From sequence record NC_028894.1: DNA of 64,000 bases, one strand, 5' to 3'. Origin of the DNA: Escherichia phage vB_EcoM_VR20. Positions within the stretch are counted from its first letter, which is position 1; each line of letters begins with the position of its first letter. The notes beneath the pieces were generated by a model. That model did not search any database and was not told where the DNA came from. It saw only the letters and a list, made by a program, of their open reading frames with translations. A program made the position numbers and the translations under genes. Of this stretch, positions 1 to 64,000 are shown in pieces.

Positions 1-798
1 GTTAATAAATGGAATGCTCCTGTTAAATCCCGTAAATTGAAAACTGCATTAACTGTTGAGCTTGCTCAGGATATGGAAGCAAATGGCTTTAATGCTCCTG
101 CGTTCCTGGAAGACCTGCTTGCTACTATTATGGCAGATGAAATTAACAAGGATGTTCTTCAGTCTCTTATTACCGTTTCCAAGCGTTATAAAGTAACTGG
201 CGTTTCTGACAATGGCACCATCGATTTAACATATGATGCAGCTCCAGAAGGTGCACGTAAACTGTACGAACTGGTTTGCGAAATGAACTCCGAAATTCAG
301 AAAACTACATCTTATTCCGGTACCTTTGTTGTTGCCTCCAGCCGTGTTGCTGCTATGTTGGCTGGTTCTGGCTGGCTGAAGCATAAACCTGAAGACGAAC
401 AGTGGCTTCCTGAAACAGCGTACGGTTATTTGATTAATGGTCTTCCTGTATTCTGTGATGTTAACAGTCCATTGGATTATGTAACCGTTGGCGTTAAAGA
501 AAATTACGGTGGAAACGAAGTCGTAGGCTCAATCTTCTATGCTCCTTATACCGAAGGCCTGGACTTAGATGATGAAGAACACGTAGGTGCGTTTAAGGTC
601 ATTGTGGACCCAGACAGCTTGCAGCCATCTATCTCCCTGATGGTTCGATATGCGCTTTCAGCTAACCCTTACACCGTTGCTAAAGACGACAAAGAAGCTC
701 GTATTATCGATGCAACTAATATGGATTTAATGGCCGGCCAGAGCAATATGTCTTATCTGCTCGGTGTTAAACTTCCGCCAATCATTTATGAGGCGTAA
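1..798 (+). CDS. 23: Major capsid protein gp23, C-terminal part (5' end lies outside the window)
   Basis: Frame 1 is open from base 1; paralogous to the downstream gp24 ORF; recalled gp23 C-terminal similarity and position upstream of gene 24. Confidence 0.85.
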   Translation, partial: VNKWNAPVKSRKLKTALTVELAQDMEANGFNAPAFLEDLLATIMADEINKDVLQSLITVSKRYKVTGVSDNGTIDLTYDAAPEGARKLYELVCEMNSEIQKTTSYSGTFVVASSRVAAMLAGSGWLKHKPEDEQWLPETAYGYLINGLPVFCDVNSPLDYVTVGVKENYGGNEVVGSIFYAPYTEGLDLDDEEHVGAFKVIVDPDSLQPSISLMVRYALSANPYTVAKDDKEARIIDATNMDLMAGQSNMSYLLGVKLPPIIYEA

Positions 799-2082
799 AT
801 GCAAAAGATTAACGCACTAATTCACGAATCAACATTAACGGCGGCCAACCAGGTCGCCCGTCCTAATTTGCTTTCTTATACTCAGGCCACGAATAAACGA
901 ATTTTTAAAGCACTCGTGGCCGAACAGAAAACTACTCAGCCAGTTGCAGCGTTGTATGGTGTTCGTGTTCTGAACCCAGATGATAAAATGACATATCTTG
1001 GTGGAGCAACGTTTGCGGGTCAAATTGGTATGTTCGAGCGTAAGAATATTCCAGAATTTACAAACAAAGACGAAGCTTATGCAGTCGGCGATATGTTCCA
1101 GTTTGAAAGTGTTGTGTTCAAAGTTTTGGAAGCATCACCATTCGCCGGGACTCTTGAAACTGATTTGGGTGAAGTTATTTCTGAAGCCATTGCTGCTGGC
1201 CATATAAGAATGATGTCGGATGCGGCTTTCACTGATAAATTTGAACAAGGTCATCCTGAAATTGCTGAAGCCGGTTTCCGTATTGATAAATGGCAGACCG
1301 AAGTCAAATCCAGAAAGCTGAAAACTTCTTTAACGGTCGAGCTTGCACAGGACCTGGAAGCAAACGGTTTCGATGCAACAGACTTCATTGATAATATTCT
1401 CGGTATTCAGATGGCAGAGGAAATTAATAAGGATGTACTGCAATCCCTTATTACTGTCAGTTCTCGCTTCAAGGTGCAAGGTGTTTCTGAAAAAGGTGTA
1501 TTGAATCTAACTGACCCGAAATATGATAACGCTCAGGACCGTGCGCGAACCCTGTATTATTATATGTGTGAAATGAACTCCGCAGTTCAACGTCAGACTT
1601 CGTTTGCTGGTACATATGCAGTCGCTTCTTCCCGGTGTGCAGCTATTTTAGCAGCTTCTGGTTGGGTTGAGAAAAAGGAAGACCAGGATGAATTAGCCTA
1701 TGGCGTTCTGAAGAACGGTTTACCACTTTATGCAGATATGAATAGTCCATGTGATTATGTTATTGTTGGTGTAAATGCTGATATGGGTGAAGGTCAGACG
1801 GTCGCATCTTTGTATTATGCGCCTTATACGGAAGGACTTAGTGAAGTTGATGATGAGGGTGATACCTCGGTCGGGGAATTCAAGGTTATTGTTGACCCTG
1901 AAAGCTTGCAGCCTACTGTTGCGCTATTAGCTCGTTATGCATTGACAGCGAACCCTTATACGGTTGCGAAAGATGATAAAGAAGCTCGCATTATTGATGG
2001 TGCTGATATGGATAAGATGGCCAACCAAAGCCAATTGAGTTCTTATCTTGGTGTTAAACTTCCACCACTGGAAAAAGAATAA
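799..2082 (+). CDS. 24: Capsid vertex protein gp24
   Basis: 427 aa, same length as T4 gp24; ATG start; gp23-like fold paralog; followed by hairpin terminator. Confidence 0.88.
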   Translation: MQKINALIHESTLTAANQVARPNLLSYTQATNKRIFKALVAEQKTTQPVAALYGVRVLNPDDKMTYLGGATFAGQIGMFERKNIPEFTNKDEAYAVGDMFQFESVVFKVLEASPFAGTLETDLGEVISEAIAAGHIRMMSDAAFTDKFEQGHPEIAEAGFRIDKWQTEVKSRKLKTSLTVELAQDLEANGFDATDFIDNILGIQMAEEINKDVLQSLITVSSRFKVQGVSEKGVLNLTDPKYDNAQDRARTLYYYMCEMNSAVQRQTSFAGTYAVASSRCAAILAASGWVEKKEDQDELAYGVLKNGLPLYADMNSPCDYVIVGVNADMGEGQTVASLYYAPYTEGLSEVDDEGDTSVGEFKVIVDPESLQPTVALLARYALTANPYTVAKDDKEARIIDGADMDKMANQSQLSSYLGVKLPPLEKE

Positions 2083-2102
2083 GGGCCTTGCGGCCCTTTT
2101 TT
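2083..2102 (+). terminator. Hairpin gggcc-ttgc-ggccc plus T-run after gene 24
   Basis: GC stem followed by TTTTTT seen directly; between convergent genes 24 and rnlB. Confidence 0.6.
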
Positions 2103-3108
2103 ATTCACTAATTAATGCAATCCAAACATGTCTTAATGTTTCTCTTACATTTGCGATGAGTTGCTTTTTAACTTCAACAGGATTTTCCGTCAGAGTCAAT
2201 TCAAGGCCTTCGCGACCGGCTTCTTCCAGAATATCTTGGACCGTTAGCCCCATTACCTTTCCAAAATCCTTCGGTGATACTTCACCAATCTTACTGATAA
2301 CATTATTGATGCGGTTAACAGTCACATAATCAGTGAAATTCCACAGTAAATCCATATCATTTTGGCTCAGAACCACTGCAGCCTTAATAGGCTTATCAGA
2401 CTTTTTCTTTTCACTGAATTTAGAGTTCTTACATTTAATCGCTACGCGCTCGCCGTTAGGTAACCATGCAGGAACATCAGGTTTTAATACAAATCCTTCA
2501 GCAGTGAATACTTTACCTTCCACCTTTGCATCAAAATCAGTGGTATTTGCTGTAGTCAAACCCGCGTTATCCACTGTAAAATTGTAATCAGGGACAACAG
2601 AATCCAGGTCATTAGGGAGCTTAATTAATTCTTCAAAACTACCTGTAGCCAGGCGCGGCGCAACCTTAAACTTATGGATAATACAGAATGCTTCCATAAG
2701 GGTGTCAGTCAGGACAGATTCAGTCCCATCTTCTTTAGTAACGCGGATATCAAATACATAAAAATCTTTATCACCGTAATCCACATTCTTCTGGATACCT
2801 GCCCCGGCAAACTCACCATAAATCTGGTATGCCTGGTAATTAATATCCTGCAAAAGTTTCTGCACAGATTTAATAGAATCTGCATAGTTCTTTAATACAA
2901 TTTCATAACCATAGAAATCTTCTGCAGGCAGGATAGGTCCAGTGCGTTTCGCACATGTCACATTGTCTTGTTCAATGATTAATGAAAAGTTGGTACCATG
3001 AATCTTCTCGCGAGCTACCCATTCACCGCTGGTGAAGCCTTGCAGGCGAATCTTTTCAATGAACTTGTTGTTATAGTGATTTTCAAGGCTGTTGTATTTC
3101 TTAAACAT
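2101..3108 (-). CDS. rnlB: RNA ligase 2
   Basis: 335 aa; N-terminus [14 protein letters not shown] with the ligase lysine motif, matching recalled T4 Rnl2. Confidence 0.85.
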
Positions 3109-3207
3109 AATCTCTCACTTTTGATGTTATAAATATCATTATAAATTAGACCCACTATACTTTCTTTCTCTGAAAGGAATTAATAGTCACAAAGGGGTCT
3201 AGAACCA

Positions 3208-3232
3208 TTATACCACAATTTTATTTTAAGCA
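3208..3232 (-). promoter_or_regulatory. MotA-type middle promoter upstream of rnlB (TGCTTAA box, about 13 bp, TATAAT)
   Basis: Minus strand reads TGCTTAAAATAAAATTGTGGTATAAT; shares the motif ggtctagaaccattata with the uvsY promoter. Confidence 0.45.
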
Positions 3233-3238
3233 AAAAGG

Positions 3239-3502
3239 TCAGAATTTTACATACAATGTTGGTTTGCCTTCTTGCCAATCATAATTCCAGGTAAATGATG
3301 TAAATTTTTCTGCTCGCAGAAATTCAGATATCTTTGCGCGGTTTCCTTCTTCATACTCTTTTTCAGAAACTGCCATATTAACAAAATCTTTGCCATTTTG
3401 AGCAGCGGCAACTGCCACTTTACGGAATATAGCAATAAAATCATTTGCAACTTTATCTTGTGACTCTTTTGCGATTTGACGTAGTTCTTCTGCAAATGTC
3501 AT
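3239..3502 (-). CDS. Hypothetical protein (T4 24.2 position)
   Basis: 87 aa, ATG start with AAAGGTGA Shine-Dalgarno. Confidence 0.55.
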   Translation of the reverse strand: MTFAEELRQIAKESQDKVANDFIAIFRKVAVAAAQNGKDFVNMAVSEKEYEEGNRAKISEFLRAEKFTSFTWNYDWQEGKPTLYVKF

Positions 3503-3702
3503 TTCTTCACCTTTTTGTTATTCAAACGTTTACGATAAACAATCTTTTCTTTTGCTTTAAATTTAGCTTTGGCCTGTTCTACATCAACCCAGGCCTTTGC
3601 CATTTCTTTAGCAGTCCCGCCTAATACCTTGGCGATTTCAATAAATGTCATACCAGATTCATGCAGAAAATGTACTTTAACCTTATCCATAATGATTCTC
3701 AT
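3499..3702 (-). CDS. Small hypothetical protein with helix-turn-helix-like segment (T4 24.3 position)
   Basis: 67 aa; segment MTFIEIAKVLGGTAKEMAK resembles an HTH; start may be the internal ATG at 3690. Confidence 0.5.
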   Translation of the reverse strand: MRIIMDKVKVHFLHESGMTFIEIAKVLGGTAKEMAKAWVDVEQAKAKFKAKEKIVYRKRLNNKKVKK

Positions 3703-3786
3703 GTTGAGTTAGTGAAGCTATCTTAACATGGAATTTTTAACTTGTAAACAGGGTTTTTATGCCAGGCAACGTTTGTACAGTACCAT

Positions 3787-3811
3787 AAAAACAAAGGGAC
3801 CCGAAGGTCCC
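3787..3811 (-). terminator. UUCG-tetraloop hairpin terminator downstream of hoc
   Basis: gggacc-cgaa-ggtccc with flanking A and T runs. Confidence 0.55.
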
Positions 3812-3818
3812 TTTTTAA

Positions 3819-4952
3819 TTAATAAACGTAATCGTATATAATACCAGCTTCTAAAGCGGTGCGATGAATAATTCGACCATTACGAGATTCTTGTACATCA
3901 ACCTCTGGATAGTCGGTAATCATTTTTTGAAGGGTATATCGGTGCAAATAATACGGGCTATCTGGAGCATCAGTTTTCCAGTCTTGCCCAGCAAGAGTCA
4001 TTTTCTGAATTTCGTCCATAACCCACCAACCACACCAGATATAAGCTGAATTACGAACTGGCAGCGGATGAACGTAAGGTAGTTCACCCTCTGGTTCAGG
4101 TGCGACTTTAGCGGTGACTGTTACATTACCAGTTTTTGTTACCGTCACTGGGTTATAATCAGTCGCCGAAACCACAACAGAAACTTCAATAACCTGTGAA
4201 CCTTCGGCGCTTGTATCGATTACCAGAGTATCCGTGGTGCCATCTACAGGAGAACCATCTTTCTTCCAAGAATAAGCAAAAGTAGCTCCACTCGGCGCGC
4301 CGACTACATCCGCTTTAAAAGAAGCTGGAGTACCTTCAGAGACAGTAATAGAAGCAGGCGTTAAAGTAACAGAAACACCCGACATAGTTTTCTTAACAAA
4401 CGTTACCTCAGCTCCTTTAGTTGCGGTGCCATTATTATAATCGGGTGCAGAAACAGTAACTTCGCAGTTCAATGTATAATTTGCTTCTGCTGATTCGGTA
4501 ACAGTAATAGTTTCACCAGTTTGACCTGGGATTACGCTAGTGTTACGTTTCCAAACATAAGCAATTGTTGCACCAGAAGGAGCACCTGTCACGTTAGCAG
4601 TAACAACTTGAGATTGCCCTATTTCTTTAGTAACAGAGGCCGGGTCTAAAGTCAGCGTGATTGCCGGCATTGTTTTATTCTGGATAGTTAAAGTTGTTTC
4701 AGCTTCAGCAGTTTCCGGTTCCCCGTCTGCCGGAGTGGTGGTTGCAACAACTTTAATAGTCTTACTGCCTGCTGGACCAACAGCGACATAATCCATTGCA
4801 GCAGTCACAGAAGATTGAGGAACGCCATCAACGGTCCAGACAAATGATTCGGTACCTTCAGCTGCAGCGCCAGCGCCGGTTGCAGTGAAATTGGTTGTTG
4901 CTCCAATAACGGCCGTAGCCGCCAAAGGAGCAATAGTTACGGTATAAGCCAT
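3819..4952 (-). CDS. hoc: Hoc, highly immunogenic outer capsid protein
   Basis: 377 aa (T4 Hoc 376); repeated Ig-like T/V/S-rich segments; conserved C-terminal capsid-binding region. Confidence 0.8.
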   Translation of the reverse strand: MAYTVTIAPLAATAVIGATTNFTATGAGAAAEGTESFVWTVDGVPQSSVTAAMDYVAVGPAGSKTIKVVATTTPADGEPETAEAETTLTIQNKTMPAITLTLDPASVTKEIGQSQVVTANVTGAPSGATIAYVWKRNTSVIPGQTGETITVTESAEANYTLNCEVTVSAPDYNNGTATKGAEVTFVKKTMSGVSVTLTPASITVSEGTPASFKADVVGAPSGATFAYSWKKDGSPVDGTTDTLVIDTSAEGSQVIEVSVVVSATDYNPVTVTKTGNVTVTAKVAPEPEGELPYVHPLPVRNSAYIWCGWWVMDEIQKMTLAGQDWKTDAPDSPYYLHRYTLQKMITDYPEVDVQESRNGRIIHRTALEAGIIYDYVY

Positions 4953-4961
4953 AATAAACCC

Positions 4962-5627
4962 TTATTTTAAAGTGACAAAAGATGAGTTACGAGTTTCTCG
5001 TACTAGAACAGACCCATTACGATTAATGTAATAAATCAAACTGAATAGAGTTTGGTGCGCGGTGGGATGTGGGAAAGCAGTTGGACGTTCTTTCCAATCT
5101 GGAGTCTCGGCAATCCACTGATAAATCCACCATGGAACAGTACAGAATCCAGGGTTCTTACCAATAAGCATAAGATTTGGGCTAAAGTTTTTTGGCAGAG
5201 CAAATACAGGTTTTTCAGATTCGATAACCTTAGCAACAGCTGCTTCGAACTTTTCTTCGACAAACGGAACGTCCTCTTCGACCACAACAACTGGTTCTTC
5301 GATTTCAACAACTTCAACCTTTGCTTCGGTTGGAGCATCAAATAAGAGCTTAGCTTCTTCTTTAGCTGACTCATCGCCATCAAATTTAGCACCTGACAAT
5401 TCATCATCGGCATCGATAAGGTCAGTGATGCTCAAGCCTTCATTATCATCAGGCATAGGCATGTCAGCAAATGCTTTAAGTCCTGCTTCCAGGTCAGCCA
5501 ACATATTATCAAAGGTTTTTGTTTTCTTAACATCAACACCAAGTGATGCTGCATATTCGGCTAATTTTTCTTTGGCTTCTTTTTTCTCGAGGACACGAAT
5601 TTCCTCAATGTAGTTCTTGTCAATCAT
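4962..5627 (-). CDS. inh: Putative Inh, inhibitor of prohead protease
   Basis: 221 aa acidic protein between hoc and uvsW as in T4; ATG with GAGG Shine-Dalgarno. Confidence 0.55.
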   Translation of the reverse strand: MIDKNYIEEIRVLEKKEAKEKLAEYAASLGVDVKKTKTFDNMLADLEAGLKAFADMPMPDDNEGLSITDLIDADDELSGAKFDGDESAKEEAKLLFDAPTEAKVEVVEIEEPVVVVEEDVPFVEEKFEAAVAKVIESEKPVFALPKNFSPNLMLIGKNPGFCTVPWWIYQWIAETPDWKERPTAFPHPTAHQTLFSLIYYINRNGSVLVRETRNSSFVTLK

Positions 5628-5645
5628 GATGAACCTCGGTTAGTG

Positions 5646-5653
5646 TATAAATA
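5646..5653 (+). promoter_or_regulatory. T4-type late promoter TATAAATA upstream of uvsW
   Basis: Exact TATAAATA about 30 bp upstream of the uvsW ATG. Confidence 0.55.
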
Positions 5654-5681
5654 TAGATATATTTATTACCTTGGAATCATC

Positions 5682-7181
5682 ATGGATATTAAAATCAACT
5701 TTCTAAATTTTAGTCACGTGCATGTTGAATGTGAAGATGGAATCTTCTACGAACTCCGTGATTACTTCAGCTTCGAAGCTGAAAACTATCGCTTCAATCC
5801 AAAGTTCAAGCAGGGAGTTTGGGACGGACGAATCCGCCTCCTGGATTACAATCGTAAATTACCATACGGTTTGGTTAATCAAATTAAAAAGTTCGCTGAC
5901 CAGTTTGGTTATTCATTCTGGATTGACCCGCAAATCACCGAGAAAGAAGAAATCTCTCGCGAAGAATTCGACAAATGGGTCGAGTCAAAAGAAATCTATT
6001 CAGGCAATACCAAGATAACGCCCCATTGGTATCAATCTGACGCCGTATATGATGGTCTGGTCAACAGAAGAAAGATTCTGAACTTACCTACGTCTGCGGG
6101 TAAAAGCCTCATCCAGGCGCTTCTGGCGCGATATTATCTCGAGAACTATGAAGGCAAGGTTCTTATCCTTGTTCCTACAACTGCCCTTGTCGACCAGATG
6201 ATTAATGACTTTGTTGATTATCGGCTTTTCCCTCGTGCAGCTTGTCTGGGTATTCGTTCCGGGACTAAACGCGATTCTGATGCGATGATTTATGTATCGA
6301 CTTATCAGACGGCTGTAAAACAACCTAAAGAATGGTTTGAACAGTTTGGCCAGTTTATGAATGACGAATGCCACATGGCTACAGGTAAATCGATTTCGAC
6401 GGTTATCGAAGGCCTTACGAATTGCATGTTTAAATTTGGTTTGTCAGGTTCACTCCGTGATGGCAAAGCCAACCTTATGCAATATATGGGTCTGTTTGGT
6501 GATATCTTTAAACCAGTATCAACATCTAAATTAATGGAAGATGGCCAGGTTACTGACCTTAAAATAAATAGTATTTTCCTTCGTTACCCTGACGAATTCA
6601 CCGTTAAAATGAAAGGTAAAACTTATCAGGATGAAATCAAGGTAATTACAAAAGCTACACGCAGAAATAAATGGGTAACAAACCTTGCACTCAAGCTTTC
6701 TAAAAAAGATGAAAACGTCTTTTTGATGTTTAAGAATATCGAGCATGGTAAATCGATGTTTGAAATGATTAAAGAAGCTGGTCATGAGAAAGTGTATTAT
6801 GTTTCCGGGGAAGTTGATACCGAAACCCGTAATGCTCTGAAGGTCATGGCAGAGAATGGAAAGGGAATTATTGTTGTAGCTTCATATGGTGTATTCTCAA
6901 CGGGGATTTCCGTTAAAAACCTCCATCATATTATTTTCGCTCACCCGGTCAAGTCAAAGGTAATTGTACTCCAGACAATTGGCCGCGTGCTTCGAAAACA
7001 TGAATCCAAATCGACCGCAAACGTGTGGGACATTGTGGATGATATGGGGGTCAAACCCAAATCAGCAAACGCTAAAAAGAAATATGTTCATATTAACTTT
7101 GCGCTTAAACATGCACTAGAACGTATTCAGCGGTATGCAGACGAAAAATTCAATTATGTAATTAAACAGGTGGAAATATAA
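5682..7181 (+). CDS. uvsW: UvsW RNA-DNA and DNA-DNA helicase
   Basis: Starts MDIKINF..; Walker A TSAGKS; strong recalled identity to T4 UvsW. Track start at 5643 is a GTG. Confidence 0.9.
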   Translation: MDIKINFLNFSHVHVECEDGIFYELRDYFSFEAENYRFNPKFKQGVWDGRIRLLDYNRKLPYGLVNQIKKFADQFGYSFWIDPQITEKEEISREEFDKWVESKEIYSGNTKITPHWYQSDAVYDGLVNRRKILNLPTSAGKSLIQALLARYYLENYEGKVLILVPTTALVDQMINDFVDYRLFPRAACLGIRSGTKRDSDAMIYVSTYQTAVKQPKEWFEQFGQFMNDECHMATGKSISTVIEGLTNCMFKFGLSGSLRDGKANLMQYMGLFGDIFKPVSTSKLMEDGQVTDLKINSIFLRYPDEFTVKMKGKTYQDEIKVITKATRRNKWVTNLALKLSKKDENVFLMFKNIEHGKSMFEMIKEAGHEKVYYVSGEVDTETRNALKVMAENGKGIIVVASYGVFSTGISVKNLHHIIFAHPVKSKVIVLQTIGRVLRKHESKSTANVWDIVDDMGVKPKSANAKKKYVHINFALKHALERIQRYADEKFNYVIKQVEI

Positions 7182-7408
7182 TGAAATCCTTCGAAGAAAT
7201 TATGTACGAAGCATCAATTGAAGGCTTTATGGCTAAGATTGGTTCCTGTCAGACCATGGACGGTCTGAAGGAGTTGGAAGGCTATTATAAGAAACGCAGC
7301 AAAGAAGCTGAACTGAAAGATTCCGATGATATCAGTGTTCGCGATGCTCTTGCCGGTAAACGCGCCGAGCTTGAGGATATGGACGACGAAGAAGACGAAG
7401 ATTTCTAA
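7181..7408 (+). CDS. uvsW.1: UvsW.1
   Basis: 75 aa acidic protein overlapping the uvsW stop, as in T4. Confidence 0.7.
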   Translation: MKSFEEIMYEASIEGFMAKIGSCQTMDGLKELEGYYKKRSKEAELKDSDDISVRDALAGKRAELEDMDDEEDEDF

Positions 7409-7410
7409 AT

Positions 7411-7438
7411 AAAAAGGCCCCAACCAAAAGGAAGGGGC
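7411..7438 (-). terminator. Hairpin plus T-run downstream of the uvsY operon
   Basis: ggcccc..ggggc stem followed on the minus strand by TTTTTATTT. Confidence 0.45.
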
Positions 7439-7465
7439 AAAACCAAAAATGGTTAACAACACTAG

Positions 7466-7633
7466 CTAAATTAAAAGTTGGGTCTCGTTCAGTTGCTCTT
7501 CTGTATTTTCCGTAACTGGCAAACTCTGAACATAATTATAACAGGCGCCCGGATGCACCGGACCTTGGTCTGTATCCACAACCAATGCAGAATCGATTGG
7601 AGTTTTACAGACAACACAAATCTTATCTGACAT
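7466..7633 (-). CDS. Small protein with CxxC..C spacing (T4 uvsY.-2 position)
   Basis: 55 aa, MSDKICVVCKTPID..; below the track length cutoff; ATG with GAGGAGAC Shine-Dalgarno. Confidence 0.5.
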   Translation of the reverse strand: MSDKICVVCKTPIDSALVVDTDQGPVHPGACYNYVQSLPVTENTEEQLNETQLLI

Positions 7634-7661
7634 GATTGTCTCCTCAGTTAAACTTACATAT

Positions 7662-7778
7662 CTATTTAGTGCTCTTCATAATAGCAGCACGAGCTTTCAT
7701 CTCGTTAACAATTTCAGTTATTCGGTTTGCAGAGATAACCATCTCGTCGAGAATCTTACTAATATTCTGTTTCATCAT
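7662..7778 (-). CDS. Small protein (T4 uvsY.-1 position)
   Basis: 38 aa, MMKQNISKILDEMV..; ATG overlaps the uvsY stop (ATGA coupling). Confidence 0.5.
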   Translation of the reverse strand: MMKQNISKILDEMVISANRITEIVNEMKARAAIMKSTK

Positions 7779-8209
7779 TTACCTGCCTCGAATTGTCTTA
7801 TTTCTAACATATGTTTAAGTGCGAAACTTCGTGACTTAACACCATCTAATGCAGCGCTACAGAAGTCCTGGAGCAGTGCCCAATACTGAATTGAAGTATC
7901 AATCTTCAACACGCTTGAATCTGCGGCCATGACTGTTTTCAATTCTGACTTCTCGTATACATCCATGCATACTTCTTCCCCTGGGTCACCCCTTCCCGTA
8001 TAATGGTCTAGTCGTTTTTTCAGTGCAGTTTTCTTCTGAATCTCAAGACGCATTATTTCTTTCTTGCAGTTGGTATACAATCTCAACCATTTGCTATGCA
8101 ACAAAACGTTGTTTTGTGTTTCATATTGAAGTTGTGTACCATCAATTTTTAAATCTGCATCTAACTCGTCCTGAAATACTTCTAACTTATATTCAATCTC
8201 TTTTTTCAT
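7775..8209 (-). CDS. uvsY: UvsY recombination mediator
   Basis: Recalled T4 UvsY identity (QLQYE..HSKWL, C-terminal IRQFEAGK); internal ATG gives 144 aa. Confidence 0.85.
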   Translation of the reverse strand: MKKEIEYKLEVFQDELDADLKIDGTQLQYETQNNVLLHSKWLRLYTNCKKEIMRLEIQKKTALKKRLDHYTGRGDPGEEVCMDVYEKSELKTVMAADSSVLKIDTSIQYWALLQDFCSAALDGVKSRSFALKHMLEIRQFEAGK

Positions 8210-8237
8210 AATGTATCCAATGTAAGGGTCTAGAACC

Positions 8238-8262
8238 ATTATACAGCCATAAAATTAAAGCA
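8238..8262 (-). promoter_or_regulatory. MotA-type middle promoter of uvsY; candidate oriF-like origin element
   Basis: Minus strand GCTTTA box, 12 bp, TATAAT; T4 oriF coincides with the uvsY middle promoter. Confidence 0.45.
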
Positions 8263-8652
8263 TTAACCGTTTTGACTTAGCTGAATCCTGATTTGTTCGA
8301 GGGTATCAGGGTCATCAACAATGCTGAACTGAACCGTTACGATAATGGAGTTATCATCATACATAGGGACAACTGCAACCTGTAGATTGCTTATCCTTGG
8401 TTCGAAGTTCCGCACCGCGGAGACGATGTTGCGTTTAATGGTATCTGTGATTAATGGAGTGATATTCTCAAAAAGCTGATTACTTATATCACATCCAAAT
8501 TCAGGCATAAAAGGCCTTGACCCTTTTCTTGTGGTGATTATTCCCAGAAGACTGTTCTTAACAGACCTTGCACCGGTTACTTTAGCAACGTCTTTATCCC
8601 AACTCATTGACAAGTCAGGAGACACATCGCTATACATTTTGTTTATATTCAT
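8263..8652 (-). CDS. 25: Baseplate wedge subunit gp25
   Basis: 129 aa; recalled T4 gp25 identity (LLGIITTRKGSRPF.PEFGCD). Confidence 0.9.
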   Translation of the reverse strand: MNINKMYSDVSPDLSMSWDKDVAKVTGARSVKNSLLGIITTRKGSRPFMPEFGCDISNQLFENITPLITDTIKRNIVSAVRNFEPRISNLQVAVVPMYDDNSIIVTVQFSIVDDPDTLEQIRIQLSQNG

Positions 8653-9276
8653 TTACATAAACTTAAAGAATTCTTTAAGCCCCTTAATTACATGGACAGA
8701 ATGCGCTCCACACTCGCAAGAGATAGGAATAGCCATTTGGACCTGTGGCTTGAGAAGTTCTTCCGTTAGTGCATTTATATCATCGAGGGTAATTGCATTG
8801 TACAGGTCCTCGATTTCGGCTTCATTTAAGTCATCAACAACGATGCGCTCACCGCCTTCCGTGATAATATATTCGATACAACAAGCAATCATTTTTCCTT
8901 TATCGCCATCTTCAAACAGTCCCGGATAACGGAATTTAATTTTAAACGCCCCGAAATCACGAATAACCTCAGACTCATCCACGATGCTTGCACGACTTAT
9001 AGTCACAGGAATATCTTGTTCCTTTCCACACTCGCATACCCATGTATGCTCGACGTTAACAGCTCCGAGACTATTTGCCCAGAGATTAATAAGAAGCAGT
9101 TCAGCTTCCTGTTTGTTTAACCCTTTAGCATCAGTGCATTTATTAAGCAGTTCAATTATTGCGGGTTCCATACGCTTTTCTAATTTTGCCTGAAGCAAAT
9201 CTTTGTATTCGCGCAAGGTAAAAGCCCTACAATTTATAGTTTTATTTTTAATTTGGACAATAAATTCATAAGTCAT
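8653..9276 (-). CDS. 26: Baseplate hub subunit gp26
   Basis: Internal ATG with AGGAGCA Shine-Dalgarno gives 207 aa (T4 208); gene order 26-25. Confidence 0.75.
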   Translation of the reverse strand: MTYEFIVQIKNKTINCRAFTLREYKDLLQAKLEKRMEPAIIELLNKCTDAKGLNKQEAELLLINLWANSLGAVNVEHTWVCECGKEQDIPVTISRASIVDESEVIRDFGAFKIKFRYPGLFEDGDKGKMIACCIEYIITEGGERIVVDDLNEAEIEDLYNAITLDDINALTEELLKPQVQMAIPISCECGAHSVHVIKGLKEFFKFM

Positions 9277-9293
9277 AATTTGCTCCTTTACTG

Positions 9294-9305
9294 TATTTAT
9301 AAATA
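9294..9305. promoter_or_regulatory. Divergent late promoter tatttataaata serving 26 (minus) and 51 (plus)
   Basis: Palindromic sequence contains TATAAATA on both strands between divergent late genes. Confidence 0.55.
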
Positions 9306-9329
9306 TCAATAAAGATAAAAGGGGATTCT

Positions 9330-10082
9330 ATGGCCAATATCGTAAGATGTGAAATGCCAGACGGAGTTCATCGTTTCAAACCGTTTACAGTCGCTGATTA
9401 CCGTGATTTACTGCTTGTGCGGAATGACATGAACAACAAACCCGTCGAAGAACAAAAACAATTATTAGACGAACTGTTGGAAGATTATTTTGGAGAGTAT
9501 CCGAAAGCATGGAGACCTTACATATTCCTGAAGGTATTCACTTCCTCTATCGGTAAGACAAAAGTCCCGGTAGCGTTCGAATGTCAAAAATGTAAAAAAA
9601 CAAAGCAGACTTTGTTTAACATGAGTCAAGGTCCATTGATAAATCCAACGATGGAAACTGCAGGGATAAAAATACAATTTAAGTTCCCTGAAATGGAATA
9701 TAAAGATAAGTCGGAGCTTGTTCTAAACACCATCCAGACTGTCGAAGACTCAGAACAAAAGTACAATTGGGAAGACCTTCCTGAAGAAACGAAGATGCAG
9801 GTTATTGATGCCATTGATATAGAGAGTCTCGAAGAGCTCCTTAAGAAAATGCATTCAGTTTATATTCCATTTACATATGGTTGCTGCGAAAAACACAAAA
9901 CCGAATATACAGACTTGATTGATGTCTTTAAGCTTATCCTTAACCCGGATGAAGTCTTTGTATTTTATCAAATTAACCACTTGCTGGTAAAGAACCAATA
10001 TACGCTCGATAGCATCATGCACATGATTCCCATCGAACGAGGTATTGCTTTATCGTTAGTTGAGAAGGACTTGAAAAAATGA
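9330..10082 (+). CDS. 51: Baseplate hub assembly catalyst gp51
   Basis: 250 aa (T4 249); position and order. Confidence 0.75.
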
Positions 10083-11248
10083 CAGCTAAATCTATGCAGC
10101 GTGAAGGCTTTCCTAATATCAGCATACGCCTTTACGAAGATTATGATGCCTGGCTCGAACACCGTTTTGTAGAACTGGCTGCAACATTTACAACCATGAC
10201 CATGCGTGATTCTCTTTACGGAAGAAACGAAGGCCTGTTGCAATTCTACGACACAAAGAACTTGCATACAAAAATGAACGGTGAACAAATTATACAAGTC
10301 TCCGTTAAGAATGCCAACTCAGACCGAACCCAATCCAGGATATACGGAAGTAAGCACTTTGCTGTTTCCGTGGATTCAAAGGGTGATAACATAATTACAA
10401 TTCAGCTGGCACCGATTCATGAAATTGAAGACCTGAAATTTAGTCGTATGTTTTATCCGAGTGTGCAAGAAACATTGGTCGAAATGACCGGGGTAATTTA
10501 TCAGGACAGACCTTTGCTTGCTCCTCCGATAAACGGTATAAACGTTTATGCTCCTAATGTTCCATGGTGTGATTCGATGAGCCAATACATGGAATTCATT
10601 AGGGAAGTTGGGCTTGCAGTTGAATCTGATAAATTTGTATTTGTATGGCAGGATATCGACGGCATAAGTATCCAGGATTATGAATGGTTAACTACACAAG
10701 AACCAATTAATTTTGTAGTAGGGGAACCTCGATTGGTTGGTCAGTTTGTACAAAACCTCGAGACTCCATTGGCATTCGATTTCGAATGGTTAACAAAGGC
10801 AAACCAACACACAAGAAAACCATACGAAAACGCAACCGTGTACGCACATTCATTCCTTGATAAGAACGCAACCAGAATAACTTTTGGGGAAGGACAAAAC
10901 AGCATTCTGGTATCTCGTTCCGGTGGCTATTCGGATTACACATATCGAAATGGTTTCGAGGAAGCACAACGATTAATAACCATGTCACAATATGACGGTT
11001 ATGCGCATTGCAAAACATACGGGAACTTTGAATTAACTCCGGGCGATAAGATAAATTTCTATGACCCGAAGAACCAATTCAAATATGATTTTTACGTAGA
11101 CGAAGTTATTCATGAAGTGAGTAACAATACATCAATTACAAACCTCTATATGTTTACCAATGGTAAGCCTATCGAAGTTGAAGAACCACCGAAGGTTAAA
11201 AATGAACTTAAAACTGATTCTGCCGACGAAGAAAATACAGCTGGGTGA
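10079..11248 (+). CDS. 27: Baseplate hub subunit gp27
   Basis: 389 aa (T4 391); ATGA overlap with gene 51. Confidence 0.8.
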
Positions 11249-11720
11249 TAAAGAGATTCACGTTCCCAAGCTTGGACTCAAGCATCACAATCTGATTAAA
11301 AACGAACCTAATCCTTATGTTGCATTAAGAAAGATTATGCAATCGATATTCCCTAATCTTACAGCAGCCGAATCCGACTTTGTATCTTTACATCTTCTGG
11401 AATTCAATGGTAAGCTAAAAGACAAACGCGAGATTAATGGATTTACATATAAGCTGGATGATGTTTATATCTGTCAGCGCCTTGAATTCTCTTATCAAGG
11501 AAAGACATTTAAATTCCGCTCCAATAAACCGTATGAAGAATTCGGACCAGTTGACAATCTCCTGGAGACCCTTTATCTCGGGGAAGATGTTCCAGACTTT
11601 CTGGATATGCCTGCTTTTGTTGCTAAGTGGGCAGACGATATCACAAGCACATTAGCAATCCCGGGTCCGAATGGTCCTGTTAAGGGGTTACTGAAAATAA
11701 TGGAACTCCTAAATGAATAA
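11202..11720 (+). CDS. 28: Baseplate hub distal subunit gp28
   Basis: Internal ATG with GAAGG Shine-Dalgarno gives 172 aa (T4 177); overlaps the end of gene 27. Confidence 0.7.
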
Positions 11721-13458
11721 GAACTCCGAACAAACGAGCTTCAGACGCGGTGGACCTAATAAAAAGCTTATCGAAGAATTAGCACCACAAAGGAGGGCGG
11801 AAGCCCTCTCTGCTGAACAGAATGATGAATTATCGAATCTGAATACAACTCTTACAAATACTCAAGCTGCAACCGAACTTGTGTCGGAAGCTATTGAGGA
11901 TAAGGGTAATCAGATTATTGAGAATATCCAGACCAACAATGGGGTCCTCCAGGATATCAGTGCGGGGGTCGAACTGACGGCTGAAGCCACCGAGAAGACT
12001 CAACAAGGGATTAAAAACCTCACGGATATTCTCTCGGATAAGCTCGACAAACTCAGCGCAATGATAAGCGGTAAAATAGGCGTCACGTCTCCTGTGGCTG
12101 GTTCTGAAAGCCTTAAACCTGTGGAGGACGCACTACCAGAGCCTGAAGAGAATAAGCCCACAGCGAGCGTTCCAGCGCTCATACCGCCAGAAGAACAAAA
12201 GCCCGACGCTGACTTCATTCCGGAACCAGAGCAACCAAAAACCGATGCAGAAGGTAAAGAGACTAATACCTGGTCACTTGGCGATAAGCTTGACACACTT
12301 TCGAAGATAACCGAAAAAGGATTTAAGGCATCGATTTCTGTAGCTGACCGAATCTCCGGGATGCTGTTCAAATATACAATTACGGCAGCAGCCGAAGCAG
12401 CCAAGCTTATTGGTGGATTATTGTTGTTAGTATTCGGTATCGATGCGATACGAGTTTACTTCCAATATTTCATGAAGCAATTCGAAAAAGGATGGGCCGA
12501 ATTTAATGACAAGTTCAAAGAATGGGGACCGTTGCTCGAAGGACTAATGACTTGGGCTAAGAACGCGCAAGCGATGTTTAGTGAAAAGAATTGGTTGGGA
12601 TTAGCTGAAGCTATTATCCGTGGGATGGTCAACTTAACGAAGAACATGGCTCAACTTCTTATGCTTGGTATTTCGAAACTGATTTCAGCTATCTTAAGCA
12701 AAATCCCTGGGATGGGCGATTTAGCAGATAATGTGGAAGCCTCAGCTTTGATGTCTTATCAGCAAAATACAGGGGCAACTCTGGATGATGAAGACCAAAC
12801 CAAGATAGCAAAATATCATGACAAACGTTCGGCCGAAGCAATGGAAGCTGCAGAGAAGATGAATAAGAAGTATAAGGATAAACCTGAACTAATTAATCAA
12901 GCCGAAAAATATGGTAACCTTACCAAGGAGCAAGCTGACCAGCTTCGCGCGGGTGGTATTGACACAAGCTTCAGAGACCTTCCAGAAGAAGAACGTCTGG
13001 ACTATTTCAAGAAGCGTGACAAAGCACAGGCTGATATTATTCGTTTGACCCAAACTGCGGATAACTTAATGAAGCCAGACGCAACCGATAAAAAGAATGC
13101 GATGGAAATGAGAGCTAACATTGAAAAACAATTAGCTGACCCAGCTATGGCAAAAGGTGGAGCTCCGAAAGACCTGAATATGCGCGCCCTGTTGGAAAAA
13201 CTTGATAAGTCTCTTGAGAAGTTCAAAGACGAACCGAAAGTTAAACCGCCGGATGTTAAGACTTCTCCGGATGCACAACAAGCTGCGAAGGTTGACGAAG
13301 GCATGAAGGCCAAAGAAAATAAATACAAGGATGCACCAGCTCAGGCACAAATTAACACGGTCAATAATATTCAGAAGACTTCCAGGACGCAATACAATAT
13401 GCCTCCTCAAAGTTCAACCCCTGCCCCTGGCATGAGACAGGCCACGAGAATTAACTAA
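11713..13458 (+). CDS. 29: Baseplate hub and tail length determinator gp29
   Basis: 581 aa (T4 590); position between 28 and 48. Confidence 0.8.
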   Translation: MNKNSEQTSFRRGGPNKKLIEELAPQRRAEALSAEQNDELSNLNTTLTNTQAATELVSEAIEDKGNQIIENIQTNNGVLQDISAGVELTAEATEKTQQGIKNLTDILSDKLDKLSAMISGKIGVTSPVAGSESLKPVEDALPEPEENKPTASVPALIPPEEQKPDADFIPEPEQPKTDAEGKETNTWSLGDKLDTLSKITEKGFKASISVADRISGMLFKYTITAAAEAAKLIGGLLLLVFGIDAIRVYFQYFMKQFEKGWAEFNDKFKEWGPLLEGLMTWAKNAQAMFSEKNWLGLAEAIIRGMVNLTKNMAQLLMLGISKLISAILSKIPGMGDLADNVEASALMSYQQNTGATLDDEDQTKIAKYHDKRSAEAMEAAEKMNKKYKDKPELINQAEKYGNLTKEQADQLRAGGIDTSFRDLPEEERLDYFKKRDKAQADIIRLTQTADNLMKPDATDKKNAMEMRANIEKQLADPAMAKGGAPKDLNMRALLEKLDKSLEKFKDEPKVKPPDVKTSPDAQQAAKVDEGMKAKENKYKDAPAQAQINTVNNIQKTSRTQYNMPPQSSTPAPGMRQATRIN

Positions 13459-13466
13459 GGAATAAC

Positions 13467-14561
13467 ATGAAAGTAAAAGAACTCGATATTGATATTGCGG
13501 GTTTATTTAACGGAGGTTCTAAGACCTCCGCTGGGCAGTCAAAAGCTGCCCAGACTCAAGCTACTATTGTGGCGCAATATCCAGCAGAACGAGCTTCCGG
13601 TAATGATTCTTCAGATGATATGCGAGTTAATGACCTTTATAAAAATGGTCTGTTATTCACGGCATACAATTTCAGTTCAAGAACATCTCCGGAATTACGC
13701 TCAGACAGGTCAAGCCAATTGACTTCATTAAAGAAAGTTTCCAATGGTGCTTCATTTAACCCGGTTAAAAGTTTAACATCTTTTGCTAAATCGAAATTAA
13801 CCGGTGCTGGGTCAACAGGTAAAAGTTTTGATTCAAACGCTGTCGCAAATATCCTGTTGCCTCGTTCGAAGTCTGATGTAGAATCCGTGTCGCATCGATT
13901 CAACGATGTTGGTGAGTCTCTTATTACGAAAGGCGGTGGCTCAGCTACTGGTATTCTTAGTAACATCGCATCGACCGCAGTTTTTGGTGCACTCGAATCA
14001 GTTACAAACGGTGTAATGGCCGACCATGGTGAACAGATTTACACAACGGCAAGAAGCATGTATGCTGGTCCAGATAACCGGACAAAAGTTTACACATGGG
14101 AAATGACTCCACGTTCGGCCCAGGACTTAATCCAGATAGTGAAGATATACGAGATTTTTAACTATTACTCCTATGGGGAAACCGGTAAAAGTTCGTTTGC
14201 TTCCGAGCTGAAAGAAAAAATCGATACATGGTATAAATCCACCTTCAAAAAAGAAGCAATCGATAACTTTGACGGCAAGTTGCTCGGTGAAGAGATAACA
14301 AGCTTCCTAACGAACGTTCTGGTGGTCTCTAACCCTACTATCTGGTATATCCGCAACTTCGGCGATACAAGCTCGTACGATGGTCGTGGGGAGCTATTTG
14401 GGCCGTGTCAGATTCAGAGCATAAGATTCGATAAATCTCCGGATGGTCATTTCGGTGGATTAGCTATTGCTCCTAACCTGCCATCGACTTTTGTACTTGA
14501 AATCACTTTCCGTGAAATCATTACGCTTAACCGTGGCTCATTATATGCGGAAGGTTTCTAA
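13467..14561 (+). CDS. 48: Baseplate tail tube cap gp48
   Basis: 364 aa, same as T4 gp48. Confidence 0.85.
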   Translation: MKVKELDIDIAGLFNGGSKTSAGQSKAAQTQATIVAQYPAERASGNDSSDDMRVNDLYKNGLLFTAYNFSSRTSPELRSDRSSQLTSLKKVSNGASFNPVKSLTSFAKSKLTGAGSTGKSFDSNAVANILLPRSKSDVESVSHRFNDVGESLITKGGGSATGILSNIASTAVFGALESVTNGVMADHGEQIYTTARSMYAGPDNRTKVYTWEMTPRSAQDLIQIVKIYEIFNYYSYGETGKSSFASELKEKIDTWYKSTFKKEAIDNFDGKLLGEEITSFLTNVLVVSNPTIWYIRNFGDTSSYDGRGELFGPCQIQSIRFDKSPDGHFGGLAIAPNLPSTFVLEITFREIITLNRGSLYAEGF

Positions 14562-15520
14562 TGTTTACTTTACAAGAATTTCAAACACAAGCGATTAATA
14601 TCGACTTGCAGAGGAATAACCTTTTTAGTGTGGTCTTCGCGACCGCACCTTCCTCTAAATCTCAGAATCTTCTGGACCAGTTTGGTGGCGCATTATTCAG
14701 TAACCTTCCTGTTAACTCAGATTGGTTCGGATTAACACAAGGTGACTTAACTCAGGGGATAACAACTCTTGTTACTGCCGGGACACAAAAGCTTATTCGC
14801 AAATCAGGGATAAGCAAATATCTTATTGGGGCAATGAGTAACCGTGTTGTGCAATCATTATTAGGTGAATTTGAGGTTGGTACTTACCTGCTTGATTTCT
14901 TTAATATGGCTTATCCAACGGCTGGTCTATTAGTTCACTCTGTTAAGCTTCCGGATAACACATTGAACTACGAAATGGACCTTAACCATAATGCGCCAAA
15001 TATCAAGATAACAGGGAGAGAATATTCTCCGTTGGTATTGAGCTTTAGAATGGATTCAGAGGCAGGGAACTTCAGAGCATTTAACGATTGGGTTAACTCT
15101 GTACAGGACCCAGTTACCCAGCTAAGGGCTTTGCCTGAAGACGTTGAAGCTGATATTCAGGTTAACCTTCATTCGCGTAATGGGTTACCGCATACGGTTG
15201 TTATGTTAACTGGTTGTGTTCCTGTAAGTGTATCAGCGCCTGAATTGAGTTATGAAGGTGATAATCAGATAGCTACATTTGATGTGACTTTTGCTTATCG
15301 CGTTATGTCAACTGGTGCGGTGGGAAGAGCTGCAGCATTGGAATGGTTGGAAGATAAGGTTATTAAAGGTGTATCTGGTATTAGTTCAGATAACAACTTG
15401 AACGCAGAAGTTGCCAAATTGAGTCGCTTGTCTGGTGCTCAATCTGGATTAACAAGTCTATACAATACGTTTACTGGTTCTGGGAGAACAGTCTCTGGTG
15501 GAAGTCAACGTATATTATAA
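14561..15520 (+). CDS. 54: Baseplate tail tube initiator gp54
   Basis: 319 aa (T4 320); paralogous to gp48 and gp19. Confidence 0.85.
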   Translation: MFTLQEFQTQAINIDLQRNNLFSVVFATAPSSKSQNLLDQFGGALFSNLPVNSDWFGLTQGDLTQGITTLVTAGTQKLIRKSGISKYLIGAMSNRVVQSLLGEFEVGTYLLDFFNMAYPTAGLLVHSVKLPDNTLNYEMDLNHNAPNIKITGREYSPLVLSFRMDSEAGNFRAFNDWVNSVQDPVTQLRALPEDVEADIQVNLHSRNGLPHTVVMLTGCVPVSVSAPELSYEGDNQIATFDVTFAYRVMSTGAVGRAAALEWLEDKVIKGVSGISSDNNLNAEVAKLSRLSGAQSGLTSLYNTFTGSGRTVSGGSQRIL

Positions 15521-15549
15521 AAAGAAAGGGACCCGAAGGTCCCTTTTTT
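15520..15549. terminator. Bidirectional hairpin terminator between gene 54 and the alt block
   Basis: aaaagaaa-gggacccgaaggtccc-tttttt; A-run and T-run flank a perfect stem. Confidence 0.6.
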
Positions 15550-15838
15550 ATTTGCGGAATGAAATGAAACCTGCTGCAGTCATGACAGCTTCTTTCTTAA
15601 CAAATACTGTAATTGCAATTGGTGCTTCAGATTCAAGTTGTCCAGTTACTACACCATTAAAAATATTTTCTGTTTGTTCAGAATTTACAAAGTTTTCAAC
15701 AGGGCGAAGGTCAAACTTCTTATCTTCGCCAAACACGCGCCGCAGTTCATTACCCACTGCGCTGTCAAACTCTTCTGAAGCCGGGATAACATTCTCAACT
15801 ACCAGTTCCTGACCATTAAAGCGAAAAGATGATTTCAT
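15548..15838 (-). CDS. Hypothetical protein (T4 alt.-1 region)
   Basis: Internal ATG with GAGGAAAACAAA Shine-Dalgarno; early promoter GTTTACA-17-TACAAT upstream. Confidence 0.5.
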   Translation of the reverse strand: MKSSFRFNGQELVVENVIPASEEFDSAVGNELRRVFGEDKKFDLRPVENFVNSEQTENIFNGVVTGQLESEAPIAITVFVKKEAVMTAAGFISFRK

Positions 15839-15901
15839 TTTGTTTTCCTCATGTGCAATTGATATGAACATTGTATCGCACTTCCTTGTGCTTGTAAACC
15901 C

Positions 15902-17962
15902 CTACGAAAGGAATTTAGGAGGAATAGCTTCCAAATTAATACAACTAGCAAGAATACCAAGACCTTGATTGACTTTCTTCGTTACCCCAGAGGATGCAAA
16001 CGATGCAAAGTCAACAGATTCTACTGGCTCTTCTGTTTCCTCGCCCTGATAAACGACAAGCTCACCAGTTTCCATCAACACATCACCATCATAGATAACT
16101 GCATTTTCATCCAGTTGGTCCGTAGTCTGGATATCAGCTTCCAGCATTTTGACGTTCGCGTTTCCTTGATACGAAGCATCAGTAATTTTGGTAATCTTAA
16201 CTACAGTCCCACGAGGAAGAATAACTTCCTGCTCGGACGGGTTGCTTGACAATTCACCAGGAACAATTACGTTAATTAAGTCCGCCCCAGAAATTTTCCA
16301 ACCAACATGCATCATTACGTGGTCGCGGCGTGCATCCGGCATATCTGGTAAAACAATTTCGTCATCAGCCTGGAAAGATGTCCCATCACGATAGTCCTGA
16401 TGAACTGCAGCCATAGCAACGTTCGCCACCCAGCCACCAAAGATAATCGGTTTAAACGACGTTGATACATAGTTCCTGAAATAAAATAATTTAGATTTCT
16501 TAATTTTATCAAATGTAGGAACGTTTAAATATTGACCACGCCAAAGAGTTGTATTAGGCGGCAACTTATGTCCAATTTCAAAGGCCGAATCCAATTCCTT
16601 AATTGTTTCGACAACTCTGTCTAGATTTAGGAATTCAGCTTCTTCTTCATAATATTTGCCCATCAAATAATTATTAATATCGGCATAGTTTGCTCCACAA
16701 TAATCTGCAATTGCTTCTCGCTGGCCATAATGGAAACGGTTGTCAGTATACCCTGCTGTGAAATTAAGAGTATTTTCTGATGCTTCTTCGGCAAAGTCTT
16801 TAACTGCAACACGAATGGCGCTTGTGTATTCTTTTTCCCAGAGCGAGGCTGCATAAGTGGCTGCATCCAGGTTAGGAGGAGCATCATTCATTTTTCTTTC
16901 GATAAATGCGGCTTTGCGAAGGTTAAGAATCTCTGCACATGATTCGGCAAAAATCTGCATCTGCTTCATACTGCCAACAGGAGCACGTTTAAGTTCACGA
17001 TGCATACGGTTAAAAATTGGGTCAGAGTCTTCAATACGAATTTCTTCTTTCCAAACACCATTTGCTCGCATAGCCGCATCTGCTGCGCGCATACGAGCCA
17101 TAGTATTCGTTTCGGAAGGTCGAACAAAAATTTCCAGTTCTTCATAATCATCGATAAGTTCTGCCGTAGCCGGTCGACTAAACTTAGCAGCTTCTGCATC
17201 AATTTCGTCCCAGCCATCGGGCACGGAATCACTTGGAGCATACTGGGCTTGTGCAATAGCTCGGCGACTGATTTTAGTTTTCTGGGCAACAGCAGCATCG
17301 GTCTTTTTGTTTGCTGCGTCAATCAGAACTTCGGCTGCGATTTCTTGTTTGGAGACTTGTGCGCCTGTATCTTTATTAGTGAATACATCGCCAACTTTAG
17401 TTTCAACTTTTTGATATTTCTCAGGGACTGGTGGCATACCATCAACCGAAAGCAGGTCAACACCCTTTTTGTACATAATTACATAAGCGTTCTTTTTACC
17501 GAGGCCAGAAGCATTCGGAAGAACATGATAACGCCCGCTGGTTTTCATTTGAATCAGTCGATTCATAATACGAATAACAGCTTGGTCTTGCCCTTTCATT
17601 TTTTTGGATGGGAAACGGAACAAGACTACATCAGGTTTGCCTAGTTTAATGCTTTCCCAGACTGTAACAAAAATCAGGTTAATCGCATCAAGAGGTTTTT
17701 CACCTAGACCACCCTTCAGAGGAACAGCATGGCCATGTGAAGTCCCGGAGAGCAGGAATACCTCGGCAATTGCATCGCCGCGTTTATATTGTTTAACTGT
17801 TTCTTTGCCCGTGAATTGCATCAAACGGGCCATAAGAGAATTGGTCCCAGGAACACCGAATTGCCAAACCTGTGGGACCTTGTATTTCGGATTCATATTA
17901 ATGACAGGATAACCGAAGGCTTCGATATATTTGTCAAAGAGTTCATTTAATTGTTCAGACAT
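15902..17962 (-). CDS. alt: Alt, ADP-ribosyltransferase packaged in the head
   Basis: 686 aa (T4 682); position between gene 54 and gene 30. Confidence 0.75.
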   Translation of the reverse strand: MSEQLNELFDKYIEAFGYPVINMNPKYKVPQVWQFGVPGTNSLMARLMQFTGKETVKQYKRGDAIAEVFLLSGTSHGHAVPLKGGLGEKPLDAINLIFVTVWESIKLGKPDVVLFRFPSKKMKGQDQAVIRIMNRLIQMKTSGRYHVLPNASGLGKKNAYVIMYKKGVDLLSVDGMPPVPEKYQKVETKVGDVFTNKDTGAQVSKQEIAAEVLIDAANKKTDAAVAQKTKISRRAIAQAQYAPSDSVPDGWDEIDAEAAKFSRPATAELIDDYEELEIFVRPSETNTMARMRAADAAMRANGVWKEEIRIEDSDPIFNRMHRELKRAPVGSMKQMQIFAESCAEILNLRKAAFIERKMNDAPPNLDAATYAASLWEKEYTSAIRVAVKDFAEEASENTLNFTAGYTDNRFHYGQREAIADYCGANYADINNYLMGKYYEEEAEFLNLDRVVETIKELDSAFEIGHKLPPNTTLWRGQYLNVPTFDKIKKSKLFYFRNYVSTSFKPIIFGGWVANVAMAAVHQDYRDGTSFQADDEIVLPDMPDARRDHVMMHVGWKISGADLINVIVPGELSSNPSEQEVILPRGTVVKITKITDASYQGNANVKMLEADIQTTDQLDENAVIYDGDVLMETGELVVYQGEETEEPVESVDFASFASSGVTKKVNQGLGILASCINLEAIPPKFLS

Positions 17963-17987
17963 AATAGGTTCCTTATAAAATATGATG

Positions 17988-17995
17988 TATTTATA
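17988..17995 (-). promoter_or_regulatory. Late promoter TATAAATA upstream of alt
   Basis: Minus strand AGTATAAATACAT about 25 bp upstream of the alt ATG. Confidence 0.45.
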
Positions 17996-17996
17996 C

Positions 17997-18015
17997 TAAA
18001 AAAGGGCCGAAGCCC
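17997..18015 (-). terminator. UUCG hairpin terminator downstream of gene 30
   Basis: A-run, gggc-cgaa-gccc, then tttt. Confidence 0.55.
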
Positions 18016-18020
18016 TTTTG

Positions 18021-19553
18021 TTATTTTAATCCAGTCTTTGACCAGTCGCCAAATACATCTTCGAATGTGTCTGCATGGTCTTTATCGAAACGGAACCCTT
18101 TGATAATCGGCAGGAACAATGCAACCGTATTATCTTTACGAGTCTCGGAAGTCAACCAACCATTACATTCACAGTCGGCAATCATTCCAACCAATTCACC
18201 TTTACGGGCTTTAACCATCAAGGCTTCACGGTCCATTTCATGACGCTCCTCAATCGGAATAGTAACCCATTTTTTGGTTTTCTTATCTTTAACTTGAGTT
18301 GTGTCTTTAAAACCAGAACCACAGTTATTTGTAATCTTACCACAAGAAGAACGAAGCACAACACCACCAATCTTATTCGGGTCTTTATCGTGCTCGTAAT
18401 ATCCAATGATTTCCATTGCAATGTCAATTACTTCTTTGAACTTGTACAAGTTCTTTGAGCGCTTGTTTTCCCAAATCGATGCCATGTTCTTAAGGATAAT
18501 ACCTTCAAGACCTTCATCCACATATTTCTTATAGATAACCTTCGCTTCATCGAGATTGTTAACAACATGGTTTTCAATCAGAATCATGCGGTCAAAACCA
18601 TGCAGCACCACGTTATCTGCAATCATCTTTTCCAGAACAGCAAAACGCACATCGTATTTCAACGGATTGAGAATCTTAACATCAGAATAGACTTCAATCA
18701 GTGGAACATAATCCCAAACCTGGAATTTCATACAAGCAGCTTCTGTTGCCGAAATAGTTCCTTTCAATGATTTGTTTGCCAGACCATTTGAAAAGGTTCT
18801 TGATTCCGCAGTTTCTTGTGCAGGGGCAATCTCATTTGAATCGTCAAAAAGGAAGCCCAAACCGTCATTCTGGGGAGCTACTTTCTGTTCATGGTATACT
18901 AACTCACCGTCAATCAAAACGCCCTCAGGATGTCTCTCACGCGCTTCACGAGTAGCTTCAATCAATTCCTTTTTAAGGAGGTCAAGCTTGAGGTATTCGT
19001 TGCCAGCTCGGGATAACAATCGAACATCATCCAACTCATCGCCACGAACTTCTGCAAAACACCGAGCGCCGTCGGCTTTCAATTGTGCAAAGGCCGGGAA
19101 CTTAATGTTCTTGGCAATACCGGCTTCATCATAGGAAGAAGCGAGCATCTGCGGTTGTTCTGGAATTAAACCTTTCCAAACCTTATTTGCAATTGATACG
19201 GATGCCCCGCATTCCAGGTCACGCATCATCACACGGCGCAGGACTTCAACATCTGCTTTTTTACCATCGGCAATATAGCCAGATAATTCCTCGATTGCAG
19301 CATTACCTGTTAATTTACGAGAGGCCAATGTGAATTCGATAAAGTCAAGCATATCATCGATATTCAGCATACCAAAGCTTTGAGTCGTTGTTCCAGGTTT
19401 TGGCCATTTCTTGATATAGAACTGGATGCCTTTGGAATATGTCAAACGATACACACGTTTGAGGGTTTCATTGTCAGAATACGATTCCAGAATAGCTTGT
19501 TTCTCTTTAGTAGAATCGGTTGCAGCAATTTCATTTAAAATATCTAAAATCAT
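18021..19553 (-). CDS. 30: ATP-dependent DNA ligase gp30
   Basis: Adenylation motif KADGARC; strong recalled T4 ligase identity; ATG with AGAGGTGA Shine-Dalgarno. Confidence 0.9.
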   Translation of the reverse strand: MILDILNEIAATDSTKEKQAILESYSDNETLKRVYRLTYSKGIQFYIKKWPKPGTTTQSFGMLNIDDMLDFIEFTLASRKLTGNAAIEELSGYIADGKKADVEVLRRVMMRDLECGASVSIANKVWKGLIPEQPQMLASSYDEAGIAKNIKFPAFAQLKADGARCFAEVRGDELDDVRLLSRAGNEYLKLDLLKKELIEATREARERHPEGVLIDGELVYHEQKVAPQNDGLGFLFDDSNEIAPAQETAESRTFSNGLANKSLKGTISATEAACMKFQVWDYVPLIEVYSDVKILNPLKYDVRFAVLEKMIADNVVLHGFDRMILIENHVVNNLDEAKVIYKKYVDEGLEGIILKNMASIWENKRSKNLYKFKEVIDIAMEIIGYYEHDKDPNKIGGVVLRSSCGKITNNCGSGFKDTTQVKDKKTKKWVTIPIEERHEMDREALMVKARKGELVGMIADCECNGWLTSETRKDNTVALFLPIIKGFRFDKDHADTFEDVFGDWSKTGLK

Positions 19554-19562
19554 AATCACCTC

Positions 19563-19841
19563 TTAGTCGTTGGCTCTATTATATGCCACATCTTCCAAAA
19601 GCAAATCCAGACGCTTATGATAAGAGAACACAAATCTCATTCGCCCATCTGGTTTAAACTTAGACATAAAGTGAACATAGATAAACCCTTGCTCAACGCA
19701 TTCACGCCAAACCGGATGGTCTTTGGCTGGGTTAATATCAAACGAGTAATCATGATTCACATGACGAATAAACTGATTAACATGGCCATAATCCATGGTA
19801 GTAGTAGGACCGTAATCAGAAATAGTATGAACGACAAACAT
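19563..19841 (-). CDS. Hypothetical protein (T4 30.1 position)
   Basis: 92 aa; ATGA overlap with the upstream gene. Confidence 0.5.
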   Translation of the reverse strand: MFVVHTISDYGPTTTMDYGHVNQFIRHVNHDYSFDINPAKDHPVWRECVEQGFIYVHFMSKFKPDGRMRFVFSYHKRLDLLLEDVAYNRAND

Positions 19842-20665
19842 CAATTACCCCCTTGGCCACCGGTCGGTTGATTGTACCAATATTCAATGCCAGTACCTAC
19901 GCGTGGACCATATTGATATGGATATGCTGGATTATATCCAGGGGTCCATGGTTGACCTGGTTGCCAGCCTTGCTGCATTTGTTGTTGAAGACGTCGAGTT
20001 TCACGAAACAGTTCGTCCAGTTTACGGAGTTCATCAGGGGTGAATTCTGGTTTGACTGGTTCATCTTTGTGTTTCAGTTTAAGCTGCCCAGCTACATCGT
20101 CCCAATTAAAAACTTTGGAAGCTGTTTTAGGAATAGCATTACGTTCGCCACGGGCCATCCAATAAACCGGGACTTCAAGGATTTCACTCGCATGGTCGCA
20201 ATGGTGTGCAAGGTCATCAATATAACAAACGACATTATATTTGGTCTTCGCTTTCTGGAATAACTCTTCTTTAGAGGCTGTATGGCCGCACATCATCACT
20301 TCTTTAAATGCACCAGGGAACAAAGCATTCAGGTTGAATTGACGATTCAGACGGGCGTCAATGGAATCACCCAGAGCCGTAACAGCCACAAAATCATATT
20401 GCTCTTTGAGGTTATTAATAACCCTTAACGCATCTGCGTAAGGAGACAAATAACGAATAAAATCTGAACAGTTATATTTCTCAATCAACTGTGCTCCCAA
20501 CTCTTCATCACAATTGAACAGTTTACCAGGGGTCACAAATTTTTCATCCTGAATCATCTTAAGGATATGTTCCAGGGGTAAATTATATTTTTGGGCGAAA
20601 TAAGGCAAGCCTGACTGCCATGACAAACATACGCCATCAATATCTGTTAAAATAACGGGTTTCAT
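19841..20665 (-). CDS. HAD-superfamily phosphatase-like protein with Q/P/G/Y-rich tail (T4 30.2 position)
   Basis: N-terminal ILTDIDGV is an HAD motif I, with a later DD motif; low-complexity C-terminal tail. Confidence 0.6.
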   Translation of the reverse strand: MKPVILTDIDGVCLSWQSGLPYFAQKYNLPLEHILKMIQDEKFVTPGKLFNCDEELGAQLIEKYNCSDFIRYLSPYADALRVINNLKEQYDFVAVTALGDSIDARLNRQFNLNALFPGAFKEVMMCGHTASKEELFQKAKTKYNVVCYIDDLAHHCDHASEILEVPVYWMARGERNAIPKTASKVFNWDDVAGQLKLKHKDEPVKPEFTPDELRKLDELFRETRRLQQQMQQGWQPGQPWTPGYNPAYPYQYGPRVGTGIEYWYNQPTGGQGGN

Positions 20666-21120
20666 AATGCATCTCTCAATTGGTTAAGTATGTCAATAAA
20701 TTCTTGTTCAGTCAATATTGTATCATGAACAGTAAGGTGGCTCGCCATCGAATGCTTTAAAACTTTGCCCTTTGTAGCTTGTAATGCGTCGCGGAATCCT
20801 TTGTTTTGGAGCGCTGCTTCAAAATATGCATTTGTATACAACTCTTTCCATGATGTAGAGTATCTTGAAAAGGGAATTCCAAGCCAGAAAAGCGTCCCAC
20901 GGTCCGCAGCTCTAGCATAAGCTCTTCCACTTTGCTGGGCGGCCAATCCGGACATCCCAAATATACGTTTTTGTTGTTCACAATTTCTCACCTTACACCC
21001 TTGCAGGAAGCCTTCAAGACCTCCAAACTGGATGCCCTCCATAACAAAAGGCCATTTAGCAAAGTTACTTAATGCGCATGATGGCCATGGGAAATTGCTT
21101 CTGATTTCTAACTCAGACAT
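20662..21120 (-). CDS. NADAR/YbiA-like protein, tentative (T4 30.3 position)
   Basis: Motifs LSNFAKWP and EGFLQGCK resemble YbiA/NADAR as recalled; not search-verified. Confidence 0.5.
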   Translation of the reverse strand: MSELEIRSNFPWPSCALSNFAKWPFVMEGIQFGGLEGFLQGCKVRNCEQQKRIFGMSGLAAQQSGRAYARAADRGTLFWLGIPFSRYSTSWKELYTNAYFEAALQNKGFRDALQATKGKVLKHSMASHLTVHDTILTEQEFIDILNQLRDAL

Positions 21121-21325
21121 CTTTGACACTTACTACATCAACGTTTGCCCAATGACCATAACCAGGTAGACGGTCTTTAATAGATAATCCACCGTCAGAT
21201 TTCAGCATTTTAATTGTTTTAGTATATGGTTCAATATTTCGGGCCCATGGACTCACGTCAGTTACGCGATAAGTAACTTCAACCATTTCTGTGCCCAAAA
21301 TTTTCTGAATCAGTTTCTTAAACAT
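21113..21325 (-). CDS. Hypothetical protein
   Basis: 70 aa ORF with ATG start in a tightly packed minus-strand array. Confidence 0.5.
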   Translation of the reverse strand: MFKKLIQKILGTEMVEVTYRVTDVSPWARNIEPYTKTIKMLKSDGGLSIKDRLPGYGHWANVDVVSVKDV

Positions 21326-21326
21326 A

Positions 21327-21521
21327 TTATCCTCGCCTTAAACATTTGATTACAGACAGTTCACCGTCCATGCGAACGTCTTCAGTTCCATCAACCCACA
21401 GGACTACGTAGGCTTCTTTAATTTGTGTATTACCCAATTTAAAAGCAGGCAAAACCTTAGAAATCATTCCAGGAATACCTACGCCTTTTAACTGGACAGT
21501 TTGTGATAAGAATAGTTGCAT
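21327..21521 (-). CDS. Hypothetical protein
   Basis: 64 aa ORF with ATG start. Confidence 0.45.
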   Translation of the reverse strand: MQLFLSQTVQLKGVGIPGMISKVLPAFKLGNTQIKEAYVVLWVDGTEDVRMDGELSVIKCLRRG

Positions 21522-21808
21522 TAAAACCTCATCTGAAACCCGTGTGATTTAACATTGCCACCATAGATGTCAGACGTATTGACTTCACGAGCAGCACTTG
21601 GGTCGATATTGATATCATGGTTGAGCTTAGTGATTGCCAGGGTATCACGACCATTAACAGTACGAAATTCTACCGGACATACAACATCGGCATAAGCCTT
21701 AATAGATTCACGAGTAGGTTGTTTGTCGGCAGGAACGTCTTTACCTGCTTTAGAGAAAACAACTTCACAGAAATTTTTACGAGTATCAAAATAAGTGGTC
21801 ATAAACAT
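21521..21808 (-). CDS. Hypothetical protein
   Basis: Internal ATG with GAGGAAAATATT Shine-Dalgarno; hairpin ggggctttcgcccc just upstream. Confidence 0.5.
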   Translation of the reverse strand: MFMTTYFDTRKNFCEVVFSKAGKDVPADKQPTRESIKAYADVVCPVEFRTVNGRDTLAITKLNHDINIDPSAAREVNTSDIYGGNVKSHGFQMRF

Positions 21809-21844
21809 AATATTTTCCTCAAGGGGCTTTCGCCCCATTTAAGA

Positions 21845-22210
21845 TTAGATATCAAATTCATTAAGAACTACATCAAAGATTGCTTCCAGGTGTTCAGGTT
21901 TTGCTTTGTTACCCAGGATATGACGAATCCAAGTTTTAACCAACAGCTTGCGATTAACACCATTCCAGCAAGGATGAGTACCTAAATCACGCTCGCGGAA
22001 ATCATCATCTAAAGCAATTTTAAAGGTTGAACCAGTCATAGTGATTGAAAGAGTGATACCATTTTCAAATCGCATATAAACGTAGTTAGGAGTCATGTAC
22101 TGTTCAATTTCGCACACTGAACCATTTTTATGTTTCCACAGGCAAATAACTTCAGAAGAACCTGGGATGCAGTTAGAAACATATTTGCGTTCAAAGTTGA
22201 TGTAGTTCAT
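21845..22210 (-). CDS. Hypothetical protein
   Basis: 121 aa; ATG preceded by the conserved GGAGAATAAA leader and promoter/stem-loop cassette. Confidence 0.55.
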   Translation of the reverse strand: MNYINFERKYVSNCIPGSSEVICLWKHKNGSVCEIEQYMTPNYVYMRFENGITLSITMTGSTFKIALDDDFRERDLGTHPCWNGVNRKLLVKTWIRHILGNKAKPEHLEAIFDVVLNEFDI

Positions 22211-22281
22211 TTTATTCTCCAGTTGTTTTCATTTGTTGGTACAGGTCTATAATATCATAACCTGTACCAAAGTAAACTGTT
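22211..22281 (-). promoter_or_regulatory. Early promoter with stem-loop (PeSL-like cassette)
   Basis: Minus strand GTTTAC-17-TATTAT; 8-bp stem ggtacagg/cctgtacc encloses the -10. Confidence 0.45.
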
Positions 22282-22650
22282 TTATGCGACTTTAATCCAA
22301 TTATCTAAATTTAATTCACCCTTAGCTTTCATTTTTTCAATCAAATCATCAGCAGTGGTGCGACCATTTTGATACCATGTAACATCTTCAGAATAACCAG
22401 TTTCTTCATCTTCATAGGTCTTACAACGAATCTTACCAAGAATCAAAGTTTTCAGTTCGTAGGTATCACCAGTAAAAAAGTTTGTTACCATAATTTTCCA
22501 GGAGAAGTCATCAGAAGGACCTTCTGGAGTCATGCAAGAAACGAATTCAAATTGTTCTTTATACAAGTGCCATTGCATTTCTTTAGTTTCAATGGCTTTG
22601 TAGCCGTCGTGGTCTTTACCTTTGATGTATGAGTTAAGATTGATTTTCAT
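22282..22650 (-). CDS. Hypothetical protein
   Basis: 122 aa; ATG preceded by the conserved leader repeat. Confidence 0.55.
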   Translation of the reverse strand: MKINLNSYIKGKDHDGYKAIETKEMQWHLYKEQFEFVSCMTPEGPSDDFSWKIMVTNFFTGDTYELKTLILGKIRCKTYEDEETGYSEDVTWYQNGRTTADDLIEKMKAKGELNLDNWIKVA

Positions 22651-22734
22651 TTTATTCTCCAGTGTTTTATTGTGTAACTCAGTATGGAATCATTATGCAC
22701 TGGACCAACCCTGTTGTAAACCTTTTATGGAAAT
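22651..22734 (-). promoter_or_regulatory. Early promoter plus conserved leader repeat
   Basis: TTTACA-17-CATAAT, then leader TCCATACTGAGTTACAC..CACTGGAGAATAAAATG shared with 38309, 57450 and 61474. Confidence 0.5.
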
Positions 22735-22758
22735 AAAAAAGGGACTCCGAAGAGTCCC
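22735..22758 (-). terminator. UUCG hairpin terminator
   Basis: A-run then gggactc-cgaa-gagtccc directly after the stop of the 53-aa ORF. Confidence 0.55.
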
Positions 22759-22763
22759 TGAAC

Positions 22764-22925
22764 TTATGCTTTCGGCTTACCAAAGCAAGCTGCATCGGCA
22801 CGCAATACCGCACGAGCACGAGCCTGAAGTTTATCAGTTACCTGATTGATTCGCTTGTTGGACGCACGCTTGTAACCAGCGCGTTTGGAGGAGCCATCAA
22901 CAACTTTAACTTCTTTCTTAGCCAT
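22764..22925 (-). CDS. Small basic protein, 53 aa
   Basis: MAKKEVKVVDGSSKRAGYKRASNKR..; AAGAG Shine-Dalgarno; terminator right after the stop; not in the ORF track. Confidence 0.45.
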   Translation of the reverse strand: MAKKEVKVVDGSSKRAGYKRASNKRINQVTDKLQARARAVLRADAACFGKPKA

Positions 22926-23222
22926 ATTAAATTCTCTTTAAAATAGAATGCAGGACTTATTGACATTGCCTGCGCAAGCCCTCGAAGGGAACATTAGGTT
23001 TCGGATATTTAACGACAGGATAACCATAAACCTCGTCATCATACCAACCACGACTTAGACAGATAACCTTTTTCTGACGCGTGATAGTACAAAATACATT
23101 CAAGAGGTACACCGTAAAACTGCTGGGGTCTTAAAACTATAATGATTCACAAATCATTAATCAGGCAGTTCGACAGCTCCTCGATTTTCTAGCCGCACTT
23201 AAGGTAGCGAATCACCTAAAAC

Positions 23223-23477
23223 TTACTTCAGAGTAACGACAAAATGTCGAACAGCTTTGCGAGCAGCAGATGCCAGCGGCTTAGCAAATTTCAGTTCATC
23301 TTTTGCTTCGAGCACAGCGCGAAGGTCGGTTTGTACCGGGTTAAGATGTTTGAAATACTGCAGAATTTCCAGTGCTTCGGCTTCAACATCAATAGATGCG
23401 CCGTAGTTTTCGTGACCGTTATTCCATGCAGTGCGTTGCAGTTCAAGAGCGTGTTGTAATTGTTTGTTTAAAGACAT
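23223..23477 (-). CDS. rIII: rIII lysis inhibition accessory protein
   Basis: Start MSLNKQLQHALELQR.. with GAGG Shine-Dalgarno; about 84 aa, close to T4 rIII. Confidence 0.75.
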   Translation of the reverse strand: MSLNKQLQHALELQRTAWNNGHENYGASIDVEAEALEILQYFKHLNPVQTDLRAVLEAKDELKFAKPLASAARKAVRHFVVTLK

Positions 23478-23617
23478 TTTAGAAGCCTCAATATGAGGTG
23501 AATATTTGGTGGACACGTTCTTCTGAATTTCACTTCCTTTCGACAAGTCTCTCAGTTGTAGTCCACCGTTTAGGATTCTCCGGGTAACTAACTGGTCCGG
23601 CAGCCAATCCATATTAT

Positions 23618-23625
23618 TATTTATA
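23618..23625 (-). promoter_or_regulatory. Late promoter TATAAATA upstream of rIII
   Basis: Minus strand GTTATAAATAATAAT about 140 nt upstream of the rIII ATG. Confidence 0.4.
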
Positions 23626-23634
23626 ACGCTAATT

Positions 23635-23982
23635 TTACTTATAAAGACAAGGAACAGCTTTATAATGACAGGTCACAAATTTCTGCTTAACTTCTTTAGC
23701 CTGCTTAAGTCCCAGAGCAACCAGAGGATGTGGAACGTTTGCAATCTTGCCAACCGGAAGAGGAGTCAAATCGCCTACTTCACAGAAGCCTTCAGGAACA
23801 TCTGAACCAATCGAAAATACTTCACACATCTCGGGAATTTCACCCTGATGAAGTTTTCCGATAACGATACCTGATGCCGTAGTTTCTTCATCACCAGCTT
23901 GCTTTGGCTCAGAAACCAAAATAATATATTCACCTACTGCTTTAATTGGTAATTCCATATTTAATCCATGTTGTTTGGTCAT
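23635..23982 (-). CDS. 31: Co-chaperonin gp31 (GroES-like)
   Basis: C-terminus ..[41 protein letters not shown] matches recalled T4 gp31. Confidence 0.88.
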
Positions 23983-24013
23983 GTATTAATAATAACACGC
24001 GTTGTTTGAAGCA

Positions 24014-24313
24014 TTAAAGGACGAGCAGAGTCTCGGTCTGCAAACCATTCACAGAAATCAATTTATTGAAACAGAATGAACGCCATTCATTAAGCTTGGT
24101 ATCAAATACCCGGATATAGCTAACTGGTTCTTTATGAGCTTCTGGACCAGGGGCCTGGATTTCTTTATACGGCAGCAGGTCCAGGTCGCGAGTGCAAGTC
24201 ATACGACGGATGCTACCATCTGCTTTTTCAAACAGAACTTCGTGAAAACCAACAGACAAAATAGTCTTGACTTTTTCACGGAGACGAATTGTTTCTTGTT
24301 CAGTTAAAATCAT
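24014..24313 (-). CDS. Hypothetical protein (T4 31.1 position)
   Basis: 99 aa, ATG start. Confidence 0.5.
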   Translation of the reverse strand: MILTEQETIRLREKVKTILSVGFHEVLFEKADGSIRRMTCTRDLDLLPYKEIQAPGPEAHKEPVSYIRVFDTKLNEWRSFCFNKLISVNGLQTETLLVL

Positions 24314-24315
24314 AA

Positions 24316-24549
24316 TTATTCCAAAACAGTTTTAATGGTTGTTGCATTACGCTCTTTTAGAGCTCTTAATAGGCTATGGCAATTTTCAAGAATAGGCACC
24401 GTTTTATAGTTCATTTCGGCGCGAGCCCACTCGGATTTATAGTACGATTTCCAACGAGAGAAAAAGTACTTTTTATATTCTACTGAATAGGCTACCAGGT
24501 TTTCACCTTTTGAGTTCAGACCTGAAAACTTAACTAGACGAAATTTCAT
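24316..24549 (-). CDS. Hypothetical protein (T4 31.2 position)
   Basis: 77 aa, ATG start. Confidence 0.5.
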   Translation of the reverse strand: MKFRLVKFSGLNSKGENLVAYSVEYKKYFFSRWKSYYKSEWARAEMNYKTVPILENCHSLLRALKERNATTIKTVLE

Positions 24550-25130
24550 TATTCACCACAAAATTCGTTAATGTTTTCCCAGTTCAATTTGTCTAAACTA
24601 CGCTTAGGCACATTGAACACCTCAATTCCTGCATTCTTCAGGATATCATCCCAACCAGGAATATTCTTATCATACGTTTCACAGTAAACCAATTTCTTGA
24701 TTCCTGATTGAGAAATTGCCTTTGCACAATCAGGACAAGGAGAAAGCGTCACATACATAGTAGCGCCTTCAATTGACGAACCCATTCTGGCTGCGAACAG
24801 AATCGCATTAAGCTCGGCATGAATTTCGTTGTTCTTTGACCATGCAGAATGTTCTTCGCGATGGGCTTTCGCCAATACAAAACGGTCAACCTTACTGAAT
24901 CTCACACATTCTGGCTTATGACCAGGGACGAGAACGGGTTTAGGTTTATTCAGTAACCAACCTTGCTCTTCCGCATGCTCGCAACAGTTGACCCCACCTG
25001 CAGGGGAACCATTATACCCTGTAGAAATAATGCGACCATTCTTTTCAATAACAGCTCCCACTTTCCAGGAGCAACATTTTGATTCTTGAGATACAAGGTA
25101 TGCGATTTGCAGAACAGTAGTTGGTTTCAT
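24549..25130 (-). CDS. cd: dCMP deaminase
   Basis: 193 aa, same as T4 Cd; zinc motifs HAE and PCxxC. Confidence 0.9.
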   Translation of the reverse strand: MKPTTVLQIAYLVSQESKCCSWKVGAVIEKNGRIISTGYNGSPAGGVNCCEHAEEQGWLLNKPKPVLVPGHKPECVRFSKVDRFVLAKAHREEHSAWSKNNEIHAELNAILFAARMGSSIEGATMYVTLSPCPDCAKAISQSGIKKLVYCETYDKNIPGWDDILKNAGIEVFNVPKRSLDKLNWENINEFCGE

Positions 25131-25466
25131 TTACATCACCACGAGATAATTGGTTTTAATAGTTTCAACACGATATAATTCATGTCGCAATTTAGTAATG
25201 CTCTTAACATGTGTTGTAATTATACTATCACCATCGCTGAAGCGTTTTTTCTTATCGTCAAAAATCACCCCAAACATTCGCTCACCAATTTCTACAGGAG
25301 CTTCTGTGATAACAACCGCATCATAATTACTTGGGTGAATACTTTTAAACAGAGCATCATTCGCAAGCGTTACTTTGATAAATGCAGTTGTTTCTGGGTC
25401 CAACTTACGATGGTCACCTAAATCATTTTTAAGTGATTCTTTGAAAATATCCATTAAATTCATCAT
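25131..25466 (-). CDS. Hypothetical protein (cd.1 region)
   Basis: 111 aa, ATG start directly upstream of cd. Confidence 0.5.
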   Translation of the reverse strand: MMNLMDIFKESLKNDLGDHRKLDPETTAFIKVTLANDALFKSIHPSNYDAVVITEAPVEIGERMFGVIFDDKKKRFSDGDSIITTHVKSITKLRHELYRVETIKTNYLVVM

Positions 25467-25708
25467 TGAATATACACTCGCTGCGCTTCAACCAGACCAT
25501 CAGAACCCAATTTCAGTTGGGTCAACTGGTCACCACCTTTTAGAGTAATTTTCGGATTAATGACAATCATAAAACTGCGTGCAGATTCCTGAATAACTTG
25601 CAAAGTCGCAGCAGGGAATCGCTGCGATACGCGGTTAATCATCTCTTGAGCAAATGCCTTCACTTTTTCGTGAAACTCTTCAACAGTAATTGGGGTTTCG
25701 CTAAGCAT
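25463..25708 (-). CDS. Hypothetical protein
   Basis: 81 aa; ATGA overlaps. Confidence 0.5.
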   Translation of the reverse strand: MLSETPITVEEFHEKVKAFAQEMINRVSQRFPAATLQVIQESARSFMIVINPKITLKGGDQLTQLKLGSDGLVEAQRVYIQ

Positions 25709-26250
25709 CAGATTGTCTCCTGTTTTACTTGTTTAACGATAGAAGCTTTTGTGATATCGCCCTTGATAATATAACAATCTTCTGCAGTACCACGGTTTAA
25801 CAGACGCTCTGCCTCGCCTTCCGCATATTCTTTTGACACATGACGAGAGTTAATCTCAATCTTGCCATTTTTAACCACAAGCAATTTCCAAACTGATGCA
25901 AGTTTTACTGGCACAGGTTCAACTTCTGGCTTAACGCCAACTTCCGCTTGGATGAAATAATCAAATTCATCAGACAATGGACCAGCAGAAACAAACATTG
26001 CCCCATGATGCCTGTTTTCTGCACCAGAAATTTTTGCCAAATCCACAAAATTCTTTTCATCAATCAAACGAATCTCACAAACTTTTCTTCCACCGCTAGC
26101 AGTATCAGGGACAATCTTAACTTCAAACGGAGTCATACCGATGTATTTGGCAATTTGGTAATTAGCTGCCCAGCCTCCGGCAATAAACTGTTTTTTGGCA
26201 TTTTCAGATGCGAACTTGTAAAACTTGCCTTCTTCAAAGAAATTACTCAT
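25708..26250 (-). CDS. Hypothetical protein, member of the GKFY..AKKQFIAG paralog family
   Basis: 180 aa; N-terminal motif shared with the ORFs at 38642 and 39359; early promoter upstream. Confidence 0.55.
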   Translation of the reverse strand: MSNFFEEGKFYKFASENAKKQFIAGGWAANYQIAKYIGMTPFEVKIVPDTASGGRKVCEIRLIDEKNFVDLAKISGAENRHHGAMFVSAGPLSDEFDYFIQAEVGVKPEVEPVPVKLASVWKLLVVKNGKIEINSRHVSKEYAEGEAERLLNRGTAEDCYIIKGDITKASIVKQVKQETI

Positions 26251-26279
26251 TTTGTTTTCCTCATGTGTTGATGAAATTC

Positions 26280-26309
26280 ATTATACACCATCCGTGGTGA
26301 AAGTAAACA
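26280..26309 (-). promoter_or_regulatory. T4-type early promoter GTTTAC-17-TATAAT
   Basis: Minus strand GTTTACTTTCACCACGGATGGTGTATAAT, then GAGGAAAACAAA Shine-Dalgarno. Confidence 0.55.
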
Positions 26310-26310
26310 C

Positions 26311-26622
26311 TTAAATTGCTTCGACAACTACCGTTTGTTTCTGGAAGTCCATTTTGCATGAAATGGCCAAAATGTGGTTATCAATTTTAAACGGAACAAT
26401 TGCAAATGCTGCACCAGGCGTGAGTTGAACAGTGATTGCATCAACTGCATCCGGGAACATGATTTCCAGAATAGCAGACAAACGACCATGCACCTTTAGT
26501 TCAGTCGACACGTCGACGCTTTCGTATAGATAATCAGATACAATCTGACTAAAAACTACTTTAACAATTTCAGAATACGTAGGAAACATTTTCTTTTCTC
26601 GCTTAGTTATTGGGGTATCCAA
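26311..26622 (-). CDS. Hypothetical protein
   Basis: 103 aa, ATG start. Confidence 0.5.
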   Translation of the reverse strand: MDTPITKREKKMFPTYSEIVKVVFSQIVSDYLYESVDVSTELKVHGRLSAILEIMFPDAVDAITVQLTPGAAFAIVPFKIDNHILAISCKMDFQKQTVVVEAI

Positions 26623-26636
26623 AGGACCTAGACCCC

Positions 26637-26660
26637 ATTATAACATAAAATTTTTAAAGC
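26637..26660 (-). promoter_or_regulatory. MotA-type middle promoter (GCTTTA box, 12 bp, TATAAT)
   Basis: GCTTTAAAAATTTTATG is nearly identical to the element upstream of rnh. Confidence 0.45.
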
Positions 26661-26661
26661 G

Positions 26662-26877
26662 TTAATGAACGGTATGCACCTTGACATTAACGATAAATCG
26701 GTCAATGACTTCAGTCAGCGGAACAAACTCAACATAGTACTCGCCTTTGTAACGTTCATTGAGGTCATTACGAAGGGCCGCTAGCGAGTTAATGAGGGCA
26801 GGAGACATATTCTGCCCTACCAGTTTCTGAAGCTCTTTATAAGCTTCTTCTTCAACTTCATGGTGTTTGTTATACAT
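26662..26877 (-). CDS. Hypothetical protein
   Basis: Internal ATG gives 71 aa; the track ORF with an alternative start overlaps its neighbour. Confidence 0.4.
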   Translation of the reverse strand: MYNKHHEVEEEAYKELQKLVGQNMSPALINSLAALRNDLNERYKGEYYVEFVPLTEVIDRFIVNVKVHTVH

Positions 26878-27066
26878 AATGTTCTTCCAAGAAGGCCAAG
26901 AGTTCTGGAGCGGATTTAAAAATACCACCATCGACCTTGTCTTCATCTTTATAGTCCATCACATCCAGGCCAATACGTCCATCAGTTAAAGGCCATACGC
27001 CGAAGAAAAAGCATTTACGTTTTTCAATTTCTTCGATTGTACGAAAAATCTTTTCGATATTATTCA

Positions 27067-27067
<1 letters not shown>
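26870..27067 (-). CDS. Hypothetical protein
   Basis: 65 aa from the internal ATG, which overlaps the pseT stop. Confidence 0.4.
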
Positions 27068-28285
<1,218 letters not shown>

Positions 28286-28289
<4 letters not shown>

Positions 28290-28768
28290 ACACCAAGCTC
28301 CTTATAAAGTTCTTCGCGACAGGTTTTAAGGATTTTACCAGTTTCATAAGCTGCACTTTCAGAAACATCACCAAGTGCAGCGGCAGATTGCATTTGTCCA
28401 TGGCGTTTAGCTGCATATTCAAAACTTTTTACTAGCTCACGAATACGTTCTTTTTCATTGTATTCTTCAATGAATTCAGGGTATTCCCAAACTGGGCGCA
28501 TCATACGATACCAATGCTGAATAGTAATATAATTACTTCCATCCAGATTAATAATTTGCGAAGGCTTAATAGCGCCCGGAGCATAAAAAGTTACCTGTCT
28601 TACTACATCAATACCGTCCACAATAGCCCAAGCAAAATCGAAAGTTGCCTTCTTTTCAATTGGTGTACTTGCACAGGACCCTAATTTTAAGAGCTTTTGT
28701 AATGCAGGGGATTTAACACCTGAAATGTATTCAGGATTAGCCACAAAACTGTTATCGCGTAATGACAT
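28286..28768 (-). CDS. Hypothetical protein
   Basis: Internal ATG with GAGGAAAATATT Shine-Dalgarno gives 160 aa; promoter/stem-loop cassette directly upstream. Confidence 0.5.
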
Positions 28769-28775
28769 AATATTT

Positions 28776-28840
28776 TCCTCAAATATTTTATAATCCGTGG
28801 GAGCATTATACTCTGCTCCCATGAGTTTGTACACTACTTT
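28776..28840 (-). promoter_or_regulatory. Early promoter with stem-loop (PeSL-like)
   Basis: TGTACA-17-TATAAT; stem gggagca/tgctccc encloses the -10. Confidence 0.45.
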
Positions 28841-28937
28841 CCAAAAAGACCCTGAACACATAAAGTGGCCGCAATTCCAAAACAAAAACAGAATGCACCA
28901 AATCTAACAATATCCCAACCAAGGCTACAGGTCTCTA

Positions 28938-29228
28938 TCATTTGCAACGTTCCTCTTTTAGTTCAGAACGATAATAACATAACATACCTTTTTGGTCACG
29001 TACATATCTTTTTACATCATTCATCCAAATCCTGAATTCTTGCGATGCTTCAAAAGGCATACCAACCCAGGCTTGACCCTCAATTACCTTCACTTCCCAT
29101 TGCTGCTTATAATCAGCCAATGCAACAGGCCAATTAGGATGAACTTGGATTGTGGGCTCCACAACGGGCTTCTGGGCGCATGAAACGAGTCCAATAGCCA
29201 AACATACTGCCATGATAGATTTCATCAT
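28938..29228 (-). CDS. Outer-membrane spanin lipoprotein (T4 pseT.2-like)
   Basis: 96 aa; signal peptide with lipobox LVSC-A; start overlaps the end of the upstream membrane/coiled-coil ORF. Confidence 0.6.
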   Translation of the reverse strand: MMKSIMAVCLAIGLVSCAQKPVVEPTIQVHPNWPVALADYKQQWEVKVIEGQAWVGMPFEASQEFRIWMNDVKRYVRDQKGMLCYYRSELKEERCK

Positions 29229-29578
29229 TTGGTGAGCTCCTGGAAGTCCTGGGCGAACTTATCAAAAGACTGATTAATCTGTTTTTCAACTAATTTAGGC
29301 TTCGCTGCCACAACCTTAGTACGTTTTGCATCTGCGCGAAGTTTATCATTTTCCTTCTGCAGGTGTTCAACATATTCCTGGCGCTGTTGGTCAAGGAGAT
29401 TAATTTGATTAACCTGGTCTTTTATTGATTGCAGATTTTTCGCATTATCTTCTGCGACTTTGGTGACTTCCGCCACCGCTGTCTTGAGATTATCCACTTT
29501 TGCTTTTAGATAGAAACCACTACCAGCAGTTACTACCAGGGCGAGCATAAGCCCTGCGGTGAGATTACTTATTTGCAT
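29225..29578 (-). CDS. Inner-membrane spanin (T4 pseT.3-like)
   Basis: 117 aa; N-terminal transmembrane helix then coiled-coil periplasmic domain. Confidence 0.6.
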   Translation of the reverse strand: MQISNLTAGLMLALVVTAGSGFYLKAKVDNLKTAVAEVTKVAEDNAKNLQSIKDQVNQINLLDQQRQEYVEHLQKENDKLRADAKRTKVVAAKPKLVEKQINQSFDKFAQDFQELTK

Positions 29579-30072
29579 AACTTGATGATTACCTCAACAA
29601 TATCATCCTGGGATAAACCATTCAGGAGGATGTGATTTGTACTGTCAGATGCTGAAATGCGGAACTGATTACCAACTTCATCCGCCATATCATCCTGGGT
29701 TAATACTGGGTGTTTAATTCCCAGGCGGTGCTGAAGTGTCAGGGGTTCAACCACAACATAACAAACACATCCATTGATATGCACATTAGGTTGGGTCTGA
29801 TTGATGAACACTTCTGCATCATATTTAACCAAATGGTTCTTTAAGAAGTCAACCATTTCAGGAACAGATTCATGCAGCGCTTCTTTCCGCTCTTCTGATT
29901 TTTTATCACGATATTCTTTTTGTTTCGCCTTCAACTTTTTATTGGAGGCGAGTTTTTTCCGCAAGTCAGTCATGAGACCAATTTTCTTGGTCCCTTTATA
30001 GACATAAATTCCGTCATGACGGTCACCATATTCATTGACAATCATTTCATTTGAAATCAGTTGCATATCCAT
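29569..30072 (-). CDS. alc: Putative Alc, host transcription shutoff factor
   Basis: 167 aa from the internal ATG with GAGGAAAATATT Shine-Dalgarno, same length as T4 Alc; position between the spanins and rnlA. Confidence 0.55.
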   Translation of the reverse strand: MDMQLISNEMIVNEYGDRHDGIYVYKGTKKIGLMTDLRKKLASNKKLKAKQKEYRDKKSEERKEALHESVPEMVDFLKNHLVKYDAEVFINQTQPNVHINGCVCYVVVEPLTLQHRLGIKHPVLTQDDMADEVGNQFRISASDSTNHILLNGLSQDDIVEVIIKLCK

Positions 30073-30085
30073 AATATTTTCCTCA

Positions 30086-30319
30086 TTAGTAGCGGTTGTA
30101 ACCCCGGGGGCCAAAAGAGTTGGCACCCAGACGTTCATCTTTCTTTTTGGCTCTTGCTCTAAACCCAGAATCACCTGTTTGAGCTTTCAGTTCTTTTAAC
30201 AATTTGGCCTTCAGGTCAGTAATGAAACCAATCCGGCGGTCTCCCTTGTAGACATAGATTCCATCATTTCTGTCGCCATATGCCTTTGTAACTCTGTCAT
30301 TTGAAATTAAGTTTAACAT
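30086..30319 (-). CDS. Small protein paralogous to the Alc N-terminal domain
   Basis: 77 aa; ..LISNDRVTKAYGDRNDGIYVYKGDRRIGFITDLKAKL aligns with Alc residues 1 to 45; basic tail. Confidence 0.5.
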   Translation of the reverse strand: MLNLISNDRVTKAYGDRNDGIYVYKGDRRIGFITDLKAKLLKELKAQTGDSGFRARAKKKDERLGANSFGPRGYNRY

Positions 30320-30390
30320 GTTTTGGTCCTCATCAGTAGTTGATGGAACCATTATGTATAGAAAGAAGGGGCTTGTACACCCCTTTTTTA
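30320..30390 (-). promoter_or_regulatory. Terminator/promoter cassette downstream of rnlA
   Basis: Hairpin gggg-tgtacaag-cccc overlaps the -35; TGTACA-17-CATAAT; leader CATCAACTACTGATGAGGACC. Confidence 0.45.
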
Positions 30391-31527
30391 TTATTCAGGC
30401 AGGATTACATCCGCTTGGTAGTCCACCGGGATGTAAAGTTTATGATTTTTAAGGAAAACATTATTGATTTGAGCGATGGTTTGCTCTGTTTCCTGGGGAC
30501 GTTGATAGGTGTTCATTAATACGGAGAACAAACCCGGATATGGTTTACACAACTCTTGACCTTTAATCGCAAACTCGCGTCGGTCTTTTCCCGCCAACTG
30601 TTTCTGGGCATCAAGCAACAGTCCCAGGGTATTGGACAGATAATCCAGATGTGCAATGGTAAAGGCATTAACTTTTTCACGAGCATAATCATCGCCAGTA
30701 AACATGGCAATAACATCATCTGCACCGCCTGCAACAACAACTTCAAACAGACGCTGGTTATTGTTAACAGAATCCTTTGTATGGTGTAAAGCACAATACC
30801 ATTCTGTCTTAACTTTAAATTTGCGACCATCGACCAGCTCATAGACAAAGCCTTCAATCTCTTTCATATCACGGACGTTTTCAATTGTAGTCGGGTCATA
30901 TGCTTCAACCAGGAATGGACGAAGCGCGGCATCTTTAAACAAATCCTGATAAGGGATATATTCGCCAGTTTCATTATGGCGAACGTTCAGTAAAATCAGG
31001 TCACGTTCCTGGTAAGGCAAAACAATGCGGTTGGTTGGTGCAACATATTCCATATTGCATGTATAACCAGCTTCAGTAATTTCAGTTACACGCTCACGGA
31101 AAGCTATACGGTGTTCTTGTTTGAATACCTGCAGTGCTTCTGCTGCCTGGGAGCTTTTGATTGACCCTTTGGATTTAAAAGCAATATTGGTCTGGTCCAT
31201 ATAAGTGGAGACAAGAGAGCCATCAGCCTTGGTCATGACCAGCGCAACTTCATCCATATTGATATCCATGGTCAACGGATTTTCACCCAGATTAAAGAAT
31301 TTTTCCATAGGACGAGCAGCAATGCGAACTGGACCATCGTCATCCATTTCAAACATAATACCACGGCACTCCAGTGCGTCATCAAGAAGCCAATCACTAT
31401 AGGAAGCATAGTTATAGCTAAAGATGCGGAACTTAGTTTCAAATGGAGAAACAAAATCCGTATAGAAAAACTTACCTTTATCGGATTCGGCGCAAAGCTT
31501 CATTAAGTTATCATATAATTCAATCAT
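30391..31527 (-). CDS. rnlA: RNA ligase 1
   Basis: 378 aa (T4 374); RIFSYNYASYSDWLL, ECRGIMFE and KADGSLVSTY match recalled T4 Rnl1. Confidence 0.88.
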   Translation of the reverse strand: MIELYDNLMKLCAESDKGKFFYTDFVSPFETKFRIFSYNYASYSDWLLDDALECRGIMFEMDDDGPVRIAARPMEKFFNLGENPLTMDINMDEVALVMTKADGSLVSTYMDQTNIAFKSKGSIKSSQAAEALQVFKQEHRIAFRERVTEITEAGYTCNMEYVAPTNRIVLPYQERDLILLNVRHNETGEYIPYQDLFKDAALRPFLVEAYDPTTIENVRDMKEIEGFVYELVDGRKFKVKTEWYCALHHTKDSVNNNQRLFEVVVAGGADDVIAMFTGDDYAREKVNAFTIAHLDYLSNTLGLLLDAQKQLAGKDRREFAIKGQELCKPYPGLFSVLMNTYQRPQETEQTIAQINNVFLKNHKLYIPVDYQADVILPE

Positions 31528-31934
31528 TTCTTCACCTTATGTTGGTAATTCCACGGGGGATTAAAAAGCTTGATGAACATCGGCTCTTCCAGAGACATCG
31601 TTTCGACTGACATTGTGCCAAGTTCATTGGTCATTGACAGATTGAAACATTGTCGTGCATAGAATACCACCTTTTTGCCTTCTTGTAAAGCTTCATGTAT
31701 CATCCGGGATTTGTTTGAATCACTCGTCTGGTCGATTCTGTTAATCGCAGTCCGGTAATAGTTGATACGCTTCTTAAGGTTGTTCGTCTTACCAATATAC
31801 ACTAGTTCATCATCAACTGAAATAGCATAGATAACATTTTTCTTGTTTGCGAGAGTAAGGATAGGGATTTTACCATCGACTAACTCTAACTCCGCGTATT
31901 TTATAAAACTGTATTCATCAGCGATTTGTTTCAT
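31524..31934 (-). CDS. denA: Endonuclease II, GIY-YIG family
   Basis: 136 aa from the internal ATG, same as T4 EndoII; GIY-YIG motif VIYAISVDDELVYIGKT. Confidence 0.7.
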   Translation of the reverse strand: MKQIADEYSFIKYAELELVDGKIPILTLANKKNVIYAISVDDELVYIGKTNNLKKRINYYRTAINRIDQTSDSNKSRMIHEALQEGKKVVFYARQCFNLSMTNELGTMSVETMSLEEPMFIKLFNPPWNYQHKVKK

Positions 31935-31936
31935 GG

Positions 31937-31955
31937 GCAAAAAGGGCCGAAGCCC
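31937..31955 (-). terminator. UUCG hairpin between nrdB and denA
   Basis: A-run then gggc-cgaa-gccc. Confidence 0.5.
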
Positions 31956-31960
31956 TTTCC

Positions 31961-33139
31961 TTATAGATATTTACGGAAACCAGCAAGAACGTTCTCATCG
32001 ACGTCATTGTCAATCTGGGCTACCAGGTAAGCGGACAACTCAACTTCTTGTGGTGCTGATTGCACATTATCAGAGTTAAGATATTCGCGAATCCATGGAA
32101 TCGGGTGCTTAGTAGATTCTAACACGATTTCACACGGGAGTCCACATTGCTTCATACGAGAAACCGTCAGGTAATCGATGAACCGGTTAAGAATCTCGAC
32201 GCTCAGCCCAGGGAGTCCACCATCTTTAAACAGATGCACGGCCCATTCTTTTTCCTGACGATTAACTTCCATGAAAATGGCTGCGGCTTCTGCTTCGCAT
32301 TCGTGAGCGATTTTAACCCATTCGTCACCGTCAACACCAGTCTGCAGTTGACGAAGAATATATTGGGTCCCCTTAAGGTGGAGCTGTTCATCACGGGCGA
32401 TGAACTTCATTATCTTCGCATTGCCTTCCATGATTTCCATGTTCTTATGGAAGTTGAAAGTACAAGCAAAAGATACATAAAAACGAATGGCTTCCAGGGC
32501 GTTAATAACATGCAGGCAGAGATAAAGAGACTTCATTAATGCTCGTTTGGCGATAGCTTCTTGTTTGATAGCACGTTCCAAACGTTCGTCCGCTTCGGGA
32601 GTTTCTTTGGCCAGTTCAACAAAAGCAATCTGGTTTTGCCATTGACGAGTTTTATTCAGAACATCATCATAGTAATGACCGATGGATTCAGCTCGCTTCA
32701 TGATTGCATCATCCAACAGGATTTCGTCGAATACCTTCGCCGGGTCCGTGTAGAGATTTCGCATGATGTGCGTATAAGAACGAGAGTGAATTGTCTCACT
32801 GAATGTCCAGGTCTGAATCCATGTATCAAGACTCGGGTCAGAAACTAATGCGGCTAATGCTGCAGCTGGAGCACGACCCTGGATACTATCCAGAAGTGAT
32901 TGGTATTTCAGGTTGTTGGTAAAAATATTTTGTTGATGTTCAGGAAGCTTATTAAATTGGGCTCCATCCATCATCAGGTTGACTTCCTCGGGTCGCCAGA
33001 AAAAACTCAACTGCTTTTCTGTTAATTCTTCGAAAACTTTATGACGCTGGATATCATAACGGGCGATGCCCAATCCTGAACCGAAGAACATTGGCTCGGC
33101 TAAAACATCCACCGGAGTGGTATTAAAAACTGTACTCAT
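31961..33139 (-). CDS. nrdB: Ribonucleotide reductase beta subunit
   Basis: 392 aa uninterrupted ORF with recalled NrdB identity; no intron. Confidence 0.9.
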   Translation of the reverse strand: MSTVFNTTPVDVLAEPMFFGSGLGIARYDIQRHKVFEELTEKQLSFFWRPEEVNLMMDGAQFNKLPEHQQNIFTNNLKYQSLLDSIQGRAPAAALAALVSDPSLDTWIQTWTFSETIHSRSYTHIMRNLYTDPAKVFDEILLDDAIMKRAESIGHYYDDVLNKTRQWQNQIAFVELAKETPEADERLERAIKQEAIAKRALMKSLYLCLHVINALEAIRFYVSFACTFNFHKNMEIMEGNAKIMKFIARDEQLHLKGTQYILRQLQTGVDGDEWVKIAHECEAEAAAIFMEVNRQEKEWAVHLFKDGGLPGLSVEILNRFIDYLTVSRMKQCGLPCEIVLESTKHPIPWIREYLNSDNVQSAPQEVELSAYLVAQIDNDVDENVLAGFRKYL

Positions 33140-33177
33140 TTTATTTCCTCAATAGCTCATCCATGAGCATAATTATA

Positions 33178-35433
33178 TCAAAGTTTACAGGCGGAGCAGT
33201 CTTCTGCTTTAGGAGCTTCGATTTCGTAATCGTCTGTACCGGAACCATCTCTAGTGTTATGATAATAAAGGTTTTTTCCACCAAAATACCAGAAGTACAT
33301 CAAGTCGTCAAGCATAACTGACATCGGAACTTTTCCTTTCGGATAATTCTGCGGGTCATAATACGTATTCGCCGATGCTGACTGACAAATCCATTTCAAC
33401 ATAATCGCGACTTGGGTCAGATAAGGTTTGTTACCCTGCTTAGCTAACACCCATGCGTAATCGTACAATCCTTTATTGTGCTCAATATTGGGCACGACTT
33501 GATTAAAGGAACCCTCTTTTGACTCTTTAATAGAGACTGGTCCACGCGGAGGTTCGATACCGTTTGTACTGTTAGAAACTTGGGAAGATGACTCACAAGG
33601 CATAAGTGCTGATAATGTGCTATTACGGATGCCATGTTCAACCAGGTCTTCCCGCAACTGCGCCCAGTCACAAACGTAGTTTGGAGCTGCGATTTGGTCA
33701 ATCTTTTTATTGTACCAGTCGATAGGTAATTCGCCTCGAGCCCAACGAGTGTCTGAATAATATTCGCAAGGTCCTTTTTCTTTGGCGAGCTTGATTGATG
33801 CTCGGATAAGGCCATATTGTAATCTCTCGAACAGTTCATGCGTTAAATCGTTTGCATCAGCGTAGGAAGCGAAATTGCTTGCCAGCCATGCAGCATAGTT
33901 AGTAACCCCAACACCCAGGTTGCGGCGTTTTTTGGCTTTCAGAGCTTCTTTAACCGGATAACCCTGATAGTCCAACAGGTTGTCAAGAGCACGAACTTGA
34001 ACTTCGGCTAGCTCGTTAATCTTATCTTGGTCCTGCCAGTCAAAACTATCCAGAACAAATGCAGACAATGTGCACAATCCGATTTCAGCATCTTCGCTGT
34101 TTACATCAGTGGTCGGGATTGCAATTTCGCAGCAAAGGTTCGATTGACGAATCGGAGCCTTGTCACGGATGAACGGAGTGTAGTCATTCACGTTGTCAAC
34201 GAACTGTGGATAAACCCTGGCTGTCCCGGAACGTTCGGTCATGAATAATTCAAATACATCTTTTGCTTTGATACGTTTCTTACGAACTGTCGGGTCTTTT
34301 TCTAAGGCTTCATATAACTCACGGAATTTATCCGGGTTATCAAAATATGAATAATACAATTCACCGCCAGCTTCGTGTGGACTAAACAGAGTGATGTAAT
34401 CATTCTTGGCCAGTCGTTCCATCATCAGGTTATTCAACTGGACACCATAGTCCATATGCCTGATACGGTTTTCTTCAACGCCTTTGTTGTTCTTCAGAAC
34501 GAGTAAATTTTCAACTTCCAAATGCCAAATAGGATAATAAGCAGTAGCAGCGCCGCCACGGATTCCACCTTGTGAACATGATTTAACAGCCGTTTGGAAA
34601 TGTTTCCAGAACGGAATAACACCAGTATGCTTGACTTCACCCATACCGATTTTCGAACCTTCAGCACGAATCATGCCAACGTTGATACCGATACCTGCAC
34701 GCTTACTGATATATTCGATGATTGAATTAGCAGTCTTATTGATTGACTTCAGGGAGTCAGCCGCTTCGATAACCACGCAGGAACTGAACTGTCTTGTAGG
34801 TGTTCTGGCGCCCGCCATGATAGGTGTGGGCAACGAAACCTGTCGTGTAGATACTGCATCATAAAAACGGCAAACGTGCTTCAGACGGTCCGTTGGTTCA
34901 TCCTGGTGCAGTGCCATGCCGATAGCCATGATAGCGAATTGCGGAGTCTCGTAAATTTTACCGGTGGTTTTATCTTTAACCAGGTATTTCTCTTTCAACT
35001 GCATCGCGCCTGCATAAGTCAGGTCAAAATCACGTTCGTGCTTGATACGAGATTCCAGATAAGTAATCTCTTCGGCAGAATAACTTGACAACAGTTCCGG
35101 GTCGTATTTGCCTTCATTGACACAATAAGAAATCTGGTCAATAAAAGAACGCGGTTCGAACTGGCCATAAACATCTTTACGCAGAGCAAACATCGTAGCC
35201 TTCGCTGCAACGTATTGGTAATCTGGTTCTTCAACCGAGATAAGCCCAGCAGACACTTTGATGATAACCGTCTGAATATCGCGAGTAGTCATACCATCGC
35301 GCAGATGTGGTTTGATTGTTTCGTATAATTCATACGGGTCGATATTGGTTCCTTCACATGACCAGGAAAGAACTTTAATAATTTTCTGGCCATCAAAATC
35401 TTGAGATACGCCACTACTTTTTTGTACTTGCAT
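33178..35433 (-). CDS. nrdA: Ribonucleotide reductase alpha subunit
   Basis: 751 aa (T4 754); ATP-cone N-terminus; uninterrupted; GAGGAAAACATG Shine-Dalgarno. Confidence 0.9.
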   Translation of the reverse strand: MQVQKSSGVSQDFDGQKIIKVLSWSCEGTNIDPYELYETIKPHLRDGMTTRDIQTVIIKVSAGLISVEEPDYQYVAAKATMFALRKDVYGQFEPRSFIDQISYCVNEGKYDPELLSSYSAEEITYLESRIKHERDFDLTYAGAMQLKEKYLVKDKTTGKIYETPQFAIMAIGMALHQDEPTDRLKHVCRFYDAVSTRQVSLPTPIMAGARTPTRQFSSCVVIEAADSLKSINKTANSIIEYISKRAGIGINVGMIRAEGSKIGMGEVKHTGVIPFWKHFQTAVKSCSQGGIRGGAATAYYPIWHLEVENLLVLKNNKGVEENRIRHMDYGVQLNNLMMERLAKNDYITLFSPHEAGGELYYSYFDNPDKFRELYEALEKDPTVRKKRIKAKDVFELFMTERSGTARVYPQFVDNVNDYTPFIRDKAPIRQSNLCCEIAIPTTDVNSEDAEIGLCTLSAFVLDSFDWQDQDKINELAEVQVRALDNLLDYQGYPVKEALKAKKRRNLGVGVTNYAAWLASNFASYADANDLTHELFERLQYGLIRASIKLAKEKGPCEYYSDTRWARGELPIDWYNKKIDQIAAPNYVCDWAQLREDLVEHGIRNSTLSALMPCESSSQVSNSTNGIEPPRGPVSIKESKEGSFNQVVPNIEHNKGLYDYAWVLAKQGNKPYLTQVAIMLKWICQSASANTYYDPQNYPKGKVPMSVMLDDLMYFWYFGGKNLYYHNTRDGSGTDDYEIEAPKAEDCSACKL

Positions 35434-35499
35434 GTTTTCCTCTGTTATAAAATGGGGTCATGCTTATACTAACACATGACCCCTGGAGCGGAATCGTAT

Positions 35500-35799
35500 T
35501 TATGCGCCCAAATCCTCGAGCGAAAAGGTGTCTTTGAAAAGTTTGTTAACAACCAGAGCGATGATATCCCCATGACATGACTTTGGTTTGCATGTACAAG
35601 CTAATCGCATTCCGCGAAGGGTTTCAAGGTGTTCTCTTTTGATTTCACCCGATTTAATCTTTGATATGAAATATTCTTTAAAGTTCTTTATGTTTTCTTC
35701 TCGGGTACCATCTTTATATGGGTTTCCCCACATGGTACCCCGTTGAATATTCACATCAAAGTCGGATTGATATTTGTTAACAACCCGACAGGCTTTCAT
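35500..35799 (-). CDS. Conserved hypothetical protein, DUF4326-like (nrdA.1 region)
   Basis: 99 aa; MWGNPYK and CxCxxxxCHGD resemble the DUF4326 pattern as recalled. Confidence 0.45.
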   Translation of the reverse strand: MKACRVVNKYQSDFDVNIQRGTMWGNPYKDGTREENIKNFKEYFISKIKSGEIKREHLETLRGMRLACTCKPKSCHGDIIALVVNKLFKDTFSLEDLGA

Positions 35800-35860
35800 A
35801 GTAGGAAGTTAAGCCCGACCATTATGGCCAGAAATAAAATACCGGCAATTTGAATTTTCA

Positions 35861-36057
35861 TTATACCTCGACAATAAACCAGATAGACCGATTGAAATCA
35901 TCATATTCATACGATTTAATCACACGCATAACATAAAGTTCTTTACCCTGGACAAAAATCGTTGTTTTCTCTTTAGGCAGTTCATCGAGACTTATATTCA
36001 TTTTTTCAAACAGCACCTCATTGGTGCCGTATCTATTGTTTACTATACGAATATTCA

Positions 36058-36058
<1 letters not shown>
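35861..36058 (-). CDS. Hypothetical protein
   Basis: 65 aa; overlaps the td start. Confidence 0.4.
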
Positions 36059-37716
<1,658 letters not shown>

Positions 37717-37720
<4 letters not shown>

Positions 37721-38058
37721 TTTAATTCCTTAACTGCCTTTTTGATGGCAGTAAAATCTTTGCGAATATCAAGAACCAATTTGTAAAGATGTTTAATTGT
37801 ATCTGTATCAAAATATGATACCACACAACGAGAATTGCGAATATCTTCTAATGAATACTTGCTTTCACTTGTGCCATATCCAATGATACCACTAATGCAC
37901 TTGTCATTAAGCGTATATTTCTGTGGACCATCAATAATATTTTTAGGATAGATGTAAAGACTCCAATCAAATTTTTGTTCAAGCGTATTAACCTTAACTT
38001 CAAGAATCAGTTCAGGATGTGCATCATCTTTAGCAAAACAAGTGTATTCAGTAAGCAT
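37717..38058 (-). CDS. Hypothetical protein
   Basis: Internal ATG with GAGGAAAATATA Shine-Dalgarno gives 113 aa; the longer track ORF overlaps its neighbour. Confidence 0.45.
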
Positions 38059-38068
38059 TATATTTTCC

Positions 38069-38308
38069 TCACGCTTTCTTAGCGACTTTCCAGTCAGCTT
38101 TAAATTGGTCAACGTCAGAGTGATGAATCCAGAAACCAGATGAGCTACCATCTTCATAAAGAGGACAACCATCACACTCATCTTTCCAACCCATTGCACA
38201 CAAAGTTTCTTCAGCTTTTTCTAGAGCTTCTGGATTGTTACCCTGGATTGTGAAATACCATTTGCCTTTAACTTCTGAATCTTTGATGCTCTCACGTTGT
38301 AATTTCAT
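38069..38308 (-). CDS. Hypothetical protein
   Basis: 79 aa, acidic with cysteine pairs; preceded by the conserved leader repeat. Confidence 0.5.
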   Translation of the reverse strand: MKLQRESIKDSEVKGKWYFTIQGNNPEALEKAEETLCAMGWKDECDGCPLYEDGSSSGFWIHHSDVDQFKADWKVAKKA

Positions 38309-38400
38309 TTTATTCTCCAGTGTTTTAGTTGTTAACTCAGTATGGGACCATTATGTCATAGCCCCATTTGGTTGTACACTACTTTTTAAATTTTATCAAG
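38309..38400 (-). promoter_or_regulatory. Early promoter plus conserved leader repeat
   Basis: TTGTACACTACTTTTT upstream element, -10 CATAAT, leader ..CCCATACTGAGTTAACAACTAAAACACTGGAGAATAAAATG. Confidence 0.5.
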
Positions 38401-38640
38401 CCATTTTCCAAGTTTAGTCATTTCCTTGGTGGCCTTTTCCATACTTCTGAACTTAACTAATAAAGGATGAACATCCATACCCATCACCAGATTGGTTGCA
38501 AGACTATGTTCACCAACAAGCCATAATGAGTATGTTTGAACATCCAAACCATAATTTCTGTCTTTATGCAAACGCACACCCATCACTTCAAATTGCTCAC
38601 TCGCCTTTTCTACTGCATCCAGGAAATCATCTTTAGTCAT
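38386..38640 (-). CDS. Hypothetical protein
   Basis: 84 aa from the internal ATG; overlaps the upstream promoter cassette region. Confidence 0.4.
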   Translation of the reverse strand: MTKDDFLDAVEKASEQFEVMGVRLHKDRNYGLDVQTYSLWLVGEHSLATNLVMGMDVHPLLVKFRSMEKATKEMTKLGKWLDKI

Positions 38641-38641
38641 A

Positions 38642-39010
38642 TTAGACCTCAAAAGTTGCTTTAATCAGTGCAATGACTTCTGCGGCATTTTTGTGATTGA
38701 CTTGCACATGAATGGTTTGGGTATCAACATCAGGAGCATCACTATCAACTTCCAGGAAGTGACAGAATTCCCATTCAGCGAGTTCAAAGTACTCATCAGC
38801 GTCACACATACTATTCAGGATGGTACCATCTTTCATTTCAACTTTTTCAACAAAATAATCACCTTCAATATAACACATATCCAGGATTTTGAAGGAATTG
38901 CCGTGTTGTTCCATCAACTTGACCATGCACGAATTATCATCAGGACTACCAGCGATGAATTGTTTTTTAGCAGCAGGGTCTAATACGTAAAATTTACCAG
39001 TTTCCATCAT
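38642..39010 (-). CDS. Hypothetical protein, GKFY..AKKQFIAG paralog family
   Basis: Start MMETGKFY.. with GAGGAAATTAAA Shine-Dalgarno; 8-bp hairpin gggaacat/atgttccc upstream. Confidence 0.5.
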   Translation of the reverse strand: MMETGKFYVLDPAAKKQFIAGSPDDNSCMVKLMEQHGNSFKILDMCYIEGDYFVEKVEMKDGTILNSMCDADEYFELAEWEFCHFLEVDSDAPDVDTQTIHVQVNHKNAAEVIALIKATFEV

Positions 39011-39068
39011 TTTAATTTCCTCATTTTTGTTGAGGGAACATATTATCATGTTCCCGTTGGTTTGTATA

Positions 39069-39296
39069 CTAAGCTTGAATCAAGCCCATATAAAATTCAG
39101 CGTCTTCCGGGTGCATCCCTTCGCAATATTCATTTTGCATAAAGCGAGTAAGGTCTTCAAGAGGACCTTGAACTTCAATTTGAATACTAAAGAATTGGGT
39201 ATCTTTAATGTAAGTCATACACAAAGAAGGATACCGATTACGAATAACTTCGTAAGTGTATTCAAAATCAACGATATCAATATTAACCTTAGCCAT
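39069..39296 (-). CDS. Hypothetical protein
   Basis: 75 aa acidic; GAGGAAAATAAA Shine-Dalgarno; hairpin ggtctat..atagacc upstream. Confidence 0.5.
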
Positions 39297-39358
39297 TTTA
39301 TTTTCCTCATGTAGTTGATAGGTCTATAATAACATAATCATAGACCCGTTGTAAACTG

Positions 39359-39722
39359 CTATTTGAAGGCTTTTTGTAGAAGTTCAATGATTTGGTCGAC
39401 GTTATTAGCATCTACAACACAATTAATAGAAACCGCCCCTGAAGGTGTTTTTGTATAACTGGAGTATTCACGGAAGCAATAAAACTCTTCTTCACTAAGT
39501 TCAAAATAATCATCACCCATACCATCATCATTATAGATTGCACCATTAGCACAAATTATTTCGGTTACATAATCATAGCCGTCTGCACTTGATATTGATT
39601 TAACTTCAAAACCAATCACCATTTTCTTGGATGATGTCGACCATACTAGCATTCGATGAACTAATATCAATGAAAGATTTAATACGATGTGGATTGAACT
39701 CATATTTTTTGCCAATTTCCAT
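39359..39722 (-). pseudogene. Frameshifted paralog of the 38642 gene: 38-codon frame A (39606..39722) plus 80-codon frame B (39359..39605)
   Basis: Both halves align in register with the paralog; the frames break at UGG-UUU-UGA over the A4 run at 39608..39611. Confidence 0.45.
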
Positions 39723-39803
39723 TTTTATTTCCTCAGTGGTTATCAGTAGTTGATGGAATCATTATGCACCGGGTCAAGGGACTTGTACACTACTTTTTGA
39801 AAA
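39723..39803 (-). promoter_or_regulatory. Promoter cassette, near-duplicate of the one at 57450
   Basis: TGTACA-17-CATAAT; leader CATCAACTACTGATAACCACTGAGGAAATAAAAATG. Confidence 0.5.
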
Positions 39804-39826
39804 TAAAAAAGGGACCCGAAGGTCCC
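39804..39826 (-). terminator. UUCG hairpin terminator downstream of gene 32
   Basis: A-run then gggacc-cgaa-ggtccc. Confidence 0.6.
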
Positions 39827-39832
39827 CTTATA

Positions 39833-40744
39833 TTAAAGGCCAGCCAGAAGGTCGTCAAGACCATCATCAGAAGGCTCTGGAGTGCTTGGAGCAGTCGCAG
39901 TGCGTTCAGACTTAGCAGGTTTGCTGGAAGTGAAGTCTTCCATATCTTTATCAAAATCGTCCAGGTCAGCGCCCAGTTTATCGGCTTGCGCAGCAGCTTT
40001 AGAAGCAGCACCACCGAGAGCAGCTGTACCCATTACTTTAGCGAATTTCTTCTGATTCTCTTCAAGAGATTTAAATACCAGCAATTCATTCAGGTCAGAC
40101 ATTTCGTCCCAAAGTTTTTTCTGGAATGCTTCATCATTGATGCCAGCGATTTCAGACTGGTTCATGAATTTGGAATCATCGTAGTTTTTATAGCCGGAAA
40201 CCATTTTAGATTTCAGTACGAAGTTCGCACCTTCAAAAGGACAGGTTACATCAATAGCTGTTTCGCCCATGTCAACATCGACTTCAACCATCTGGTTGAT
40301 TTTGTCCATGATTTTCTTACCAAAGCGATATTTGAATACTTGGCCTTCGTTAGACGGAACAGCAGGGTCTTTAATGACCAGGATGTTAGCCCAGTAAGAA
40401 GTATTACGCTTCAGTTTACGATATTCGGATTCGTTTGTATTGTACAGGTCATTCTTATTCATGTACGCACACACAGGGCAGTTTTCATAATCGCCGTGAG
40501 TAGAAGTACAGTTTTCAATATACCATTGACCAGCATTTTTAAAGCCGTGGTTAACGAGCTTGATGAATGGAGATGGATTTTCTTCATTCTTAGAAGGCAG
40601 GAAACGAATAACCGCAGAGCCGACGCCATCAGTATCTTTCAGTTTCCATTCTTTTTTATCGTCAGAAGAGAAACCAGCACCACCTTTCAGTGCATTAAGG
40701 GAAGCAGCCAGGTCAGCAGGGTTTTTACGTTTAAACATAGACAT
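39833..40744 (-). CDS. 32: Single-stranded DNA-binding protein gp32
   Basis: 303 aa (T4 301); strong recalled identity; zinc ligand residues and acidic C-terminus. Confidence 0.92.
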
Positions 40745-40804
40745 ATGATTTTCCTTAGATTATTTGATTTTTAGCAGTTGTTTTGATTACGTATTAATTA
40801 TACT
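40745..40804 (-). promoter_or_regulatory. Candidate gene 32 translational operator
   Basis: Hairpin cttcaa-tcact-ttgaag followed by an A/U-rich stretch before the Shine-Dalgarno, as in T4 gp32 autoregulation. Confidence 0.35.
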
Positions 40805-41473
40805 TCAAAGTGATTGAAGCGTTATTTGACAGTTTTTAACGGTCTCGATGAACAATTTACGAGCTTCAAGAGAATCTATATTTAAGATTTTCTTATAGGC
40901 ATTTAGTTTGGTCGAATACTTTTCCCAAACCAAGTCGTTAGTCTGTTCATCATGTTTATTTATAATACCTAAAAATGAATCAAGCAAACAAAACGTTTCA
41001 AATGAGATAACATTCGATTGGAGAAGTTTGAAAATATAACTTGTATTCACTTTAGTATTATACTCGAAAATCTCTTGGAGCGATTTGACTTCGACTTTCT
41101 TACTGAAGTAATAGATGTTCTTTATATCATCTTCGTATACTTGTCTAATTCTTTTAAGTCTGCCAATGTATTCTCTATAAAATATCAGAGCATCGGCATC
41201 ACTTATATCGCCTATCCATGCATCCTGGTTTGCAACCAGGTTTGACATGAATATTAACGTTAATTCTTTGAGAGTGTACTTATCGCTAAGCTTTTCGAAA
41301 AAATACTTATCGCGACGTTTTTGATAAGCACTATCGGAGATTCGCATGGTCCAGTTATATTTGATAATATCATAACGACCCGAAAAATGCTGTTTGATGG
41401 ATAAGTACAGTTGGTATACTGATTTACCATTTATATATCGGTTGTTATTTGGAGGCATGCGAATCGTAATCAT
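40805..41473 (-). CDS. 59: Helicase loader gp59
   Basis: 222 aa (T4 217); strong recalled identity (KYDIIKYNW.MR.SD.AYQKRRDKYFF). Confidence 0.88.
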   Translation of the reverse strand: MITIRMPPNNNRYINGKSVYQLYLSIKQHFSGRYDIIKYNWTMRISDSAYQKRRDKYFFEKLSDKYTLKELTLIFMSNLVANQDAWIGDISDADALIFYREYIGRLKRIRQVYEDDIKNIYYFSKKVEVKSLQEIFEYNTKVNTSYIFKLLQSNVISFETFCLLDSFLGIINKHDEQTNDLVWEKYSTKLNAYKKILNIDSLEARKLFIETVKNCQITLQSL

Positions 41474-41763
41474 AACAAAAAGTCCAGCGTATTAGTTTTC
41501 TGTGTACGAGACATACTCGGACGAAGCAGGTTATCATCATATGCTTCATTCATAATCTTATCGATGATTCCCGCAGGGATATATCGAGCAAAATTGCCTT
41601 CAGGGATTCCACGTTCTTCCAACCAGGCAGTCGCAGCTTCCAGATAAGACATTTCAGTTGACTCAACCATGGCTTCAATATCAAGCCCGTTTTGCTGCTT
41701 ACTAATCGCCCCGGAAGGCGATTCAGTTTTCTGTGTATCGAAATTAACTAAAGAGGACATCAT
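41470..41763 (-). CDS. 33: Late transcription co-activator gp33
   Basis: C-terminus ..LLRPS...KTNTLDFLL as recalled for T4 gp33; start at MMSSLVNFD with GGAG Shine-Dalgarno; start uncertain. Confidence 0.65.
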   Translation of the reverse strand: MMSSLVNFDTQKTESPSGAISKQQNGLDIEAMVESTEMSYLEAATAWLEERGIPEGNFARYIPAGIIDKIMNEAYDDNLLRPSMSRTQKTNTLDFLL

Positions 41764-42013
41764 AGAGCTCCACAGCTTCGGTTTTTTCATCTTCAAAACG
41801 TTCACGAGTGCCTTTATGATACAAGCCGAGCTGTGTATTGAACATCTTACCGTCAACGCCTAATTCAGTTTTTGCCTTATCTTTAAGGTCTTTAATTTCG
41901 TCTGCATATGCTTCCATTTTTAATTTGGTATCGGAAGCAGCTTTAATCAGCTTGGCCAGTTCAGCGCCATGAGTATCAGGGCAAAATTCAACTTTCACTT
42001 TTTTCTCTTTCAT
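41744..42013 (-). CDS. dsbA: DsbA double-stranded DNA-binding protein
   Basis: 89 aa, same as T4 DsbA; AAGG Shine-Dalgarno. Confidence 0.75.
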   Translation of the reverse strand: MKEKKVKVEFCPDTHGAELAKLIKAASDTKLKMEAYADEIKDLKDKAKTELGVDGKMFNTQLGLYHKGTRERFEDEKTEAVELYDVLFS

Positions 42014-42021
42014 AATATACC

Positions 42022-42966
42022 TTAATAAAATTCAGCAATATTTGCAGTTAGTTTAGACAGACCAGACTTAACAAAGTAAGGATAAACTTTACTTTTGGCT
42101 GGGATAACGTAGTTATTATATCGTTCTAAGATTGAAGCGGATATTTCCGTTGGGATAAAGTCCATATCAATCAACAATTGGTTTTCACAGAATCTATTAT
42201 ATTGCTCTTCTGTTAAAAGCGTTTTCAAAACGTCATGGTCGTAATAGTTGAGTGCAATTTGTTCAAGCTCAGCTGCGCGGGTTGGCGGAGTACGTTCACC
42301 TTCTTCATGAGTGTAATAAAAATCACCACGAACCTTGATGCTCGACACGTTATCTTTTTTGTCGCCTTTAACAACCTTTGTCACGCAATCCATAAGGGCA
42401 TCGCCTGATTTAGTTTTGACATATTTTTTCTGCATCGGGGACCATTGTTTCACCCCAGGGAATTTATGCAACTGCGTAAAGTCACCATCCGAAGAAACAA
42501 TCATAACCGGATGTCCGAGACCAGTGAGCAACTTCGTTAATACTGCAATATGGTCATCAGCCTCAACTTTATCCATATTCATCACGATGTAAGGCATATG
42601 TTTTTCCATTTCATCGATAATGATGTGCATAGCAGCATGTAGACCTTCCCAATCGAATTGAGACTCTTCACGAGCTTTCGCTCGGTTTTTCTTATAATAA
42701 TAAGATTTCGTCCGGCGCCAATAACCATTCTTCGAGTTATCAACACAAATAATTGGAATCGTATAACCGAGCTTCTTGAACTGCACAATATTTTTTCTGA
42801 TGGAGTTCAGAACCAGGTGACGGGTCATTGCGGTTGTTACCTTTGGATAACCAGCGTCTTTGCCGAATTCCTGGAAGGCTGCAGCCATGATGAGCTGACT
42901 AAAATCGAGTAACTGAAAACCATCTTTTTGACGGTCTTCTTCAGGGAGTAAAAAATCTAAATTCAT
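42022..42966 (-). CDS. rnh: RNase H, 5'-3' exonuclease
   Basis: 314 aa (T4 305); FEN-like acidic motifs; between dsbA and gene 34. Confidence 0.85.
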   Translation of the reverse strand: MNLDFLLPEEDRQKDGFQLLDFSQLIMAAAFQEFGKDAGYPKVTTAMTRHLVLNSIRKNIVQFKKLGYTIPIICVDNSKNGYWRRTKSYYYKKNRAKAREESQFDWEGLHAAMHIIIDEMEKHMPYIVMNMDKVEADDHIAVLTKLLTGLGHPVMIVSSDGDFTQLHKFPGVKQWSPMQKKYVKTKSGDALMDCVTKVVKGDKKDNVSSIKVRGDFYYTHEEGERTPPTRAAELEQIALNYYDHDVLKTLLTEEQYNRFCENQLLIDMDFIPTEISASILERYNNYVIPAKSKVYPYFVKSGLSKLTANIAEFY

Positions 42967-42997
42967 ATGAACCTCTGTTCAATTAGTTGACTCGATT

Positions 42998-43021
42998 ATA
43001 TTAGCATAAAATTTTTAAAGC
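42998..43021 (-). promoter_or_regulatory. MotA-type middle promoter upstream of rnh
   Basis: Minus strand TTGCTTTAAAAATTTTATGCTAATAT, same module as at 26637. Confidence 0.4.
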
Positions 43022-43023
43022 AA

Positions 43024-43031
43024 TATAAATA
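43024..43031 (+). promoter_or_regulatory. Late promoter TATAAATA of gene 34
   Basis: Exact TATAAATA about 30 bp upstream of the gene 34 ATG. Confidence 0.6.
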
Positions 43032-43061
43032 CACGTATACCAATCAATAAGGATAAAGCAC

Positions 43062-46000
43062 ATGGCCGATATTTTAAAACCAGCATTCAGAGCAACATCC
43101 GGTCTCGATGCTGCTGGTGAGAAAGTCATTAATGTCGCGAAAGCTGATTACTCAGTTTTGTCAGACGGCGTTAACGTAGATTTCTTTATAGAAGAAAACA
43201 CAGTTCAACAATATGATGCAACGCGCGGATACAAAAAGAACTTCGCAGTTATTAATGATAACCGTATTTGGGTTGCTCAGCGTGATATTGATGCTCCAGC
43301 AGGAGCATTTACCCCTCAGTATTGGTTAGCAACCCGTACTGACCCTAAATGGGAAACTGTTGCATCTCCAACTCGTCAGCTTAATTCAGGTGAATTTATC
43401 GCAGTCGACTCAGCTGCAAGCTTTACCACATTTACATTGCCTCCGAACCCGACTGATGGTGATACCATCGTTATTAAAGATATCGGCGGCAATACTGGTT
43501 ATAATGAAATCAAAGTTCAATCGAGCAACGTGCCTGGTCAAGGTAACCAAAAAATTGTTCGTTTTGGTAATCAGTATTCAGAAGTTTTAATTACCAAACC
43601 GTTCTCTTATAATATGCTTATTTTCTCCAACCGCCTTTGGCAGTTCTGGGAAGCAGGTAACGAAGAACGCGGAATAAGAATTGAACCAAGCTCTGGTAAA
43701 TATCGAACTCAAGCATCAGATTTTATTATGCGTCATTATACGACTGCAGAAAAAATTACATTTGTTCTTCCTAAGTATGCTAACCAAGGTGATATTGTCA
43801 AATCGGTAGACATAGATGGATTAGGGCCATTATATCACCTGGATGTTGAAACGTTTGACGAGTCAAGCTCTCTGGGTAAACAGGGCCAACACAGTATGGA
43901 ATTCCGTACAACTGGTGATGGCTTCTTCGTGTATAACGCAGTTGAAAAACTGTGGGTAACCTGGGACGGTGATAACAAAACTCGTTTGCGTGTAATTCGT
44001 GACAATGTAAAATTGTTACCAAACGAAAGTATCATCGTGTTCGGTAATGATAACAACACCTCGCAGACAATTAACATTGACCTTCCAACAGGTGTTCGTC
44101 AGGGTGATGTTGTTAAGATTGCTCTGAACTATCTCCGCAAGGCACAGACGGTTAATATTAGAGCTTCGGCTACTGATAAAATTGCATCTTCTGTTCAGTT
44201 GCTTCAGTTCCCGAAACGTTCGGAATATCCGCCGGACACTGAATGGGTATTTGTTGACTCTTTGACTTTCAATGGTAATATAAGTTATACTCCGGTTATT
44301 GAATTAAGTTACATGGAAGATACGGTTAATAACATTAACTACTGGGTTGTTGCTCAGAACGTTCCGACTATTGAGCGTGTTGACTCGAAGGATGATTTGA
44401 CCCGTGCTCGTCTGGGTGTTATTGCATTAGCTAACCAGGCTCAGGCTAACGTTGACCATGAAAATAACCCTGAAAAAGAATTAGCAATTACCCCGCAGAC
44501 TTTGGCTAACCGTGTGGCTACTGAATCACGTCGTGGTATTGCACGAATTGCTAACACTGCCCAGGTGAACCAGGATACGACTTTTGCTTTCCAGGACGAC
44601 ATCATCATCTCTCCGAAAAAGTTAAACGAACGTACAGCTACAGAAACACGTCGTGGTGTCGCAGAAATCGCCACACAACAAGAAACTGATGCAGGCACTG
44701 ATGATACTACCATCATCACTCCACGCAAGCTACAAGCTCGTCAGGGCTCAGAAAGCCTATCTGGTATCGTTAAGTATGTTCCTACTACCGGGACTACTCC
44801 AGCGACTTCTAGAGCAACTATAGGTACTAACGTTTATAATAAAAATACAACTACTCTGGTAATTTCTCCGAAAGCTTTGGACCAATATAAAGCTGACCAG
44901 AACAACCAAGGTGCTGTATATCTGGCTACTCAGTCAGAAGTTAACGCGGGGGCAACAAATACAGGATTCAGTAACTCGGCAGTGACTCCTGAAACATTAG
45001 GTGCCCGCAGAGCAACAGATTCAAACCATGGTTTAATCGAGATTGCAACTCAAGCAGAAGTTAATACAGGAACCGATTATACCAGAGCTGTGACTCCTAA
45101 AACGTTGAATGACCGTAAAGCAACAGAATCATTATCCGGCATAGCCGAGATTGCTACGCAATCAGAATTTGATAGTGGTACTGATGATACTCGTATTGCA
45201 ACGCCATTAAAAATTAAAACTAGACTGAATGATACTGCTCGTACTTCTGTTATTGCAGCAAGTGGTTTAGTAGAAACAGGGACGCTCTGGGACCATTATA
45301 CGCTGAATATTCTTGAAGCAAATGAGACTCAACGTGGCACCGCAAGACTGGCTACTCAACTTGAAGTTAATACTGGTACTGACGATAAAACAATCGTTAC
45401 TCCGCTTAAGTTGATGTCGAAAAAAGCCACAGAAGGCACCGAAGGTATTGTTCGCATCGCTACTCGTGCAGAAACTATCGCAGGAACAAGTTCAATCCTG
45501 GCTGTTTCTCCGGTTAGTCTGAAATGGATTGCACAGTCCGAACCAACATGGGCAGCAACCACGACGACCCGCGGCTTTGCTAAGATGTCTGAAGGCGCAA
45601 TTACTTTTGTCGGTAATGCAACTGCAGGTTCGACCCAGGCTCTTGACCTGTACGAGAAAAATAGCTATGCTATCTCTCCGTATGAGTTAAACAAAACCCT
45701 TGGTAACTTCCTGCCGCGTTTGGCTAAAGCAGCAGACTCGGATAAACTGGATAACCTGGATAGCACGCAGTTCATTCGTCGTGATATTGACCAAATCGTT
45801 GAAGGTACATTAACCCTTAGAAAGAACATAAGAGTTGATGGTCAGCTGGCGACTGGTGGTACCGGTGAATTTGGCGGCTCGTTGGCGGCTAACTCCACAT
45901 TTACTATACGCAACACAGGAACTCCGACCCGTATCGTTTTCGAAAAAGGTCCTGCCTCCGGTGCAAACCCGGTTCAGTCAATGAGCATCCGTGTATGGGG

Positions 46001-46961
46001 TAACCAGTATGGTGGCGGTTCGGATACGACTCGTTCTACCGTGTTTGAAGTCGGTGATGAAACATCTAACCACTTTTATTCGCAACGGAATAATCTTGGT
46101 AATATTACTTTCAGCATAAACGGTACAGTTCAACCGATTAACGTTAATGCATCCGGAACATTGAATGCTAATGGCGCGGCAACATTTGGACGTTCGGTGA
46201 CAGCACAAGGTGAATTTATAACCTATAGTGCAAACGCATTTAGAGCTATTAATGGTAATTACGGATTCTTTATTCGTAACGATAATGCTAATATCTATTT
46301 TATGCTAACTAATTCAGGTGACCAGACCGGTGGTTTTAATGGATTACGTCCTTTAGCTATTAATAATGCATCTGGCCAGGTTACAATTGGCGAAGGATTA
46401 ATTATTGCTAAAGGAGCTACTATAAATTCAGGTGGTTTAACTGTTAACTCAAGAATTCGTTCTCAAGGTGCTAAACCCGCTGACCTTTATTCTAGAAAAC
46501 CTGATGCAGATAATACAGGCTTCTGGTCTGTTGAAGTTAATGACTCTGCGACATATAATCAGTTCCCGGGTTATTTCAAAATGGTTGAAAAGACCAATGA
46601 AGTAACTGGCCTGCCTTATTTGGAGCGTGGTGAAGAAGTTAAATCACCGGGTACATTAACTCAGTTTGGTAATACGCTGAATTCACTCTATCAAGACTGG
46701 ATTACTTATCCGAATACGGCTAATGCCAGCACGACCCGCTGGACTCGTACATGGCAGCAGAACAAAAACGCATGGTCTGGTTTTGTTCAGGTCTTTGATG
46801 GTGGTAACCCGCCGCAGCCGTCGGATATTGGTGCATTGCCTGCTGATAACGCTTCGATGAGTAACCTGACCATCAGGGATTGGTTAAGAATCGGTAACGT
46901 ACGTATTGTTCCGGACCCAGTAACTAAATCCGTTAAATTCGAATGGATTGATACACCATAA
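43062..46961 (+). CDS. 34: Long tail fibre proximal subunit gp34
   Basis: 1299 aa (T4 1289); internal repeats of the ..ETRRG.AEIATQ.E.. type. Confidence 0.9.
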   Translation: MADILKPAFRATSGLDAAGEKVINVAKADYSVLSDGVNVDFFIEENTVQQYDATRGYKKNFAVINDNRIWVAQRDIDAPAGAFTPQYWLATRTDPKWETVASPTRQLNSGEFIAVDSAASFTTFTLPPNPTDGDTIVIKDIGGNTGYNEIKVQSSNVPGQGNQKIVRFGNQYSEVLITKPFSYNMLIFSNRLWQFWEAGNEERGIRIEPSSGKYRTQASDFIMRHYTTAEKITFVLPKYANQGDIVKSVDIDGLGPLYHLDVETFDESSSLGKQGQHSMEFRTTGDGFFVYNAVEKLWVTWDGDNKTRLRVIRDNVKLLPNESIIVFGNDNNTSQTINIDLPTGVRQGDVVKIALNYLRKAQTVNIRASATDKIASSVQLLQFPKRSEYPPDTEWVFVDSLTFNGNISYTPVIELSYMEDTVNNINYWVVAQNVPTIERVDSKDDLTRARLGVIALANQAQANVDHENNPEKELAITPQTLANRVATESRRGIARIANTAQVNQDTTFAFQDDIIISPKKLNERTATETRRGVAEIATQQETDAGTDDTTIITPRKLQARQGSESLSGIVKYVPTTGTTPATSRATIGTNVYNKNTTTLVISPKALDQYKADQNNQGAVYLATQSEVNAGATNTGFSNSAVTPETLGARRATDSNHGLIEIATQAEVNTGTDYTRAVTPKTLNDRKATESLSGIAEIATQSEFDSGTDDTRIATPLKIKTRLNDTARTSVIAASGLVETGTLWDHYTLNILEANETQRGTARLATQLEVNTGTDDKTIVTPLKLMSKKATEGTEGIVRIATRAETIAGTSSILAVSPVSLKWIAQSEPTWAATTTTRGFAKMSEGAITFVGNATAGSTQALDLYEKNSYAISPYELNKTLGNFLPRLAKAADSDKLDNLDSTQFIRRDIDQIVEGTLTLRKNIRVDGQLATGGTGEFGGSLAANSTFTIRNTGTPTRIVFEKGPASGANPVQSMSIRVWGNQYGGGSDTTRSTVFEVGDETSNHFYSQRNNLGNITFSINGTVQPINVNASGTLNANGAATFGRSVTAQGEFITYSANAFRAINGNYGFFIRNDNANIYFMLTNSGDQTGGFNGLRPLAINNASGQVTIGEGLIIAKGATINSGGLTVNSRIRSQGAKPADLYSRKPDADNTGFWSVEVNDSATYNQFPGYFKMVEKTNEVTGLPYLERGEEVKSPGTLTQFGNTLNSLYQDWITYPNTANASTTRWTRTWQQNKNAWSGFVQVFDGGNPPQPSDIGALPADNASMSNLTIRDWLRIGNVRIVPDPVTKSVKFEWIDTP

Positions 46962-46969
46962 GAGGTATT

Positions 46970-48106
46970 ATGGAAAGATTTATGGCTGAATTTGGACAGG
47001 GATATGTCCATGTTCCCGTGCTTTCTGAAAATAACGCAGTAAGATATAAATTGTCGATTGCTGGGACTTGTACCAAATCGCCAAACTATCCCTACGTTAA
47101 GTTTCAAGATGAGGCCTTCGGGCCTCAGACATTCCAGAATGGATTAAACCTTATTGAGATTGACCCAGTAACAAATACAATCACTGCAACCAAAAACTAT
47201 GGTTTCACAAAAGACTATGATGTCATTTCACAGGCCTTTGTGACTTATATTAATTCCATCCCAGCGGGTAGGATTGTTTGTTTGATATCGCAGGGAAAAT
47301 TGAATGCTTCCCAAACTTTAATTGATTGGTTCAGAACACATGGCTCGACTGCATTTCCGGATAAGTGGTTGATTGACCAAGTTGATACTTCGTATTCGGC
47401 TTTTTATATCTCTGGTCGAAATGCAATCGTTAAAGAGCATGTGCTATATAATGACGGGGTAACTGTTGAGGATGTATTGACTCCATTGGAAATGGTGTAC
47501 GACGACTTCGCTGATGTGGGTGGCACAGGATTCCCTCTGCGCATCGTGGAAGACGGAAACACATATTATAGTAATAGTACACAAGAAATAAAACGCTTCC
47601 CCACAGACTCCCCCATCACTCCTGCGGCCGATTATAATATGGCCCCTGGTGATACTTTTTATCTGAAGTTTCAGCTGACATATGACCAGGCACTTAAAGA
47701 CCTTGGAACAACTCAGATGTCTGTTCGATTCTTTAGTGGTCAGACGATGATTCAGTCAAACGATTATGATATCCCATCTACAGGTCAAGCAAGTCCACCG
47801 GCTGGCGCATGGATGACGTTTGAACGTTATGTAGTTGTTCCACCGAATGCTGATGGATTTACATTGTATGCAAGGAAGACCGTTGCTGCTGGACAAGGTG
47901 GAGTAAGGAATATTTTCTTTACAGAAATCGCGCGACAAGAAACACAAGCTAAATCTGCAGAAATCGGTGTCAACGGCATAAGAATGGTTGTAGCTGGAGA
48001 ACCGGGAAATCTTGGTAATGTCATTGCACAATTGAATGATAAAAATGCAACTAAAGCAAGTCAATCTGGATTTGTATTTGCTGCAGAATTCCGTGAAAAA
48101 GAATAA
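46970..48106 (+). CDS. 35: Long tail fibre hinge gp35
   Basis: 378 aa (T4 372); position. Confidence 0.85.
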   Translation: MERFMAEFGQGYVHVPVLSENNAVRYKLSIAGTCTKSPNYPYVKFQDEAFGPQTFQNGLNLIEIDPVTNTITATKNYGFTKDYDVISQAFVTYINSIPAGRIVCLISQGKLNASQTLIDWFRTHGSTAFPDKWLIDQVDTSYSAFYISGRNAIVKEHVLYNDGVTVEDVLTPLEMVYDDFADVGGTGFPLRIVEDGNTYYSNSTQEIKRFPTDSPITPAADYNMAPGDTFYLKFQLTYDQALKDLGTTQMSVRFFSGQTMIQSNDYDIPSTGQASPPAGAWMTFERYVVVPPNADGFTLYARKTVAAGQGGVRNIFFTEIARQETQAKSAEIGVNGIRMVVAGEPGNLGNVIAQLNDKNATKASQSGFVFAAEFREKE

Positions 48107-48126
48107 GGACCTTCGGGTCCTTTTTT
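48107..48126 (+). terminator. UUCG hairpin terminator after gene 35
   Basis: ggacc-ttcg-ggtcc followed by TTTTTT. Confidence 0.6.
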
Positions 48127-48129
48127 CAT

Positions 48130-48137
48130 TATAAATA
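48130..48137 (+). promoter_or_regulatory. Late promoter TATAAATA of gene 36
   Basis: Exact motif about 25 bp upstream of the gene 36 ATG. Confidence 0.6.
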
Positions 48138-48162
48138 CTCTTATCTAATAAAGGGGAATATT

Positions 48163-48822
48163 ATGGCCGATTTAAGAGTAGGCTCAACGACTGGGGGCTC
48201 AGTTATCTGGCACCAGGGCAACTTTCCGTTGACGCCAGTAAGCAATGATTTATTTTACAAAACATATAAAGTATATACAGAATTCAATAAACCGCAAGCA
48301 GCAGATAACGACTTTGTTTCTAAAGCTAATGGTGGGAATTATTTAAGTACAGTAAACTTTGATAAAGACTTACAATTTAAAGATTCCGATGGGTATTGGG
48401 TTAAATTGGGTAGAAAAACCAATACATCCCCAATGTCTGCTACATATTCTTTCTCATTTAGAATGAGCAAAGGTATGGGTCTTGAGACATCGGATGGTAC
48501 ACCGTTTGTAATTTTCGACCCGACTACTGTTATAGGTGCAAACCGTCTTACTGTAATGGGTGATATCCTTGGTCGTCAAATTAAAGACGAATCAGGTCGA
48601 GTGTTTTCTCCAGGGAATACTCCGTCAAAAGCACAAGTTGGATTAAGTGATGTGGATAACGCAAAACAGGTCCAAATAAATAATAGTAACATACAATCTA
48701 TGGCTGGCGTTCTTTCAGCCCCGAATTTCATATCTAGGAACCCAGGTACATTGAACGAACACGTTCCTCGTATTGACCAGGTTGTTCTTAGAGGCACATC
48801 TGAAGATTTTGGATATTATTAA
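48163..48822 (+). CDS. 36: Long tail fibre distal connector gp36
   Basis: 219 aa (T4 221). Confidence 0.85.
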   Translation: MADLRVGSTTGGSVIWHQGNFPLTPVSNDLFYKTYKVYTEFNKPQAADNDFVSKANGGNYLSTVNFDKDLQFKDSDGYWVKLGRKTNTSPMSATYSFSFRMSKGMGLETSDGTPFVIFDPTTVIGANRLTVMGDILGRQIKDESGRVFSPGNTPSKAQVGLSDVDNAKQVQINNSNIQSMAGVLSAPNFISRNPGTLNEHVPRIDQVVLRGTSEDFGYY

Positions 48823-48830
48823 GAGGCATT

Positions 48831-51800
48831 ATGGCTACTTTAAAATCAATACAATTTAAAAGAAGTAAAATAGCAGGAGCCAAGCCTACTGCAGCTCAGT
48901 TAGATGAAGGTGAACTGGCTATTAACTTACGCGACCGCACGATTTATACCAAAACCGACCAGAACCAGATTATTGACCTGGGTTTTGCTAAAGGTGGACA
49001 GGTTGATGGTGATATTCTCCAGAACGGCACATTTAACCTCAATGGTAATATGTTCGTTTACGCTGGTAAGTATATTGAATTTTTACCTAAAACTGCCGGT
49101 AATGGTGCCTGGGCTAACCAGCACTTGAATAAAGCTCCTATCTTTGCAGATTTAAGTTCAACTACCTCAGTATCAGAATATCATCCTCTGATTAAGCAAC
49201 GTTATAAAGACGGTACTTTTTCTGCTGGTACATTAGTAAACGAAGGTAGTTTTAAATTCCATTATATTGATGAAACCGGTGATTCGAAATATTGGACTTT
49301 TAATCGAAATGGTAATTTCATCGTAGATTCCGGTAGTATTGAAGTTCGTACCGGTAATATTTCTGCTTCAGGCAATATAAACTCTGCTAATGGTATTATC
49401 ACCGGTCCTGAAATTGTTACTAAAAATATTAATTTTAGTACAAAAACATTTGTAGCTAATGCTAACATTGGATATGATTGGGTTTCTTTACCTACTTGGG
49501 TTTATAACCCACCGGCTGATGGTTCTGATAATACTACTAACGGTTTAAACTATTTGCGTAAATTACGTGCATCAAGTGCATCAAGTATTTTCCATGAAAT
49601 TGCCGATTGCCGAAAAGGCAAGCCACAAGAAATTTCTTGGTGGACCGGTGTAGGTCCGGCATCTTTCCAATGGGCGTTTGATACTAGTGGGCGTATTACT
49701 GCAGGTAAATCTATTTCTGTTGGTCTTCCTGATAGTGGTACAAACGGCCGTTATCCTTTAGATTCTGCGATTTCTATAGGTATTGCCATCGGTGATAACG
49801 ATACAGGTATTAAATGGGTCCGTGACGGCGTTATCGATTTAATGGCCAATGGTATTTCATCTGCAACTATTCTTAATAACGGTATTAATAGTACTAAAAA
49901 ATTGATGGTTGGATATAGTCGAGATTCTGGTTCTACTTGGGATTTCCCAAATAACAACCAAGCAATGTTTACTGCTCGTACTGATATTGATGGCAATAAT
50001 AACGGTGATGGTCAGACTCATATCGGTTATAACAGCAATTCTAAAATGTATCACTATTTCCGTGGCACGGGTCGTATGGCTGTTGGTATGGCCGAAGGGC
50101 TTATTGTTGAACCAGGAATTTTAGATATTAAAACCGGTTCTAATAGCGTTGCTATTAGAGCGGACGGAACAATTAACTCCACCCAGCGTATTTCTATGCG
50201 TACGGGCTTGTTTTTAAATGGTGATGATAATACTAATGCTTTATCGTTTAAAGCGCCTTCTGGTGTTGATGGTACTAAAACTATCAATTGGGACGCAGGT
50301 ATTCGTAACGGTCAAAACAAAAACACTGTAACACTTAAAGCTTGGGGTAACTCCTTTAACGCAGGCGGCGGTAACAGAGAAACTGTATTTGAAGTATCAG
50401 ATTCACAAGGTTATTATTTTTATGCCCAGCGTACAAATCCGGCCGTTGCCGGAGGTATAGGACCTGTCAACTTTAAGTTTAACGGAACTGTTGAAACAGG
50501 CCATATCATAGGCCTTGGTGATATTACTGCTTCCGGTACAGGTTCTTTTGGTGGCAATGTTACCATGACTAATGGCCTGTTTGTCCAAGGTGGTTCTTCT
50601 ATTACTGGCCAAGTTAAAATTGGTGGAACGGCAGATGCATTAAGAATTTGGAATGCTGAATACGGTGCTATTTTCCGTCGTTCAGAAACAGCATTACATA
50701 TTATCCCGACTAATAAAGATGCCGGTGAAAGCGGTGGAATAAGTAATCTTCGCCCATTAAGTATTGGTCTTGATAATGGTATGGTACAAATGCGCCATTC
50801 TGTCACGATAGGCGATAATGGTACTGGCGGTAATATGATTACTGTGGACAACGATAGCAAACTTGTTGTTGTTACTAGTAATAGTCGCATTTCTCCTAAT
50901 TTCCGTATGCAGATAGGACAAGCATCGTATATTGATGCTGAATGTACTGACACAGTTCGCCCTGCGGGAGCTGGTTCTTTTGCTTCACAGAATAATGAAA
51001 ACGTCCGTGCTCCGTTCTATATGAATATTGATAGAGCTGATACTGGTACATATGTTCCGATTTTGAAACAACGTTATGTTCAAGGCAACGGCTGCTATTC
51101 ATTAGGGACTTTAATTAATAATGGTAACTTTAGAGTTCATTATCATGAAGGCGGAGATAACGGTTCTTCAGGTCCACAGACTGCTGATTTTGGATGGGAA
51201 TTTATTAAAAACGGTGATTTTATTTCACCTCGCGATTTAATAGCAGGCAAAGTCAGATTTGATAGAAATGGTAACATCACGGGTGGTTCTGGTAATTTTG
51301 CTAACTTGAACACAACTTTAGACCGCAAAGTTACCACGGGCTGGATTAATTATGTTGATAGTGGTTGGTATAAATTAGCAACAGTAACTATGCCTCAGGG
51401 TGTGGCTACGGCCCAATTTAAAATTACCGGTGGTTCTGGATTTAACGTTGGTATTTTCAGACAAGCAACAATTAATGAAATTGTATTACGCTCGGGTAAT
51501 AATACACCTAAAGGAATTAATGGCGTTTTATGGCAGCGTGAAACGGATGCTATTAAAGACATAGCATATATTAATATCTCTGGCGATGAATATGATGTTT
51601 ATATTAATTGTGGCACCTATTTAAATAGACTTACAATCGAATATAGCACGTCAGAAAATGCTTCAGTAGTAGTTCATGGATTATACGGGCCTACCCAATC
51701 ACCAATAGCAGAACTTCCTGTAGACAGTGTTAAAGGACGCGTTTTTAAACTTCTTAACAATAGCTCAGGTGTTTTTGATGCAGGTAGTTCTAATATTTCT

Positions 51801-52799
51801 ACAAACGCTACATTTGTTGCTAATACAACCATTGGATTCCGTCACAAATCTAATGGTGACGAAAGCGGTTCCGCTGCTACTTTGTTTTATAATGATGGTA
51901 CTACGTTCCACATATTATTAACAGATAAAAATACCGATGCTGATAAAACTAAAGCCTCAGGTTCTTATAATAGCTTGAGACCTTTTTCTATTAATATTGC
52001 TTCCGGTAAAGTAACTATTTCAAACTCTATGAGCGTTTCTGGGTTATCAGAGTTTTATAATGGCCTTAACATCAAAAATAATGGAAGCATTAACTTTGAT
52101 AAATCAGGTACTAACCCGAGAAACATGCGTATATTCCATGCTGGCGATGCTTCTCGTGGAAACCGTATTGAAATAGCTGATGACAGTAGTTACTTGGTTT
52201 ATTTTCAACGTTATGCAGCCGGCGGCATTGTTTGTTCATTTAACAACTCTGATATGACCGGGGTGCAAACTCTTAACGTCGAGACCAAAATTAATACCCC
52301 ACAAATTGGCTCATTTGGCGTTAATACGACCAACGCACTTGGTGGTAACTCGATTGCAATCGGTGATACTGACACTGGTATTAAACAGAGTGGTGATGGT
52401 ATTTTTGATATTATTACTAATGCCGCCCGCCGCATGAGATTCCAGTCAGGTGATACTTATTCGGATATGAATATTAACGCCCCGAACGTTTATATTCGTT
52501 CTGATATTCGTTTGAAATCTAACTTCAAACCTATTGAAAATGCTCTTGACAAGGTTGAACAACTAGACGGTTTAATCTACGATAAAGCAGACTACATTGG
52601 CGGTGAAGTTGTTCATACCGAAGCAGGTGTTATTGCACAGAGTTTAGAAAAAGTATTACCTGAAGCTATTCGTGAAGTTGACGACATTAAAGGTAACAAA
52701 GTTCTTACCGTTTCAACCCAGGCACAAGTTGCTCTGTTAATTGAAGCAGTTAAAACTCTGTCGGCTAAAGTTAAAGAACTTGAAGCAAAACTTAATTAA
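48831..52799 (+). CDS. 37: Long tail fibre distal subunit gp37, T2-type with C-terminal chaperone-like domain
   Basis: 1322 aa; N-terminal half matches recalled T4 gp37; last ~110 aa resemble an intramolecular chaperone domain with coiled-coil end. Confidence 0.85.
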   Translation: MATLKSIQFKRSKIAGAKPTAAQLDEGELAINLRDRTIYTKTDQNQIIDLGFAKGGQVDGDILQNGTFNLNGNMFVYAGKYIEFLPKTAGNGAWANQHLNKAPIFADLSSTTSVSEYHPLIKQRYKDGTFSAGTLVNEGSFKFHYIDETGDSKYWTFNRNGNFIVDSGSIEVRTGNISASGNINSANGIITGPEIVTKNINFSTKTFVANANIGYDWVSLPTWVYNPPADGSDNTTNGLNYLRKLRASSASSIFHEIADCRKGKPQEISWWTGVGPASFQWAFDTSGRITAGKSISVGLPDSGTNGRYPLDSAISIGIAIGDNDTGIKWVRDGVIDLMANGISSATILNNGINSTKKLMVGYSRDSGSTWDFPNNNQAMFTARTDIDGNNNGDGQTHIGYNSNSKMYHYFRGTGRMAVGMAEGLIVEPGILDIKTGSNSVAIRADGTINSTQRISMRTGLFLNGDDNTNALSFKAPSGVDGTKTINWDAGIRNGQNKNTVTLKAWGNSFNAGGGNRETVFEVSDSQGYYFYAQRTNPAVAGGIGPVNFKFNGTVETGHIIGLGDITASGTGSFGGNVTMTNGLFVQGGSSITGQVKIGGTADALRIWNAEYGAIFRRSETALHIIPTNKDAGESGGISNLRPLSIGLDNGMVQMRHSVTIGDNGTGGNMITVDNDSKLVVVTSNSRISPNFRMQIGQASYIDAECTDTVRPAGAGSFASQNNENVRAPFYMNIDRADTGTYVPILKQRYVQGNGCYSLGTLINNGNFRVHYHEGGDNGSSGPQTADFGWEFIKNGDFISPRDLIAGKVRFDRNGNITGGSGNFANLNTTLDRKVTTGWINYVDSGWYKLATVTMPQGVATAQFKITGGSGFNVGIFRQATINEIVLRSGNNTPKGINGVLWQRETDAIKDIAYINISGDEYDVYINCGTYLNRLTIEYSTSENASVVVHGLYGPTQSPIAELPVDSVKGRVFKLLNNSSGVFDAGSSNISTNATFVANTTIGFRHKSNGDESGSAATLFYNDGTTFHILLTDKNTDADKTKASGSYNSLRPFSINIASGKVTISNSMSVSGLSEFYNGLNIKNNGSINFDKSGTNPRNMRIFHAGDASRGNRIEIADDSSYLVYFQRYAAGGIVCSFNNSDMTGVQTLNVETKINTPQIGSFGVNTTNALGGNSIAIGDTDTGIKQSGDGIFDIITNAARRMRFQSGDTYSDMNINAPNVYIRSDIRLKSNFKPIENALDKVEQLDGLIYDKADYIGGEVVHTEAGVIAQSLEKVLPEAIREVDDIKGNKVLTVSTQAQVALLIEAVKTLSAKVKELEAKLN

Positions 52800-52802
52800 C
52801 AA

Positions 52803-52818
52803 GAGGGCTTCGGCCCTC
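52803..52818 (+). other. UUCG stem-loop between genes 37 and 38
   Basis: gagggc-ttcg-gccctc without a strong T-run. Confidence 0.4.
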
Positions 52819-52830
52819 TAAGGATTTTTA

Positions 52831-53619
52831 ATGGCAATTGTAGGTGTTCCTGGTTGGATTGGACAATCTGCCGTAGATGAAACGGGACAACGTTGGATGG
52901 ATGCCGCTATGCGCGATGTGCGAGTTGCAGTACCCGGTTGGATGGGGTCGATGGCAGGACAATCAAAAGAAATTTATCTATCTATAGGGGCTAATAACTC
53001 TTATGATAGAAACTCCCTTATTAACTGGATGAGGGCTCAAGGTGGTGCGCCTGTAGTTATTACAATCACCGGTAACTTAGTATCCAATAGCACCGGTAAC
53101 GCTTGTTTGGAATTTCCTAGCAATCTTCCTAACGCGTATATTCAACTTATCATTAATAGCGGTGTGACTGTTTATGGCCGAGGAGGTAATGGTTCTACTA
53201 ATGGTTCGGCAGGTGGAAACGGTGGTACAGCTATCCATAACGCAGCCGGAACTAAACTCCGTATTCGTAATAACGGCGCTATTGCCGGTGGTGGCGGTGG
53301 CGGTGGCGCAGTATCATTGCAAAATAGCTACCCGACTAATGGTACATGCGGTGGTGGTGGTGGTAGACCATTTGGCGTAGGTGGCAAAATAGGCTCTGAC
53401 GCTATATTGTCCGGTTCGAATGCGTCTTTAACAGCTGCCGGTACAGGTGGTGCTACAGTCCAATATGGTGGAGGTAATGGCGGTAACGTTGGAGCTGGCG
53501 GTGGACGAGGATGGGGCAAAAATGTTTATACCTCTGCAGGTGGCTCAGCTGGTGCTGCTGTCACTGGCAATGCTCCTAACTGGCAAAACGTAGGAACTAT
53601 TTACGGCTCAAGAGTCTAG
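52831..53619 (+). CDS. 38: gp38 receptor-recognising adhesin, T2/T6 type
   Basis: 262 aa; conserved N-terminus MAIVGVPGWIGQSAV.ETGQRWM, poly-glycine blocks, C-terminal GTIYGSRV. Confidence 0.75.
   Translation: MAIVGVPGWIGQSAVDETGQRWMDAAMRDVRVAVPGWMGSMAGQSKEIYLSIGANNSYDRNSLINWMRAQGGAPVVITITGNLVSNSTGNACLEFPSNLPNAYIQLIINSGVTVYGRGGNGSTNGSAGGNGGTAIHNAAGTKLRIRNNGAIAGGGGGGGAVSLQNSYPTNGTCGGGGGRPFGVGGKIGSDAILSGSNASLTAAGTGGATVQYGGGNGGNVGAGGGRGWGKNVYTSAGGSAGAAVTGNAPNWQNVGTIYGSRV
53287..53307 (+). repeat. GGY codon microsatellite encoding poly-Gly inside gene 38
   Basis: ggtggtggcggtggcggtggc seen directly. Confidence 0.6.
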
Positions 53620-53630
53620 TGCAAAAGCAT

Positions 53631-53638
53631 TATAAATA
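53631..53638 (+). promoter_or_regulatory. Late promoter TATAAATA of holin gene t
   Basis: Exact motif about 20 bp upstream of the t ATG, with AAAGGAGAAAAG Shine-Dalgarno. Confidence 0.6.
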
Positions 53639-53656
53639 TCTTTAAAGGAGAAAAGT

Positions 53657-54310
53657 ATGGAACCAAAAGTAGGAATCTCAATACCCGACCTACTTTTTGG
53701 ACTTCTTGATAGAATTTTTAAAGATAATGCAACCGGGAAAGTTGTCTTTTCCCGGGTACTAGTTATTGTTCTATTATTTTTAATGGCGGTAATCTGGTAT
53801 AAAGGTGATGCAATTTTAGATGCGTATAGGGATGCTTCATATGCCTCGTACACAGAAATGATAAGGCAAGACCAGGATAACAGATTTAAAATTGCAGCTA
53901 TCGAGCAAATCCAGATAGTTCACTCATCAAGCGGAGCAGACTTTACAGCGATATATTCCTTTAGACCAACTAACCTTAACTACTTCGTGGATATGGTGGG
54001 GTACGAGGGGATATTACCTGAATCAGTTGACGAAAAAAATTTGGGTGGGTTTCCAATAGATAAGACTTCAGCGGAATATTTGGCGGGGGTTAATGGTAAT
54101 TATTTTGAATCCGGCACGGAATCTGTATTCTTACCAACAAAGAAAAAAAGCAGCTTCGAATATATGTTCAGCTGCCCATTCTTTAATTTGGAAAACGTTT
54201 ACGCAGGCACAGTCTCGTTGTACTGGTATAAGCAAAAACCCGACCTTAGTTTTGATAGGCTTTCTGCTATGTGTGGGCAAGCAGGTCGTACGCTCGGGCG
54301 TACACGTTAG
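53657..54310 (+). CDS. t: Holin T
   Basis: 217 aa (T4 218); single N-terminal transmembrane helix; LFG.LDR.FKDNATGKV matches recalled T4 T. Confidence 0.88.
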   Translation: MEPKVGISIPDLLFGLLDRIFKDNATGKVVFSRVLVIVLLFLMAVIWYKGDAILDAYRDASYASYTEMIRQDQDNRFKIAAIEQIQIVHSSSGADFTAIYSFRPTNLNYFVDMVGYEGILPESVDEKNLGGFPIDKTSAEYLAGVNGNYFESGTESVFLPTKKKSSFEYMFSCPFFNLENVYAGTVSLYWYKQKPDLSFDRLSAMCGQAGRTLGRTR

Positions 54311-54582
54311 AATCCGGAGGTATACATCATCAGATATCGGTGTATATCTTCGAATCCTTCGTTAAATTGTTCAATGATTTGTTCAATTTCATCTTCAGAT
54401 AAACTTTTAAACAACTTGTTAAACGATACATTGTTTAACTCATTACCATTCTCATTCCTTAATCCCAACTCATTCAAAAACGCGATAAACACATCACGCT
54501 TCATCGTAATATCTTCCCGGTCGGTTTTAATCAAAATAGATGTAACGGTAACAATTTCAGAAACGATTTCAAATTTAGTCAT
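54307..54582 (-). CDS. asiA: Anti-sigma-70 protein AsiA
   Basis: 91 aa (T4 90); ..VTSILIK..REDI....FIAFLNE.G and FNEGFE..HRYL.MYT match recalled T4 AsiA. Confidence 0.82.
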   Translation of the reverse strand: MTKFEIVSEIVTVTSILIKTDREDITMKRDVFIAFLNELGLRNENGNELNNVSFNKLFKSLSEDEIEQIIEQFNEGFEDIHRYLMMYTSGF

Positions 54583-54622
54583 TTTAATTTACTCAAGTAT
54601 TCAATAAGACATTCAATTATTC

Positions 54623-54805
54623 AGTAAGGATATTGTACTATTATTCCTCTGGGTTGTACACATGATTTTCCATCTGTACAACATATGTCTGATACATATC
54701 TTCAATTGGTTCCTGGAACTTAAAATCAGCTCCAAGGAATTCCTCAAAGCAAGCTTGCTCGCGTGTACGCTGACCAGTAACGGTGTTCTCTAAGTTATGA
54801 CTCAT
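54623..54805 (-). CDS. Small hypothetical protein, 60 aa
   Basis: ATG overlaps the arn stop (ATGA); open frame found by hand, not in the ORF track. Confidence 0.3.
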
Positions 54806-55098
54806 ATGTTATTCCCCATTTCAATATAATCTTCTAGACCAAAATCATCGATTTCTTCTTGGATTTCTCTTAAAATTTGTTCTTCATCTAAGCCAGCGCC
54901 AAAGGTCACTTTAACATAACCGGGACGTTCACTAGAGAACCGAATTGTGTATTCCGGTTGGATATAGCCAAAACTACTATCCAAATCACAAAGAATTTCT
55001 GCATAGATTTCGTCGCCGACATCAGCATGAATTTTAAAAAGTTCATCAATGAGAATAACTAGTTCAGTTGCTTTGTACGTATGGAGTTTAGTAATCAT
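54802..55098 (-). CDS. arn: Putative Arn, anti-restriction nuclease
   Basis: 98 aa, strongly acidic, next to asiA as in T4; not sequence-verified. Confidence 0.45.
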   Translation of the reverse strand: MITKLHTYKATELVILIDELFKIHADVGDEIYAEILCDLDSSFGYIQPEYTIRFSSERPGYVKVTFGAGLDEEQILREIQEEIDDFGLEDYIEMGNNI

Positions 55099-55207
55099 AG
55101 CCTTTACCCTTGTGTTTCTGCTTGCGATTGGATTCTTTAAAGTTTTTCTTCTTGTCCTTATGGACAGACGCCTTATTGAAATCGTGCTTAGCTACCAAAT
55201 TGTTCAT
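55088..55207 (-). CDS. Lysine-rich micro-ORF, 39 aa
   Basis: MNNLVAKHDFNKASVHKDKKKNFKESNRKQKHKGKGYDY; TTGAGGAAATTAC Shine-Dalgarno; overlaps flanking genes in other frames. Confidence 0.3.
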   Translation of the reverse strand: MNNLVAKHDFNKASVHKDKKKNFKESNRKQKHKGKGYDY

Positions 55208-55469
55208 GTAATTTCCTCAATTGATATTCCAAAGAGCTAATAATTTCTTTATTAGTAGCAATATACATATCACGTAAAAATGGTTTTAAGCCGTTCATAA
55301 TTTTGTGAATATTATCAGGAGAAATATGGTTTATATATTCGTGGTCTAAAGCATCCCAGGCGGGTTGGTTAACATAAGTTCCCCAGTTATCTTCCATCAT
55401 AGCATTCAGACGTTTGATATGATTAATATGACCTTCGATTGCATCAATCTGGAGTTGTTTAAGGTTCAT
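55188..55469 (-). CDS. Hypothetical protein (arn to motA island)
   Basis: 93 aa, ATG start. Confidence 0.5.
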   Translation of the reverse strand: MNLKQLQIDAIEGHINHIKRLNAMMEDNWGTYVNQPAWDALDHEYINHISPDNIHKIMNGLKPFLRDMYIATNKEIISSLEYQLRKLHEQFGS

Positions 55470-55951
55470 TAGTAAAGGTCCTCTGAATAAAGTTCGTCTT
55501 CGCGTCCACCACGTTCAATACGTACCTGGCCTGCATAAGTAGCAATAATCATGGCTTCTTTACGAGTCCAATAATTGCTGTATTGGTCGATAAATCCTTG
55601 GTCGTCACCACATACCTGACATGAAACCACTTTGTCTTCAACTGCATCCAATACTGCAGCCATGTCTTTAGAATAATGACGAGCACCCGGAATAACGAGT
55701 GTTCCACCTTCCTTTAATTTAAAACGGTTCGCTGCTGAAACAATACGTCGTTGGAATTTCTGGTCATTACACCAGTACCCGAGTTCCCAACAGATTTCTG
55801 GGACTTCATCCAGGACATCTTGTTCTGTATATTCACCACCATAAGAAGCTAATTTAGCAGCCAGACTTTCAGGAGTCTCGCGTGACAGAGCCTTATCTAA
55901 CAGAGCTAAACGTTCTTCAAAGGATAATTCTTTACCTTTTAATGGATTCAT
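55469..55951 (-). CDS. Hypothetical protein
   Basis: 160 aa; ATGA overlaps on both sides. Confidence 0.5.
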
Positions 55952-56295
55952 TTGATATTCACCTTATAACCATTATATTTCACGAATTCATGAATTTTAT
56001 CACCAATACCAATCAGCTCGCCTTTATCAGGAGAAGCTAATTTGATATCAACTGTTTGACATACACCAAACGAAGTTATGGATACTTTTTCTATAGTAAT
56101 AATCTCAAGAAAACGTGATAACTGCATACCAAATTCAAGAGTAACATTATCAATTTGGAGATGAAGGTTATAAATTACCTTAATACCATTCACCAGGGCA
56201 CAGCGCTCATCCCAAGCGTTACGTTGCTCTTCAATCAATTTAAGGGAATGGCCTTCGCCATCCCAATTTAGTTCCATAGGAATCATTTGAACCAA
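55948..56295 (-). CDS. Hypothetical protein
   Basis: 115 aa. Confidence 0.5.
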
Positions 56296-56615
56296 CCTTT
56301 AACACGTTGCCACAGACTTTTCTGTTGAGCTTTATTAACACCAATTGAGCGAATAACTGGTTGTGATTCCTGGTATTCTTTGTAGTCAGCTTTATATACT
56401 TCATATGCTGCTGGAACAAAGGCACCAATCGCTGCCATGAAGTTCTTGCGTGCACCAAATGGAGCTACTGCATCATCTTGGCGGTGGATAAGATACTGAC
56501 CAGCTTTAACCTTGACAATAGTTCCAAGGTAAGCGCCATGATACCAAACATCCCAACCCTCTTGAGTAGGTTCTACACAAGCGCGCAATTCATTAACAAT
56601 ATTCAGCTTATTCAT
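56283..56615 (-). CDS. Hypothetical protein
   Basis: 110 aa. Confidence 0.5.
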   Translation of the reverse strand: MNKLNIVNELRACVEPTQEGWDVWYHGAYLGTIVKVKAGQYLIHRQDDAVAPFGARKNFMAAIGAFVPAAYEVYKADYKEYQESQPVIRSIGVNKAQQKSLWQRVKGWFK

Positions 56616-56622
56616 AATTTCC

Positions 56623-57231
56623 TCACTTTAAGATGTTAATAACATGTTGAATGTTTTCAGTTGACATAACGTTGTCAATGTAGGTATTCAATCCACCCAC
56701 TTTAACGCTAAATCCCACGTCTGTAAACTGTTTTACTATCTTTTGTTCAGTATTATACGCATGCACGCGAATCTGACCATCACGACGAACATCAATCTGT
56801 TTTAATGTCTTGACACGCTTGAACTTCACAATCAGATTGCTGCGGTCTTCTGAAATGCTCTTAAAGTCAATACCAATAGACAACAATTGCTCTTTGATAT
56901 ATTCTGCAGTCGCTTCCATTTCATCAGTCACACCGCGTTTTGTTCTTGTCTTCTTCACTTCCAGAAGGTCGGGATTATTTTCATTCGCCCAAAGTTCAGC
57001 TGCATCCAGAATAAGGTCAACACCTTTTTCTGTAACCATCAAACCATCACCAGAAGCTTCAACATAGTTGTTATTCAACAATGTCTGTACGCTATCAATT
57101 GATGTGTTCTGCTGGTCTAAAACAACCTCTGGACTCACAAAGTTGTTTTTGTATACAAACACCAGAGCATTGACATCAGTCTCATGCAGCGCGTTCTGGG
57201 AGCATTTAACGATATAATTTAACTTGTTCAC
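56623..57231 (-). CDS. motA: Middle transcription activator MotA
   Basis: 202 aa (T4 211); matches recalled T4 MotA (..ASGDGL..TEKG.DLI..AAELWA.EN.P.LL). Confidence 0.85.
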   Translation of the reverse strand: MNKLNYIVKCSQNALHETDVNALVFVYKNNFVSPEVVLDQQNTSIDSVQTLLNNNYVEASGDGLMVTEKGVDLILDAAELWANENNPDLLEVKKTRTKRGVTDEMEATAEYIKEQLLSIGIDFKSISEDRSNLIVKFKRVKTLKQIDVRRDGQIRVHAYNTEQKIVKQFTDVGFSVKVGGLNTYIDNVMSTENIQHVINILK

Positions 57232-57233
57232 AA

Positions 57234-57449
57234 TTATCCCTTAATAGATTTCATGTAATTTGATGCATATGATTGTACCACAGTACGTTTCATATGGGAA
57301 GTAGAAACAATCACATCAATCGCTTGTTTACGTTCTTCTTTAGAATTCGCCAGTTTGAACATGTCAAAGTAATAATAGCAAGCTTCTTTGTTAGATTTGA
57401 ATTTGATGTTGATGTATTCTTGACCTTCATTCTGTTGTGCAGTAAACAT
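57234..57449 (-). CDS. Hypothetical protein (motA.1 position)
   Basis: 71 aa from the internal ATG with GGAGAATAAA Shine-Dalgarno. Confidence 0.5.
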   Translation of the reverse strand: MFTAQQNEGQEYINIKFKSNKEACYYYFDMFKLANSKEERKQAIDVIVSTSHMKRTVVQSYASNYMKSIKG

Positions 57450-57540
57450 TTTATTCTCCAAAGTTTTTGTGATTCAGTGTGTAACTCAGTATGGAATCAT
57501 TATGCATCAGGTCAAGGGAATTGTACACTACTTTTTAAAA
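57450..57540 (-). promoter_or_regulatory. Promoter cassette, near-duplicate of the one at 39723
   Basis: AAAAAGTAGTGTACAATTCCCTTGACCTGATGCATAATGATTCCATACTGAGTTACAC. Confidence 0.5.
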
Positions 57541-57541
57541 T

Positions 57542-57563
57542 AAAAAAGGACCCCGAAGGGTCC
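57542..57563 (-). terminator. UUCG hairpin terminator
   Basis: A-run then ggaccc-cgaa-gggtcc. Confidence 0.55.
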
Positions 57564-57661
57564 TAGTCTTTATCTATCTTATTGCCAATAAACATACCAA
57601 CAATCACACCCGCGATTGCCGCGAAAACACAAAGTAATGCAAACTCCACTCCAAAACTCAT
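57563..57661 (-). CDS. Hydrophobic micro-ORF, 32 aa
   Basis: MSFGVEFALLCVFAAIAGVIVGMFIGNKIDKD; ATG overlaps the gene 52 stop; below the track cutoff. Confidence 0.35.
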   Translation of the reverse strand: MSFGVEFALLCVFAAIAGVIVGMFIGNKIDKD

Positions 57662-59037
57662 AGAGCCTCCAAGTCATTAAGGTATTCAGTTTTAACATCA
57701 GTTGCCTTCCAGTACTCATGCTCAGCTTTCTTAGCCTTTGCTTCGTCTGCAAGCTTCTTGGCTTCGTCAGAGGTCATATGGTAGATGTTCATCGCCACTA
57801 ACTTCTCTGCATAATCGCCATATATTTCGCTTGCCTGGAGCTCCTCAATCAACTTCTTACGAGGTTTCCCCTGGATAACAACCTTACCGTCAATCACTTC
57901 TTTAATAAAGAAGACTTTCGCCCGGGCCAGTTTAAATGCTGCTTCAGTTTCTTTAATCTTACTGTCAATTCGCACTTGGACATAAGTCTTACGGACATCA
58001 ACGAAATCGCGAATCAAGTCAAGCGTGTTGGTGTATTCAGCCAGCTTGCCTTTGTGATTAAGCACTGTTAAGTTCTGGGAGAGTTTCTCAATCAGACCAA
58101 AGTCTTTCATGATTTTCTCATGATTCTCTTCTTCAGTGCCGTCCAGCTTGTATTCTTTACGGAATTTAATCTTAAACCCAAAACCATGCTCGCCGCAATT
58201 ATCTTTCCAGGTTATAAAACCTTTCTCTTCCAGCGGGTCCAGGATTTTACTTGTATACTTTTCCAGGTTCCATTGAACTGGAATTTCAGTAATTTCCATT
58301 TGAGTTCTGGAGGTCATTTTGTATGTGCCATGGAGCTCATACTTACCAGGCTCTTCCAGCTCAACAACTTCACCACGGAATTCTGGATATTTTACTTTCG
58401 GAGCAACCGGCTCACGACCTTCCACGATAGCTTTAACAGCTTCCTTGACGTCCTGGAACGAATGAGGAAGAATATCAGTAGCGAAGCCAACAGCAATCCC
58501 AGAAGTGGCGTTAAGTAATACAGTAGGAATAACAGGAAGATAAAAAGCAGGAGGCTTATGTTCTTCATCAGGATGGACCGGAGCATATTCTGTATCCTTA
58601 AACAAGTTGTAAAAGTTCTTTGAAACCCTTGCGAATACATAACGAGCTGATGATGCTTCTGGAACCATTCTGGAACCAAAGTTGCCCTGTCCATCAAACA
58701 TGGGGTATTCATTTTTATATGTTGCGACCAAACCGGATGTTGCTTCTTCAGCTGATGCTTCACCATGGTGATAACCATAATCAGCTACGCCACCTGCGAT
58801 GGATGCAACCTTATGGAATTTATTCTTATCGCCACGAGCCAGGTCTAATGCTCTCGCCATAACAAATCTGTGAACTGGTTTAAAACCATCAATCATGTTT
58901 GGGATGGCGCGACCTTCCACAGTGTAGATAGCATATGACAATGCTTCCACATCAATAATGTCTTTTAGACTACGTGGGTTAAGGGACCCCATGGAATCAC
59001 TGAACTGTTTGGACATCATACTTAAAACGTCAGACAT
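57658..59037 (-). CDS. 52: DNA topoisomerase II medium subunit gp52
   Basis: 459 aa (T4 442); GyrA-like; TAAGGTGA Shine-Dalgarno. Confidence 0.9.
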   Translation of the reverse strand: MSDVLSMMSKQFSDSMGSLNPRSLKDIIDVEALSYAIYTVEGRAIPNMIDGFKPVHRFVMARALDLARGDKNKFHKVASIAGGVADYGYHHGEASAEEATSGLVATYKNEYPMFDGQGNFGSRMVPEASSARYVFARVSKNFYNLFKDTEYAPVHPDEEHKPPAFYLPVIPTVLLNATSGIAVGFATDILPHSFQDVKEAVKAIVEGREPVAPKVKYPEFRGEVVELEEPGKYELHGTYKMTSRTQMEITEIPVQWNLEKYTSKILDPLEEKGFITWKDNCGEHGFGFKIKFRKEYKLDGTEEENHEKIMKDFGLIEKLSQNLTVLNHKGKLAEYTNTLDLIRDFVDVRKTYVQVRIDSKIKETEAAFKLARAKVFFIKEVIDGKVVIQGKPRKKLIEELQASEIYGDYAEKLVAMNIYHMTSDEAKKLADEAKAKKAEHEYWKATDVKTEYLNDLEAL

Positions 59038-59045
59038 ATATCACC

Positions 59046-59186
59046 TTACCAGATTAACGAATGTACTGCCATTATAGCATCAGAAATAAAAAGCACAACC
59101 TGCACTAATGCAAACATAACTCCATAATACAGCGCTACCAATAAGGTAGCAAGGGCTAATGAATAGCCCAAGATTTTCTTAATCAT
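59046..59186 (-). CDS. Small membrane protein, 46 aa
   Basis: MIKKILGYSLALATLLVALYYGVMFALVQVVLFISDAIMAVHSLIW; ATGA overlap with the upstream ORF. Confidence 0.4.
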   Translation of the reverse strand: MIKKILGYSLALATLLVALYYGVMFALVQVVLFISDAIMAVHSLIW

Positions 59187-59347
59187 TTATTAACCGCTGA
59201 TTCCAGAAATTTGACTAAGGCATCCAGTACAAACCATGTGCAAATAAATCCTGCAAAAAGAGTACTTGGGACCCATACACCTGTAGCAAAAAGAGTCACA
59301 GCAACGATAACAGCTACGAGCCAGATAAAAGTAAAAACTGTTTGCAT
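59183..59347 (-). CDS. Small membrane protein, 54 aa (possibly ac-like)
   Basis: Internal ATG with GAGGAAAATATG Shine-Dalgarno; two predicted transmembrane helices. Confidence 0.4.
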   Translation of the reverse strand: MQTVFTFIWLVAVIVAVTLFATGVWVPSTLFAGFICTWFVLDALVKFLESAVNK

Positions 59348-59436
59348 ATTTTCCTCAAGGGCGTCCAAAGACGCCAGTTAATTTCAGATTATGACGATGC
59401 CATTGCATCACATGTTCGTTATGGAAATTACTCATA

Positions 59437-59886
59437 TTAATAGCTCTGCAGAATGAATTTAAAGTTATCAGCAAGCATGCGATTCATTTCTGAAAGGGTC
59501 TGGCAATCAGAACTATGCGAGCGAGTGAACGCCATCGCAATTTGACCTTTACCATAACCAGTTGTCAGAGGTTTCATTTTAGAAACCGGGACAAACAGGA
59601 CTTCATAGATAACCCCATTGTTCGCCATTGTGCGAGACAGTTGTGAACGCTGTTTGCGGATGTGACTTAATACAGTGTCAAACCCTTGTTGTGAACGTTG
59701 GTTACCAACATAAAAACGTGCAGCAACAATACGTGATTCGCCTTCACCTTTGACCACGAAATAAAAACCTGGTTGGGTAATAGCTTCTTTAGTTGGACGA
59801 CCCGCCACATAATTACCATTATGGATGTAAGCAATAGTGGTAGCGCCAGCATTCAGTACGTCACGACGAGTCATGTAAGTAGTCAT
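59437..59886 (-). CDS. ndd: Nucleoid disruption protein Ndd
   Basis: 149 aa (T4 151); [21 protein letters not shown] and [13 protein letters not shown] match recalled T4 Ndd. Confidence 0.85.
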
Positions 59887-59960
59887 ATTAATTTCCTCAG
59901 TAAGTTAAAGTTTTGTGCTCCAGTGGGGTCATTATACTCTGACCCCAAGAGTTTGTACAC
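59887..59960 (-). promoter_or_regulatory. Early promoter with stem-loop upstream of ndd
   Basis: TTGTACA-17-TATAAT; stem ggggtca/tgacccc encloses the -10. Confidence 0.45.
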
Positions 59961-60304
59961 TATTTTTGAAGCTGTTCTAAAATAAATCCGCTGGTGTAAA
60001 GGCTTGCATTATACAGGCGGTCAAGAGACAATGAATCCAATCCATAAGCTTCACGAATTGCATTGATAGCACTTTCGTAACTTGTATAATAAACATCGCG
60101 ATAATCACGGTCCATAGTCATGCGGAACTTAATAAATTTATAGAAACCAGTTTCAGGGTCCTGATAGAATGCAAATTCTGCAGACATCAAATTTTTAAGG
60201 TGAACAACTTTTGTGCCACCCGAATAACTTAAATCAAAGGCTTCTGATACGCTAATTTGTTTAAAGAACATAATGTTGCGATTACCAAAAAAGACTTTAG
60301 ACAT
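59960..60304 (-). CDS. Hypothetical protein (ndd.x region)
   Basis: 114 aa; GAGGAAATCATT Shine-Dalgarno. Confidence 0.5.
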   Translation of the reverse strand: MSKVFFGNRNIMFFKQISVSEAFDLSYSGGTKVVHLKNLMSAEFAFYQDPETGFYKFIKFRMTMDRDYRDVYYTSYESAINAIREAYGLDSLSLDRLYNASLYTSGFILEQLQK

Positions 60305-60320
60305 AATGATTTCCTCAATT

Positions 60321-60566
60321 TTATTCAGGGTCTACCGAGCCATCCCACAAGTCAACTTCTTCTGATGATTCCATCAGTTCATCGACCGTGAAGCACTCAG
60401 TATTATTTTCAATTGCAAAGCGCTTGCGATACCAGGGGTAATCCAAACAGTTTTCAGTGCGCACTGGATGTTCATTTGAATCCATCAATGGACTAATGCG
60501 AATCAGTTGTTGTCCATTACTCAGGACAAATTTTTCACCAACTACAATGTCTTTAAAAAGTTTCAT
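60321..60566 (-). CDS. Hypothetical protein
   Basis: 81 aa; GGAGCTAAGCA Shine-Dalgarno. Confidence 0.5.
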   Translation of the reverse strand: MKLFKDIVVGEKFVLSNGQQLIRISPLMDSNEHPVRTENCLDYPWYRKRFAIENNTECFTVDELMESSEEVDLWDGSVDPE

Positions 60567-60769
60567 TGCTTAGCTCCATTCCAAATTACGTCAACAACAG
60601 ACTTCAGACCATTATCCTGGATTTGCGTGAACACTTCAGCAGCAATCCAGACCTGGAAACCAATCATTGCAATGGCACCAATGAAAATCAGGATAATCAT
60701 CGCCACAATAAACTTGAACATAAAGTCAAAGCGACGATTGGATTTCTGAAAGTTTGAACTATACCGCAT
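60563..60769 (-). CDS. Small membrane protein
   Basis: 68 aa with one strong transmembrane helix; TGAGGAAAATATT Shine-Dalgarno. Confidence 0.5.
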   Translation of the reverse strand: MRYSSNFQKSNRRFDFMFKFIVAMIILIFIGAIAMIGFQVWIAAEVFTQIQDNGLKSVVDVIWNGAKQ

Positions 60770-60787
60770 AATATTTTCCTCAGTAAA

Positions 60788-60934
60788 TTAAAGAACTTCT
60801 TCAATTTGGATGTATTTGCTATAACCTTCCTCGATGAGGATATCACGAGCGCAGTCAGCACTAATATAAGCATTAAAGCTAAGAGTTTTAATCACTTTAC
60901 CGTGCAGCTTTACTTTATAAATTCGGTTACCCAT
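60788..60934 (-). CDS. Hypothetical protein
   Basis: 48 aa from the internal ATG with GAGGAT Shine-Dalgarno. Confidence 0.4.
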   Translation of the reverse strand: MGNRIYKVKLHGKVIKTLSFNAYISADCARDILIEEGYSKYIQIEEVL

Positions 60935-60944
60935 AATATTATCC

Positions 60945-61061
60945 TCAAAAGAAATAGTTAAAGTAAACACGCACATGGTCAATCATAAAAACAATTGGGA
61001 AAATGCTCAGGACAACAAACAGTACAAACATGTTCCAAATGGCTTTAAGTAACTTTTTCAT
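60945..61061 (-). CDS. Hydrophobic micro-ORF, 38 aa
   Basis: MKKLLKAIWNMFVLFVVLSIFPIVFMIDHVRVYFNYFF; GGAGATGATT Shine-Dalgarno; promoter upstream. Confidence 0.35.
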   Translation of the reverse strand: MKKLLKAIWNMFVLFVVLSIFPIVFMIDHVRVYFNYFF

Positions 61062-61206
61062 AATCATCTCCAGTAGTTGATAGGTTCATTATACTACAAC
61101 CACCGGAGATGTACACTCTTTTATGTAAGTTTCATTAATAATAAACTAAAACAAACACAAATTACTGGGATACACAACATCCAGATAAGACACCACATTT
61201 TGCTGC

Positions 61207-61473
61207 TCAAAATATCACCTCCTTTATCTCAATCAATCCCCTGTACAATGCAGTGCGGAGGTCATAAAGAATATCTATGCCATCAACATTATCCAGCTTG
61301 CCATCAATAAGCTTTTCCAAATCTTCCTTTGATGCAACCAATGGGCGAAGAAATTTACAATCAGAAAGAGATAACTCTGTAGTAACATCATCACCATCAC
61401 CTGACGCATCATACATAACGGCAACAACCATACCTGTAACTTTGTGTTTGGCGTAGTATAATTTAATATCCAT
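61207..61473 (-). CDS. Hypothetical protein
   Basis: 88 aa from the internal ATG; preceded by a promoter/stem-loop cassette and GGAGAAAAA Shine-Dalgarno. Confidence 0.5.
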   Translation of the reverse strand: MDIKLYYAKHKVTGMVVAVMYDASGDGDDVTTELSLSDCKFLRPLVASKEDLEKLIDGKLDNVDGIDILYDLRTALYRGLIEIKEVIF

Positions 61474-61550
61474 TTTTTCTCCAGTTGTTTGGTAACTCAG
61501 TATGGAATCATTATACATAGACTCCATACTGATGTACACTATTTTTTAAT
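61474..61550 (-). promoter_or_regulatory. Early promoter with stem-loop plus conserved leader
   Basis: TGTACA-17-TATAAT; 9-bp stem cagtatgga/tccatactg encloses the -10. Confidence 0.5.
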
Positions 61551-61825
61551 TAATTGTGCATTTGTTCTTTAACTTCTTTGTATGCGCCAACTGCATTCAC
61601 GACCCCAGTAAAATCTGCAGTCCCACGATAGAGATAGAAAGCGATTTCAGTCAAGTGGTAAACTTCAAATTCTGAAAGATAAACGATAACGTCATAATAG
61701 GCAACTTGACCCTGGACTTCATTGAATACTACATCAAAAATTTCATGGGTTGGAAAATTGATGTTGTTGTTTTTGAGTGCTTGAATGAGAATTTGTTTGA
61801 TGTGATGAGTAGTAACGTGTTCCAT
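61550..61825 (-). CDS. Hypothetical protein
   Basis: 91 aa from the internal ATG; its Shine-Dalgarno lies inside an 8-bp hairpin. Confidence 0.45.
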   Translation of the reverse strand: MEHVTTHHIKQILIQALKNNNINFPTHEIFDVVFNEVQGQVAYYDVIVYLSEFEVYHLTEIAFYLYRGTADFTGVVNAVGAYKEVKEQMHN

Positions 61826-61872
61826 GATAATGTCCTCATTTGTTGGTGTGAGGACATTATTACACAGTTGGT

Positions 61873-62466
61873 TCAGCTTGTAAACCGGTGATAGGGAAAT
61901 TTTTCTTCTGAACAAGAACGGAGGTACCAACCATCCCCTTGTGACTTCTGCACAAGACCAGACTCAGGAACGAAAGCACCAGGCCCAGCAAGGAATTTTG
62001 GTTTAAATCTATAACCTTTGATAGTCTCTTTAACATTGAACATAATCATAAGGTCAGCAAGCTTGTGTTGCATAAAAGGACCAAGATTAACCCCATAACC
62101 ATGTGGATAATCGCCCTGGTGGCCAGTATGCACTGATATCCATTTGGAACCAGACTGATGGGTCTTGACTTCGATTCTCACACCTTCCTTCGAAACTACA
62201 TCAAATGCAAAGGAATACGGATTATCGTAATCTTCATCACCACCGCATAAAAAGCCGGAGGTCCATTTGGCAATAGCTTGTTCAGCCATTGTAGCTACCA
62301 TACATCTTTGCATGACTTGCTCACGGTCCTGACCTGGGTCTTTACGCAATGAATACCTGGCAGTGTCTACAATCTTTTGCAGGGATTCAGGGGTTAAGTC
62401 TTCTTTTGTATAAAGAAAGGAGGGCATCTTTTTCAGATGCTCCCATGTTTTACTCTTCTGAATCAT
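61873..62466 (-). CDS. Hypothetical protein (in the region where T4 has denB)
   Basis: 197 aa from the internal ATG with AAAGGATGA Shine-Dalgarno; identity to endonuclease IV not verifiable. Confidence 0.4.
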   Translation of the reverse strand: MIQKSKTWEHLKKMPSFLYTKEDLTPESLQKIVDTARYSLRKDPGQDREQVMQRCMVATMAEQAIAKWTSGFLCGGDEDYDNPYSFAFDVVSKEGVRIEVKTHQSGSKWISVHTGHQGDYPHGYGVNLGPFMQHKLADLMIMFNVKETIKGYRFKPKFLAGPGAFVPESGLVQKSQGDGWYLRSCSEEKFPYHRFTS

Positions 62467-62470
62467 CAGC

Positions 62471-62791
62471 TCATCCTTTAAAATACATATCGGATTTTTC
62501 GACAATATCCAAAGAATTTTGCTCAGCTTGCTCTTGATAATCACTGCCAATATAAACTTTGTCTACATGAACGACGCCATAATAAATTCTGGCACTTTCG
62601 GCCAGAGTAGAATGGTCCAGACTACGAAGTTCTTCTTTCGTTGCAAGAATGATGTTCCCTGCATATAACCGACCAGTTGACTTTGTAGAAGCATAATGAC
62701 AATCCACACAATAAACAATATCCGCAACATGATTCCCATGCAACCGGATTTCGTTAATAGATTCATCGCCAACGTTCATATAGTTAATCAT
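62471..62791 (-). CDS. Hypothetical protein
   Basis: 106 aa, ATG start. Confidence 0.45.
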   Translation of the reverse strand: MINYMNVGDESINEIRLHGNHVADIVYCVDCHYASTKSTGRLYAGNIILATKEELRSLDHSTLAESARIYYGVVHVDKVYIGSDYQEQAEQNSLDIVEKSDMYFKG

Positions 62792-62794
62792 AAT

Positions 62795-62992
62795 TTATTC
62801 ACCAAAATAAGAGATACGAATTGCCAGAACATGAGCATAAGCACTCATTGCATCTAACTGGGCATTCAAAAGACCTTGTTGACGAGCATCGAGAGTTTCA
62901 AAAACTCCACCCTTAATAAACTCTTCAAGAGCATTAATTTTCAAAACCAGCTGGTCATATTCTTCAACTACACGTGCTTGGAAACCTAACAT
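62795..62992 (-). CDS. Hypothetical protein
   Basis: 65 aa, coiled-coil-like. Confidence 0.4.
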   Translation of the reverse strand: MLGFQARVVEEYDQLVLKINALEEFIKGGVFETLDARQQGLLNAQLDAMSAYAHVLAIRISYFGE

Positions 62993-63004
62993 AAAGCCTC
63001 ATTA

Positions 63005-63018
63005 GGGGCCGAAGCCCC
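63005..63018 (-). other. UUCG stem-loop downstream of rIIB
   Basis: ggggc-cgaa-gcccc without a T-run. Confidence 0.4.
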
Positions 63019-63025
63019 GATTAAT

Positions 63026-64000
63026 TTAGAATTGTTCAGTTACATCATCAAGGACCAGATAACCACAGACCCTCATTTTGGAATCATTATAATCCACCGG
63101 GATGCTTACAACATCACGCGGGTGAACTTTACAGGATACGATGCGCCCATCACCATGGCCAAAACCACTTCCGATATAGCCTTTAGAGCAAACATGCAGC
63201 CCGGTTGAACAGGTTTGCTCGTCATTATCGTTCACACGAGAGCGCGGCATTTTAACATATTGACCAGGGCTGTTGTCGAATGTATTTGAGTGACAATCTT
63301 TGTAAGTTGCACGAACCATTTTCCATGCGATGAAATGACCGTCTTCGGTGATTTCGATATCGTTCGCAACCAGGAAGTCAAACAAACGCTGTACGGCTTT
63401 CTCACTCGGGTTCTCAAGGAGATTCTCAAGGAACGGCAGATAGAATTCAAAGTCTTCGCCATTTTGCATTGAATCAATGATACGAGTAACCAGACCAGAG
63501 CGCAGTTCAATTCCCTGATAGAACAGACTACCGCCTTCAATACGCACATCGCCTTTCACATATTTTTGTACTGCAGCTTTGATTGAGATAAACTCGATAG
63601 CATCATCAAAACGAGATTCAATCAATGCCTGAATAATATCATTAAAGTGTTTATGGTCTTTTGTTGCGTTCCAGACCGTACGACCTTCGGTGATGGAAAC
63701 GAATTTGCTTGATGCATTCCATACGATTTCCGGGCGGCTTCCGCCGATTGTATCTTCAACAACCGGGACTTCAACCGTTACTGTCACCGGAGCATTAATC
63801 GCCACACCAACAGCTGCTTTCAGTGATGCAGAAATGGTTTTAGATAATTTTGATTCTTTATCATTTTTCAAAACACGGCGAATGGTGTCAACCGATACAC
63901 CGAAATTATCTGCTAGTTCCTGTTGGGTATAATTACCAGTTTTATAAAGAGAAACTACCTGGTTTTGGTCAAATTTGGATAAAGCTTTAATATTAAACAT
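63026..64000 (-). CDS. rIIB: rIIB
   Basis: 324 aa; strong recalled T4 rIIB identity (GNYTQQELAD..GVSVDTIRRVLKN, YFPFLENLLENPS); its ATG is the last three bases of the window. Confidence 0.88.
   Translation of the reverse strand: MFNIKALSKFDQNQVVSLYKTGNYTQQELADNFGVSVDTIRRVLKNDKESKLSKTISASLKAAVGVAINAPVTVTVEVPVVEDTIGGSRPEIVWNASSKFVSITEGRTVWNATKDHKHFNDIIQALIESRFDDAIEFISIKAAVQKYVKGDVRIEGGSLFYQGIELRSGLVTRIIDSMQNGEDFEFYLPFLENLLENPSEKAVQRLFDFLVANDIEITEDGHFIAWKMVRATYKDCHSNTFDNSPGQYVKMPRSRVNDNDEQTCSTGLHVCSKGYIGSGFGHGDGRIVSCKVHPRDVVSIPVDYNDSKMRVCGYLVLDDVTEQF

What the first reader, a model, noticed from the sequence alone, without database searches (positions are those of the whole stretch)
3195..3213. 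Shared motif ggtctagaaccattata at the rnlB and uvsY promoters
The same 17 to 18 bp, spanning the -10 and a palindromic TCTAGA-containing sequence, occurs at 3195..3213 and 8226..8243. Both are followed by a MotA box at the same spacing. A related version (cctagaccccattata) is at 26627..26642. The palindrome downstream of the -10 could be a protein-binding site.
Basis: seen in the sequence. Interest (0 to 1): 0.35.

Follow-up and report, generated by a model that had tools for sequence, protein, structure and literature searches.

The report
Shared core of two phage middle promoters
The repeated 19-base sequence is the working centre (the -10 box, the start site and the first few transcribed bases) of two ordinary MotA-dependent "middle" promoters of a T4-like phage. 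They belong to a small family of near-identical promoter cassettes scattered through such genomes, and the repeat is probably not a binding site for a separate protein.

Summary
GGGTCTAGAACCATTATAC occurs exactly at 3195-3213 and 8226-8244, and a related copy lies at 26627-26642. On the coding (-) strand it reads GTATAATGGTTCTAGACCC. That is a perfect -10 box, a G-rich discriminator, a predicted start at the A of TCTAG, and five further transcribed bases. A MotA box lies 13, 12 and 12 bp upstream at the three sites. The window is a Gaprivervirus (VR7/VR26 group) and encodes MotA and AsiA.

The motif marks a subfamily of middle promoters. In the VR26 genome, all six matches to TATAATGG(N1-2)TCTA have a MotA box. 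T4, JS98 and CC31 have the same family with lineage-specific sequence after the start site. Members include PuvsY (T4 oriF), PnrdC.7, and antisense promoters absent from the published T4 list. The oriG promoter resembles them only loosely.

Copies within one genome resemble each other more than orthologues between genera do, so they evolve in concert. The TCTAGA palindrome is not conserved outside Gaprivervirus, so an operator is unlikely. Early promoters in the window form even larger homogenised cassettes. I read the repeat as a homogenised promoter cassette. Interest is modest.

The parts
3195..3213 (-). Copy 1 of the exact 19-mer (minus strand GTATAATGGTTCTAGACCC). It contains the -10 box TATAAT (3207-3212), the discriminator GGTTCT (3201-3206), the predicted start A at 3200 and transcribed bases +2 to +6, for the rnlB promoter.
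   Evidence: The start site is inferred from mapped T4 starts, which fall on the 7th nt after TATAAT.
3226..3232 (-). MotA box TGCTTAA of the rnlB promoter, 13 nt upstream of the -10 box.
8226..8244 (-). Copy 2 of the exact 19-mer: the -10 box (8238-8243), discriminator, predicted start A at 8231 and +2 to +6 of the uvsY promoter. It is the positional homologue of T4 PuvsY, the primer promoter of oriF.
8256..8262 (-). MotA box TGCTTTA of the uvsY promoter, 12 nt upstream of the -10 box.
26627..26642 (-). Related family member TATAATGGGGTCTAGG(TCC): the -10 box at 26637-26642, a discriminator one nt longer, and a predicted start at 26629/26630. It lies upstream of a Cd.3 homologue (26311-26589).
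26655..26661 (-). MotA-box variant CGCTTTA of the cd.3 promoter, 12 nt upstream of the -10 box.
45283..45320 (-). Weaker relative: TGCTTCA, 13 nt, then TATAATGGTCCCAGAGCG. It lies inside gene 34 (43062-46961, + strand) in antisense orientation. It is the positional homologue of T4 P34i, the primer promoter of oriG.
56623..57231 (-). motA gene, encoding the activator that reads the MotA boxes.
   Evidence: Pfam MotA_activ 6e-12 and MotCF 5e-9.
54307..54582 (-). asiA gene, encoding the anti-sigma co-activator needed for middle promoters.
   Evidence: Pfam AsiA 8e-21.

Best explanation
The repeat is the core of two MotA/AsiA-dependent middle promoters, read on the minus strand.

How the promoters work. 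MotA binds the TGCTT(A/T)A box at about -30. Sigma-70, remodelled by AsiA, binds the perfect TATAAT. The GG just downstream of the hexamer is the kind of G-rich discriminator that sigma region 1.2 favours. Transcription starts at the A of TCT|AGACCC. The mRNAs for rnlB and uvsY therefore both begin 5'-AGACCC. The start site and the MotA dependence are inferred by homology to mapped T4 promoters; they were not measured here.

Why the two copies are identical. They belong to a dispersed family of roughly 50-bp promoter cassettes (MotA box, -10 box, discriminator, start, and about 6-13 transcribed nt). The cassettes are kept alike within a genome, most likely by duplication and short-patch gene conversion between copies, on top of selection for a strong core (TATAATGGnTCTAnG). 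This parallels the homogenised early-promoter cassettes of these phages. The TCTAGA palindrome is a lineage-specific by-product of the start-site sequence CTA plus what follows, not an operator.
For: Promoter anatomy at all three sites. The sigma-70 consensus scan called no -35/-10 promoter at sites 1 and 2. MotA and AsiA are encoded in the window.

T4 PuvsY, PnrdC.7 and P34i have mapped starts exactly 7 nt after TATAAT (Hinton 2010, PMC2988021, Table 1; sequences extracted).

Family membership:
- VR26 genome: 6 of 6 matches to TATAATGG(N1-2)TCTA have a GCTT box at -30. A 13-base pattern of this kind would be expected far less than once by chance in about 340 kb of two-strand sequence (my estimate, not a tool result). 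The exact 17-mer also sits at a third promoter, in the gene 3 / gene 2 gap.
- The same family exists in T4, JS98-like phages and CC31.

Similarity between paralogues is confined to about -28 to +25 relative to the first T of the -10 box.

Paralogues within a genome beat orthologues between genera. The window's rnlB and uvsY match at 13 of 14 positions after TATAAT; T4 modA-antisense and uvsY at 13/14; the CC31 uvsY and gene3/gene2 cores share an identical 18-mer. uvsY orthologues between genera match at 7-8 of 14.

Homogenised cassettes are general in this genome. Larger families of terminator plus early promoter plus leader repeats are present, and the discriminator consensus of early promoters is lineage-specific as well (VR26 GATTCC|A, T4 ACAACT|A). 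This matches the published PeSL/PmSL concept (PMC2839356; PMC4122927).

The leaders show no RNA structure beyond what shuffled sequences give.
Against: No transcript ends or MotA dependence were measured for this phage.

The identity block is sharply bounded (about -13 to +6), while the adjacent spacer between the MotA box and the -10 box is not homogenised. Simple gene-conversion tracts would not obviously respect that boundary. This hints at direct selection on the start-proximal bases.

PuvsY and the gene3/gene2 antisense promoter share a lineage-specific core in T4, Gaprivervirus and CC31 and more weakly in JS98, but less clearly in a fifth group (loci L149 and L174). Co-variation of these cores could also reflect a shared, lineage-specific recognition event.

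Only 3-4 of the 58 mapped T4 middle promoters carry the motif, so it is not required for MotA activation as such.
Confidence: 0.75

Rival explanations
1. The start-proximal block (-6 to about +8) is recognised by a lineage-specific factor acting on the DNA or on the 5' end of the RNA, and the factor co-evolves with it. One version of this idea is that the block marks promoters whose transcripts are used as R-loop primers for replication origins, or as regulatory antisense RNAs.
For: Site 2 is the positional homologue of T4 oriF, and the 3-mismatch copy at 45283-45301 is the positional homologue of T4 oriG.

Both T4 origin promoters fall in the minority TATAATG class, about 7 of 58 by my count.

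PuvsY and an unlisted antisense promoter between genes 3 and 2 carry lineage-specific, nearly identical cores in T4, Gaprivervirus and CC31 and more weakly in JS98, while their spacers differ.

Against: The same review says R-loop formation at oriF does not depend on specific sequences, and that no local motif is shared by all the origins.

Other family members sit 3-6 kb from the annotated oriA, oriC and oriE, which is not coincident with them.

oriG matches the family only loosely, and it lies inside a coding sequence.

Early promoters, which have no origin role, show the same lineage-specific homogenisation.

No candidate factor was identified.
Confidence: 0.13
2. The palindrome GG(G/T)TCTAGA(A/C)CC is an operator for a dimeric DNA-binding repressor or activator.
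For: Core TCTAGA is a perfect 6-bp palindrome, and 5 of 6 pairs are symmetric over 12 bp. CTAG is otherwise strongly avoided in this genome. The site overlaps the start, a classic position for a repressor.
Against: Symmetry is absent from homologous promoters in T4 (GAATCTAAGTCC), JS98 (GGTCCTATGG) and CC31 (GGTTTTGAGTTC) and from other family members in the close relative VR26 (TCTAAGGTC, TCTGACC).

The conserved positions form an asymmetric pattern.

T-even cytosines carry bulky glucosyl-hydroxymethyl groups that hinder major-groove readout, an argument used for MotA itself in PMC2988021.
Confidence: 0.06
3. The shared bases encode a common RNA element in the 5' leaders, such as a protective 5' hairpin or a translational control structure.
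For: In the rnlB leader the 5' AGACCC can pair with GGGUCU about 45 nt downstream. That predicted stem is retained in ECML-359. VR26 has ACCUUC/GAGGGU at the same place.
Against: The fold energies are no better than those of shuffled sequences (z = -0.5 to +0.2). The uvsY and cd.3 leaders form no comparable stem. The identical block starts upstream of the start site, so half of it is never transcribed.
Confidence: 0.04
4. Chance resemblance of two promoters that both happen to have a perfect -10 box.
For: Six of the 19 bases are the TATAAT consensus, which many middle promoters share.
Against: Thirteen further bases are identical. With about 22 candidate promoters in the window, I estimate the chance of any pair sharing the 11 nt after TATAAT at roughly 1e-4. 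The shuffles agree. The same block also recurs at a third promoter in VR26 and in family form across several genera.
Confidence: 0.01

Closest known systems
Bacteriophage T4 MotA/AsiA-dependent middle promoters, in particular PuvsY, PnrdC.7 and PnrdD+ (Hinton 2010, PMC2988021)
   Same: A MotA box at -30, a near-perfect sigma-70 -10 box 12 +/- 1 bp downstream, and a start on an A 7 nt after the hexamer. Site 2 occupies the same gene 25 / uvsY gap as T4 PuvsY. T4 PnrdC.7 reads TATAATGGTTCTAAGCCC, which matches 16 of the 18 bases of the window motif.
   Different: The published consensus ends at the -10 box, and I found no description of a conserved discriminator and start block in the papers I could read. 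Most of the 58 mapped T4 promoters have A/T-rich discriminators. In T4 the rnlB promoter lies inside gene 24.2 and is not of this type, and T4 has no promoter gap upstream of cd.3.
PeSL / PmSL mobile promoter cassettes of T4-type phages (Arbiol 2010, PMC2839356; Comeau 2014, PMC4122927)
   Same: Short promoter-containing repeats dispersed through the genome and more alike within a genome than between relatives. A middle-promoter version (PmSL: TGCTT box plus -10 box) was reported for Vibrio phage nt-1. The window carries clear PeSL-like early cassettes.
   Different: PeSL and PmSL are defined with a stem-loop terminator just upstream of the promoter. No terminator-like hairpin adjoins sites 1-3. 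In this family the conserved part extends downstream of the -10 box into the transcript rather than upstream.
T4 R-loop replication origins oriF (uvsY) and oriG (gene 34) (Kreuzer and Brister 2010, PMC3016281)
   Same: Site 2 and the weak copy at 45283-45320 are the positional homologues of the two origin promoters. Both are MotA-dependent promoters with TATAATG.
   Different: Those origins are defined by a promoter plus a downstream A+T-rich unwinding element and by function. No sequence-specific element near the start is known to be required. Sites 1 and 3 have no known origin counterpart.
Optimal discriminator and start-site elements of E. coli sigma-70 promoters: the G-rich discriminator read by sigma region 1.2, and the pyrimidine(-1)/purine(+1) start. 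This comparison rests on established knowledge and was not tested here.
   Same: G at -6 and -5, T at -1, A at +1; G at +2 in the Gaprivervirus copies.
   Different: These elements do not explain conservation or identity at +3 to +6, nor the lineage-specific variants.

Membership tests
T4-type MotA/AsiA-dependent middle promoter | MotA box (a/t)(a/t)(a/t)TGCTT(t/c)A centred near -30 | tested here: met
   TGCTTAA (3226-3232), TGCTTTA (8256-8262) and the variant CGCTTTA (26655-26661).
T4-type MotA/AsiA-dependent middle promoter | Excellent sigma-70 -10 box (TAtaaT) 12 +/- 1 bp downstream of the MotA box | tested here: met
   TATAAT at all three sites, with spacers of 13, 12 and 12 nt.
T4-type MotA/AsiA-dependent middle promoter | No canonical -35 element | tested here: met
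   The sigma-70 consensus scan finds no -35/-10 pair at sites 1 and 2. Site 3 has only a weak TTAACG.
T4-type MotA/AsiA-dependent middle promoter | The phage encodes MotA and AsiA | tested here: met
   Pfam MotA_activ plus MotCF at 56623-57231, and AsiA at 54307-54582.
T4-type MotA/AsiA-dependent middle promoter | MotA- and AsiA-dependent transcript starting about 7 nt after the -10 box | not testable with these tools
   Inferred only from the mapped T4 starts of PuvsY (115371), PnrdC.7 (53325) and P34i (153011).
PeSL/PmSL promoter-terminator cassette | Promoter sequence repeated at dispersed loci of one genome | tested here: met
PeSL/PmSL promoter-terminator cassette | Stem-loop (terminator) immediately upstream of the promoter as part of the repeat | tested here: not met
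   No terminator-like hairpins within the three intergenic regions. Similarity between paralogues starts at the MotA box.
PeSL/PmSL promoter-terminator cassette | Association with insertion/deletion differences between related genomes | tested here: inconclusive
   The rnlB cassette sits in a gap of about 130 bp that is only 9 bp in T4, and the cd.3 cassette sits in a gap of about 70 bp that is 2 bp in T4. The uvsY gap is conserved in all genera examined.
T4 R-loop origin (oriF/oriG type) | Middle promoter at the position of a mapped T4 origin | tested here: met
   Met for site 2 (oriF) and for 45283-45320 (oriG). Not met for sites 1 and 3.
T4 R-loop origin (oriF/oriG type) | Downstream DNA unwinding element, persistent R-loop, and autonomous replication | not testable with these tools
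   These are functional criteria. The unwinding element has no sequence definition (PMC3016281).
Palindromic operator | Dyad symmetry conserved among homologous sites | tested here: not met
   5 of 6 pairs are symmetric in the window, but symmetry is lost in T4, JS98, CC31 and other VR26 members.

The most novel reading that the evidence does not exclude
The conserved block around the start site defines a functionally distinct subclass of MotA promoters. Their transcripts would be used for something other than, or in addition to, mRNA: R-loop primers for replication origins (PuvsY/oriF, and loosely P34i/oriG) and conserved antisense RNAs. Examples of the antisense members are the unlisted promoters reading into modA and into genes 2/4 in T4, VR26, JS98 and CC31. 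On this reading the block co-varies between loci within each lineage because a phage-specific factor or process reads it.
Probability: 0.12. Interest if true: 0.6.

Novelty: new member of a known kind. Interest (0 to 1): 0.3.

Why it matters
As it stands, the finding documents two ordinary middle promoters.

Three wider points may interest people who work on T4 transcription and replication:
1. A subfamily of middle promoters has a conserved discriminator and start block (TATAATGGnTCTAnG). The published consensus does not include it.
2. These cores evolve in concert within genomes. The uvsY (oriF) promoter and an antisense promoter between genes 3 and 2 share a lineage-specific core in T4, Gaprivervirus and CC31, and more weakly in JS98.
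3. T4 itself carries consensus-quality antisense middle promoters that are absent from the table of 58 mapped ones.

All three are cheap to test with existing T4 dRNA-seq data and in vitro MotA/AsiA transcription.

Tried and rejected
- A scan of IMG/VR for the degenerate pattern GCTT-N13-15-TATAATG-N2-3-TCTA returned mostly unrelated contigs, probably chance matches. It could not be used for family statistics.
- Searching full text for the motif sequences found nothing.
- The T4 genome review (PMC150520) and the two Brister origin-mapping papers are not held, so origin coordinates come only from the RefSeq annotation and the Kreuzer and Brister review.
- The T4 dRNA-seq start-site table of bioRxiv 10.1101/2024.04.04.588121 is not among the supplements held, so the predicted antisense starts could not be checked.
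- GenBank and RefSeq T4 records carry no promoter features.
- An RNA-structure explanation was rejected after folding the leaders.
- An inverted MotA box at the start (TAAGC is the reverse complement of GCTTA) was considered, because T4 PnrdC.7 and the VR26 gene-18 antisense member contain it. It was dropped because the window copies and most other members do not.
- Coincidence of family members with oriA, oriC and oriE was considered. The members lie 3-6 kb away from those origins, which is not convincing with about 6 members in 169 kb.

Full report
**What the window is.** Region 2000-10000 is 97% identical to Escherichia phage P896 and 94-96% identical to other phages of the VR7/VR26 group (genus Gaprivervirus, Tevenvirinae). 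Around the finding the genes lie on the minus strand: rnlB 2101-3108, 24.2 3239-3502, uvsY 7775-8209, gene 25 8263-8652, and a Cd.3 homologue 26311-26589. Pfam confirms UvsY and RNA ligase 2.

**The observation.**
- GGGTCTAGAACCATTATAC occurs exactly at 3195-3213 and 8226-8244, with mismatches on both flanks.
- With up to 3 mismatches the 17-mer has 4 matches against 0.12 expected, and none of 100 shuffles reached 4.
- The related copy at 26627-26642 is present.
- All three sites lie in short intergenic gaps directly upstream of minus-strand genes.

**Anatomy on the coding strand.**
- rnlB: TGCTTAA, 13 nt, TATAAT GGTTCT A GACCC.
- uvsY: TGCTTTA, 12 nt, TATAAT GGTTCT A GACCC.
- cd.3: CGCTTTA, 12 nt, TATAAT GGGGTCT A GGTCC.

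This is the architecture of T4 middle promoters: a MotA box at -30 and a sigma-70 -10 box 12 +/- 1 bp downstream (PMC2988021). The sigma-70 consensus scan called no -35/-10 promoter at sites 1 and 2. The window encodes MotA (56623-57231) and AsiA (54307-54582).

The published table of mapped T4 middle promoters places the starts of PuvsY (115371), PnrdC.7 (53325) and P34i (153011) on the A seven nt after TATAAT. By homology the starts here are 3200, 8231 and 26629/30. The 19-mer therefore covers -13 to +6: the -10 box, the discriminator, the start and five transcribed bases. This step is inferred, not measured.

**It is a family, not a pair.** I assembled the complete genome of the annotated close relative VR26.
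- TATAATGG(N1-2)TCTA occurs six times, and every copy has a GCTT box at the right distance.
- Three are sense promoters: rnlB, uvsY and cd.3.
- Three are oriented against the flanking genes: the srd/modA gap, the gene 3 / gene 2 gap (with the exact 17-mer TATAATGGTTCTAGACC), and the gene 18 / 19.1 gap.
- A seventh member (TATAATGGTTCTGACC) precedes nrdC.6.

T4 itself has the family with a different downstream sequence:
- PuvsY: TATAATGAATCTAAGTCC.
- The same 18-mer in the srd/modA gap, antisense.
- TATAATGGGTCTAAGTCC in the gene 3 / gene 2 gap, antisense.
- PnrdC.7: TATAATGGTTCTAAGCCC.
- PnrdD+: TATAATGAATCTGACACC.
- Loosely, P34i: TATAATGGTCCCAGAGAG.

The two antisense T4 promoters have consensus MotA boxes, yet they are absent from the table of 58 identified promoters. 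Only 3-4 of those 58 carry the motif, and most have A/T-rich discriminators. The motif therefore marks a subfamily and is not a general requirement for MotA activation.

**Other genera.**
- JS98-like phages: uvsY TATAATGGTCCTATGGT; gene3/gene2 antisense TATAATGGTCCTAGGTC; and TATAATGGGTCTAGGTCC directly upstream of rnlB.
- CC31: uvsY and gene3/gene2 antisense share the identical 18-mer TATAATGGTTTTGAGTTC.
- uvsY promoters from several further lineages, found through the protein and not through the motif, keep TATAATGG.T(C/T)(T/C) followed by a purine.
- Over 26 members, TATAATG is invariant. G at -5 occurs in 23/26, T at -3 in 23/26, C at -2 in 20/26, T at -1 in 24/26, A at +1 in 21/26 and G at +3 in 20/26. 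Positions +4 to +9 are pyrimidine-rich but lineage-specific. Part of this set was picked using the motif, so those figures are inflated for some positions.

**Concerted evolution.**
- Similarity between paralogues is limited to about -28 to +25 from the first T of the -10 box.
- Over the 14 nt after TATAAT, the window's rnlB and uvsY and VR26's gene3/gene2 promoter match at 12-13 positions, and T4 modA-antisense and uvsY at 13.
- uvsY orthologues between genera match at only 7-8.
- The PuvsY and gene3/gene2-antisense pair is close within T4 (16/18) and Gaprivervirus (17/18) and identical in CC31 (18/18). It is weaker in JS98 (14/18) and less clear in a fifth group (L149/L174).
- The spacers between the MotA box and the -10 box are not homogenised.

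**Why I favour the cassette reading.** The same window holds much larger dispersed repeat families made of terminator hairpin, early promoter and leader on the minus strand. Examples are 22648-22756, 38306-38400, 39753-39825, 57447-57563 and 61468-61545, which share CATAATGATTCCATACTGAGTTAC. These look like the PeSL elements described for T4-type phages (PMC2839356, PMC4122927). The second of those papers also reports middle-promoter versions (PmSL) in phage nt-1.

The discriminator consensus of early-like promoters is itself lineage-specific (VR26 GATTCC|A, T4 ACAACT|A), with only C at -2, a pyrimidine at -1 and A at +1 in common. Homogenised promoter cores are thus a genome-wide habit of these phages. 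The 19-mer is one instance of it. Unlike PeSL and PmSL, sites 1-3 have no adjoining stem-loop, so I do not file them as members of that class.

**The palindrome.** GGg-TCTAGA-aCC is symmetric in 5 of 6 pairs. Symmetry is lost in T4, JS98 and CC31 and in other VR26 members, and the conserved pattern is asymmetric. An operator for a dimeric protein is therefore unlikely. CTAG is 6-fold depleted in the window, so its presence at three starts is notable. It is explained well enough by the conserved C-T-A start followed by a G in this lineage.

**RNA structure.** The leaders fold no better than shuffled sequences. Only the rnlB leader has a predicted 5' stem: AGACCC/GGGUCU in the window and in ECML-359, and ACCUUC/GAGGGU in VR26. 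That is suggestive, but it rests on three sequences.

**Replication origins.** Site 2 is the positional homologue of the T4 oriF primer promoter. The weak copy inside gene 34 (45283-45320, antisense to 43062-46961) is the homologue of P34i/oriG.

The review PMC3016281 states that the origins share no local motif, that oriF and oriG have little homology beyond a middle promoter and an unwinding element, and that R-loop formation is not sequence-specific. Other family members lie 3-6 kb from the annotated oriA, oriC and oriE. I keep an origin or primer role as the most novel reading that is not excluded (probability about 0.12), not as the explanation.

**Verdict.** The feature is the homogenised core of two MotA-dependent middle promoters that belong to a dispersed cassette family. 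That makes it a new member of a known kind, of modest interest (0.3).

Noticed in passing
window 1-64000 (whole window); VR26 genome, loci L006-L009: GATC is completely absent from the 64-kb window (0 observed, 232 expected). It is nearly absent from the VR26 genome (4 observed, 619 expected), whereas T4 has 191 (548 expected). CTAG is also about 6-fold depleted (38 vs 232). The VR26 annotation shows no dam gene in the gene 56 / gene 61 interval where T4 has one. This looks like strong avoidance of a GATC-specific restriction or repair activity.
   Followed up: partly
window 22648-22756, 28797-28840, 38306-38400, 39032-39075, 39753-39835, 57447-57563, 59923-59966, 61468-61545 (minus strand): Large dispersed repeat families (up to about 80 nt). 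Several copies combine a G+C-rich terminator hairpin, an early-type promoter (GTGTACA, spacer, (T/C)ATAAT) and a conserved leader (GATTCCATACTGAGTTAC ... GGAGAA ... ATG). They look like the PeSL cassettes described for T4-type phages.
   Followed up: partly
T4 NC_000866 plus strand, -10 boxes at 11885-11890 and 75988-75993 (loci L010, L011); VR26 plus strand 11690 and 71891, minus strand 98028: Consensus-quality MotA-type promoters oriented antisense to the flanking genes: reading into modA/modB, into genes 2/4 and, in VR26, into gene 18. They are conserved in T4, VR26, JS98-like phages and CC31. The two T4 promoters (reading into modA and into genes 2/4) are absent from the published table of 58 mapped T4 middle promoters. 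They could be a source of the classical 'anti-late' RNA.
   Followed up: partly
VR26 97950-98040 minus strand (locus L007, about 47950-48040): The gene-18 antisense family promoter is followed at about +50 by the hairpin GGGGActttcaTCCCC and a T-rich tail. This would give a roughly 70-nt transcript. Its first 55 nt are about 70% identical to the leader of the gene3/gene2 antisense promoter (..CAATAACAC..ATAATAGAT..).
   Followed up: no
loci L142-L154 (gene 3 / gene 2 gap of VR26, JS98-like and related phages): An inverted repeat brackets the antisense promoter core. In VR26 it is CAGTGTTAT ... ATAACACTG. In JS98-like phages versus a related group it is cccAg(a/c)cag ... ctggcTggg versus cccGgacag ... 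ctggcCggg, which looks like a compensatory change. On the sense (late) mRNA this would form a hairpin between genes 2 and 3.
   Followed up: no
window 7995-8011 (plus strand, inside the uvsY coding sequence): TATAATGGTCTAGTCG: a 13-base match to the family core, antisense within uvsY and about 230 bp from the uvsY promoter, but with no MotA box upstream. It overlaps codons for the conserved LD(H/Y)YTGRG segment, so it may be a coincidence of coding.
   Followed up: no
window 3106-3200 (minus strand, rnlB leader): The 5' end AGACCC can pair with GGGUCU at 3149-3154. That predicted stem is retained in ECML-359. VR26 differs over the 12 nt that follow the motif and is predicted to form a corresponding ACCUUC/GAGGGU stem. 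A second TATAAT lies at 3138-3143. The whole intergenic segment of about 130 bp is missing in T4, where 24.2 and rnlB are 9 bp apart.
   Followed up: partly
window 583-780 and 1870-2067: A 198-nt direct repeat at 73% identity. It reflects two tandem paralogues of the capsid vertex gene 24, annotated as vertex protein I and II in VR26; T4 has a single gene 24.
   Followed up: no

What the first reader, a model, noticed from the sequence alone, without database searches (positions are those of the whole stretch)
8210..8262. uvsY middle promoter as a candidate oriF-type replication origin
A MotA box (GCTTTA), 12-bp spacer and TATAAT lie directly upstream of uvsY, followed by an A/T-rich leader. 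In T4 this promoter and its downstream unwinding element form origin oriF.
Basis: established knowledge. Interest (0 to 1): 0.35.

Follow-up and report, generated by a model that had tools for sequence, protein, structure and literature searches.

The report
uvsY middle promoter, possible oriF counterpart
This is the phage-activated promoter in front of the recombination gene uvsY of a T4-like coliphage, sitting exactly where T4 has its oriF replication origin; the promoter is solid, but whether it also starts DNA replication here cannot be decided from sequence.

Summary
On the minus strand, the gene 25 stop codon (TAA) runs straight into TGCTTTA, a 12-bp spacer, TATAAT, a 28-nt leader and the uvsY ATG (8265..8207). 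This is a perfect match to the published T4 middle-promoter consensus, with 2 exact hits in the window against 0.02 expected.

The window is an SP18/VR7-type (Gaprivervirus) phage. It encodes MotA, AsiA, RNase H, gp59 and UvsW. The element is the positional orthologue of T4 PuvsY/oriF. TATAAT is kept in 27 of 30 related loci, and the box is replaced by host-type elements in relatives reported to lack motA.

The origin claim is only partly supported. A low-stability, 78% A+T segment does follow the promoter (8221..8172), but it lies mostly inside uvsY, and the leader itself is of average composition. My calibration on 35 mapped T4 middle promoters shows that downstream A+T richness does not separate T4's two proven origins from ordinary promoters. 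Origin function therefore rests on orthology alone (about 0.45).

By-product: an antisense promoter inside gene 34, the counterpart of T4 oriG, is conserved at synonymous sites across 12 lineages.

Verdict: an ordinary, expected element and a new member of a known kind.

The parts
8256..8265 (-). MotA box with its A/T-rich 5' flank: TAATGCTTTA. It is a 10/10 match to the consensus (a/t)(a/t)(a/t)TGCTTtA. Its first three bases are the TAA stop codon of gene 25.
   Evidence: Sequence; consensus (PMC2988021); enrichment; same position as T4 TAATGCTTCA.
8244..8255 (-). 12-bp spacer ATTTTATGGCTG between the MotA box and the -10 element.
   Evidence: The consensus spacing is 12+/-1. T4 PuvsY has 13.
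8238..8243 (-). -10 element TATAAT, a perfect sigma-70 -10. There is no -35 element 16-18 bp upstream.
   Evidence: The sigma-70 scan finds no -35/-10 promoter here. TATAAT is present in 27 of 30 related loci plus T4, and invariant in the 11 motA+ lineages aligned.
8231..8231 (-). Predicted transcription start (A), 7 nt after the -10 element. It is inferred by alignment to the mapped T4 PuvsY start at 115371.
   Evidence: T4 start site, and its position relative to TATAAT. Inference only; not mapped in this phage.
8229..8243 (-). TATAATGGTTCTAGA: the -10 element plus the conserved discriminator and start region. It is shared with two other minus-strand promoter-like sites in the window.
   Evidence: 3 matches against 0.02 expected. 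A GG-TYTAG-TCC-like stretch follows TATAAT in most lineages.
8172..8221 (-). Candidate downstream unwinding element (+11..+60). It is 78% A+T with duplex dG -53.4 kcal/mol, in the weakest 0.4% of 50-nt windows in the window (z 2.6), and the RNA-like strand is 64% purine. It covers the last 12 nt of the leader and uvsY codons 1-13.
   Evidence: For comparison, the T4 oriF segment +11..+60 is 74% A+T with dG -55.0. The measure is not diagnostic.
7775..8209 (-). uvsY coding sequence (144 aa, 62% identical to T4 UvsY). The longer 154-aa ORF starting at ATG 8239 is probably an annotation artefact.
   Evidence: Pfam UvsY; alignment. The ATG at 8239 lies inside the -10 element, upstream of the predicted start, and the equivalent frames in T4 and L006 hit stop codons.
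8263..8652 (-). Gene 25 (baseplate wedge). Its stop codon abuts the MotA box, as in T4.
   Evidence: Pfam GPW_gp25; T4 layout.
56623..57231 (-). motA, the activator that reads the MotA box (33% identical to T4 MotA over its full length).
   Evidence: Pfam MotA_activ and MotCF; BLASTP.
54307..54582 (-). asiA, the co-activator and anti-sigma factor (53% identical to T4 AsiA).
   Evidence: Pfam AsiA; BLASTP.
42022..42966 (-). rnh (T4-type RNase H), the enzyme thought to process the R-loop RNA into a primer in T4.
   Evidence: Pfam; role as stated (PMC3016281).
40805..41473 (-). Gene 59, the helicase loader.
   Evidence: Pfam T4_Gp59_N and T4_Gp59_C.
5646..7181 (+). uvsW helicase (likely start ATG 5682), preceded by a late-promoter motif TATAAATA at 5646..5653. 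In T4, late-made UvsW unwinds the origin R-loops and shuts them off.
   Evidence: Pfam UvsW_N and helicase domains; TATAAATA; role as stated.

Best explanation
The element is the MotA/AsiA-dependent middle promoter of uvsY in a Gaprivervirus (SP18/VR7-type T4-like coliphage), and it is the positional orthologue of T4 PuvsY.

Mechanism, inferred from T4:
1. Early-made AsiA remodels region 4 of host sigma-70.
2. MotA then binds the box TAATGCTTTA centred near -30, while sigma-70 region 2 binds TATAAT.
3. Transcription starts near 8231 and runs leftwards through uvsY and the small downstream ORFs.
4. This gives prereplicative expression of the recombination mediator, independent of the late transcripts that enter from genes 26 and 25.

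Shown here: the motif, its non-random occurrence, its orthology, its conservation, and the presence of motA and asiA. Inferred: MotA dependence and the start site.

A second role as an oriF-type origin is plausible by orthology but undemonstrated; I put it at about 0.45. In that role the same transcript would stay annealed to the unstable segment 8221..8172 as an R-loop, be trimmed by RNase H, and prime leading-strand synthesis. Late-made UvsW would later remove the R-loop.
For: Motif and chance:
- Perfect consensus match at the stated place.
- 2 exact hits against 0.02 expected.
- The looser pattern TGCTTNA-N11-13-TANNNT gives 11 hits against 3.1 expected, 10 of them on the strand of the prereplicative genes. 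A T4-like MotA-box grammar is therefore in use in this genome.
- There is no -35 element, so an activator is needed.
- motA and asiA are in the window.

Orthology:
- The closest records are Gaprivervirus phages at 96-99% identity.
- T4 has TAA-TGCTTCA-13 bp-TATAAT at the same gene 25/uvsY junction.

Conservation:
- 27 of 30 related loci keep TATAAT, and 25 keep a GCTT core 12-13 bp upstream, right after the gene 25 stop. The leader beyond is variable.

Co-variation:
- Relatives of the groups reported to lack motA (RB49 and RB43 groups) keep a promoter at this spot but with an extended -10 (TGATATGAT) or a -35 element (TTGACT) in place of the box.

For the origin sub-claim:
- T4 oriF is annotated at +51 of this promoter.
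- The window's +11..+60 segment is at least as unstable as T4's.
- rnh, gene 59 and a late-promoter-driven uvsW are present.
- The counterpart of T4's other R-loop origin promoter, P34i, is conserved at synonymous sites. This suggests the origin system as a whole is maintained in this lineage.
Against: Against the promoter reading: almost nothing. MotA is only 33% identical to T4's, so its specificity is assumed rather than shown, and no transcript mapping exists for this phage.

Against the origin sub-claim:
- In T4, downstream A+T richness or duplex stability does not separate origins from non-origins. PuvsY ranks 6/35 and P34i 27/35, and several non-origin promoters are more extreme.
- Low stability around a start codon is expected for any translation initiation region.
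- The untranslated leader is short (ATG at +23 against +45 in T4). The putative DUE would be translated RNA, which I would expect (my inference) to disfavour R-loops.
- The RNA:DNA-hybrid-minus-duplex energy is unremarkable (p 0.33).
- Only 2 of about 60 T4 middle promoters were recovered as autonomously replicating origins.
- The searchable library holds no origin mapping for any non-T4 relative.
Confidence: 0.85

Rival explanations
1. The promoter is also an active oriF-type R-loop replication origin. The uvsY transcript forms a persistent RNA-DNA hybrid in the unstable 50 bp downstream, is processed by RNase H, and primes leading-strand synthesis leftwards. The gp59/41/61 primosome loads on the displaced strand, and UvsW shuts the origin off late.
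For: - Positional orthology to T4 oriF.
- The minimal-origin definition, promoter plus A+T-rich DUE, is met at sequence level.
- The DUE is not sequence-specific in T4 and can be replaced by heterologous elements, so sequence divergence does not count against it.
- All trans factors are present, and uvsW sits behind a late promoter.
- The oriG-type antisense promoter is under purifying selection in the same lineage.
- The 5' 100 nt of the transcript is unstructured, as in T4.
Against: - The sequence criteria do not discriminate in T4 itself.
- The leader is short, and most of the candidate DUE is coding.
- The hybrid-versus-duplex energy is unremarkable.
- GC skew follows gene orientation only.
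- There are no experimental data for this phage group.
Confidence: 0.45
2. It is a promoter only. The element drives middle-mode uvsY expression and has no replication role in this phage; origin activity at this site is a T4 or Tequatrovirus peculiarity.
For: - Every conserved feature (box, -10 element, position after gene 25) is explained by the need to express uvsY before replication.
- motA-less relatives keep a promoter here too, so the conserved function is transcription.
- Most middle promoters are not origins.
- The leader is half T4's length.
Against: - The downstream segment is more unstable relative to its genome than T4's own DUE (z 2.6 against 1.65).
- It is less stable than the locus mean in all 32 loci examined.
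- The sister origin promoter P34i is conserved, and origin function is its only known role in T4.
Confidence: 0.45
3. It is a host-type (early) sigma-70 promoter that works without MotA, through its perfect -10 element.
For: - TATAAT is a perfect -10 element.
- Relatives of the motA-less groups use MotA-independent promoters at this position.
Against: - No -35 match was found at 16-18 bp.
- TG directly abuts TATAAT instead of having the TGn spacing of an extended -10 element.
- A perfect MotA box sits at the canonical distance, and motA and asiA are encoded.
Confidence: 0.07
4. It is a chance motif with no function.
For: Short A+T-rich motifs are common in a 60% A+T genome.
Against: - 0.02 matches expected against 2 found.
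- The position is identical to T4's, and the element is conserved across lineages whose UvsY is only 54-66% identical.
Confidence: 0.01

Closest known systems
T4 PuvsY / oriF, also called ori(uvsY)
   Same: - Same genomic position: the gene 25 stop codon abuts the MotA box, with uvsY downstream.
- Same architecture: TAA-TGCTTyA, 12-13 bp, TATAAT, start 7 nt later.
- An A+T-rich, purine-rich, unstructured first 60 nt.
- The same trans factors are encoded (MotA, AsiA, RNase H, gp59, UvsW).

   Different: - Box TGCTTTA with a 12-bp spacer (closer to consensus), against TGCTTCA with 13 bp in T4.
- Leader of 22 nt from the start site, against 44 nt in T4, so the unstable segment is mainly uvsY codons 1-13 rather than untranslated leader.
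- UvsY carries 7 extra N-terminal residues.
- MotA is only 33% identical.
- Origin activity is demonstrated for T4 only.
T4 P34i / oriG, also called ori(34)
   Same: It is also a MotA-type promoter whose transcript is thought to form an origin R-loop. The window has its counterpart at 45320..45295 with the same TATAATGGTCCCAGAG sequence.
   Different: It lies antisense inside a late structural gene, has no gene to express, and its first 50 nt downstream are not A+T-rich. It is a separate locus from the finding.
Ordinary T4 middle promoters (about 60 mapped, for example P39, P45, PuvsX)
   Same: Same MotA box and -10 grammar, and the same dependence on AsiA and MotA. Many have equally A+T-rich downstream regions.
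   Different: They are not known to act as origins. The window element differs from them only in being orthologous to the one at uvsY.
R-loop primed origins elsewhere (ColE1 RNA II, E. coli oriK sites)
   Same: A transcript that persists as an RNA-DNA hybrid and is used as the leading-strand primer (comparison drawn, PMC3016281).
   Different: ColE1 depends on a specific RNA II fold and host RNase H/Pol I (my own knowledge). T4-type origins need no specific sequence in the unwinding element. No RNA family match was found in the window.

Membership tests
T4-type MotA-dependent middle promoter | MotA box (a/t)(a/t)(a/t)TGCTTtA centred near -30 | tested here: met
   TAATGCTTTA at 8265..8256, a 10/10 match (consensus).
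T4-type MotA-dependent middle promoter | Box placed 12+/-1 bp upstream of a good sigma-70 -10 element (TAtaaT) | tested here: met
   12-bp spacer and a perfect TATAAT.
T4-type MotA-dependent middle promoter | No functional sigma-70 -35 element (it is replaced by the box) | tested here: met
   The sigma-70 scan reports no -35/-10 pair at this site.
T4-type MotA-dependent middle promoter | Phage encodes MotA and AsiA | tested here: met
   Pfam MotA_activ and MotCF (56623..57231) and AsiA (54307..54582); 33% and 53% identity to T4.
T4-type MotA-dependent middle promoter | Transcription from the site depends on MotA/AsiA in vivo or in vitro | not testable with these tools
   Indirect support only. 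The box is absent at this junction in relatives of the motA-less groups, and the genome-wide motif enrichment is strand-biased.
T4 oriF-type R-loop replication origin | A middle-mode promoter within the roughly 100-bp minimal origin | tested here: met
   See the rows above; definition (PMC3016281).
T4 oriF-type R-loop replication origin | [quoted passage not shown] | tested here: inconclusive
   Segment 8221..8172 is 78% A+T and in the weakest 0.4% of windows, so the feature is formally present. But the same measure does not separate origins from non-origins among 35 T4 middle promoters, and the segment overlaps a translation start.
T4 oriF-type R-loop replication origin | Positional orthology to oriF (the gene 25/uvsY junction) | tested here: met
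   The T4 rep_origin is annotated at +51 of PuvsY.
T4 oriF-type R-loop replication origin | The transcript forms a persistent R-loop in the DUE, with the non-template strand hypersensitive | not testable with these tools
   Needs DRIP or chemical probing. The computed hybrid-minus-duplex energy is unremarkable.
T4 oriF-type R-loop replication origin | Drives autonomous plasmid replication during infection, or gives a bubble arc or copy-number peak in the phage genome | not testable with these tools
   No experimental data were found for this phage group.
T4 oriF-type R-loop replication origin | Accessory machinery: RNase H, the gp59 loader, and late-expressed UvsW for shut-off | tested here: met
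   rnh and uvsW; gp59; TATAAATA 29 nt upstream of the likely uvsW start.

The most novel reading that the evidence does not exclude
Both of T4's MotA-promoter R-loop origins (oriF at uvsY and oriG inside gene 34) are maintained by selection across the Tevenvirinae, including this Gaprivervirus.

The signature of that selection is synonymous-site constraint on the antisense gene 34 promoter. That promoter shares a -10/start-region motif, TATAATGGTYCYAGA, with the uvsY promoter.

If so, the window's uvsY promoter is a working origin despite its short leader. Comparing lineages could then give the still-unknown rules for which middle promoters form origin R-loops.
Probability: 0.35. Interest if true: 0.45.

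Novelty: new member of a known kind. Interest (0 to 1): 0.22.

Why it matters
On its own it matters little. It is the expected orthologue of a textbook T4 element in a close relative, useful mainly for correct annotation. That covers the promoter, the probable true uvsY start at 8209, and a candidate origin.

It could matter slightly more as comparative material. [quoted passage not shown] This phage offers diverged versions of both elements: a shorter leader at uvsY, and a gene 34 promoter kept at synonymous sites. These could be swapped into the established plasmid-replication assay.

My calibration also gives a caution for genome annotators: 'middle promoter plus A+T-rich downstream' is not a valid predictor of T4-type origins.

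Tried and rejected
- **GC/AT skew.** Cumulative skew turns where gene orientation turns (about 9-10 kb and about 44 kb). It reflects transcription direction and gives no independent origin signal.
- **Nearest-neighbour duplex stability as a DUE detector.** It gives a nice outlier here, but it failed calibration on T4. I keep it as 'consistent with', not as evidence.
- **RNA:DNA hybrid minus DNA duplex energy, and purine content of the transcript.** The window element is unremarkable (p 0.33 and 0.06), and T4's origins are only mildly enriched.
- **RNA folding of the first 100 nt.** No structure beyond shuffled controls in either the window or T4.
- **Rfam scan of the whole window.** No matches.
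- **Generic sigma-70 promoter and terminator scan.** Nothing at the site, and no terminator between gene 25 and uvsY.
- **Literature search for origin mapping or oriF conservation in T4 relatives.** Nothing found in the searchable library. Searches were malformed queries.
- **The shared post-(-10) motif TATAATGGTYCYAGA as an origin-specific signature.** Rejected as specific. It also precedes rnlB in the window, and similar TATAATGG starts occur at the T4 non-origin promoters P24.3 and PrIIB2.
- **The long 154-aa uvsY ORF starting at 8239.** Rejected as the real start (see parts).

Full report
**What is in the sequence.** The feature lies on the minus strand. Reading 5' to 3', the end of gene 25 (...GGT TAA) runs directly into TGCTTTA (8262..8256). 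Then come the 12-bp spacer ATTTTATGGCTG (8255..8244), TATAAT (8243..8238) and a 28-nt stretch GGTTCTAGACCCTTACATTGGATACATT (8237..8210). After that comes ATG AAA AAA GAG..., the start of a 144-aa protein that matches Pfam UvsY at E 1.6e-50. The upstream ORF is gp25, the baseplate wedge protein.

With the three preceding bases the box reads TAATGCTTTA. That is a 10/10 match to the published MotA-box consensus (a/t)(a/t)(a/t)TGCTTtA, which lies 12+/-1 bp from the -10 element TAtaaT (PMC2988021).

**Is it more than chance?** GCTTTA-N11-13-TATAAT occurs twice in the 64 kb on both strands, against 0.02 expected from dinucleotide-preserving shuffles. The looser pattern TGCTTNA-N11-13-TANNNT occurs 11 times against 3.1 expected, and no shuffle reached 11. 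Ten of those 11 hits are on the minus strand, the strand of the prereplicative genes in this region. No sigma-70 -35 hexamer accompanies the -10 element, so an activator is needed.

**What the genome is.** The region is 96-99% identical to Gaprivervirus phages (PSD2001, SP18, VR7, VR25, VR26). These are T4 relatives whose UvsY is 62% identical to T4's. Gene order around the site is that of T4: uvsW, uvsW.1, uvsY.-2, uvsY, 25, 26, 51, 27.

The window also encodes these factors:
- AsiA (54307..54582, 53% identical to T4) and MotA (56623..57231, 33% identical to T4);
- T4-type RNase H (42022..42966), gp32 and gp59;
- UvsW, preceded by a late-promoter motif TATAAATA at 5646..5653.

**Orthology with T4 PuvsY/oriF.** T4 has the same layout at the same junction: TAA-TGCTTCA, 13 bp, TATAAT. 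The mapped PuvsY start is 115371, 7 nt after the -10 element. The T4 record places oriF at 115321, which is +51, six bases into uvsY. By alignment, the window's start should be the A at 8231.

**Conservation.** I collected 30 uvsY loci from IMG/VR with 54-99% UvsY identity.
- 27 of the 30 keep an exact TATAAT.
- 25 keep a GCTT core 12-13 bp upstream, placed 0-4 nt after the gene 25 stop.
- The rest of the leader is freely variable in length and sequence, with the ATG anywhere from +23 to +56.

The RB49 and RB43 groups are reported to lack motA (PMC1524935). In relatives of those groups the promoter is still there but the box is not. An RB49-type phage has an extended -10 element (TGATATGAT), and RB43 has TTGACT, 16 bp, TATAAT. 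This co-variation is good indirect evidence that the box in motA-positive phages, including this one, is read by MotA. I am confident (about 0.85-0.9) that the element is the MotA-dependent middle promoter of uvsY.

[quoted passage not shown] According to the review:
- the promoter's transcript forms a persistent R-loop in the DUE;
- the DUE needs no specific sequence and can be replaced by heterologous elements;
- RNase H probably trims the RNA to a primer;
- late-made UvsW removes the R-loops.

I tested what can be tested. The leader proper is not A+T-rich: 17 of 28 bases (61%), against 59.5% for the window. However, +11..+60 (8221..8172) is 78% A+T. Its nearest-neighbour duplex energy is -53.4 kcal/mol, in the weakest 0.4% of all 50-nt windows (z 2.6). 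T4's corresponding segment is 74% A+T at -55.0 kcal/mol, in the weakest 4% of my T4 sample. So a DUE-like segment exists, but it consists mainly of uvsY codons 1-13. These include a 7-residue N-terminal extension (KKEIEYK) that T4 lacks.

**Calibration.** I applied the same measures to 35 T4 middle promoters with mapped start sites (Table 1 of PMC2988021). In each case I checked that a -10 element sits at the right distance. The two experimentally proven R-loop origins do not stand out.
- On +11..+60 stability, PuvsY ranks 6th of 35 and P34i (oriG) 27th.
- On A+T content, they rank 13th and 31st-32nd.
- Non-origin promoters such as P46, Pagt.4, PmobB and PdsbA(2) have more unstable downstream regions.

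'Middle promoter followed by A+T-rich DNA' is therefore not diagnostic of an origin even in T4. A start codon region is expected to be A+T-rich anyway. Other measures added nothing: hybrid-minus-duplex energy, transcript folding, GC skew and Rfam. The origin reading thus rests on positional orthology plus the presence of the machinery. It is weakened by the short untranslated leader (ATG at +23 against +45). I estimate about 0.45.

**An indirect argument from the other origin.** The window has a second promoter-like site, TGCTTCA, 13 bp, TATAAT-GGTCCCAGAG, at 45320..45295. It lies antisense inside the tail-fibre gene 34, exactly where T4 has P34i/oriG. An antisense promoter inside a late structural gene has no obvious gene to express, and its only known role in T4 is the origin.

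I aligned this gp34 segment from 12 lineages more than 5% divergent in DNA and 52-97% identical in protein. There are 55 invariant amino-acid columns with degenerate codons, and only 6 of them use a single codon in all lineages. Three of those 6 are His-CAT and Tyr-TAT (antisense: the -10 element) and Ala-GCA (antisense: the TGC of TGCTT). The two codons in the spacer vary freely. The chance that all three element codons fall among the 6 is C(6,3)/C(55,3) = 7.6e-4. The most divergent locus (L055, 49% identity) has lost both elements.

This suggests selection on the antisense promoter across the subfamily. It makes it more likely that the T4-type origin system as a whole operates in this phage, which is why I do not put the oriF probability lower.

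**Comparison and novelty.** The element works like T4 PuvsY and is an orthologue of it. As a middle promoter it meets every sequence-level criterion. As an oriF-type origin it meets the positional and compositional criteria, but the defining properties are experimental and untested. It is a new member of a known kind, of low interest in itself.

**Verdict.** Interest 0.22.

Noticed in passing
window 45295..45320 (minus strand), inside gene 34 (43062..46961, +): An antisense MotA-type promoter, TGCTTCA, 13 bp, TATAAT-GGTCCCAGAG, sits at the position of T4 P34i/oriG. Across 12 diverged lineages, the codons under the -10 element (His CAT, Tyr TAT) and the box core (Ala GCA) are 3 of only 6 invariant-codon columns among 55, while the spacer codons vary (p about 8e-4). 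The most divergent homologue (L055) has lost both elements. This suggests purifying selection on an oriG-type element across the Tevenvirinae.
   Followed up: yes
window 3198..3212, 8229..8243 and 45286..45300 (all minus strand): The 15-mer TATAATGGTYCYAGA (the -10 element plus the start region) occurs three times against 0.02 expected. The sites are upstream of rnlB (2101..3108), upstream of uvsY, and antisense in gene 34. A similar GG-TYTAG-TCC stretch follows the uvsY -10 element in most lineages, although the rest of the leader is variable. Similar TATAATGG starts occur at the T4 promoters P24.3 and PrIIB2, so it is not origin-specific. Its function is unknown; it may be a favoured discriminator and initial transcribed sequence.
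   Followed up: partly
window 8207..8239 (minus strand): The longest uvsY ORF (154 aa, ATG at 8239, as annotated in the SP18 record) starts inside the TATAAT box, upstream of the predicted transcription start. The equivalent frames in T4 and L006 run into stop codons. The conserved start is ATG 8209 (144 aa), so related GenBank records probably over-extend uvsY by 10 codons.
   Followed up: partly
window 7634..7778: Compared with SP18 and most relatives, the window (like PSD2001, P896 and CJ20) lacks about 230 bp between uvsY and uvsY.-2. Only a 38-aa ORF (7662..7778) remains where SP18 has the 77-aa uvsY.-1.
   Followed up: no
window 5643..5690 and 9294..9305: T4-type late promoter motifs (TATAAATA) lie 29 nt upstream of the likely uvsW start (ATG 5682; the listed ORF begins at an upstream GTG at 5643). 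An overlapping divergent pair lies between genes 26 and 51. This is consistent with T4's late expression of the R-loop-removing helicase.
   Followed up: partly
window 3110..3205 (minus strand): The roughly 80-nt leader of the rnlB-type promoter contains an inverted repeat, TAGACCC...GGGTCTA, flanking about 40 nt, just upstream of the rnlB start. It was not analysed further.
   Followed up: no
T4 loci L018-L022 against T4 (L001 2830..2872): T4 carries a tandem duplication, CCAATAACAA-CCAATAACAA, in the oriF leader/DUE. Several other Tequatrovirus genomes have a single copy (ATG at +35 instead of +45). The length of the oriF unwinding element therefore varies even among close T4 relatives.
   Followed up: no

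What the first reader, a model, noticed from the sequence alone, without database searches (positions are those of the whole stretch)
15528..15543. Strand-matched UUCG-tetraloop hairpins at operon ends
At least eleven near-identical hairpins end operons (2083, 3796, 15528, 18004, 22741, 31944, 39811, 48107, 52803, 57548, 63005), and the loop reads UUCG, or UUGC at 2083, on the strand of the upstream gene in every case. Some lack a U-run and may act as RNA-stabilising structures rather than terminators.
Basis: seen in the sequence. Interest (0 to 1): 0.3.

Follow-up and report, generated by a model that had tools for sequence, protein, structure and literature searches.

The report
T4-type UUCG-tetraloop mRNA hairpins and terminators
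The window comes from a T4-like coliphage, and the repeated hairpins are the C(UUCG)G mRNA hairpins first described in phage T4 in 1988: most are ordinary transcription terminators and a few sit between or inside genes, so the pattern is real but already known.

Summary
All eleven hairpins are present at the stated coordinates. I found a twelfth at 47110-47127, inside gene 35. The window is a T4-like phage of the genus Gaprivervirus, about 98% identical to Escherichia phages P479 and DK-13. Perfect hairpins with a TTCG or CGAA loop number 11, against 0.57 expected from shuffles. Every one reads UUCG on the coding strand. The same holds for 13/13 in T4, 10/10 in Dhakavirus IME341 and 9/9 in DK-13. 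Orthologous gene junctions in these phages carry a hairpin at the same place, with different stems (compensatory changes) and mostly the same loop. Eight of the twelve are canonical intrinsic terminators: a GC-rich stem followed by a U-tract on the sense strand. Two of these are bidirectional at convergent junctions, and six are followed directly by an early or late promoter. Three lie between cistrons within operons (nrdB/denA, 37/38, rIIB/next gene), two with no U-tract and one (nrdB/denA) with a short one. They resemble known T4 translation or stability hairpins, including the gene 38 hairpin. This is the phenomenon of Tuerk et al. 1988, so it is already known. The only mildly new item is the gene 35 intragenic hairpin, which is kept by compensatory non-synonymous changes.

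The parts
2081..2098 (+). Hairpin AAGGGCC UUGC GGCCCUU followed by UUUUUUAUU, after gp24 (799-2082). It is convergent with rnlB (2101-3108, minus strand). The minus strand reads loop GCAA (fits GNRA) with tail UUAUUCUUUUUC, so it is a putative bidirectional terminator.
   Evidence: Orthologous junctions carry UUCG in DK-13, UUAC in IME341 and UUUC in T4.
3793..3814 (-). Terminator after hoc (3819-4952): AAAGGGACC UUCG GGUCCCUUU followed by GUUUUUAU. An early-type promoter follows (GTTTACA, 17 nt, TAAGAT).
   Evidence: The T4 hoc junction has AAGGGGC UUCG GCCCCUU.
15525..15546 (-). Bidirectional terminator between convergent gp54 (14561-15520, plus strand) and the alt.-3-like gene (15548-15871, minus strand). 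The 22-mer is identical to the one at 3793. It reads UUCG on the minus strand and has U-tracts on both strands. This is the flagged site.
   Evidence: The T4 junction has AUGGGGACC UUUC on the minus strand and GAAA on the plus strand.
18000..18019 (-). Terminator after DNA ligase gp30 (18021-19559): AAAAGGGC UUCG GCCCUUUU followed by UU. The late promoter TATAAATA (17988-17995, minus strand) follows directly and precedes alt.
   Evidence: The T4 and IME341 orthologues after alt.1 also carry UUCG.
22740..22759 (-). Terminator after the 30.9-like small ORF: AGGGACUC UUCG GAGUCCCU followed by UUUUUAUUU. An early promoter follows (GTTTACA, 17 nt, CATAAT).
   Evidence: The orthologue in Tequatrovirus SA20RB is annotated as a rho-independent terminator followed by a T4 early promoter. 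T4 has AGGACUCC UUCG GGAGUCCU.
31941..31958 (-). Intercistronic hairpin between the nrdB stop and the denA AUG: UAAGG AAAGGGC UUCG GCCCUUU UUGCCC AUG. The U-run is short. The SD-like AAGGA lies 5' of the stem and the AUG lies 6 nt 3' of it, a split-RBS layout.
   Evidence: IME341 has GGGGC UUCG GCCCC and T4 has GGAGUGGGCC GCAA GGCCCAUUUU at the same junction. The denA start is taken from the DK-13 annotation.
39811..39826 (-). Gene 32 terminator: GGGACC UUCG GGUCCC followed by UUUUUUAUUUU. The shared early-promoter cassette follows (TGTACA, 17 nt, CATAAT).
   Evidence: Three different stems carry UUCG among gp32 relatives. T4 has GGGGACC CUAGA GGUCCCC followed by U6.
47110..47127 (+). Intragenic hairpin UGAGGCC UUCG GGCCUCA, 140 nt into gene 35 (46970-48106).
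   Evidence: All cells are paired, and 3 of 7 pairs show compensatory changes that alter the protein (EAFGP, EDFGP, GNFGS, GDFGP).
48105..48122 (+). Terminator after gene 35: AAGGACC UUCG GGUCCUU followed by UUUUCAU. The late promoter TATAAATA (48130-48137) for gene 36 follows.
   Evidence: Six of 8 stem pairs covary across 10 distinct sequences, and 8 of those 10 (15 of the 18 loci read) carry the UUCG loop.
52802..52819 (+). Intercistronic hairpin between the gene 37 stop and the gene 38 start: UAACA AGAGGGC UUCG GCCCUCU AAGGAUUUUUA AUG. It has no U-tract, and the SD lies just 3' of the stem.
   Evidence: T4 has UAAGGAGAGGGGC UUCG GCCCCUUCUAAAU AUG, the documented gene 38 split-RBS hairpin.
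57547..57564 (-). Terminator after a small ORF downstream of gp52 (57658-59037): AGGACCC UUCG GGGUCCU followed by UUUUUAUUUU. The shared early-promoter cassette follows.
   Evidence: IME341 has AAGGAACC UUCG GGUUCCUU about 100 nt after gp52.
63005..63018 (-). Intercistronic hairpin between the rIIB stop (63026) and the next gene (62795-62992): UAAUC GGGGC UUCG GCCCC UAAUGAGGCUUU AUG. It has no U-tract.
   Evidence: T4 has UAA GGGC UUCG GCCC UUAACUAAGGAAAAUU AUG, and IME341 has GGAGGC UUCG GCCUCC UAAGAGGAAAUU AUG.
21823..21836 (-). Loop-variant member of the intercistronic class: GGGGC GAAA GCCCC UUGAGGAAAAUAUU AUG.
   Evidence: The orthologues carry UUCG in IME341 and in SA20RB.
59360..59375 (-). 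Loop-variant member of the intercistronic class: GGCGUC UUUG GACGCC CUUGAGGAAAAU AUG.
   Evidence: T4 has GGCGUC UUCG GACGCC and IME341 has GCGUC UUCG GACGC; these were matched by near-identical stem sequence and by position in the gene map, and no alignment was made.

Best explanation
These are the C(UUCG)G tetraloop hairpins typical of T4-type phage messenger RNAs. They act as RNA, not DNA. The exceptional stability and fast folding of a UUCG loop closed by a C-G pair exist only in the strand that reads UUCG. Selection therefore fixes the loop in the orientation of the transcript that runs through it, and this produces the perfect strand match.

The twelve hairpins in the window fall into three working classes.

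(A) Eight are the hairpin part of canonical intrinsic (rho-independent) terminators: 2081, 3793, 15525, 18000, 22740, 39811, 48105 and 57547. Each has a GC-rich stem followed at once by a U-tract on the sense strand. Each lies just after a stop codon. Six are followed directly by the promoter of the next unit: the late promoter TATAAATA after 18000 and 48105, and early promoters after 3793, 22740, 39811 and 57547. The other two, at convergent junctions, have U-tracts on both strands and should stop transcription from either side.

(B) Three lie between cistrons of one operon, two with no U-tract and one with only a short one: 31941, 52802 and 63005. Loop variants of this class are at 21823 and 59360. 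They sit between a stop codon and the next ribosome binding site, or between the SD and the AUG at denA. They most likely act after transcription, by setting the SD-to-AUG geometry, by keeping the SD free of long-range pairing, or by blocking exonucleases.

(C) One lies inside gene 35 and its role is unknown.

Shown here: the sequences, the strand bias, the excess over chance, the conservation of position, the compensatory stem changes and the adjacent promoters. Inferred: termination, stabilisation and translational effects.
For: Identity of the phage:
- The window is 98% identical to Gaprivervirus phages, and its gene order matches T4.

Excess and strand bias:
- 11 hairpins were observed against 0.57 expected.
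- Every hairpin with this loop is in the sense orientation: 11/11 in the window, 13/13 in T4, 10/10 in IME341 and 9/9 in DK-13.

Conservation:
- The same junctions carry a hairpin in DK-13, IME341 and T4, with different stems.
- In the gene 35/36 terminator, 6 of 8 pairs show changes on both sides and 95% of cells are paired. No shuffle or slid control reaches the observed covariation score.
- Gene 32 terminators have three different stems, all with a UUCG loop and a U-run.

Terminator anatomy:
- Eight hairpins have 7-8 U in the first 9 nt of the sense-strand tail.
- A generic terminator scan finds the hairpins in the first 20 kb.
- Promoters follow immediately.
- The orthologue of 22740 is annotated as a rho-independent terminator plus early promoter in phage SA20RB.

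Literature:
- (X)nCUUCGG(Y)n hairpins are common in intergenic regions of phages and especially abundant in T4 (PMC8948821, citing Tuerk et al. 1988).
- The T4 gene 38 hairpin reduces the SD-AUG spacing from 22 nt to 5 nt (PMC3014915).
Against: - No transcript ends or half-lives were available, so no function is demonstrated for this phage.
- The loop is not obligatory. Orthologous sites carry UUGC, UUAC, UUUC, UUAU, UUUG, GCAA, GAAA or CUAGA, so UUCG is preferred rather than required.
- ViennaRNA gives only 0.9 kcal/mol between the UUCG and CGAA readings. The energy argument therefore rests on published measurements, not on my calculation.
- Four of the twelve hairpins do not fit the terminator model.
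Confidence: 0.85

Rival explanations
1. The hairpins mainly protect RNA rather than terminate transcription. As 3' barriers they would block PNPase and RNase II. As 5' stem-loops they would slow RNase E-dependent decay. Either way they set different half-lives for segments of polycistronic transcripts.
For: - Three hairpins have no U-tract and one has a short tract, yet they are conserved in T4 and IME341.
- PMC8948821, citing Gorski 1985 and Loayza 1991, states that a 5' CUUCGG hairpin stabilises the T4 gene 32 transcript.
- A terminator hairpin also protects the 3' end it creates, so the two roles can coexist.
Against: - Eight of the twelve have complete terminator anatomy, and six of these are followed by the promoter of the next unit (the other two are at convergent junctions).
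- For the hairpins without a U-run, their place directly next to the SD or AUG suits a translational role equally well.
- No decay data are available.
Confidence: 0.3
2. The intercistronic hairpins without a full U-tract (31941, 52802, 63005, 21823, 59360) control translation initiation of the downstream gene. They would either bring a distant SD close to the AUG (a split RBS, as in T4 genes 38 and 25), or lock the neighbouring sequence into a local hairpin so that the adjacent SD stays single-stranded.
For: - At 31941 the SD-like AAGGA lies 5' of the stem and the AUG lies 6 nt 3' of it. T4 and IME341 have the same layout.
- The T4 orthologue of 52802 is the classic gene 38 case.
- At 63005, 21823, 59360 and their orthologues the stem is followed within 2-5 nt by GAGG and then an AUG.
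Against: - In the window's gene 38 junction the SD (AAGGA) lies 3' of the hairpin at normal spacing, so the split-RBS mechanism does not apply there.
- No reporter or toeprint data are available.
Confidence: 0.35
3. The palindromes act on DNA. They could be cruciforms, protein-binding sites, or conserved linker sequences for recombination, as proposed for the promoter-early stem-loop (PeSL) cassettes of T4-type phages. The RNA hairpin would then be secondary.
For: - Three terminators (22740, 39811, 57547) are followed by an almost identical early promoter and 5' UTR of about 70 nt. This resembles the PeSL cassettes that mediate shuffling in RB49 and phi1 (PMC2839356, PMC4122927).
- The same 22-mer hairpin occurs at 3793, at 15525 and at the DK-13 gp24 junction. 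The window's gp24-junction hairpin equals the IME341 hoc-junction hairpin.
Against: - A perfect palindrome looks the same on both DNA strands except for its loop, yet the loop is in the sense orientation in 43 of 43 cases. That can only be selected through the transcript.
- Stems change by compensatory substitution.
- The one indel against DK-13 that I examined next to a hairpin (21897-22679) joins inside the 5' UTR and a coding region, not between two cassettes.
Confidence: 0.07
4. The pattern is chance or a by-product of base composition.
For: - The hexamers CTTCGG and CCGAAG occur 19 and 21 times in the window, mostly outside hairpins.
Against: - 11 hairpins against 0.57 expected, with a maximum of 4 in 300 shuffles.
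- The strand bias has p of about 0.001.
- Position is conserved and stems covary across genera.
Confidence: 0.01

Closest known systems
CUUCGG hairpins of bacteriophage T4 mRNAs (Tuerk et al. 1988, PNAS 85:1364; read here only through citing papers PMC4371310 and PMC8948821)
   Same: - The loop is UUCG closed by a C-G pair on a short GC-rich stem.
- The hairpins are mostly intergenic and on the transcribed strand.
- They occur in a T4-type phage.
- Individual sites are orthologous to T4 sites: after hoc, alt.1/gene 30, 30.9, gene 35, gene 37/38 and rIIB.
   Different: Nothing essential. The host genome is a Gaprivervirus rather than T4. Some junctions carry UUCG here but another loop in T4 (gene 32, nrdB/denA, gp24, gp54), and the reverse also occurs.
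Intrinsic (rho-independent) terminators of E. coli RNA polymerase
   Same: - A GC-rich hairpin is followed at once by a U-rich tract.
- It lies after a stop codon at the end of a transcription unit.
- This applies to eight of the twelve hairpins. An orthologue is annotated as such by TransTermHP and WebGeSTer in phage SA20RB.
   Different: Four hairpins lack an adequate U-tract. Termination was not measured.
Split-RBS hairpins of T4 genes 38 and 25 (Nivinskas/Malys; reviewed in PMC3014915)
   Same: - 52802 lies at the gene 37/38 junction, like the T4 gene 38 hairpin, and has the same loop.
- 31941 has the SD-hairpin-AUG order.
   Different: In the window's gene 38 junction the SD lies after the hairpin. 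The window's gene 38 is also the T2-type adhesin (262 aa), not the T4-type gene.
PeSL (promoter-early stem-loop) cassettes of T4-type phages (Arbiol 2010, Comeau 2014)
   Same: These are composite terminator plus early-promoter modules, repeated with high sequence similarity in regions of small accessory genes (22740, 39811, 57547).
   Different: - Here the UUCG stem-loop precedes the promoter. In RB49 and phi1 the stem-loop usually lies between or over the -35 and -10 boxes.
- The window does have that second type, but with other loops (28798, 59924, 39034, 30366).
- No recombination role was shown.

Membership tests
T4-type C(UUCG)G mRNA hairpins (Tuerk et al. 1988) | Tetraloop UUCG closed by a C-G base pair on a Watson-Crick stem | tested here: met
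   11 of 12 hairpins. The hairpin at 2081 has UUGC, which reads GCAA on the other strand.
T4-type C(UUCG)G mRNA hairpins (Tuerk et al. 1988) | UUCG is read on the transcribed (sense) strand | tested here: met
   11/11 in the window; 13/13 in T4, 10/10 in IME341 and 9/9 in DK-13.
T4-type C(UUCG)G mRNA hairpins (Tuerk et al. 1988) | Predominantly intercistronic location in a T4-type genome | tested here: met
   11 of 12 lie between ORFs. The genome is a Gaprivervirus of the Tevenvirinae.
T4-type C(UUCG)G mRNA hairpins (Tuerk et al. 1988) | Extra thermodynamic stability of the RNA, and reverse-transcriptase stops | not testable with these tools
   Only nearest-neighbour predictions are available: -9.6 to -14.2 kcal/mol, and pairing probability of at least 0.99 in context.
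Intrinsic terminator | GC-rich hairpin immediately followed by a U-tract of about 7-9 nt on the transcript | tested here: met
   Met for 2081, 3793, 15525, 18000, 22740, 39811, 48105 and 57547, each with 7-8 U in the first 9 nt. Not met for 47110, 52802 and 63005 (2-4 U). Borderline for 31941 (U5).
Intrinsic terminator | Transcript 3' ends map to the U-tract, and read-through falls | not testable with these tools
   No RNA data are available. Indirect support only: promoters directly downstream and the terminator annotation of an orthologue.
Split-RBS translation-enhancing hairpin (T4 genes 38 and 25) | The SD lies 5' of the hairpin and the AUG a few nt 3' of it, so that folding restores a functional spacing | tested here: inconclusive
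   31941 has this layout: AAGGA, then an 18-nt hairpin, then 6 nt, then the AUG. 52802 does not: its SD AAGGA lies 3' of the stem. The T4 orthologue of 52802 does have it.
PeSL cassette | [quoted passage not shown] | tested here: met
   22740, 39811 and 57547 are each followed by (T/G)TTACA or TGTACA, then 17 nt, then CATAAT, then a shared 5' UTR. The 16-mer TGCATAATGATTCCAT occurs three times exactly and twice nearly, against 1.26 expected.
PeSL cassette | Mediates insertion, deletion or mini-circle formation by recombination between cassettes | tested here: not met
   The one indel against DK-13 next to a hairpin (21897-22679) does not join two cassettes. This is a single case, so the test is weak.
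Any curated Rfam family | Match at or above the family's gathering score | tested here: not met
   No matches in the whole window. Rfam does not curate generic terminators.

The most novel reading that the evidence does not exclude
The intragenic C(UUCG)G hairpin 140 nt into gene 35 (47110-47127) may be a selected RNA element that overrides protein sequence. Three stem pairs changed by compensatory substitutions that alter the protein. Other T-even lineages carry a different strong hairpin about 90 nt into the same gene. It might uncouple expression of gene 35 from gene 34, for example as an exonuclease barrier that leaves a stable gene 34 message, or as an attenuator. That would fit the tail fibre, which by textbook knowledge contains one gp35 per three gp34.
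Probability: 0.15. Interest if true: 0.35.

Novelty: already known. Interest (0 to 1): 0.12.

Why it matters
It matters little as a discovery. C(UUCG)G hairpins were first recognised in T4 mRNAs, and their use in terminators and translation initiation regions of T-even phages is established. The practical value is for annotation. The hairpins mark eight likely transcription-unit boundaries, two of them bidirectional. They also mark several post-transcriptional control points in a Gaprivervirus genome where such features are not annotated. The 43 of 43 sense orientation across four phages illustrates cleanly that loop sequence alone can show which strand of a palindrome is under selection.

Tried and rejected
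- Rfam scan of the whole window: no family matched.
- The primary paper (Tuerk 1988, PMC279771) and the T4 genome review (Miller 2003, PMC150520) are not held in the library. The precedent is therefore cited through PMC4371310 and PMC8948821.
- A search for T4 Term-seq or 3'-end mapping papers found nothing usable.
- ViennaRNA energies for sense against antisense differ by only 0.9 kcal/mol, so I did not use them as evidence for the strand preference.
- The search for related loci with single proteins (gp36, gp32) reached only 16 and 13 loci. This was enough to test covariation at two sites but not for a wide census.
- I tested whether an indel against DK-13 next to the 22740 hairpin arose by recombination between promoter/terminator cassettes. 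The junction lies in the 5' UTR and inside gene 30.7, so it did not.
- I considered that UUGC at 2081 is really a GNRA loop (GCAA) for the minus-strand gene. This is supported by T4 (UUUC/GAAA) and IME341 (UUAC/GUAA) at the same convergent junction. It is weakened because IME341 has UUGC in the sense orientation after hoc at a non-convergent junction.
- The T4-type hairpin in gene 35 is not at the orthologous codons (offset 89 nt against 140 nt), so it was not counted as conservation of the window's hairpin.

Full report
**What the window is.** The 64-kb window (40.5% G+C) is 97-98% identical over the flagged region to Escherichia phages P479, TH41 and DK-13. DK-13 is classified in Straboviridae, Tevenvirinae, Gaprivervirus. 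Gene order follows T4: gp24, rnlB, hoc, inh, uvsW, uvsY, 25-26, 51-27-28-29-48-54, alt, 30, rIII, 31, cd, pseT, alc, rnlA, denA, nrdB, nrdA, td, frd, 32, 59, 33, dsbA, rnh, 34-35-36-37-38, t, asiA, motA, 52, rIIB. The plus-strand blocks are 1-2082, 5643-7408, 9330-15520 and 43062-54310. The rest is transcribed on the minus strand.

**Check of the observation.**
- All eleven hairpins are present.
- Perfect stems of 5-9 bp enclose CGAA on the plus strand at 3793, 15525, 18000, 22740, 31941, 39811, 57547 and 63005. They enclose TTCG at 48105 and 52802, and TTGC at 2081.
- A twelfth hairpin, TGAGGCC TTCG GGCCTCA at 47110-47127, lies inside gene 35 and was not listed.
- Dinucleotide-preserving shuffles give a mean of 0.57 such hairpins and at most 4, against 11 observed.
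- Of the 44 strong perfect hairpins in the window (stem at least 5 bp, at least 4 G-C pairs, loop 3-8 nt), 11 have this loop.
- Each hairpin reads UUCG on the strand of the genes around it. The two-sided p is 0.002 for 10 of 10 and 0.001 for 11 of 11.
- All fold with closing-pair probability of at least 0.99 within 40 nt of flanking sequence on each side.

- Only 3793 and 15525 are identical.
- 15525 and 2081 lie at convergent junctions. At 15525 the loop is UUCG for the minus-strand gene and CGAA for gp54. At 2081 the minus strand reads GCAA.

**U-tracts.** Read on the sense strand, eight hairpins have 7-8 U in the first 9 nt after the G-C core: 2081, 3793, 15525, 18000, 22740, 39811, 48105 and 57547. 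The two at convergent junctions have U-rich tails on both strands. Hairpin 31941 has U5, followed by GCCC and the denA AUG. Hairpins 47110, 52802 and 63005 have none. Several sites that seem to lack a T-run on the plus strand (22741, 39811, 57548) have an A-run upstream, which is a U6 tract on their own strand.

**What follows the hairpins.**
- After 18000 (minus strand) and 48105 (plus strand) the late-promoter octamer TATAAATA follows within 9 nt, ahead of alt and gene 36 respectively.
- After 3793, 22740, 39811 and 57547 comes an early-type promoter: GTTTACA or TGTACA, 17 nt, then CATAAT or TAAGAT.
- The last three share about 70 nt of promoter and 5' UTR. The 16-mer TGCATAATGATTCCAT occurs three times exactly, against 1.26 matches expected even when three mismatches are allowed.
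- The eight U-tract hairpins therefore sit exactly where one transcription unit ends, and at six of them the next unit begins directly downstream; the other two are convergent junctions.

**The hairpins without a full U-tract.**
- 52802 lies between the gene 37 stop and the gene 38 start: UAACA-hairpin-AAGGAUUUUUA-AUG.
- 63005 lies between the rIIB stop and the next gene: UAAUC-hairpin-UAAUGAGGCUUU-AUG.
- 31941 lies between the nrdB stop and the denA start: UAAGG-hairpin-UUGCCC-AUG.
- Two further hairpins have the same 'stop, hairpin, GAGG, AUG' layout but other loops: 21823 (GAAA) and 59360 (UUUG).

**Comparison with relatives.** I read the syntenic regions of T4 (KJ477684, 66 kb), Dhakavirus IME341 (MH051917, 66 kb) and DK-13 (50 kb).
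- Every perfect hairpin with a TTCG or CGAA loop in them is in the sense orientation: 13/13, 10/10 and 9/9 (using the strand blocks).
- I located each junction by the C-terminus of the upstream protein. The relatives carry a hairpin at the same place, with a different stem and usually the same loop:

| Junction | Window | IME341 | T4 |
|---|---|---|---|
| after hoc | AAAGGGACC UUCG | AAGGGCC UUGC | AAGGGGC UUCG |
| after gene 32 | GGGGACC UUCG | GGGAAGAC UUCG | GGGGACC CUAGA |
| after nrdB | AAAGGGC UUCG | GGGGC UUCG | GUGGGCC GCAA |
| after gene 35 | AAGGACC UUCG | AAGGGACC UUAU | GAGGGAGCC UUCG |
| after gene 37 | AGAGGGC UUCG | AGGGCC UUCG | GAGGGGC UUCG |
| after rIIB | GGGGC UUCG | GGAGGC UUCG | UAAGGGC UUCG |

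- DK-13 has AGGACUC UUCG after gene 35.
- For the gene 35/36 terminator, 18 loci were read: 16 IMG/VR loci, the window and DK-13. Fifteen of them carry UUCG. Collapsed to 10 distinct sequences, 8 carry UUCG; 95% of cells pair and 6 of 8 pairs show changes on both sides. The covariation score is 0.60, against 0.26 in shuffles (0 of 500 reach it) and at most 0.17 when the partners are slid.
- Gene 32 terminators in 13 loci show three unrelated stems with a UUCG loop and a U-run. A more distant lineage has a long AT-rich hairpin instead.
- In the T4-genus phage SA20RB the orthologue of 22740 (AGGACUCC UUCG GGAGUCCU followed by U6) is annotated as a rho-independent terminator followed by a T4 early promoter.

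**Mechanism.** A perfect palindrome is identical on the two DNA strands except for its loop. The 43 of 43 sense orientation can therefore only be selected through the transcript.
- The literature supplies the reason. The C(UUCG)G hairpin, first isolated from T4 mRNA, is far more stable than expected and folds autonomously (PMC4371310). Such hairpins are common in intergenic regions of phages and especially abundant in T4 (PMC8948821, citing Tuerk et al. 1988).
- For the eight class A sites the best-supported role is intrinsic termination by host RNA polymerase. The general definition is a hairpin followed by a U-rich tract (PMC2988021). A by-product is a nuclease-resistant 3' end.
- For the intercistronic sites, the T4 orthologue of 52802 is the gene 38 hairpin that shortens the SD-AUG spacing from 22 nt to 5 nt.
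- The window's denA junction has that SD-hairpin-AUG order. Its gene 38 junction does not, because the SD follows the hairpin.
- For 52802, 63005, 21823 and 59360 the hairpin immediately precedes the SD. Presentation of the SD and RNA protection are both plausible, and I cannot separate them.
- The loop is preferred, not required. UUGC, UUAC, UUUC, UUAU, UUUG, GCAA, GAAA and CUAGA replace it at orthologous sites. This argues for selection on stability rather than for a loop-specific binding protein.

**The intragenic hairpin.** Hairpin 47110 covers codons 47-53 of gene 35.
- In the Gaprivervirus, the Dhakavirus and a third lineage (L009-L013) the stem reads UGAGGCC, UGAGGAC, UGGGAAC or UGGGGAC.
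- Pairing is 100%, and 3 of 7 pairs changed on both sides.
- These changes alter the protein: EAFGP, EDFGP, GNFGS, GDFGP.
- T4-type phages, L014 and L015 lack it. They have another strong hairpin about 90 nt into the gene instead.
- Only six distinct sequences are available, so the evidence is suggestive. The function is unknown.

**Known or new.** This is the phenomenon described for T4 in 1988, at sites that are largely orthologous to T4 sites. The terminator-plus-early-promoter modules resemble the PeSL cassettes described for RB49, phi1 and other T4-like phages (PMC2839356, PMC4122927). No Rfam family matches. The novelty class is 'already known', and interest is low.

Noticed in passing
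window 47110-47127 (+), inside gene 35 (46970-48106): A C(UUCG)G hairpin 140 nt into the gene 35 coding sequence. It is conserved in three T-even lineages with three compensatory stem changes that alter the protein. Other lineages have a different strong hairpin about 90 nt into the gene.
   Followed up: partly
window 46988-47015 (+): A second long hairpin starts 18 nt after the gene 35 AUG: GAAUUUGGACA GGGAUA UGUCCAUGUUC, with one U-U mismatch. It is present in all gp36-anchored loci examined. The protein is also conserved here (MAEFGQGYVQ), so RNA-level selection cannot be separated from protein-level selection.
   Followed up: no
window minus strand: 22684-22699, 39753-39768, 57491-57506 (exact); 61502-61517 (1 mismatch); 30343-30358 (2 mismatches): A repeated early-promoter cassette: TGTACA or GTTTACA, 17 nt, CATAAT, then a shared 5' UTR GAUUCCAUACUGAGUUACAC. 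Three copies directly follow UUCG terminators. This resembles PeSL cassettes.
   Followed up: partly
window 28798-28821, 59924-59947, 39034-39055 and 30366-30385 (all minus strand): Early promoters with a hexamer displayed in a hairpin loop. The -10 sits in the loop in UGGGAGCA GAGUAUAA UGCUCCCA and UGGGGUCA GAGUAUAA UGACCCCA (the stems covary) and in GGGAACAU GAUAAU AUGUUCCC. The -35 TGTACA sits in the loop of AAGGGG UGUACAAG CCCCUU. This is the RB49-type PeSL layout.
   Followed up: partly
window 3793-3814 and 15525-15546; L001 1478-1499; window 2081-2098 against IME341: The same 22-nt hairpin AAAGGGACCUUCGGGUCCCUUU occurs at two non-homologous junctions in the window and at the gp24 junction of DK-13. 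The window's gp24-junction hairpin (AAGGGCC UUGC GGCCCUU) is identical to the hoc-junction hairpin of IME341. This could reflect convergence in a small sequence space or exchange between sites.
   Followed up: no
window 21897-22679: DK-13 lacks this 780-bp stretch, which holds gene 30.8 and most of 30.7. Its deletion junction lies in the 5' UTR downstream of the 22740 terminator and promoter, and near the 3' end of 30.7. It does not lie between two cassettes.
   Followed up: yes
window 1-2082 and 46617-49010: Mosaicism. The window has two adjacent ORFs (1-798, cut by the window start, and 799-2082) where IME341 has two adjacent genes annotated gp24; the first was not compared with gp24. The C-terminus of the 799-2082 gp24 is 95% identical to IME341 but only 61% to DK-13. 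The gene 35/36 tail-fibre region is only 67% identical to DK-13, although the flanks are 95-97% identical.
   Followed up: no
L003 11822-11839 (T4, in uvsY.-1) and L001 7710-7727 (DK-13): Another intragenic UUCG hairpin in relatives, with a covarying stem: CAGGAUA UUCG UAUCCUG in T4 and GCAGAUA UUCG UAUCUGC in DK-13. BLAST finds no match for this stretch of DK-13 in the window.
   Followed up: partly

Follow-up and report, generated by a model that had tools for sequence, protein, structure and literature searches.

Gene 30.3 in a T-even phage is an orthologue of the anti-DarT factor gene adfN and adjoins the gene for a predicted HAD-superfamily phosphatase

The analyses of a 64,000-nucleotide stretch of Escherichia phage vB_EcoM_VR20 DNA (hereafter, the window) identified gene 30.3 as an orthologue of adfN and its neighbor, gene 30.2, as encoding a protein with a haloacid dehalogenase-like (HAD) fold. 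We are highly confident in the joint reading of the two genes, namely that gp30.3 is the anti-DarT1 factor AdfN and that gp30.2 is a separate HAD phosphomonoesterase which stands outside the counter-defence. The initial annotation of this DNA had suggested that gp30.3 could remove ADP-ribose from guanine and so counter DNA-modifying toxins such as DarT. This reading is right, and it had already been published: removal of ADP-ribose from guanine as a counter to DarT has been demonstrated experimentally for the T4 orthologue, AdfN, and the proposal is therefore a rediscovery. The results obtained here are the identity of the genes, the two folds, the conservation of the catalytic residues, and the synteny of the locus.

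The window derives from a T-even phage with approximately 96% identity to SP18, a Shigella phage, and its relatives. For the DNA between positions 19500 and 21400, the identity to Escherichia phage CJ20, SP18, and their relatives is 95–97%. SP18 is classified in the Tevenvirinae, genus Gaprivervirus, and its annotation has the identical gene order; in the records of the closest relatives, including SP18, both 30.2 and 30.3 are labelled hypothetical. The genes form a closely packed minus-strand block that, when compared with the T4 annotation, has the T4 order alt-30-30.1-30.2-30.3-30.4 (Table 1). The alt product aligned over its full length with T4 Alt (35% identity, E 3e-128). The two genes of interest had been described as lying next to alt, which is accurate as far as nearness goes and not in the sense of directly adjoining it, as gene 30 and gene 30.1 intervene (about 1.9 kb).

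Table 1. Genes and functionally important codons in the alt to 30.4 region of the window.
Feature	Position	Strand	Remarks
alt, ADP-ribosyltransferase	15902-17962	-	Pfam PF03496 (ADPrib_exo_Tox), E 2.3e-19
Gene 30, ATP-dependent DNA ligase	18021-19559	-	Pfam PF01068, E 2.7e-28
Gene 30.1 (DUF3045)	19563-19841	-	Pfam PF11243, E 6e-17
Gene 30.2, predicted HAD-superfamily phosphatase, 274 aa	19841-20665	-	
gp30.2 HAD motif IV, Asp150-Asp151 (Mg2+ ligands)	20213-20218	-	Invariant; end of strand 145-150
gp30.2 HAD motif III, Lys132	20270-20272	-	Invariant
gp30.2 HAD motif II, Thr96	20378-20380	-	At least 90% conserved; end of strand 91-96
gp30.2 HAD motif I, D8-I-D10-G-V (nucleophile Asp and Asp two on)	20630-20644	-	D8, D10, and G11 invariant
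Gene 30.3, adfN orthologue, NADAR superfamily, predicted guanine-ADP-ribose DNA glycohydrolase, 152 aa	20662-21120	-	
AdfN residues 138-152 codons, C-terminal helix	20665-20709	-	Helix 138-151 in model; intact here
AdfN His123 codon (CAT), third active-site position	20752-20754	-	Invariant; after model strand 120-122
AdfN Lys43 codon (AAG), phosphate coordination	20992-20994	-	At least 90% conserved; T4 AdfN K43A loses function
AdfN Glu36 codon (GAA), catalytic	21013-21015	-	Invariant in 48 homologues; T4 AdfN E36A loses function
Gene 30.4, 70 aa, directly upstream of adfN	21113-21325	-	PHROG 2042, E 6e-33

The end coordinate given in the initial annotation, 21120, proved to be the true ATG of 30.3; this start gives a protein of 152 residues and an 8-nt overlap with the stop of 30.4, both as in T4. 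A GTG at 21129 was rejected as the start, being merely the first in-frame start codon returned by the ORF tool. The stop of 30.3 overlaps the start of 30.2 by 4 nt (ATGA), again as in T4, and based on this overlap the two genes are probably translationally coupled. In the sequence TGATG, the 30.2 stop codon shares one base with the ATG start of 30.1. A scan of the sequence for promoters and terminators returned 16 promoter-like sites, with 16.6 expected from shuffled sequence. As no promoter or terminator signal exceeded the shuffled expectation, we make no claim on transcription units.

Searches with gp30.3 produced a match to the Pfam family Phage_30_3 (PF08010) with an E value of 5.4e-64 and a score of 214.6 bits (cut-off 36), spanning positions 2 to 138 of the 138-position model. 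This match, like that of gp30.2 to PHROG 420 described below, greatly exceeds what chance would give. Relatives of the protein were found in 1509 phage records, nearly all of them T4-like. The LSNFAKWP and EGFLQGCK motifs that had been pointed out as resembling those of NADAR proteins are indeed present, within ALSNFAKWPFVM and LEGFLQGCK. Eighteen positions were invariant in an alignment of 48 homologues with identities down to 35%, including S18-N19-F20, E36, Q40, and H123, and K43 was conserved in at least 90% of the sequences. The spacing of E36 and K43, with the Lys seven residues after the Glu, matches that of NADAR proteins from Phytophthora (E43/K50) and E. coli C7 (E88/K95). Structures of NADAR proteins defined the catalytic residues as a Glu, a Lys seven residues on, and an acidic residue at a third site, where phage NADARs have a His (Schuller et al. 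2023, Mol Cell). This third site is a His in the phage gp30.3 clade, a Glu in the YbiA family, and an Asp in DarT1-linked NADARs.

The predicted alpha+beta fold of gp30.3 is that of a NADAR protein and contains the active-site Glu, Lys, and His. Its best structural matches were the Phytophthora NADAR with ADP-ribose (8bau_A, score 11.8), E. coli YbiA (2b3w_A, 11.4), and the DarT-associated NADAR of Geobacter lovleyi (8bat_A, 9.6), and the next best match was to an unrelated protein (4.3). The T4 sequence row was left out of the structure-model alignment. In the PDB, a profile of the gp30.3 family also matched E. coli YbiA (E 0.007), with the alignment running over the SNFA...E...Q..K motifs; a single-sequence phmmer search of the PDB returned no match. 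Neither of the outcomes that the initial annotation had named as refuting it, the lack of a significant profile match or a fold without the NADAR catalytic residues, was observed. The NADAR family PF08719 was not among the Pfam matches of gp30.3 (E up to 1), and the match to NCBIfam TIGR02464 (E 0.13, 12.5 bits) was below its cut-off of 73.7. Some gp30.3 homologues have both a PF08010 (Phage_30_3) and a PF08719 (NADAR) domain. The missing match to a NADAR-named model is an effect of how the models are split and does not contradict the NADAR fold, and the assignment of gp30.3 to the NADAR proteins rests on the fold, the motifs, and the literature.

The enzyme activity and the anti-DarTG1 phenotype were established by others for the T4 orthologue. 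[quoted passage not shown] In that study, deletion of adfN rendered T4 and T2 sensitive to DarTG1, purified AdfN stripped ADP-ribose from DNA, and the E36A and K43A mutants were inactive. Phage RB69 is sensitive to DarTG1 as a frameshift deletes the last 15 residues of its AdfN, and it was rescued by ectopic AdfN (Nat Commun 2025;16:1598). In vitro, purified T4 gp30.3 hydrolysed guanosine-ADPr and not thymidine-ADPr (Toxins 2024;16:208).

Based on these reports, the proposed mechanism is as follows. AdfN would be a small stand-alone NADAR enzyme produced early in infection. The host DarT1 toxin would ADP-ribosylate guanines of the phage DNA, and AdfN would then cut the bond between base and ADP-ribose via Glu36, Lys43, and His123, such that replicable DNA is regained and the phage may escape DarTG1 abortive infection. 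Neither uninfected cells nor unrelated phages gained protection from AdfN, and the authors proposed that a further T-even factor potentiates it (Nat Commun 2025;16:1598). As AdfN appears to need this factor, the mechanism as stated is incomplete. With regard to the window, we infer from the retention of E36, K43, and H123 and the full C-terminal helix that gp30.3 is an intact, probably active AdfN orthologue. The C-terminal segment, residues 138-152, is essentially the part that is absent from the RB69 frameshift allele.

The product of gene 30.2 has the features of an HAD protein. It begins with MKPVILTDIDGVCLSW and contains CYIDDLAHH, which bears out the earlier recognition of an HAD motif I and a DD motif, and an alignment of 44 homologues showed motifs I, III, and IV to be invariant and Thr96 of motif II to be at least 90% conserved. 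Relatives of gp30.2 occur in 1438 phage records. The protein matched PHROG 420 (E 2e-78), a family to which no function is assigned, and was 66% identical to T4 gp30.2, with the first ~195 residues well conserved and the tail divergent. The AF2 model has a confident core with a Rossmann-like HAD fold. An HAD core and helical cap occupy approximately residues 1-195. A helix (residues 210-232) comes next, and the protein ends in a disordered tail in which Pro, Gln, Gly, and Tyr are frequent. The cap consists of helices within residues 16-72 that are inserted right after motif I. In the HAD superfamily, the combination of such a cap with a second Asp, two positions past the nucleophile, points to a phosphatase for a small substrate.

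Domain models gave little for this protein. The match to Pfam HAD_2 (E 0.051, 14.1 bits) was below the curated threshold of 23.8, searches of NCBIfam returned no match, and a precomputed Pfam HAD domain was present in none of the approximately 130 gp30.2 relatives listed. A search with the family profile yielded only more relatives of phage type, none with a Pfam annotation, and did not connect the family to any cellular subfamily that has been characterised. The gp30.2 clade has diverged too far for current models to recognise, and its membership in the HAD superfamily consequently rests on fold and motifs. A literature search on gp30.2 produced nothing relevant and no published phosphatase assay. 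Taken together, gp30.2 is predicted to be an HAD phosphatase, and it may act as a Mg2+-dependent phosphomonoesterase with a helical cap.

The helical cap indicates that the substrate of gp30.2 is probably a small phosphorylated metabolite, and several signals, none of them significant alone, weakly suggest nucleotides. In sequence searches of the PDB, the best match was to the mitochondrial 5'(3')-deoxyribonucleotidase, across motif I and the cap, and was weak (E 0.14-0.25); the value of 0.14 was reached with the family profile, and single-sequence matches to the PDB were insignificant. Deoxyribonucleotidases were among the top structural matches, with sugar-phosphate phosphatases scoring equally well. 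Of the 44 family members, four gave weak matches to Pfam NT5C (PF06941); the window protein gave none. In the viral structure library BFVD the matches were mostly unnamed phage proteins, and among the named ones outside the gp30.2 family, 5' nucleotidase was the usual label. The substrate class that we infer is consequently tentative: a (deoxy)nucleoside monophosphate is our best guess, with a probability somewhat short of even, and another small phospho-metabolite has close to an even chance.

The adjacency of 30.2 and 30.3 raises the question of whether their products act together. A two-enzyme module, in which the HAD protein is the T-even factor of AdfN or processes the released ADP-ribose (or a phosphorylated derivative of it), would be consistent with the ATGA overlap and probable translational coupling, with the genes adjoining in T4 and all its close relatives, and with the proposal by the AdfN authors of a T-even protein that potentiates AdfN. 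The similar numbers of records for 30.3 (1509) and 30.2 (1438) also fit such a module, although they are uninformative since nearly all T4-like phages have both genes. Evidence against a module came from a T4 transposon library grown on control and DarTG1 cells (HIDEN-SEQ preprint, supplementary Data S6). Insertions in 30.3 were lost on DarTG1 (log2FC -7.25, adjusted p 0), which confirmed the earlier AdfN findings, whereas those at 71 sites in 30.2 were not depleted (log2FC -0.12, p 0.61). Across the T4 genome only two genes were significant, 30.3 and 30.4 (log2FC -1.79, adjusted p 0.014 for the latter), and 61.2 (adfA) was not among them (log2FC -0.34, p 0.58). On K-12, neither 30.2 nor 30.3 is essential. 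Synteny also argues against a module. In a survey of 80 viral-contig loci with an AdfN homologue, 30.2 was found within 4 kb of 30.3 in 20, which were T-even-like loci plus a few with extra genes between the two, and in the other 60 it was not within this distance. Where present, 30.2 stays beside the ligase gene, which was located just downstream of it in every surveyed locus that had 30.2 and enough flanking sequence. The adjacency is a conserved gene order within one subfamily, the close T-even relatives, and not a conserved pairing. Based on the screen and the survey, gp30.2 was rejected as a co-factor of AdfN, and we consider a two-enzyme module very improbable. The genes would lie side by side through shared ancestry of the gene order, and not through a role of 30.2 in DarT counter-defence. 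Another reading of gp30.2, which we regard as unlikely, is a nucleic-acid end-healing 3'-phosphatase that readies nicks for the neighboring DNA ligase, in the manner of the T4 polynucleotide kinase phosphatase domain.

The same data bear on alt. The heading of the initial annotation had hinted at a function shared by the HAD protein and Alt, and this is not supported by the T4 screen, in which insertions in both 30.2 and alt (log2FC -0.01, p 0.97) left growth on DarTG1 cells unchanged. A shared function based on proximity to alt was rejected, as alt insertions were neutral and the linkage is gone in distant relatives. It could still be argued that gp30.3 mainly balances the phage ADP-ribosyltransferases (Alt, ModA, and ModB) acting on host protein or RNA, with the anti-DarT activity being secondary: adfN shares an early-gene region with alt, 1.9 kb away, and a comparative-genomics survey reported T4-like NADAR genes to be expressed early alongside ADP-ribosyltransferases. 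However, the NADARs tested use guanine-ADPr in DNA and not thymidine-ADPr, adfN is not near alt in most distant T4-like loci, and its loss produces a strong, DarTG1-specific phenotype while being tolerated on K-12, where Alt is active. We therefore think a balancing role highly unlikely. Alternatively, gp30.3 might act on small molecules in the way of E. coli YbiA, such as riboflavin intermediates or soluble ADP-ribose-derived immune signals, and not on DNA adducts. We consider this very unlikely, as the removal of ADP-ribose from DNA by the T4 protein was directly shown by two laboratories and the third active-site residue is a His, as opposed to the Glu of the YbiA family. The preferred reading is that gp30.3 is a DNA-directed anti-DarT1 enzyme.

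The depletion of 30.4 insertions on DarTG1 provides another candidate for the T-even factor of AdfN, the 70-residue gp30.4, whose gene belongs to the same, probably translationally coupled, cluster. The 3' end of 30.4 contains the ribosome-binding region of adfN, and a polar effect on adfN is consequently the simplest explanation of the depletion. The authors of the HIDEN-SEQ preprint stated that polar effects were not widespread in their data, and the preprint makes no mention of 30.4. Homologues of gp30.4 were found upstream of adfN in 12 of the 80 loci, all of T-even type. An iterated HMM search upstream of the distant adfN genes identified no gp30.4 homologue, a result that speaks neither for nor against a partnership. 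We regard gp30.4 as an improbable candidate for the factor.

Based on its intact adfN allele, the window phage is predicted to be resistant to DarTG1, unlike RB69, and adfN status may be useful for picking phages against hosts that carry DarTG. Beyond annotation the finding is of little importance; the hypothetical labels of both genes in the closest relatives could be updated. The gp30.2 family is widespread in T4-like phages and has no Pfam model, making it a reasonable, ordinary target for enzymology.

The known protein closest to gp30.3 is T4 AdfN, to which it is 85% identical in a gapless alignment over 152 of 152 residues. The window keeps E36, K43, H123, the intact C-terminal helix, the 30.4-30.3-30.2 order, and both gene overlaps. 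The 23 substitutions among the 152 residues include none at an invariant position, and the phages themselves differ in that the window phage is closest to SP18, a Gaprivervirus and not a Tequatrovirus. The differences from DarG1 (of E. coli C7, and of Geobacter lovleyi, 8bat) are more substantial. The window gp30.3 has no DarT partner gene, its neighbors being 30.4 and 30.2; the N-terminal extension usual in DarG1 is missing from the protein; and its third catalytic residue is His123 where DarG1 has an Asp. In addition, T4 gp30.3 was unable to substitute for DarG1 in uninfected cells. The phage protein is thus an orphan relative that stands outside the DarTG1 toxin-antitoxin system. E. coli YbiA (2b3w) and the Phytophthora NADAR (8bau) are only 19-22% identical to gp30.3, and the YbiA family, whose role is in riboflavin metabolism, has a Glu where the phage clade has a His. 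For gp30.2, the comparison is with the 5'(3')-deoxyribonucleotidases (human mitochondrial, 2jao; cytosolic, 6g2n; staphylococcal, 3bwv), whose sequence similarity to the phage protein is insignificant and which lack the additional helix and disordered tail at the C-terminal end of gp30.2.

Gene 30.4 is the immediate upstream neighbour of adfN (gene 30.3), whose T4 product counters the host DarTG1 defence. According to the published preprint of the HIDEN-SEQ transposon screen of T4 on DarTG1, 30.3 and 30.4 were the only significantly depleted genes (30.4: log2FC -1.79, adjusted p 0.014), and the depletion of 30.4 was passed over there without discussion. Homologues of gp30.4 were detectable at 12 of the 80 viral-contig loci that contain an AdfN homologue, all of them T-even-type. 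The depletion of 30.4 on DarTG1 could be either a polar effect or the consequence of a co-factor role of gp30.4 for AdfN.

Features in and around the adfN gene block
Feature	Coordinates	Strand	Remarks
alt, 686 aa	15902-17962		single copy in the window; adjoins ligase gene
Symmetric GC hairpin	18000-18019		between ligase gene and alt
gp30.2 C-terminal tail, ~aa 196-274	19841-20080	minus	beyond HAD core
74-codon ORF, GTG start	20757-20981	minus	inside adfN, other frame; counterpart of T4 annotated gene 30.3'
Gene 30.4, 70 aa	21113-21325	minus	overlaps adfN start by 8 nt
Promoter-like site	22720-22692		upstream of 30.8; 10/12 matches
Terminator-like hairpin	22759-22740		upstream of 30.8, before promoter-like site

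Among 12 close relatives (AdfN 84-95% identical), 11 preserve a 76-codon open stretch of the 30.3' frame within adfN, and the open frame was inconsistently retained among distant AdfN homologues; the ORF may be passively carried along with adfN. Several gp30.3 relatives were themselves truncated, to 89-126 aa, or fused (protein database entries P0013, P0014, P0016, P0018 and P0019), the fusion partners being other T4 early-gene domains (PF11097 and PF06919). By analogy with the RB69 allele, a frameshift that removes the last 15 residues of AdfN in a DarTG1-sensitive phage, the phages carrying these variants would be predicted to be DarTG1-sensitive.

The surrounding block also differed in length between phages. 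Positions 19500-21400 of the window (1901 bp) were matched in the close relatives CJ20, TH44, TH54, PSD2001 and TH57 by two pieces spanning ~2120 bp, so that, judged from the matched lengths, there is ~220 bp extra in these relatives somewhere within the 30.1-30.4 block.

The tail of the HAD-type phosphatase gp30.2 was predicted to form a helix (210-232) followed by a disordered stretch in which Pro, Gln, Gly, Tyr and Trp are abundant. Such tails were hypervariable or missing among gp30.2 relatives, with 70 of 128 cluster representatives consisting of the core only. A near-terminal motif, (T/G)G(I/V)EY(L/W)xx(Q/R)PT, was common to 18 of the 58 long forms, including T4-type and Klebsiella-phage types, and could be a docking peptide.

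The two hairpins and the promoter-like site (22692-22759 and 18000-18019) could together bound a transcription unit running from 30.8 to 30, the DNA ligase gene, but overall the frequency of promoter-like sites did not exceed that in shuffled sequence. Beyond the ligase gene, Alt shares just 35% identity with its T4 counterpart. In Shigella phage SP18, the closest relative with an annotation, alt is present as two tandem paralogues, alta and altb (L082 1-2955), whereas the window has one.
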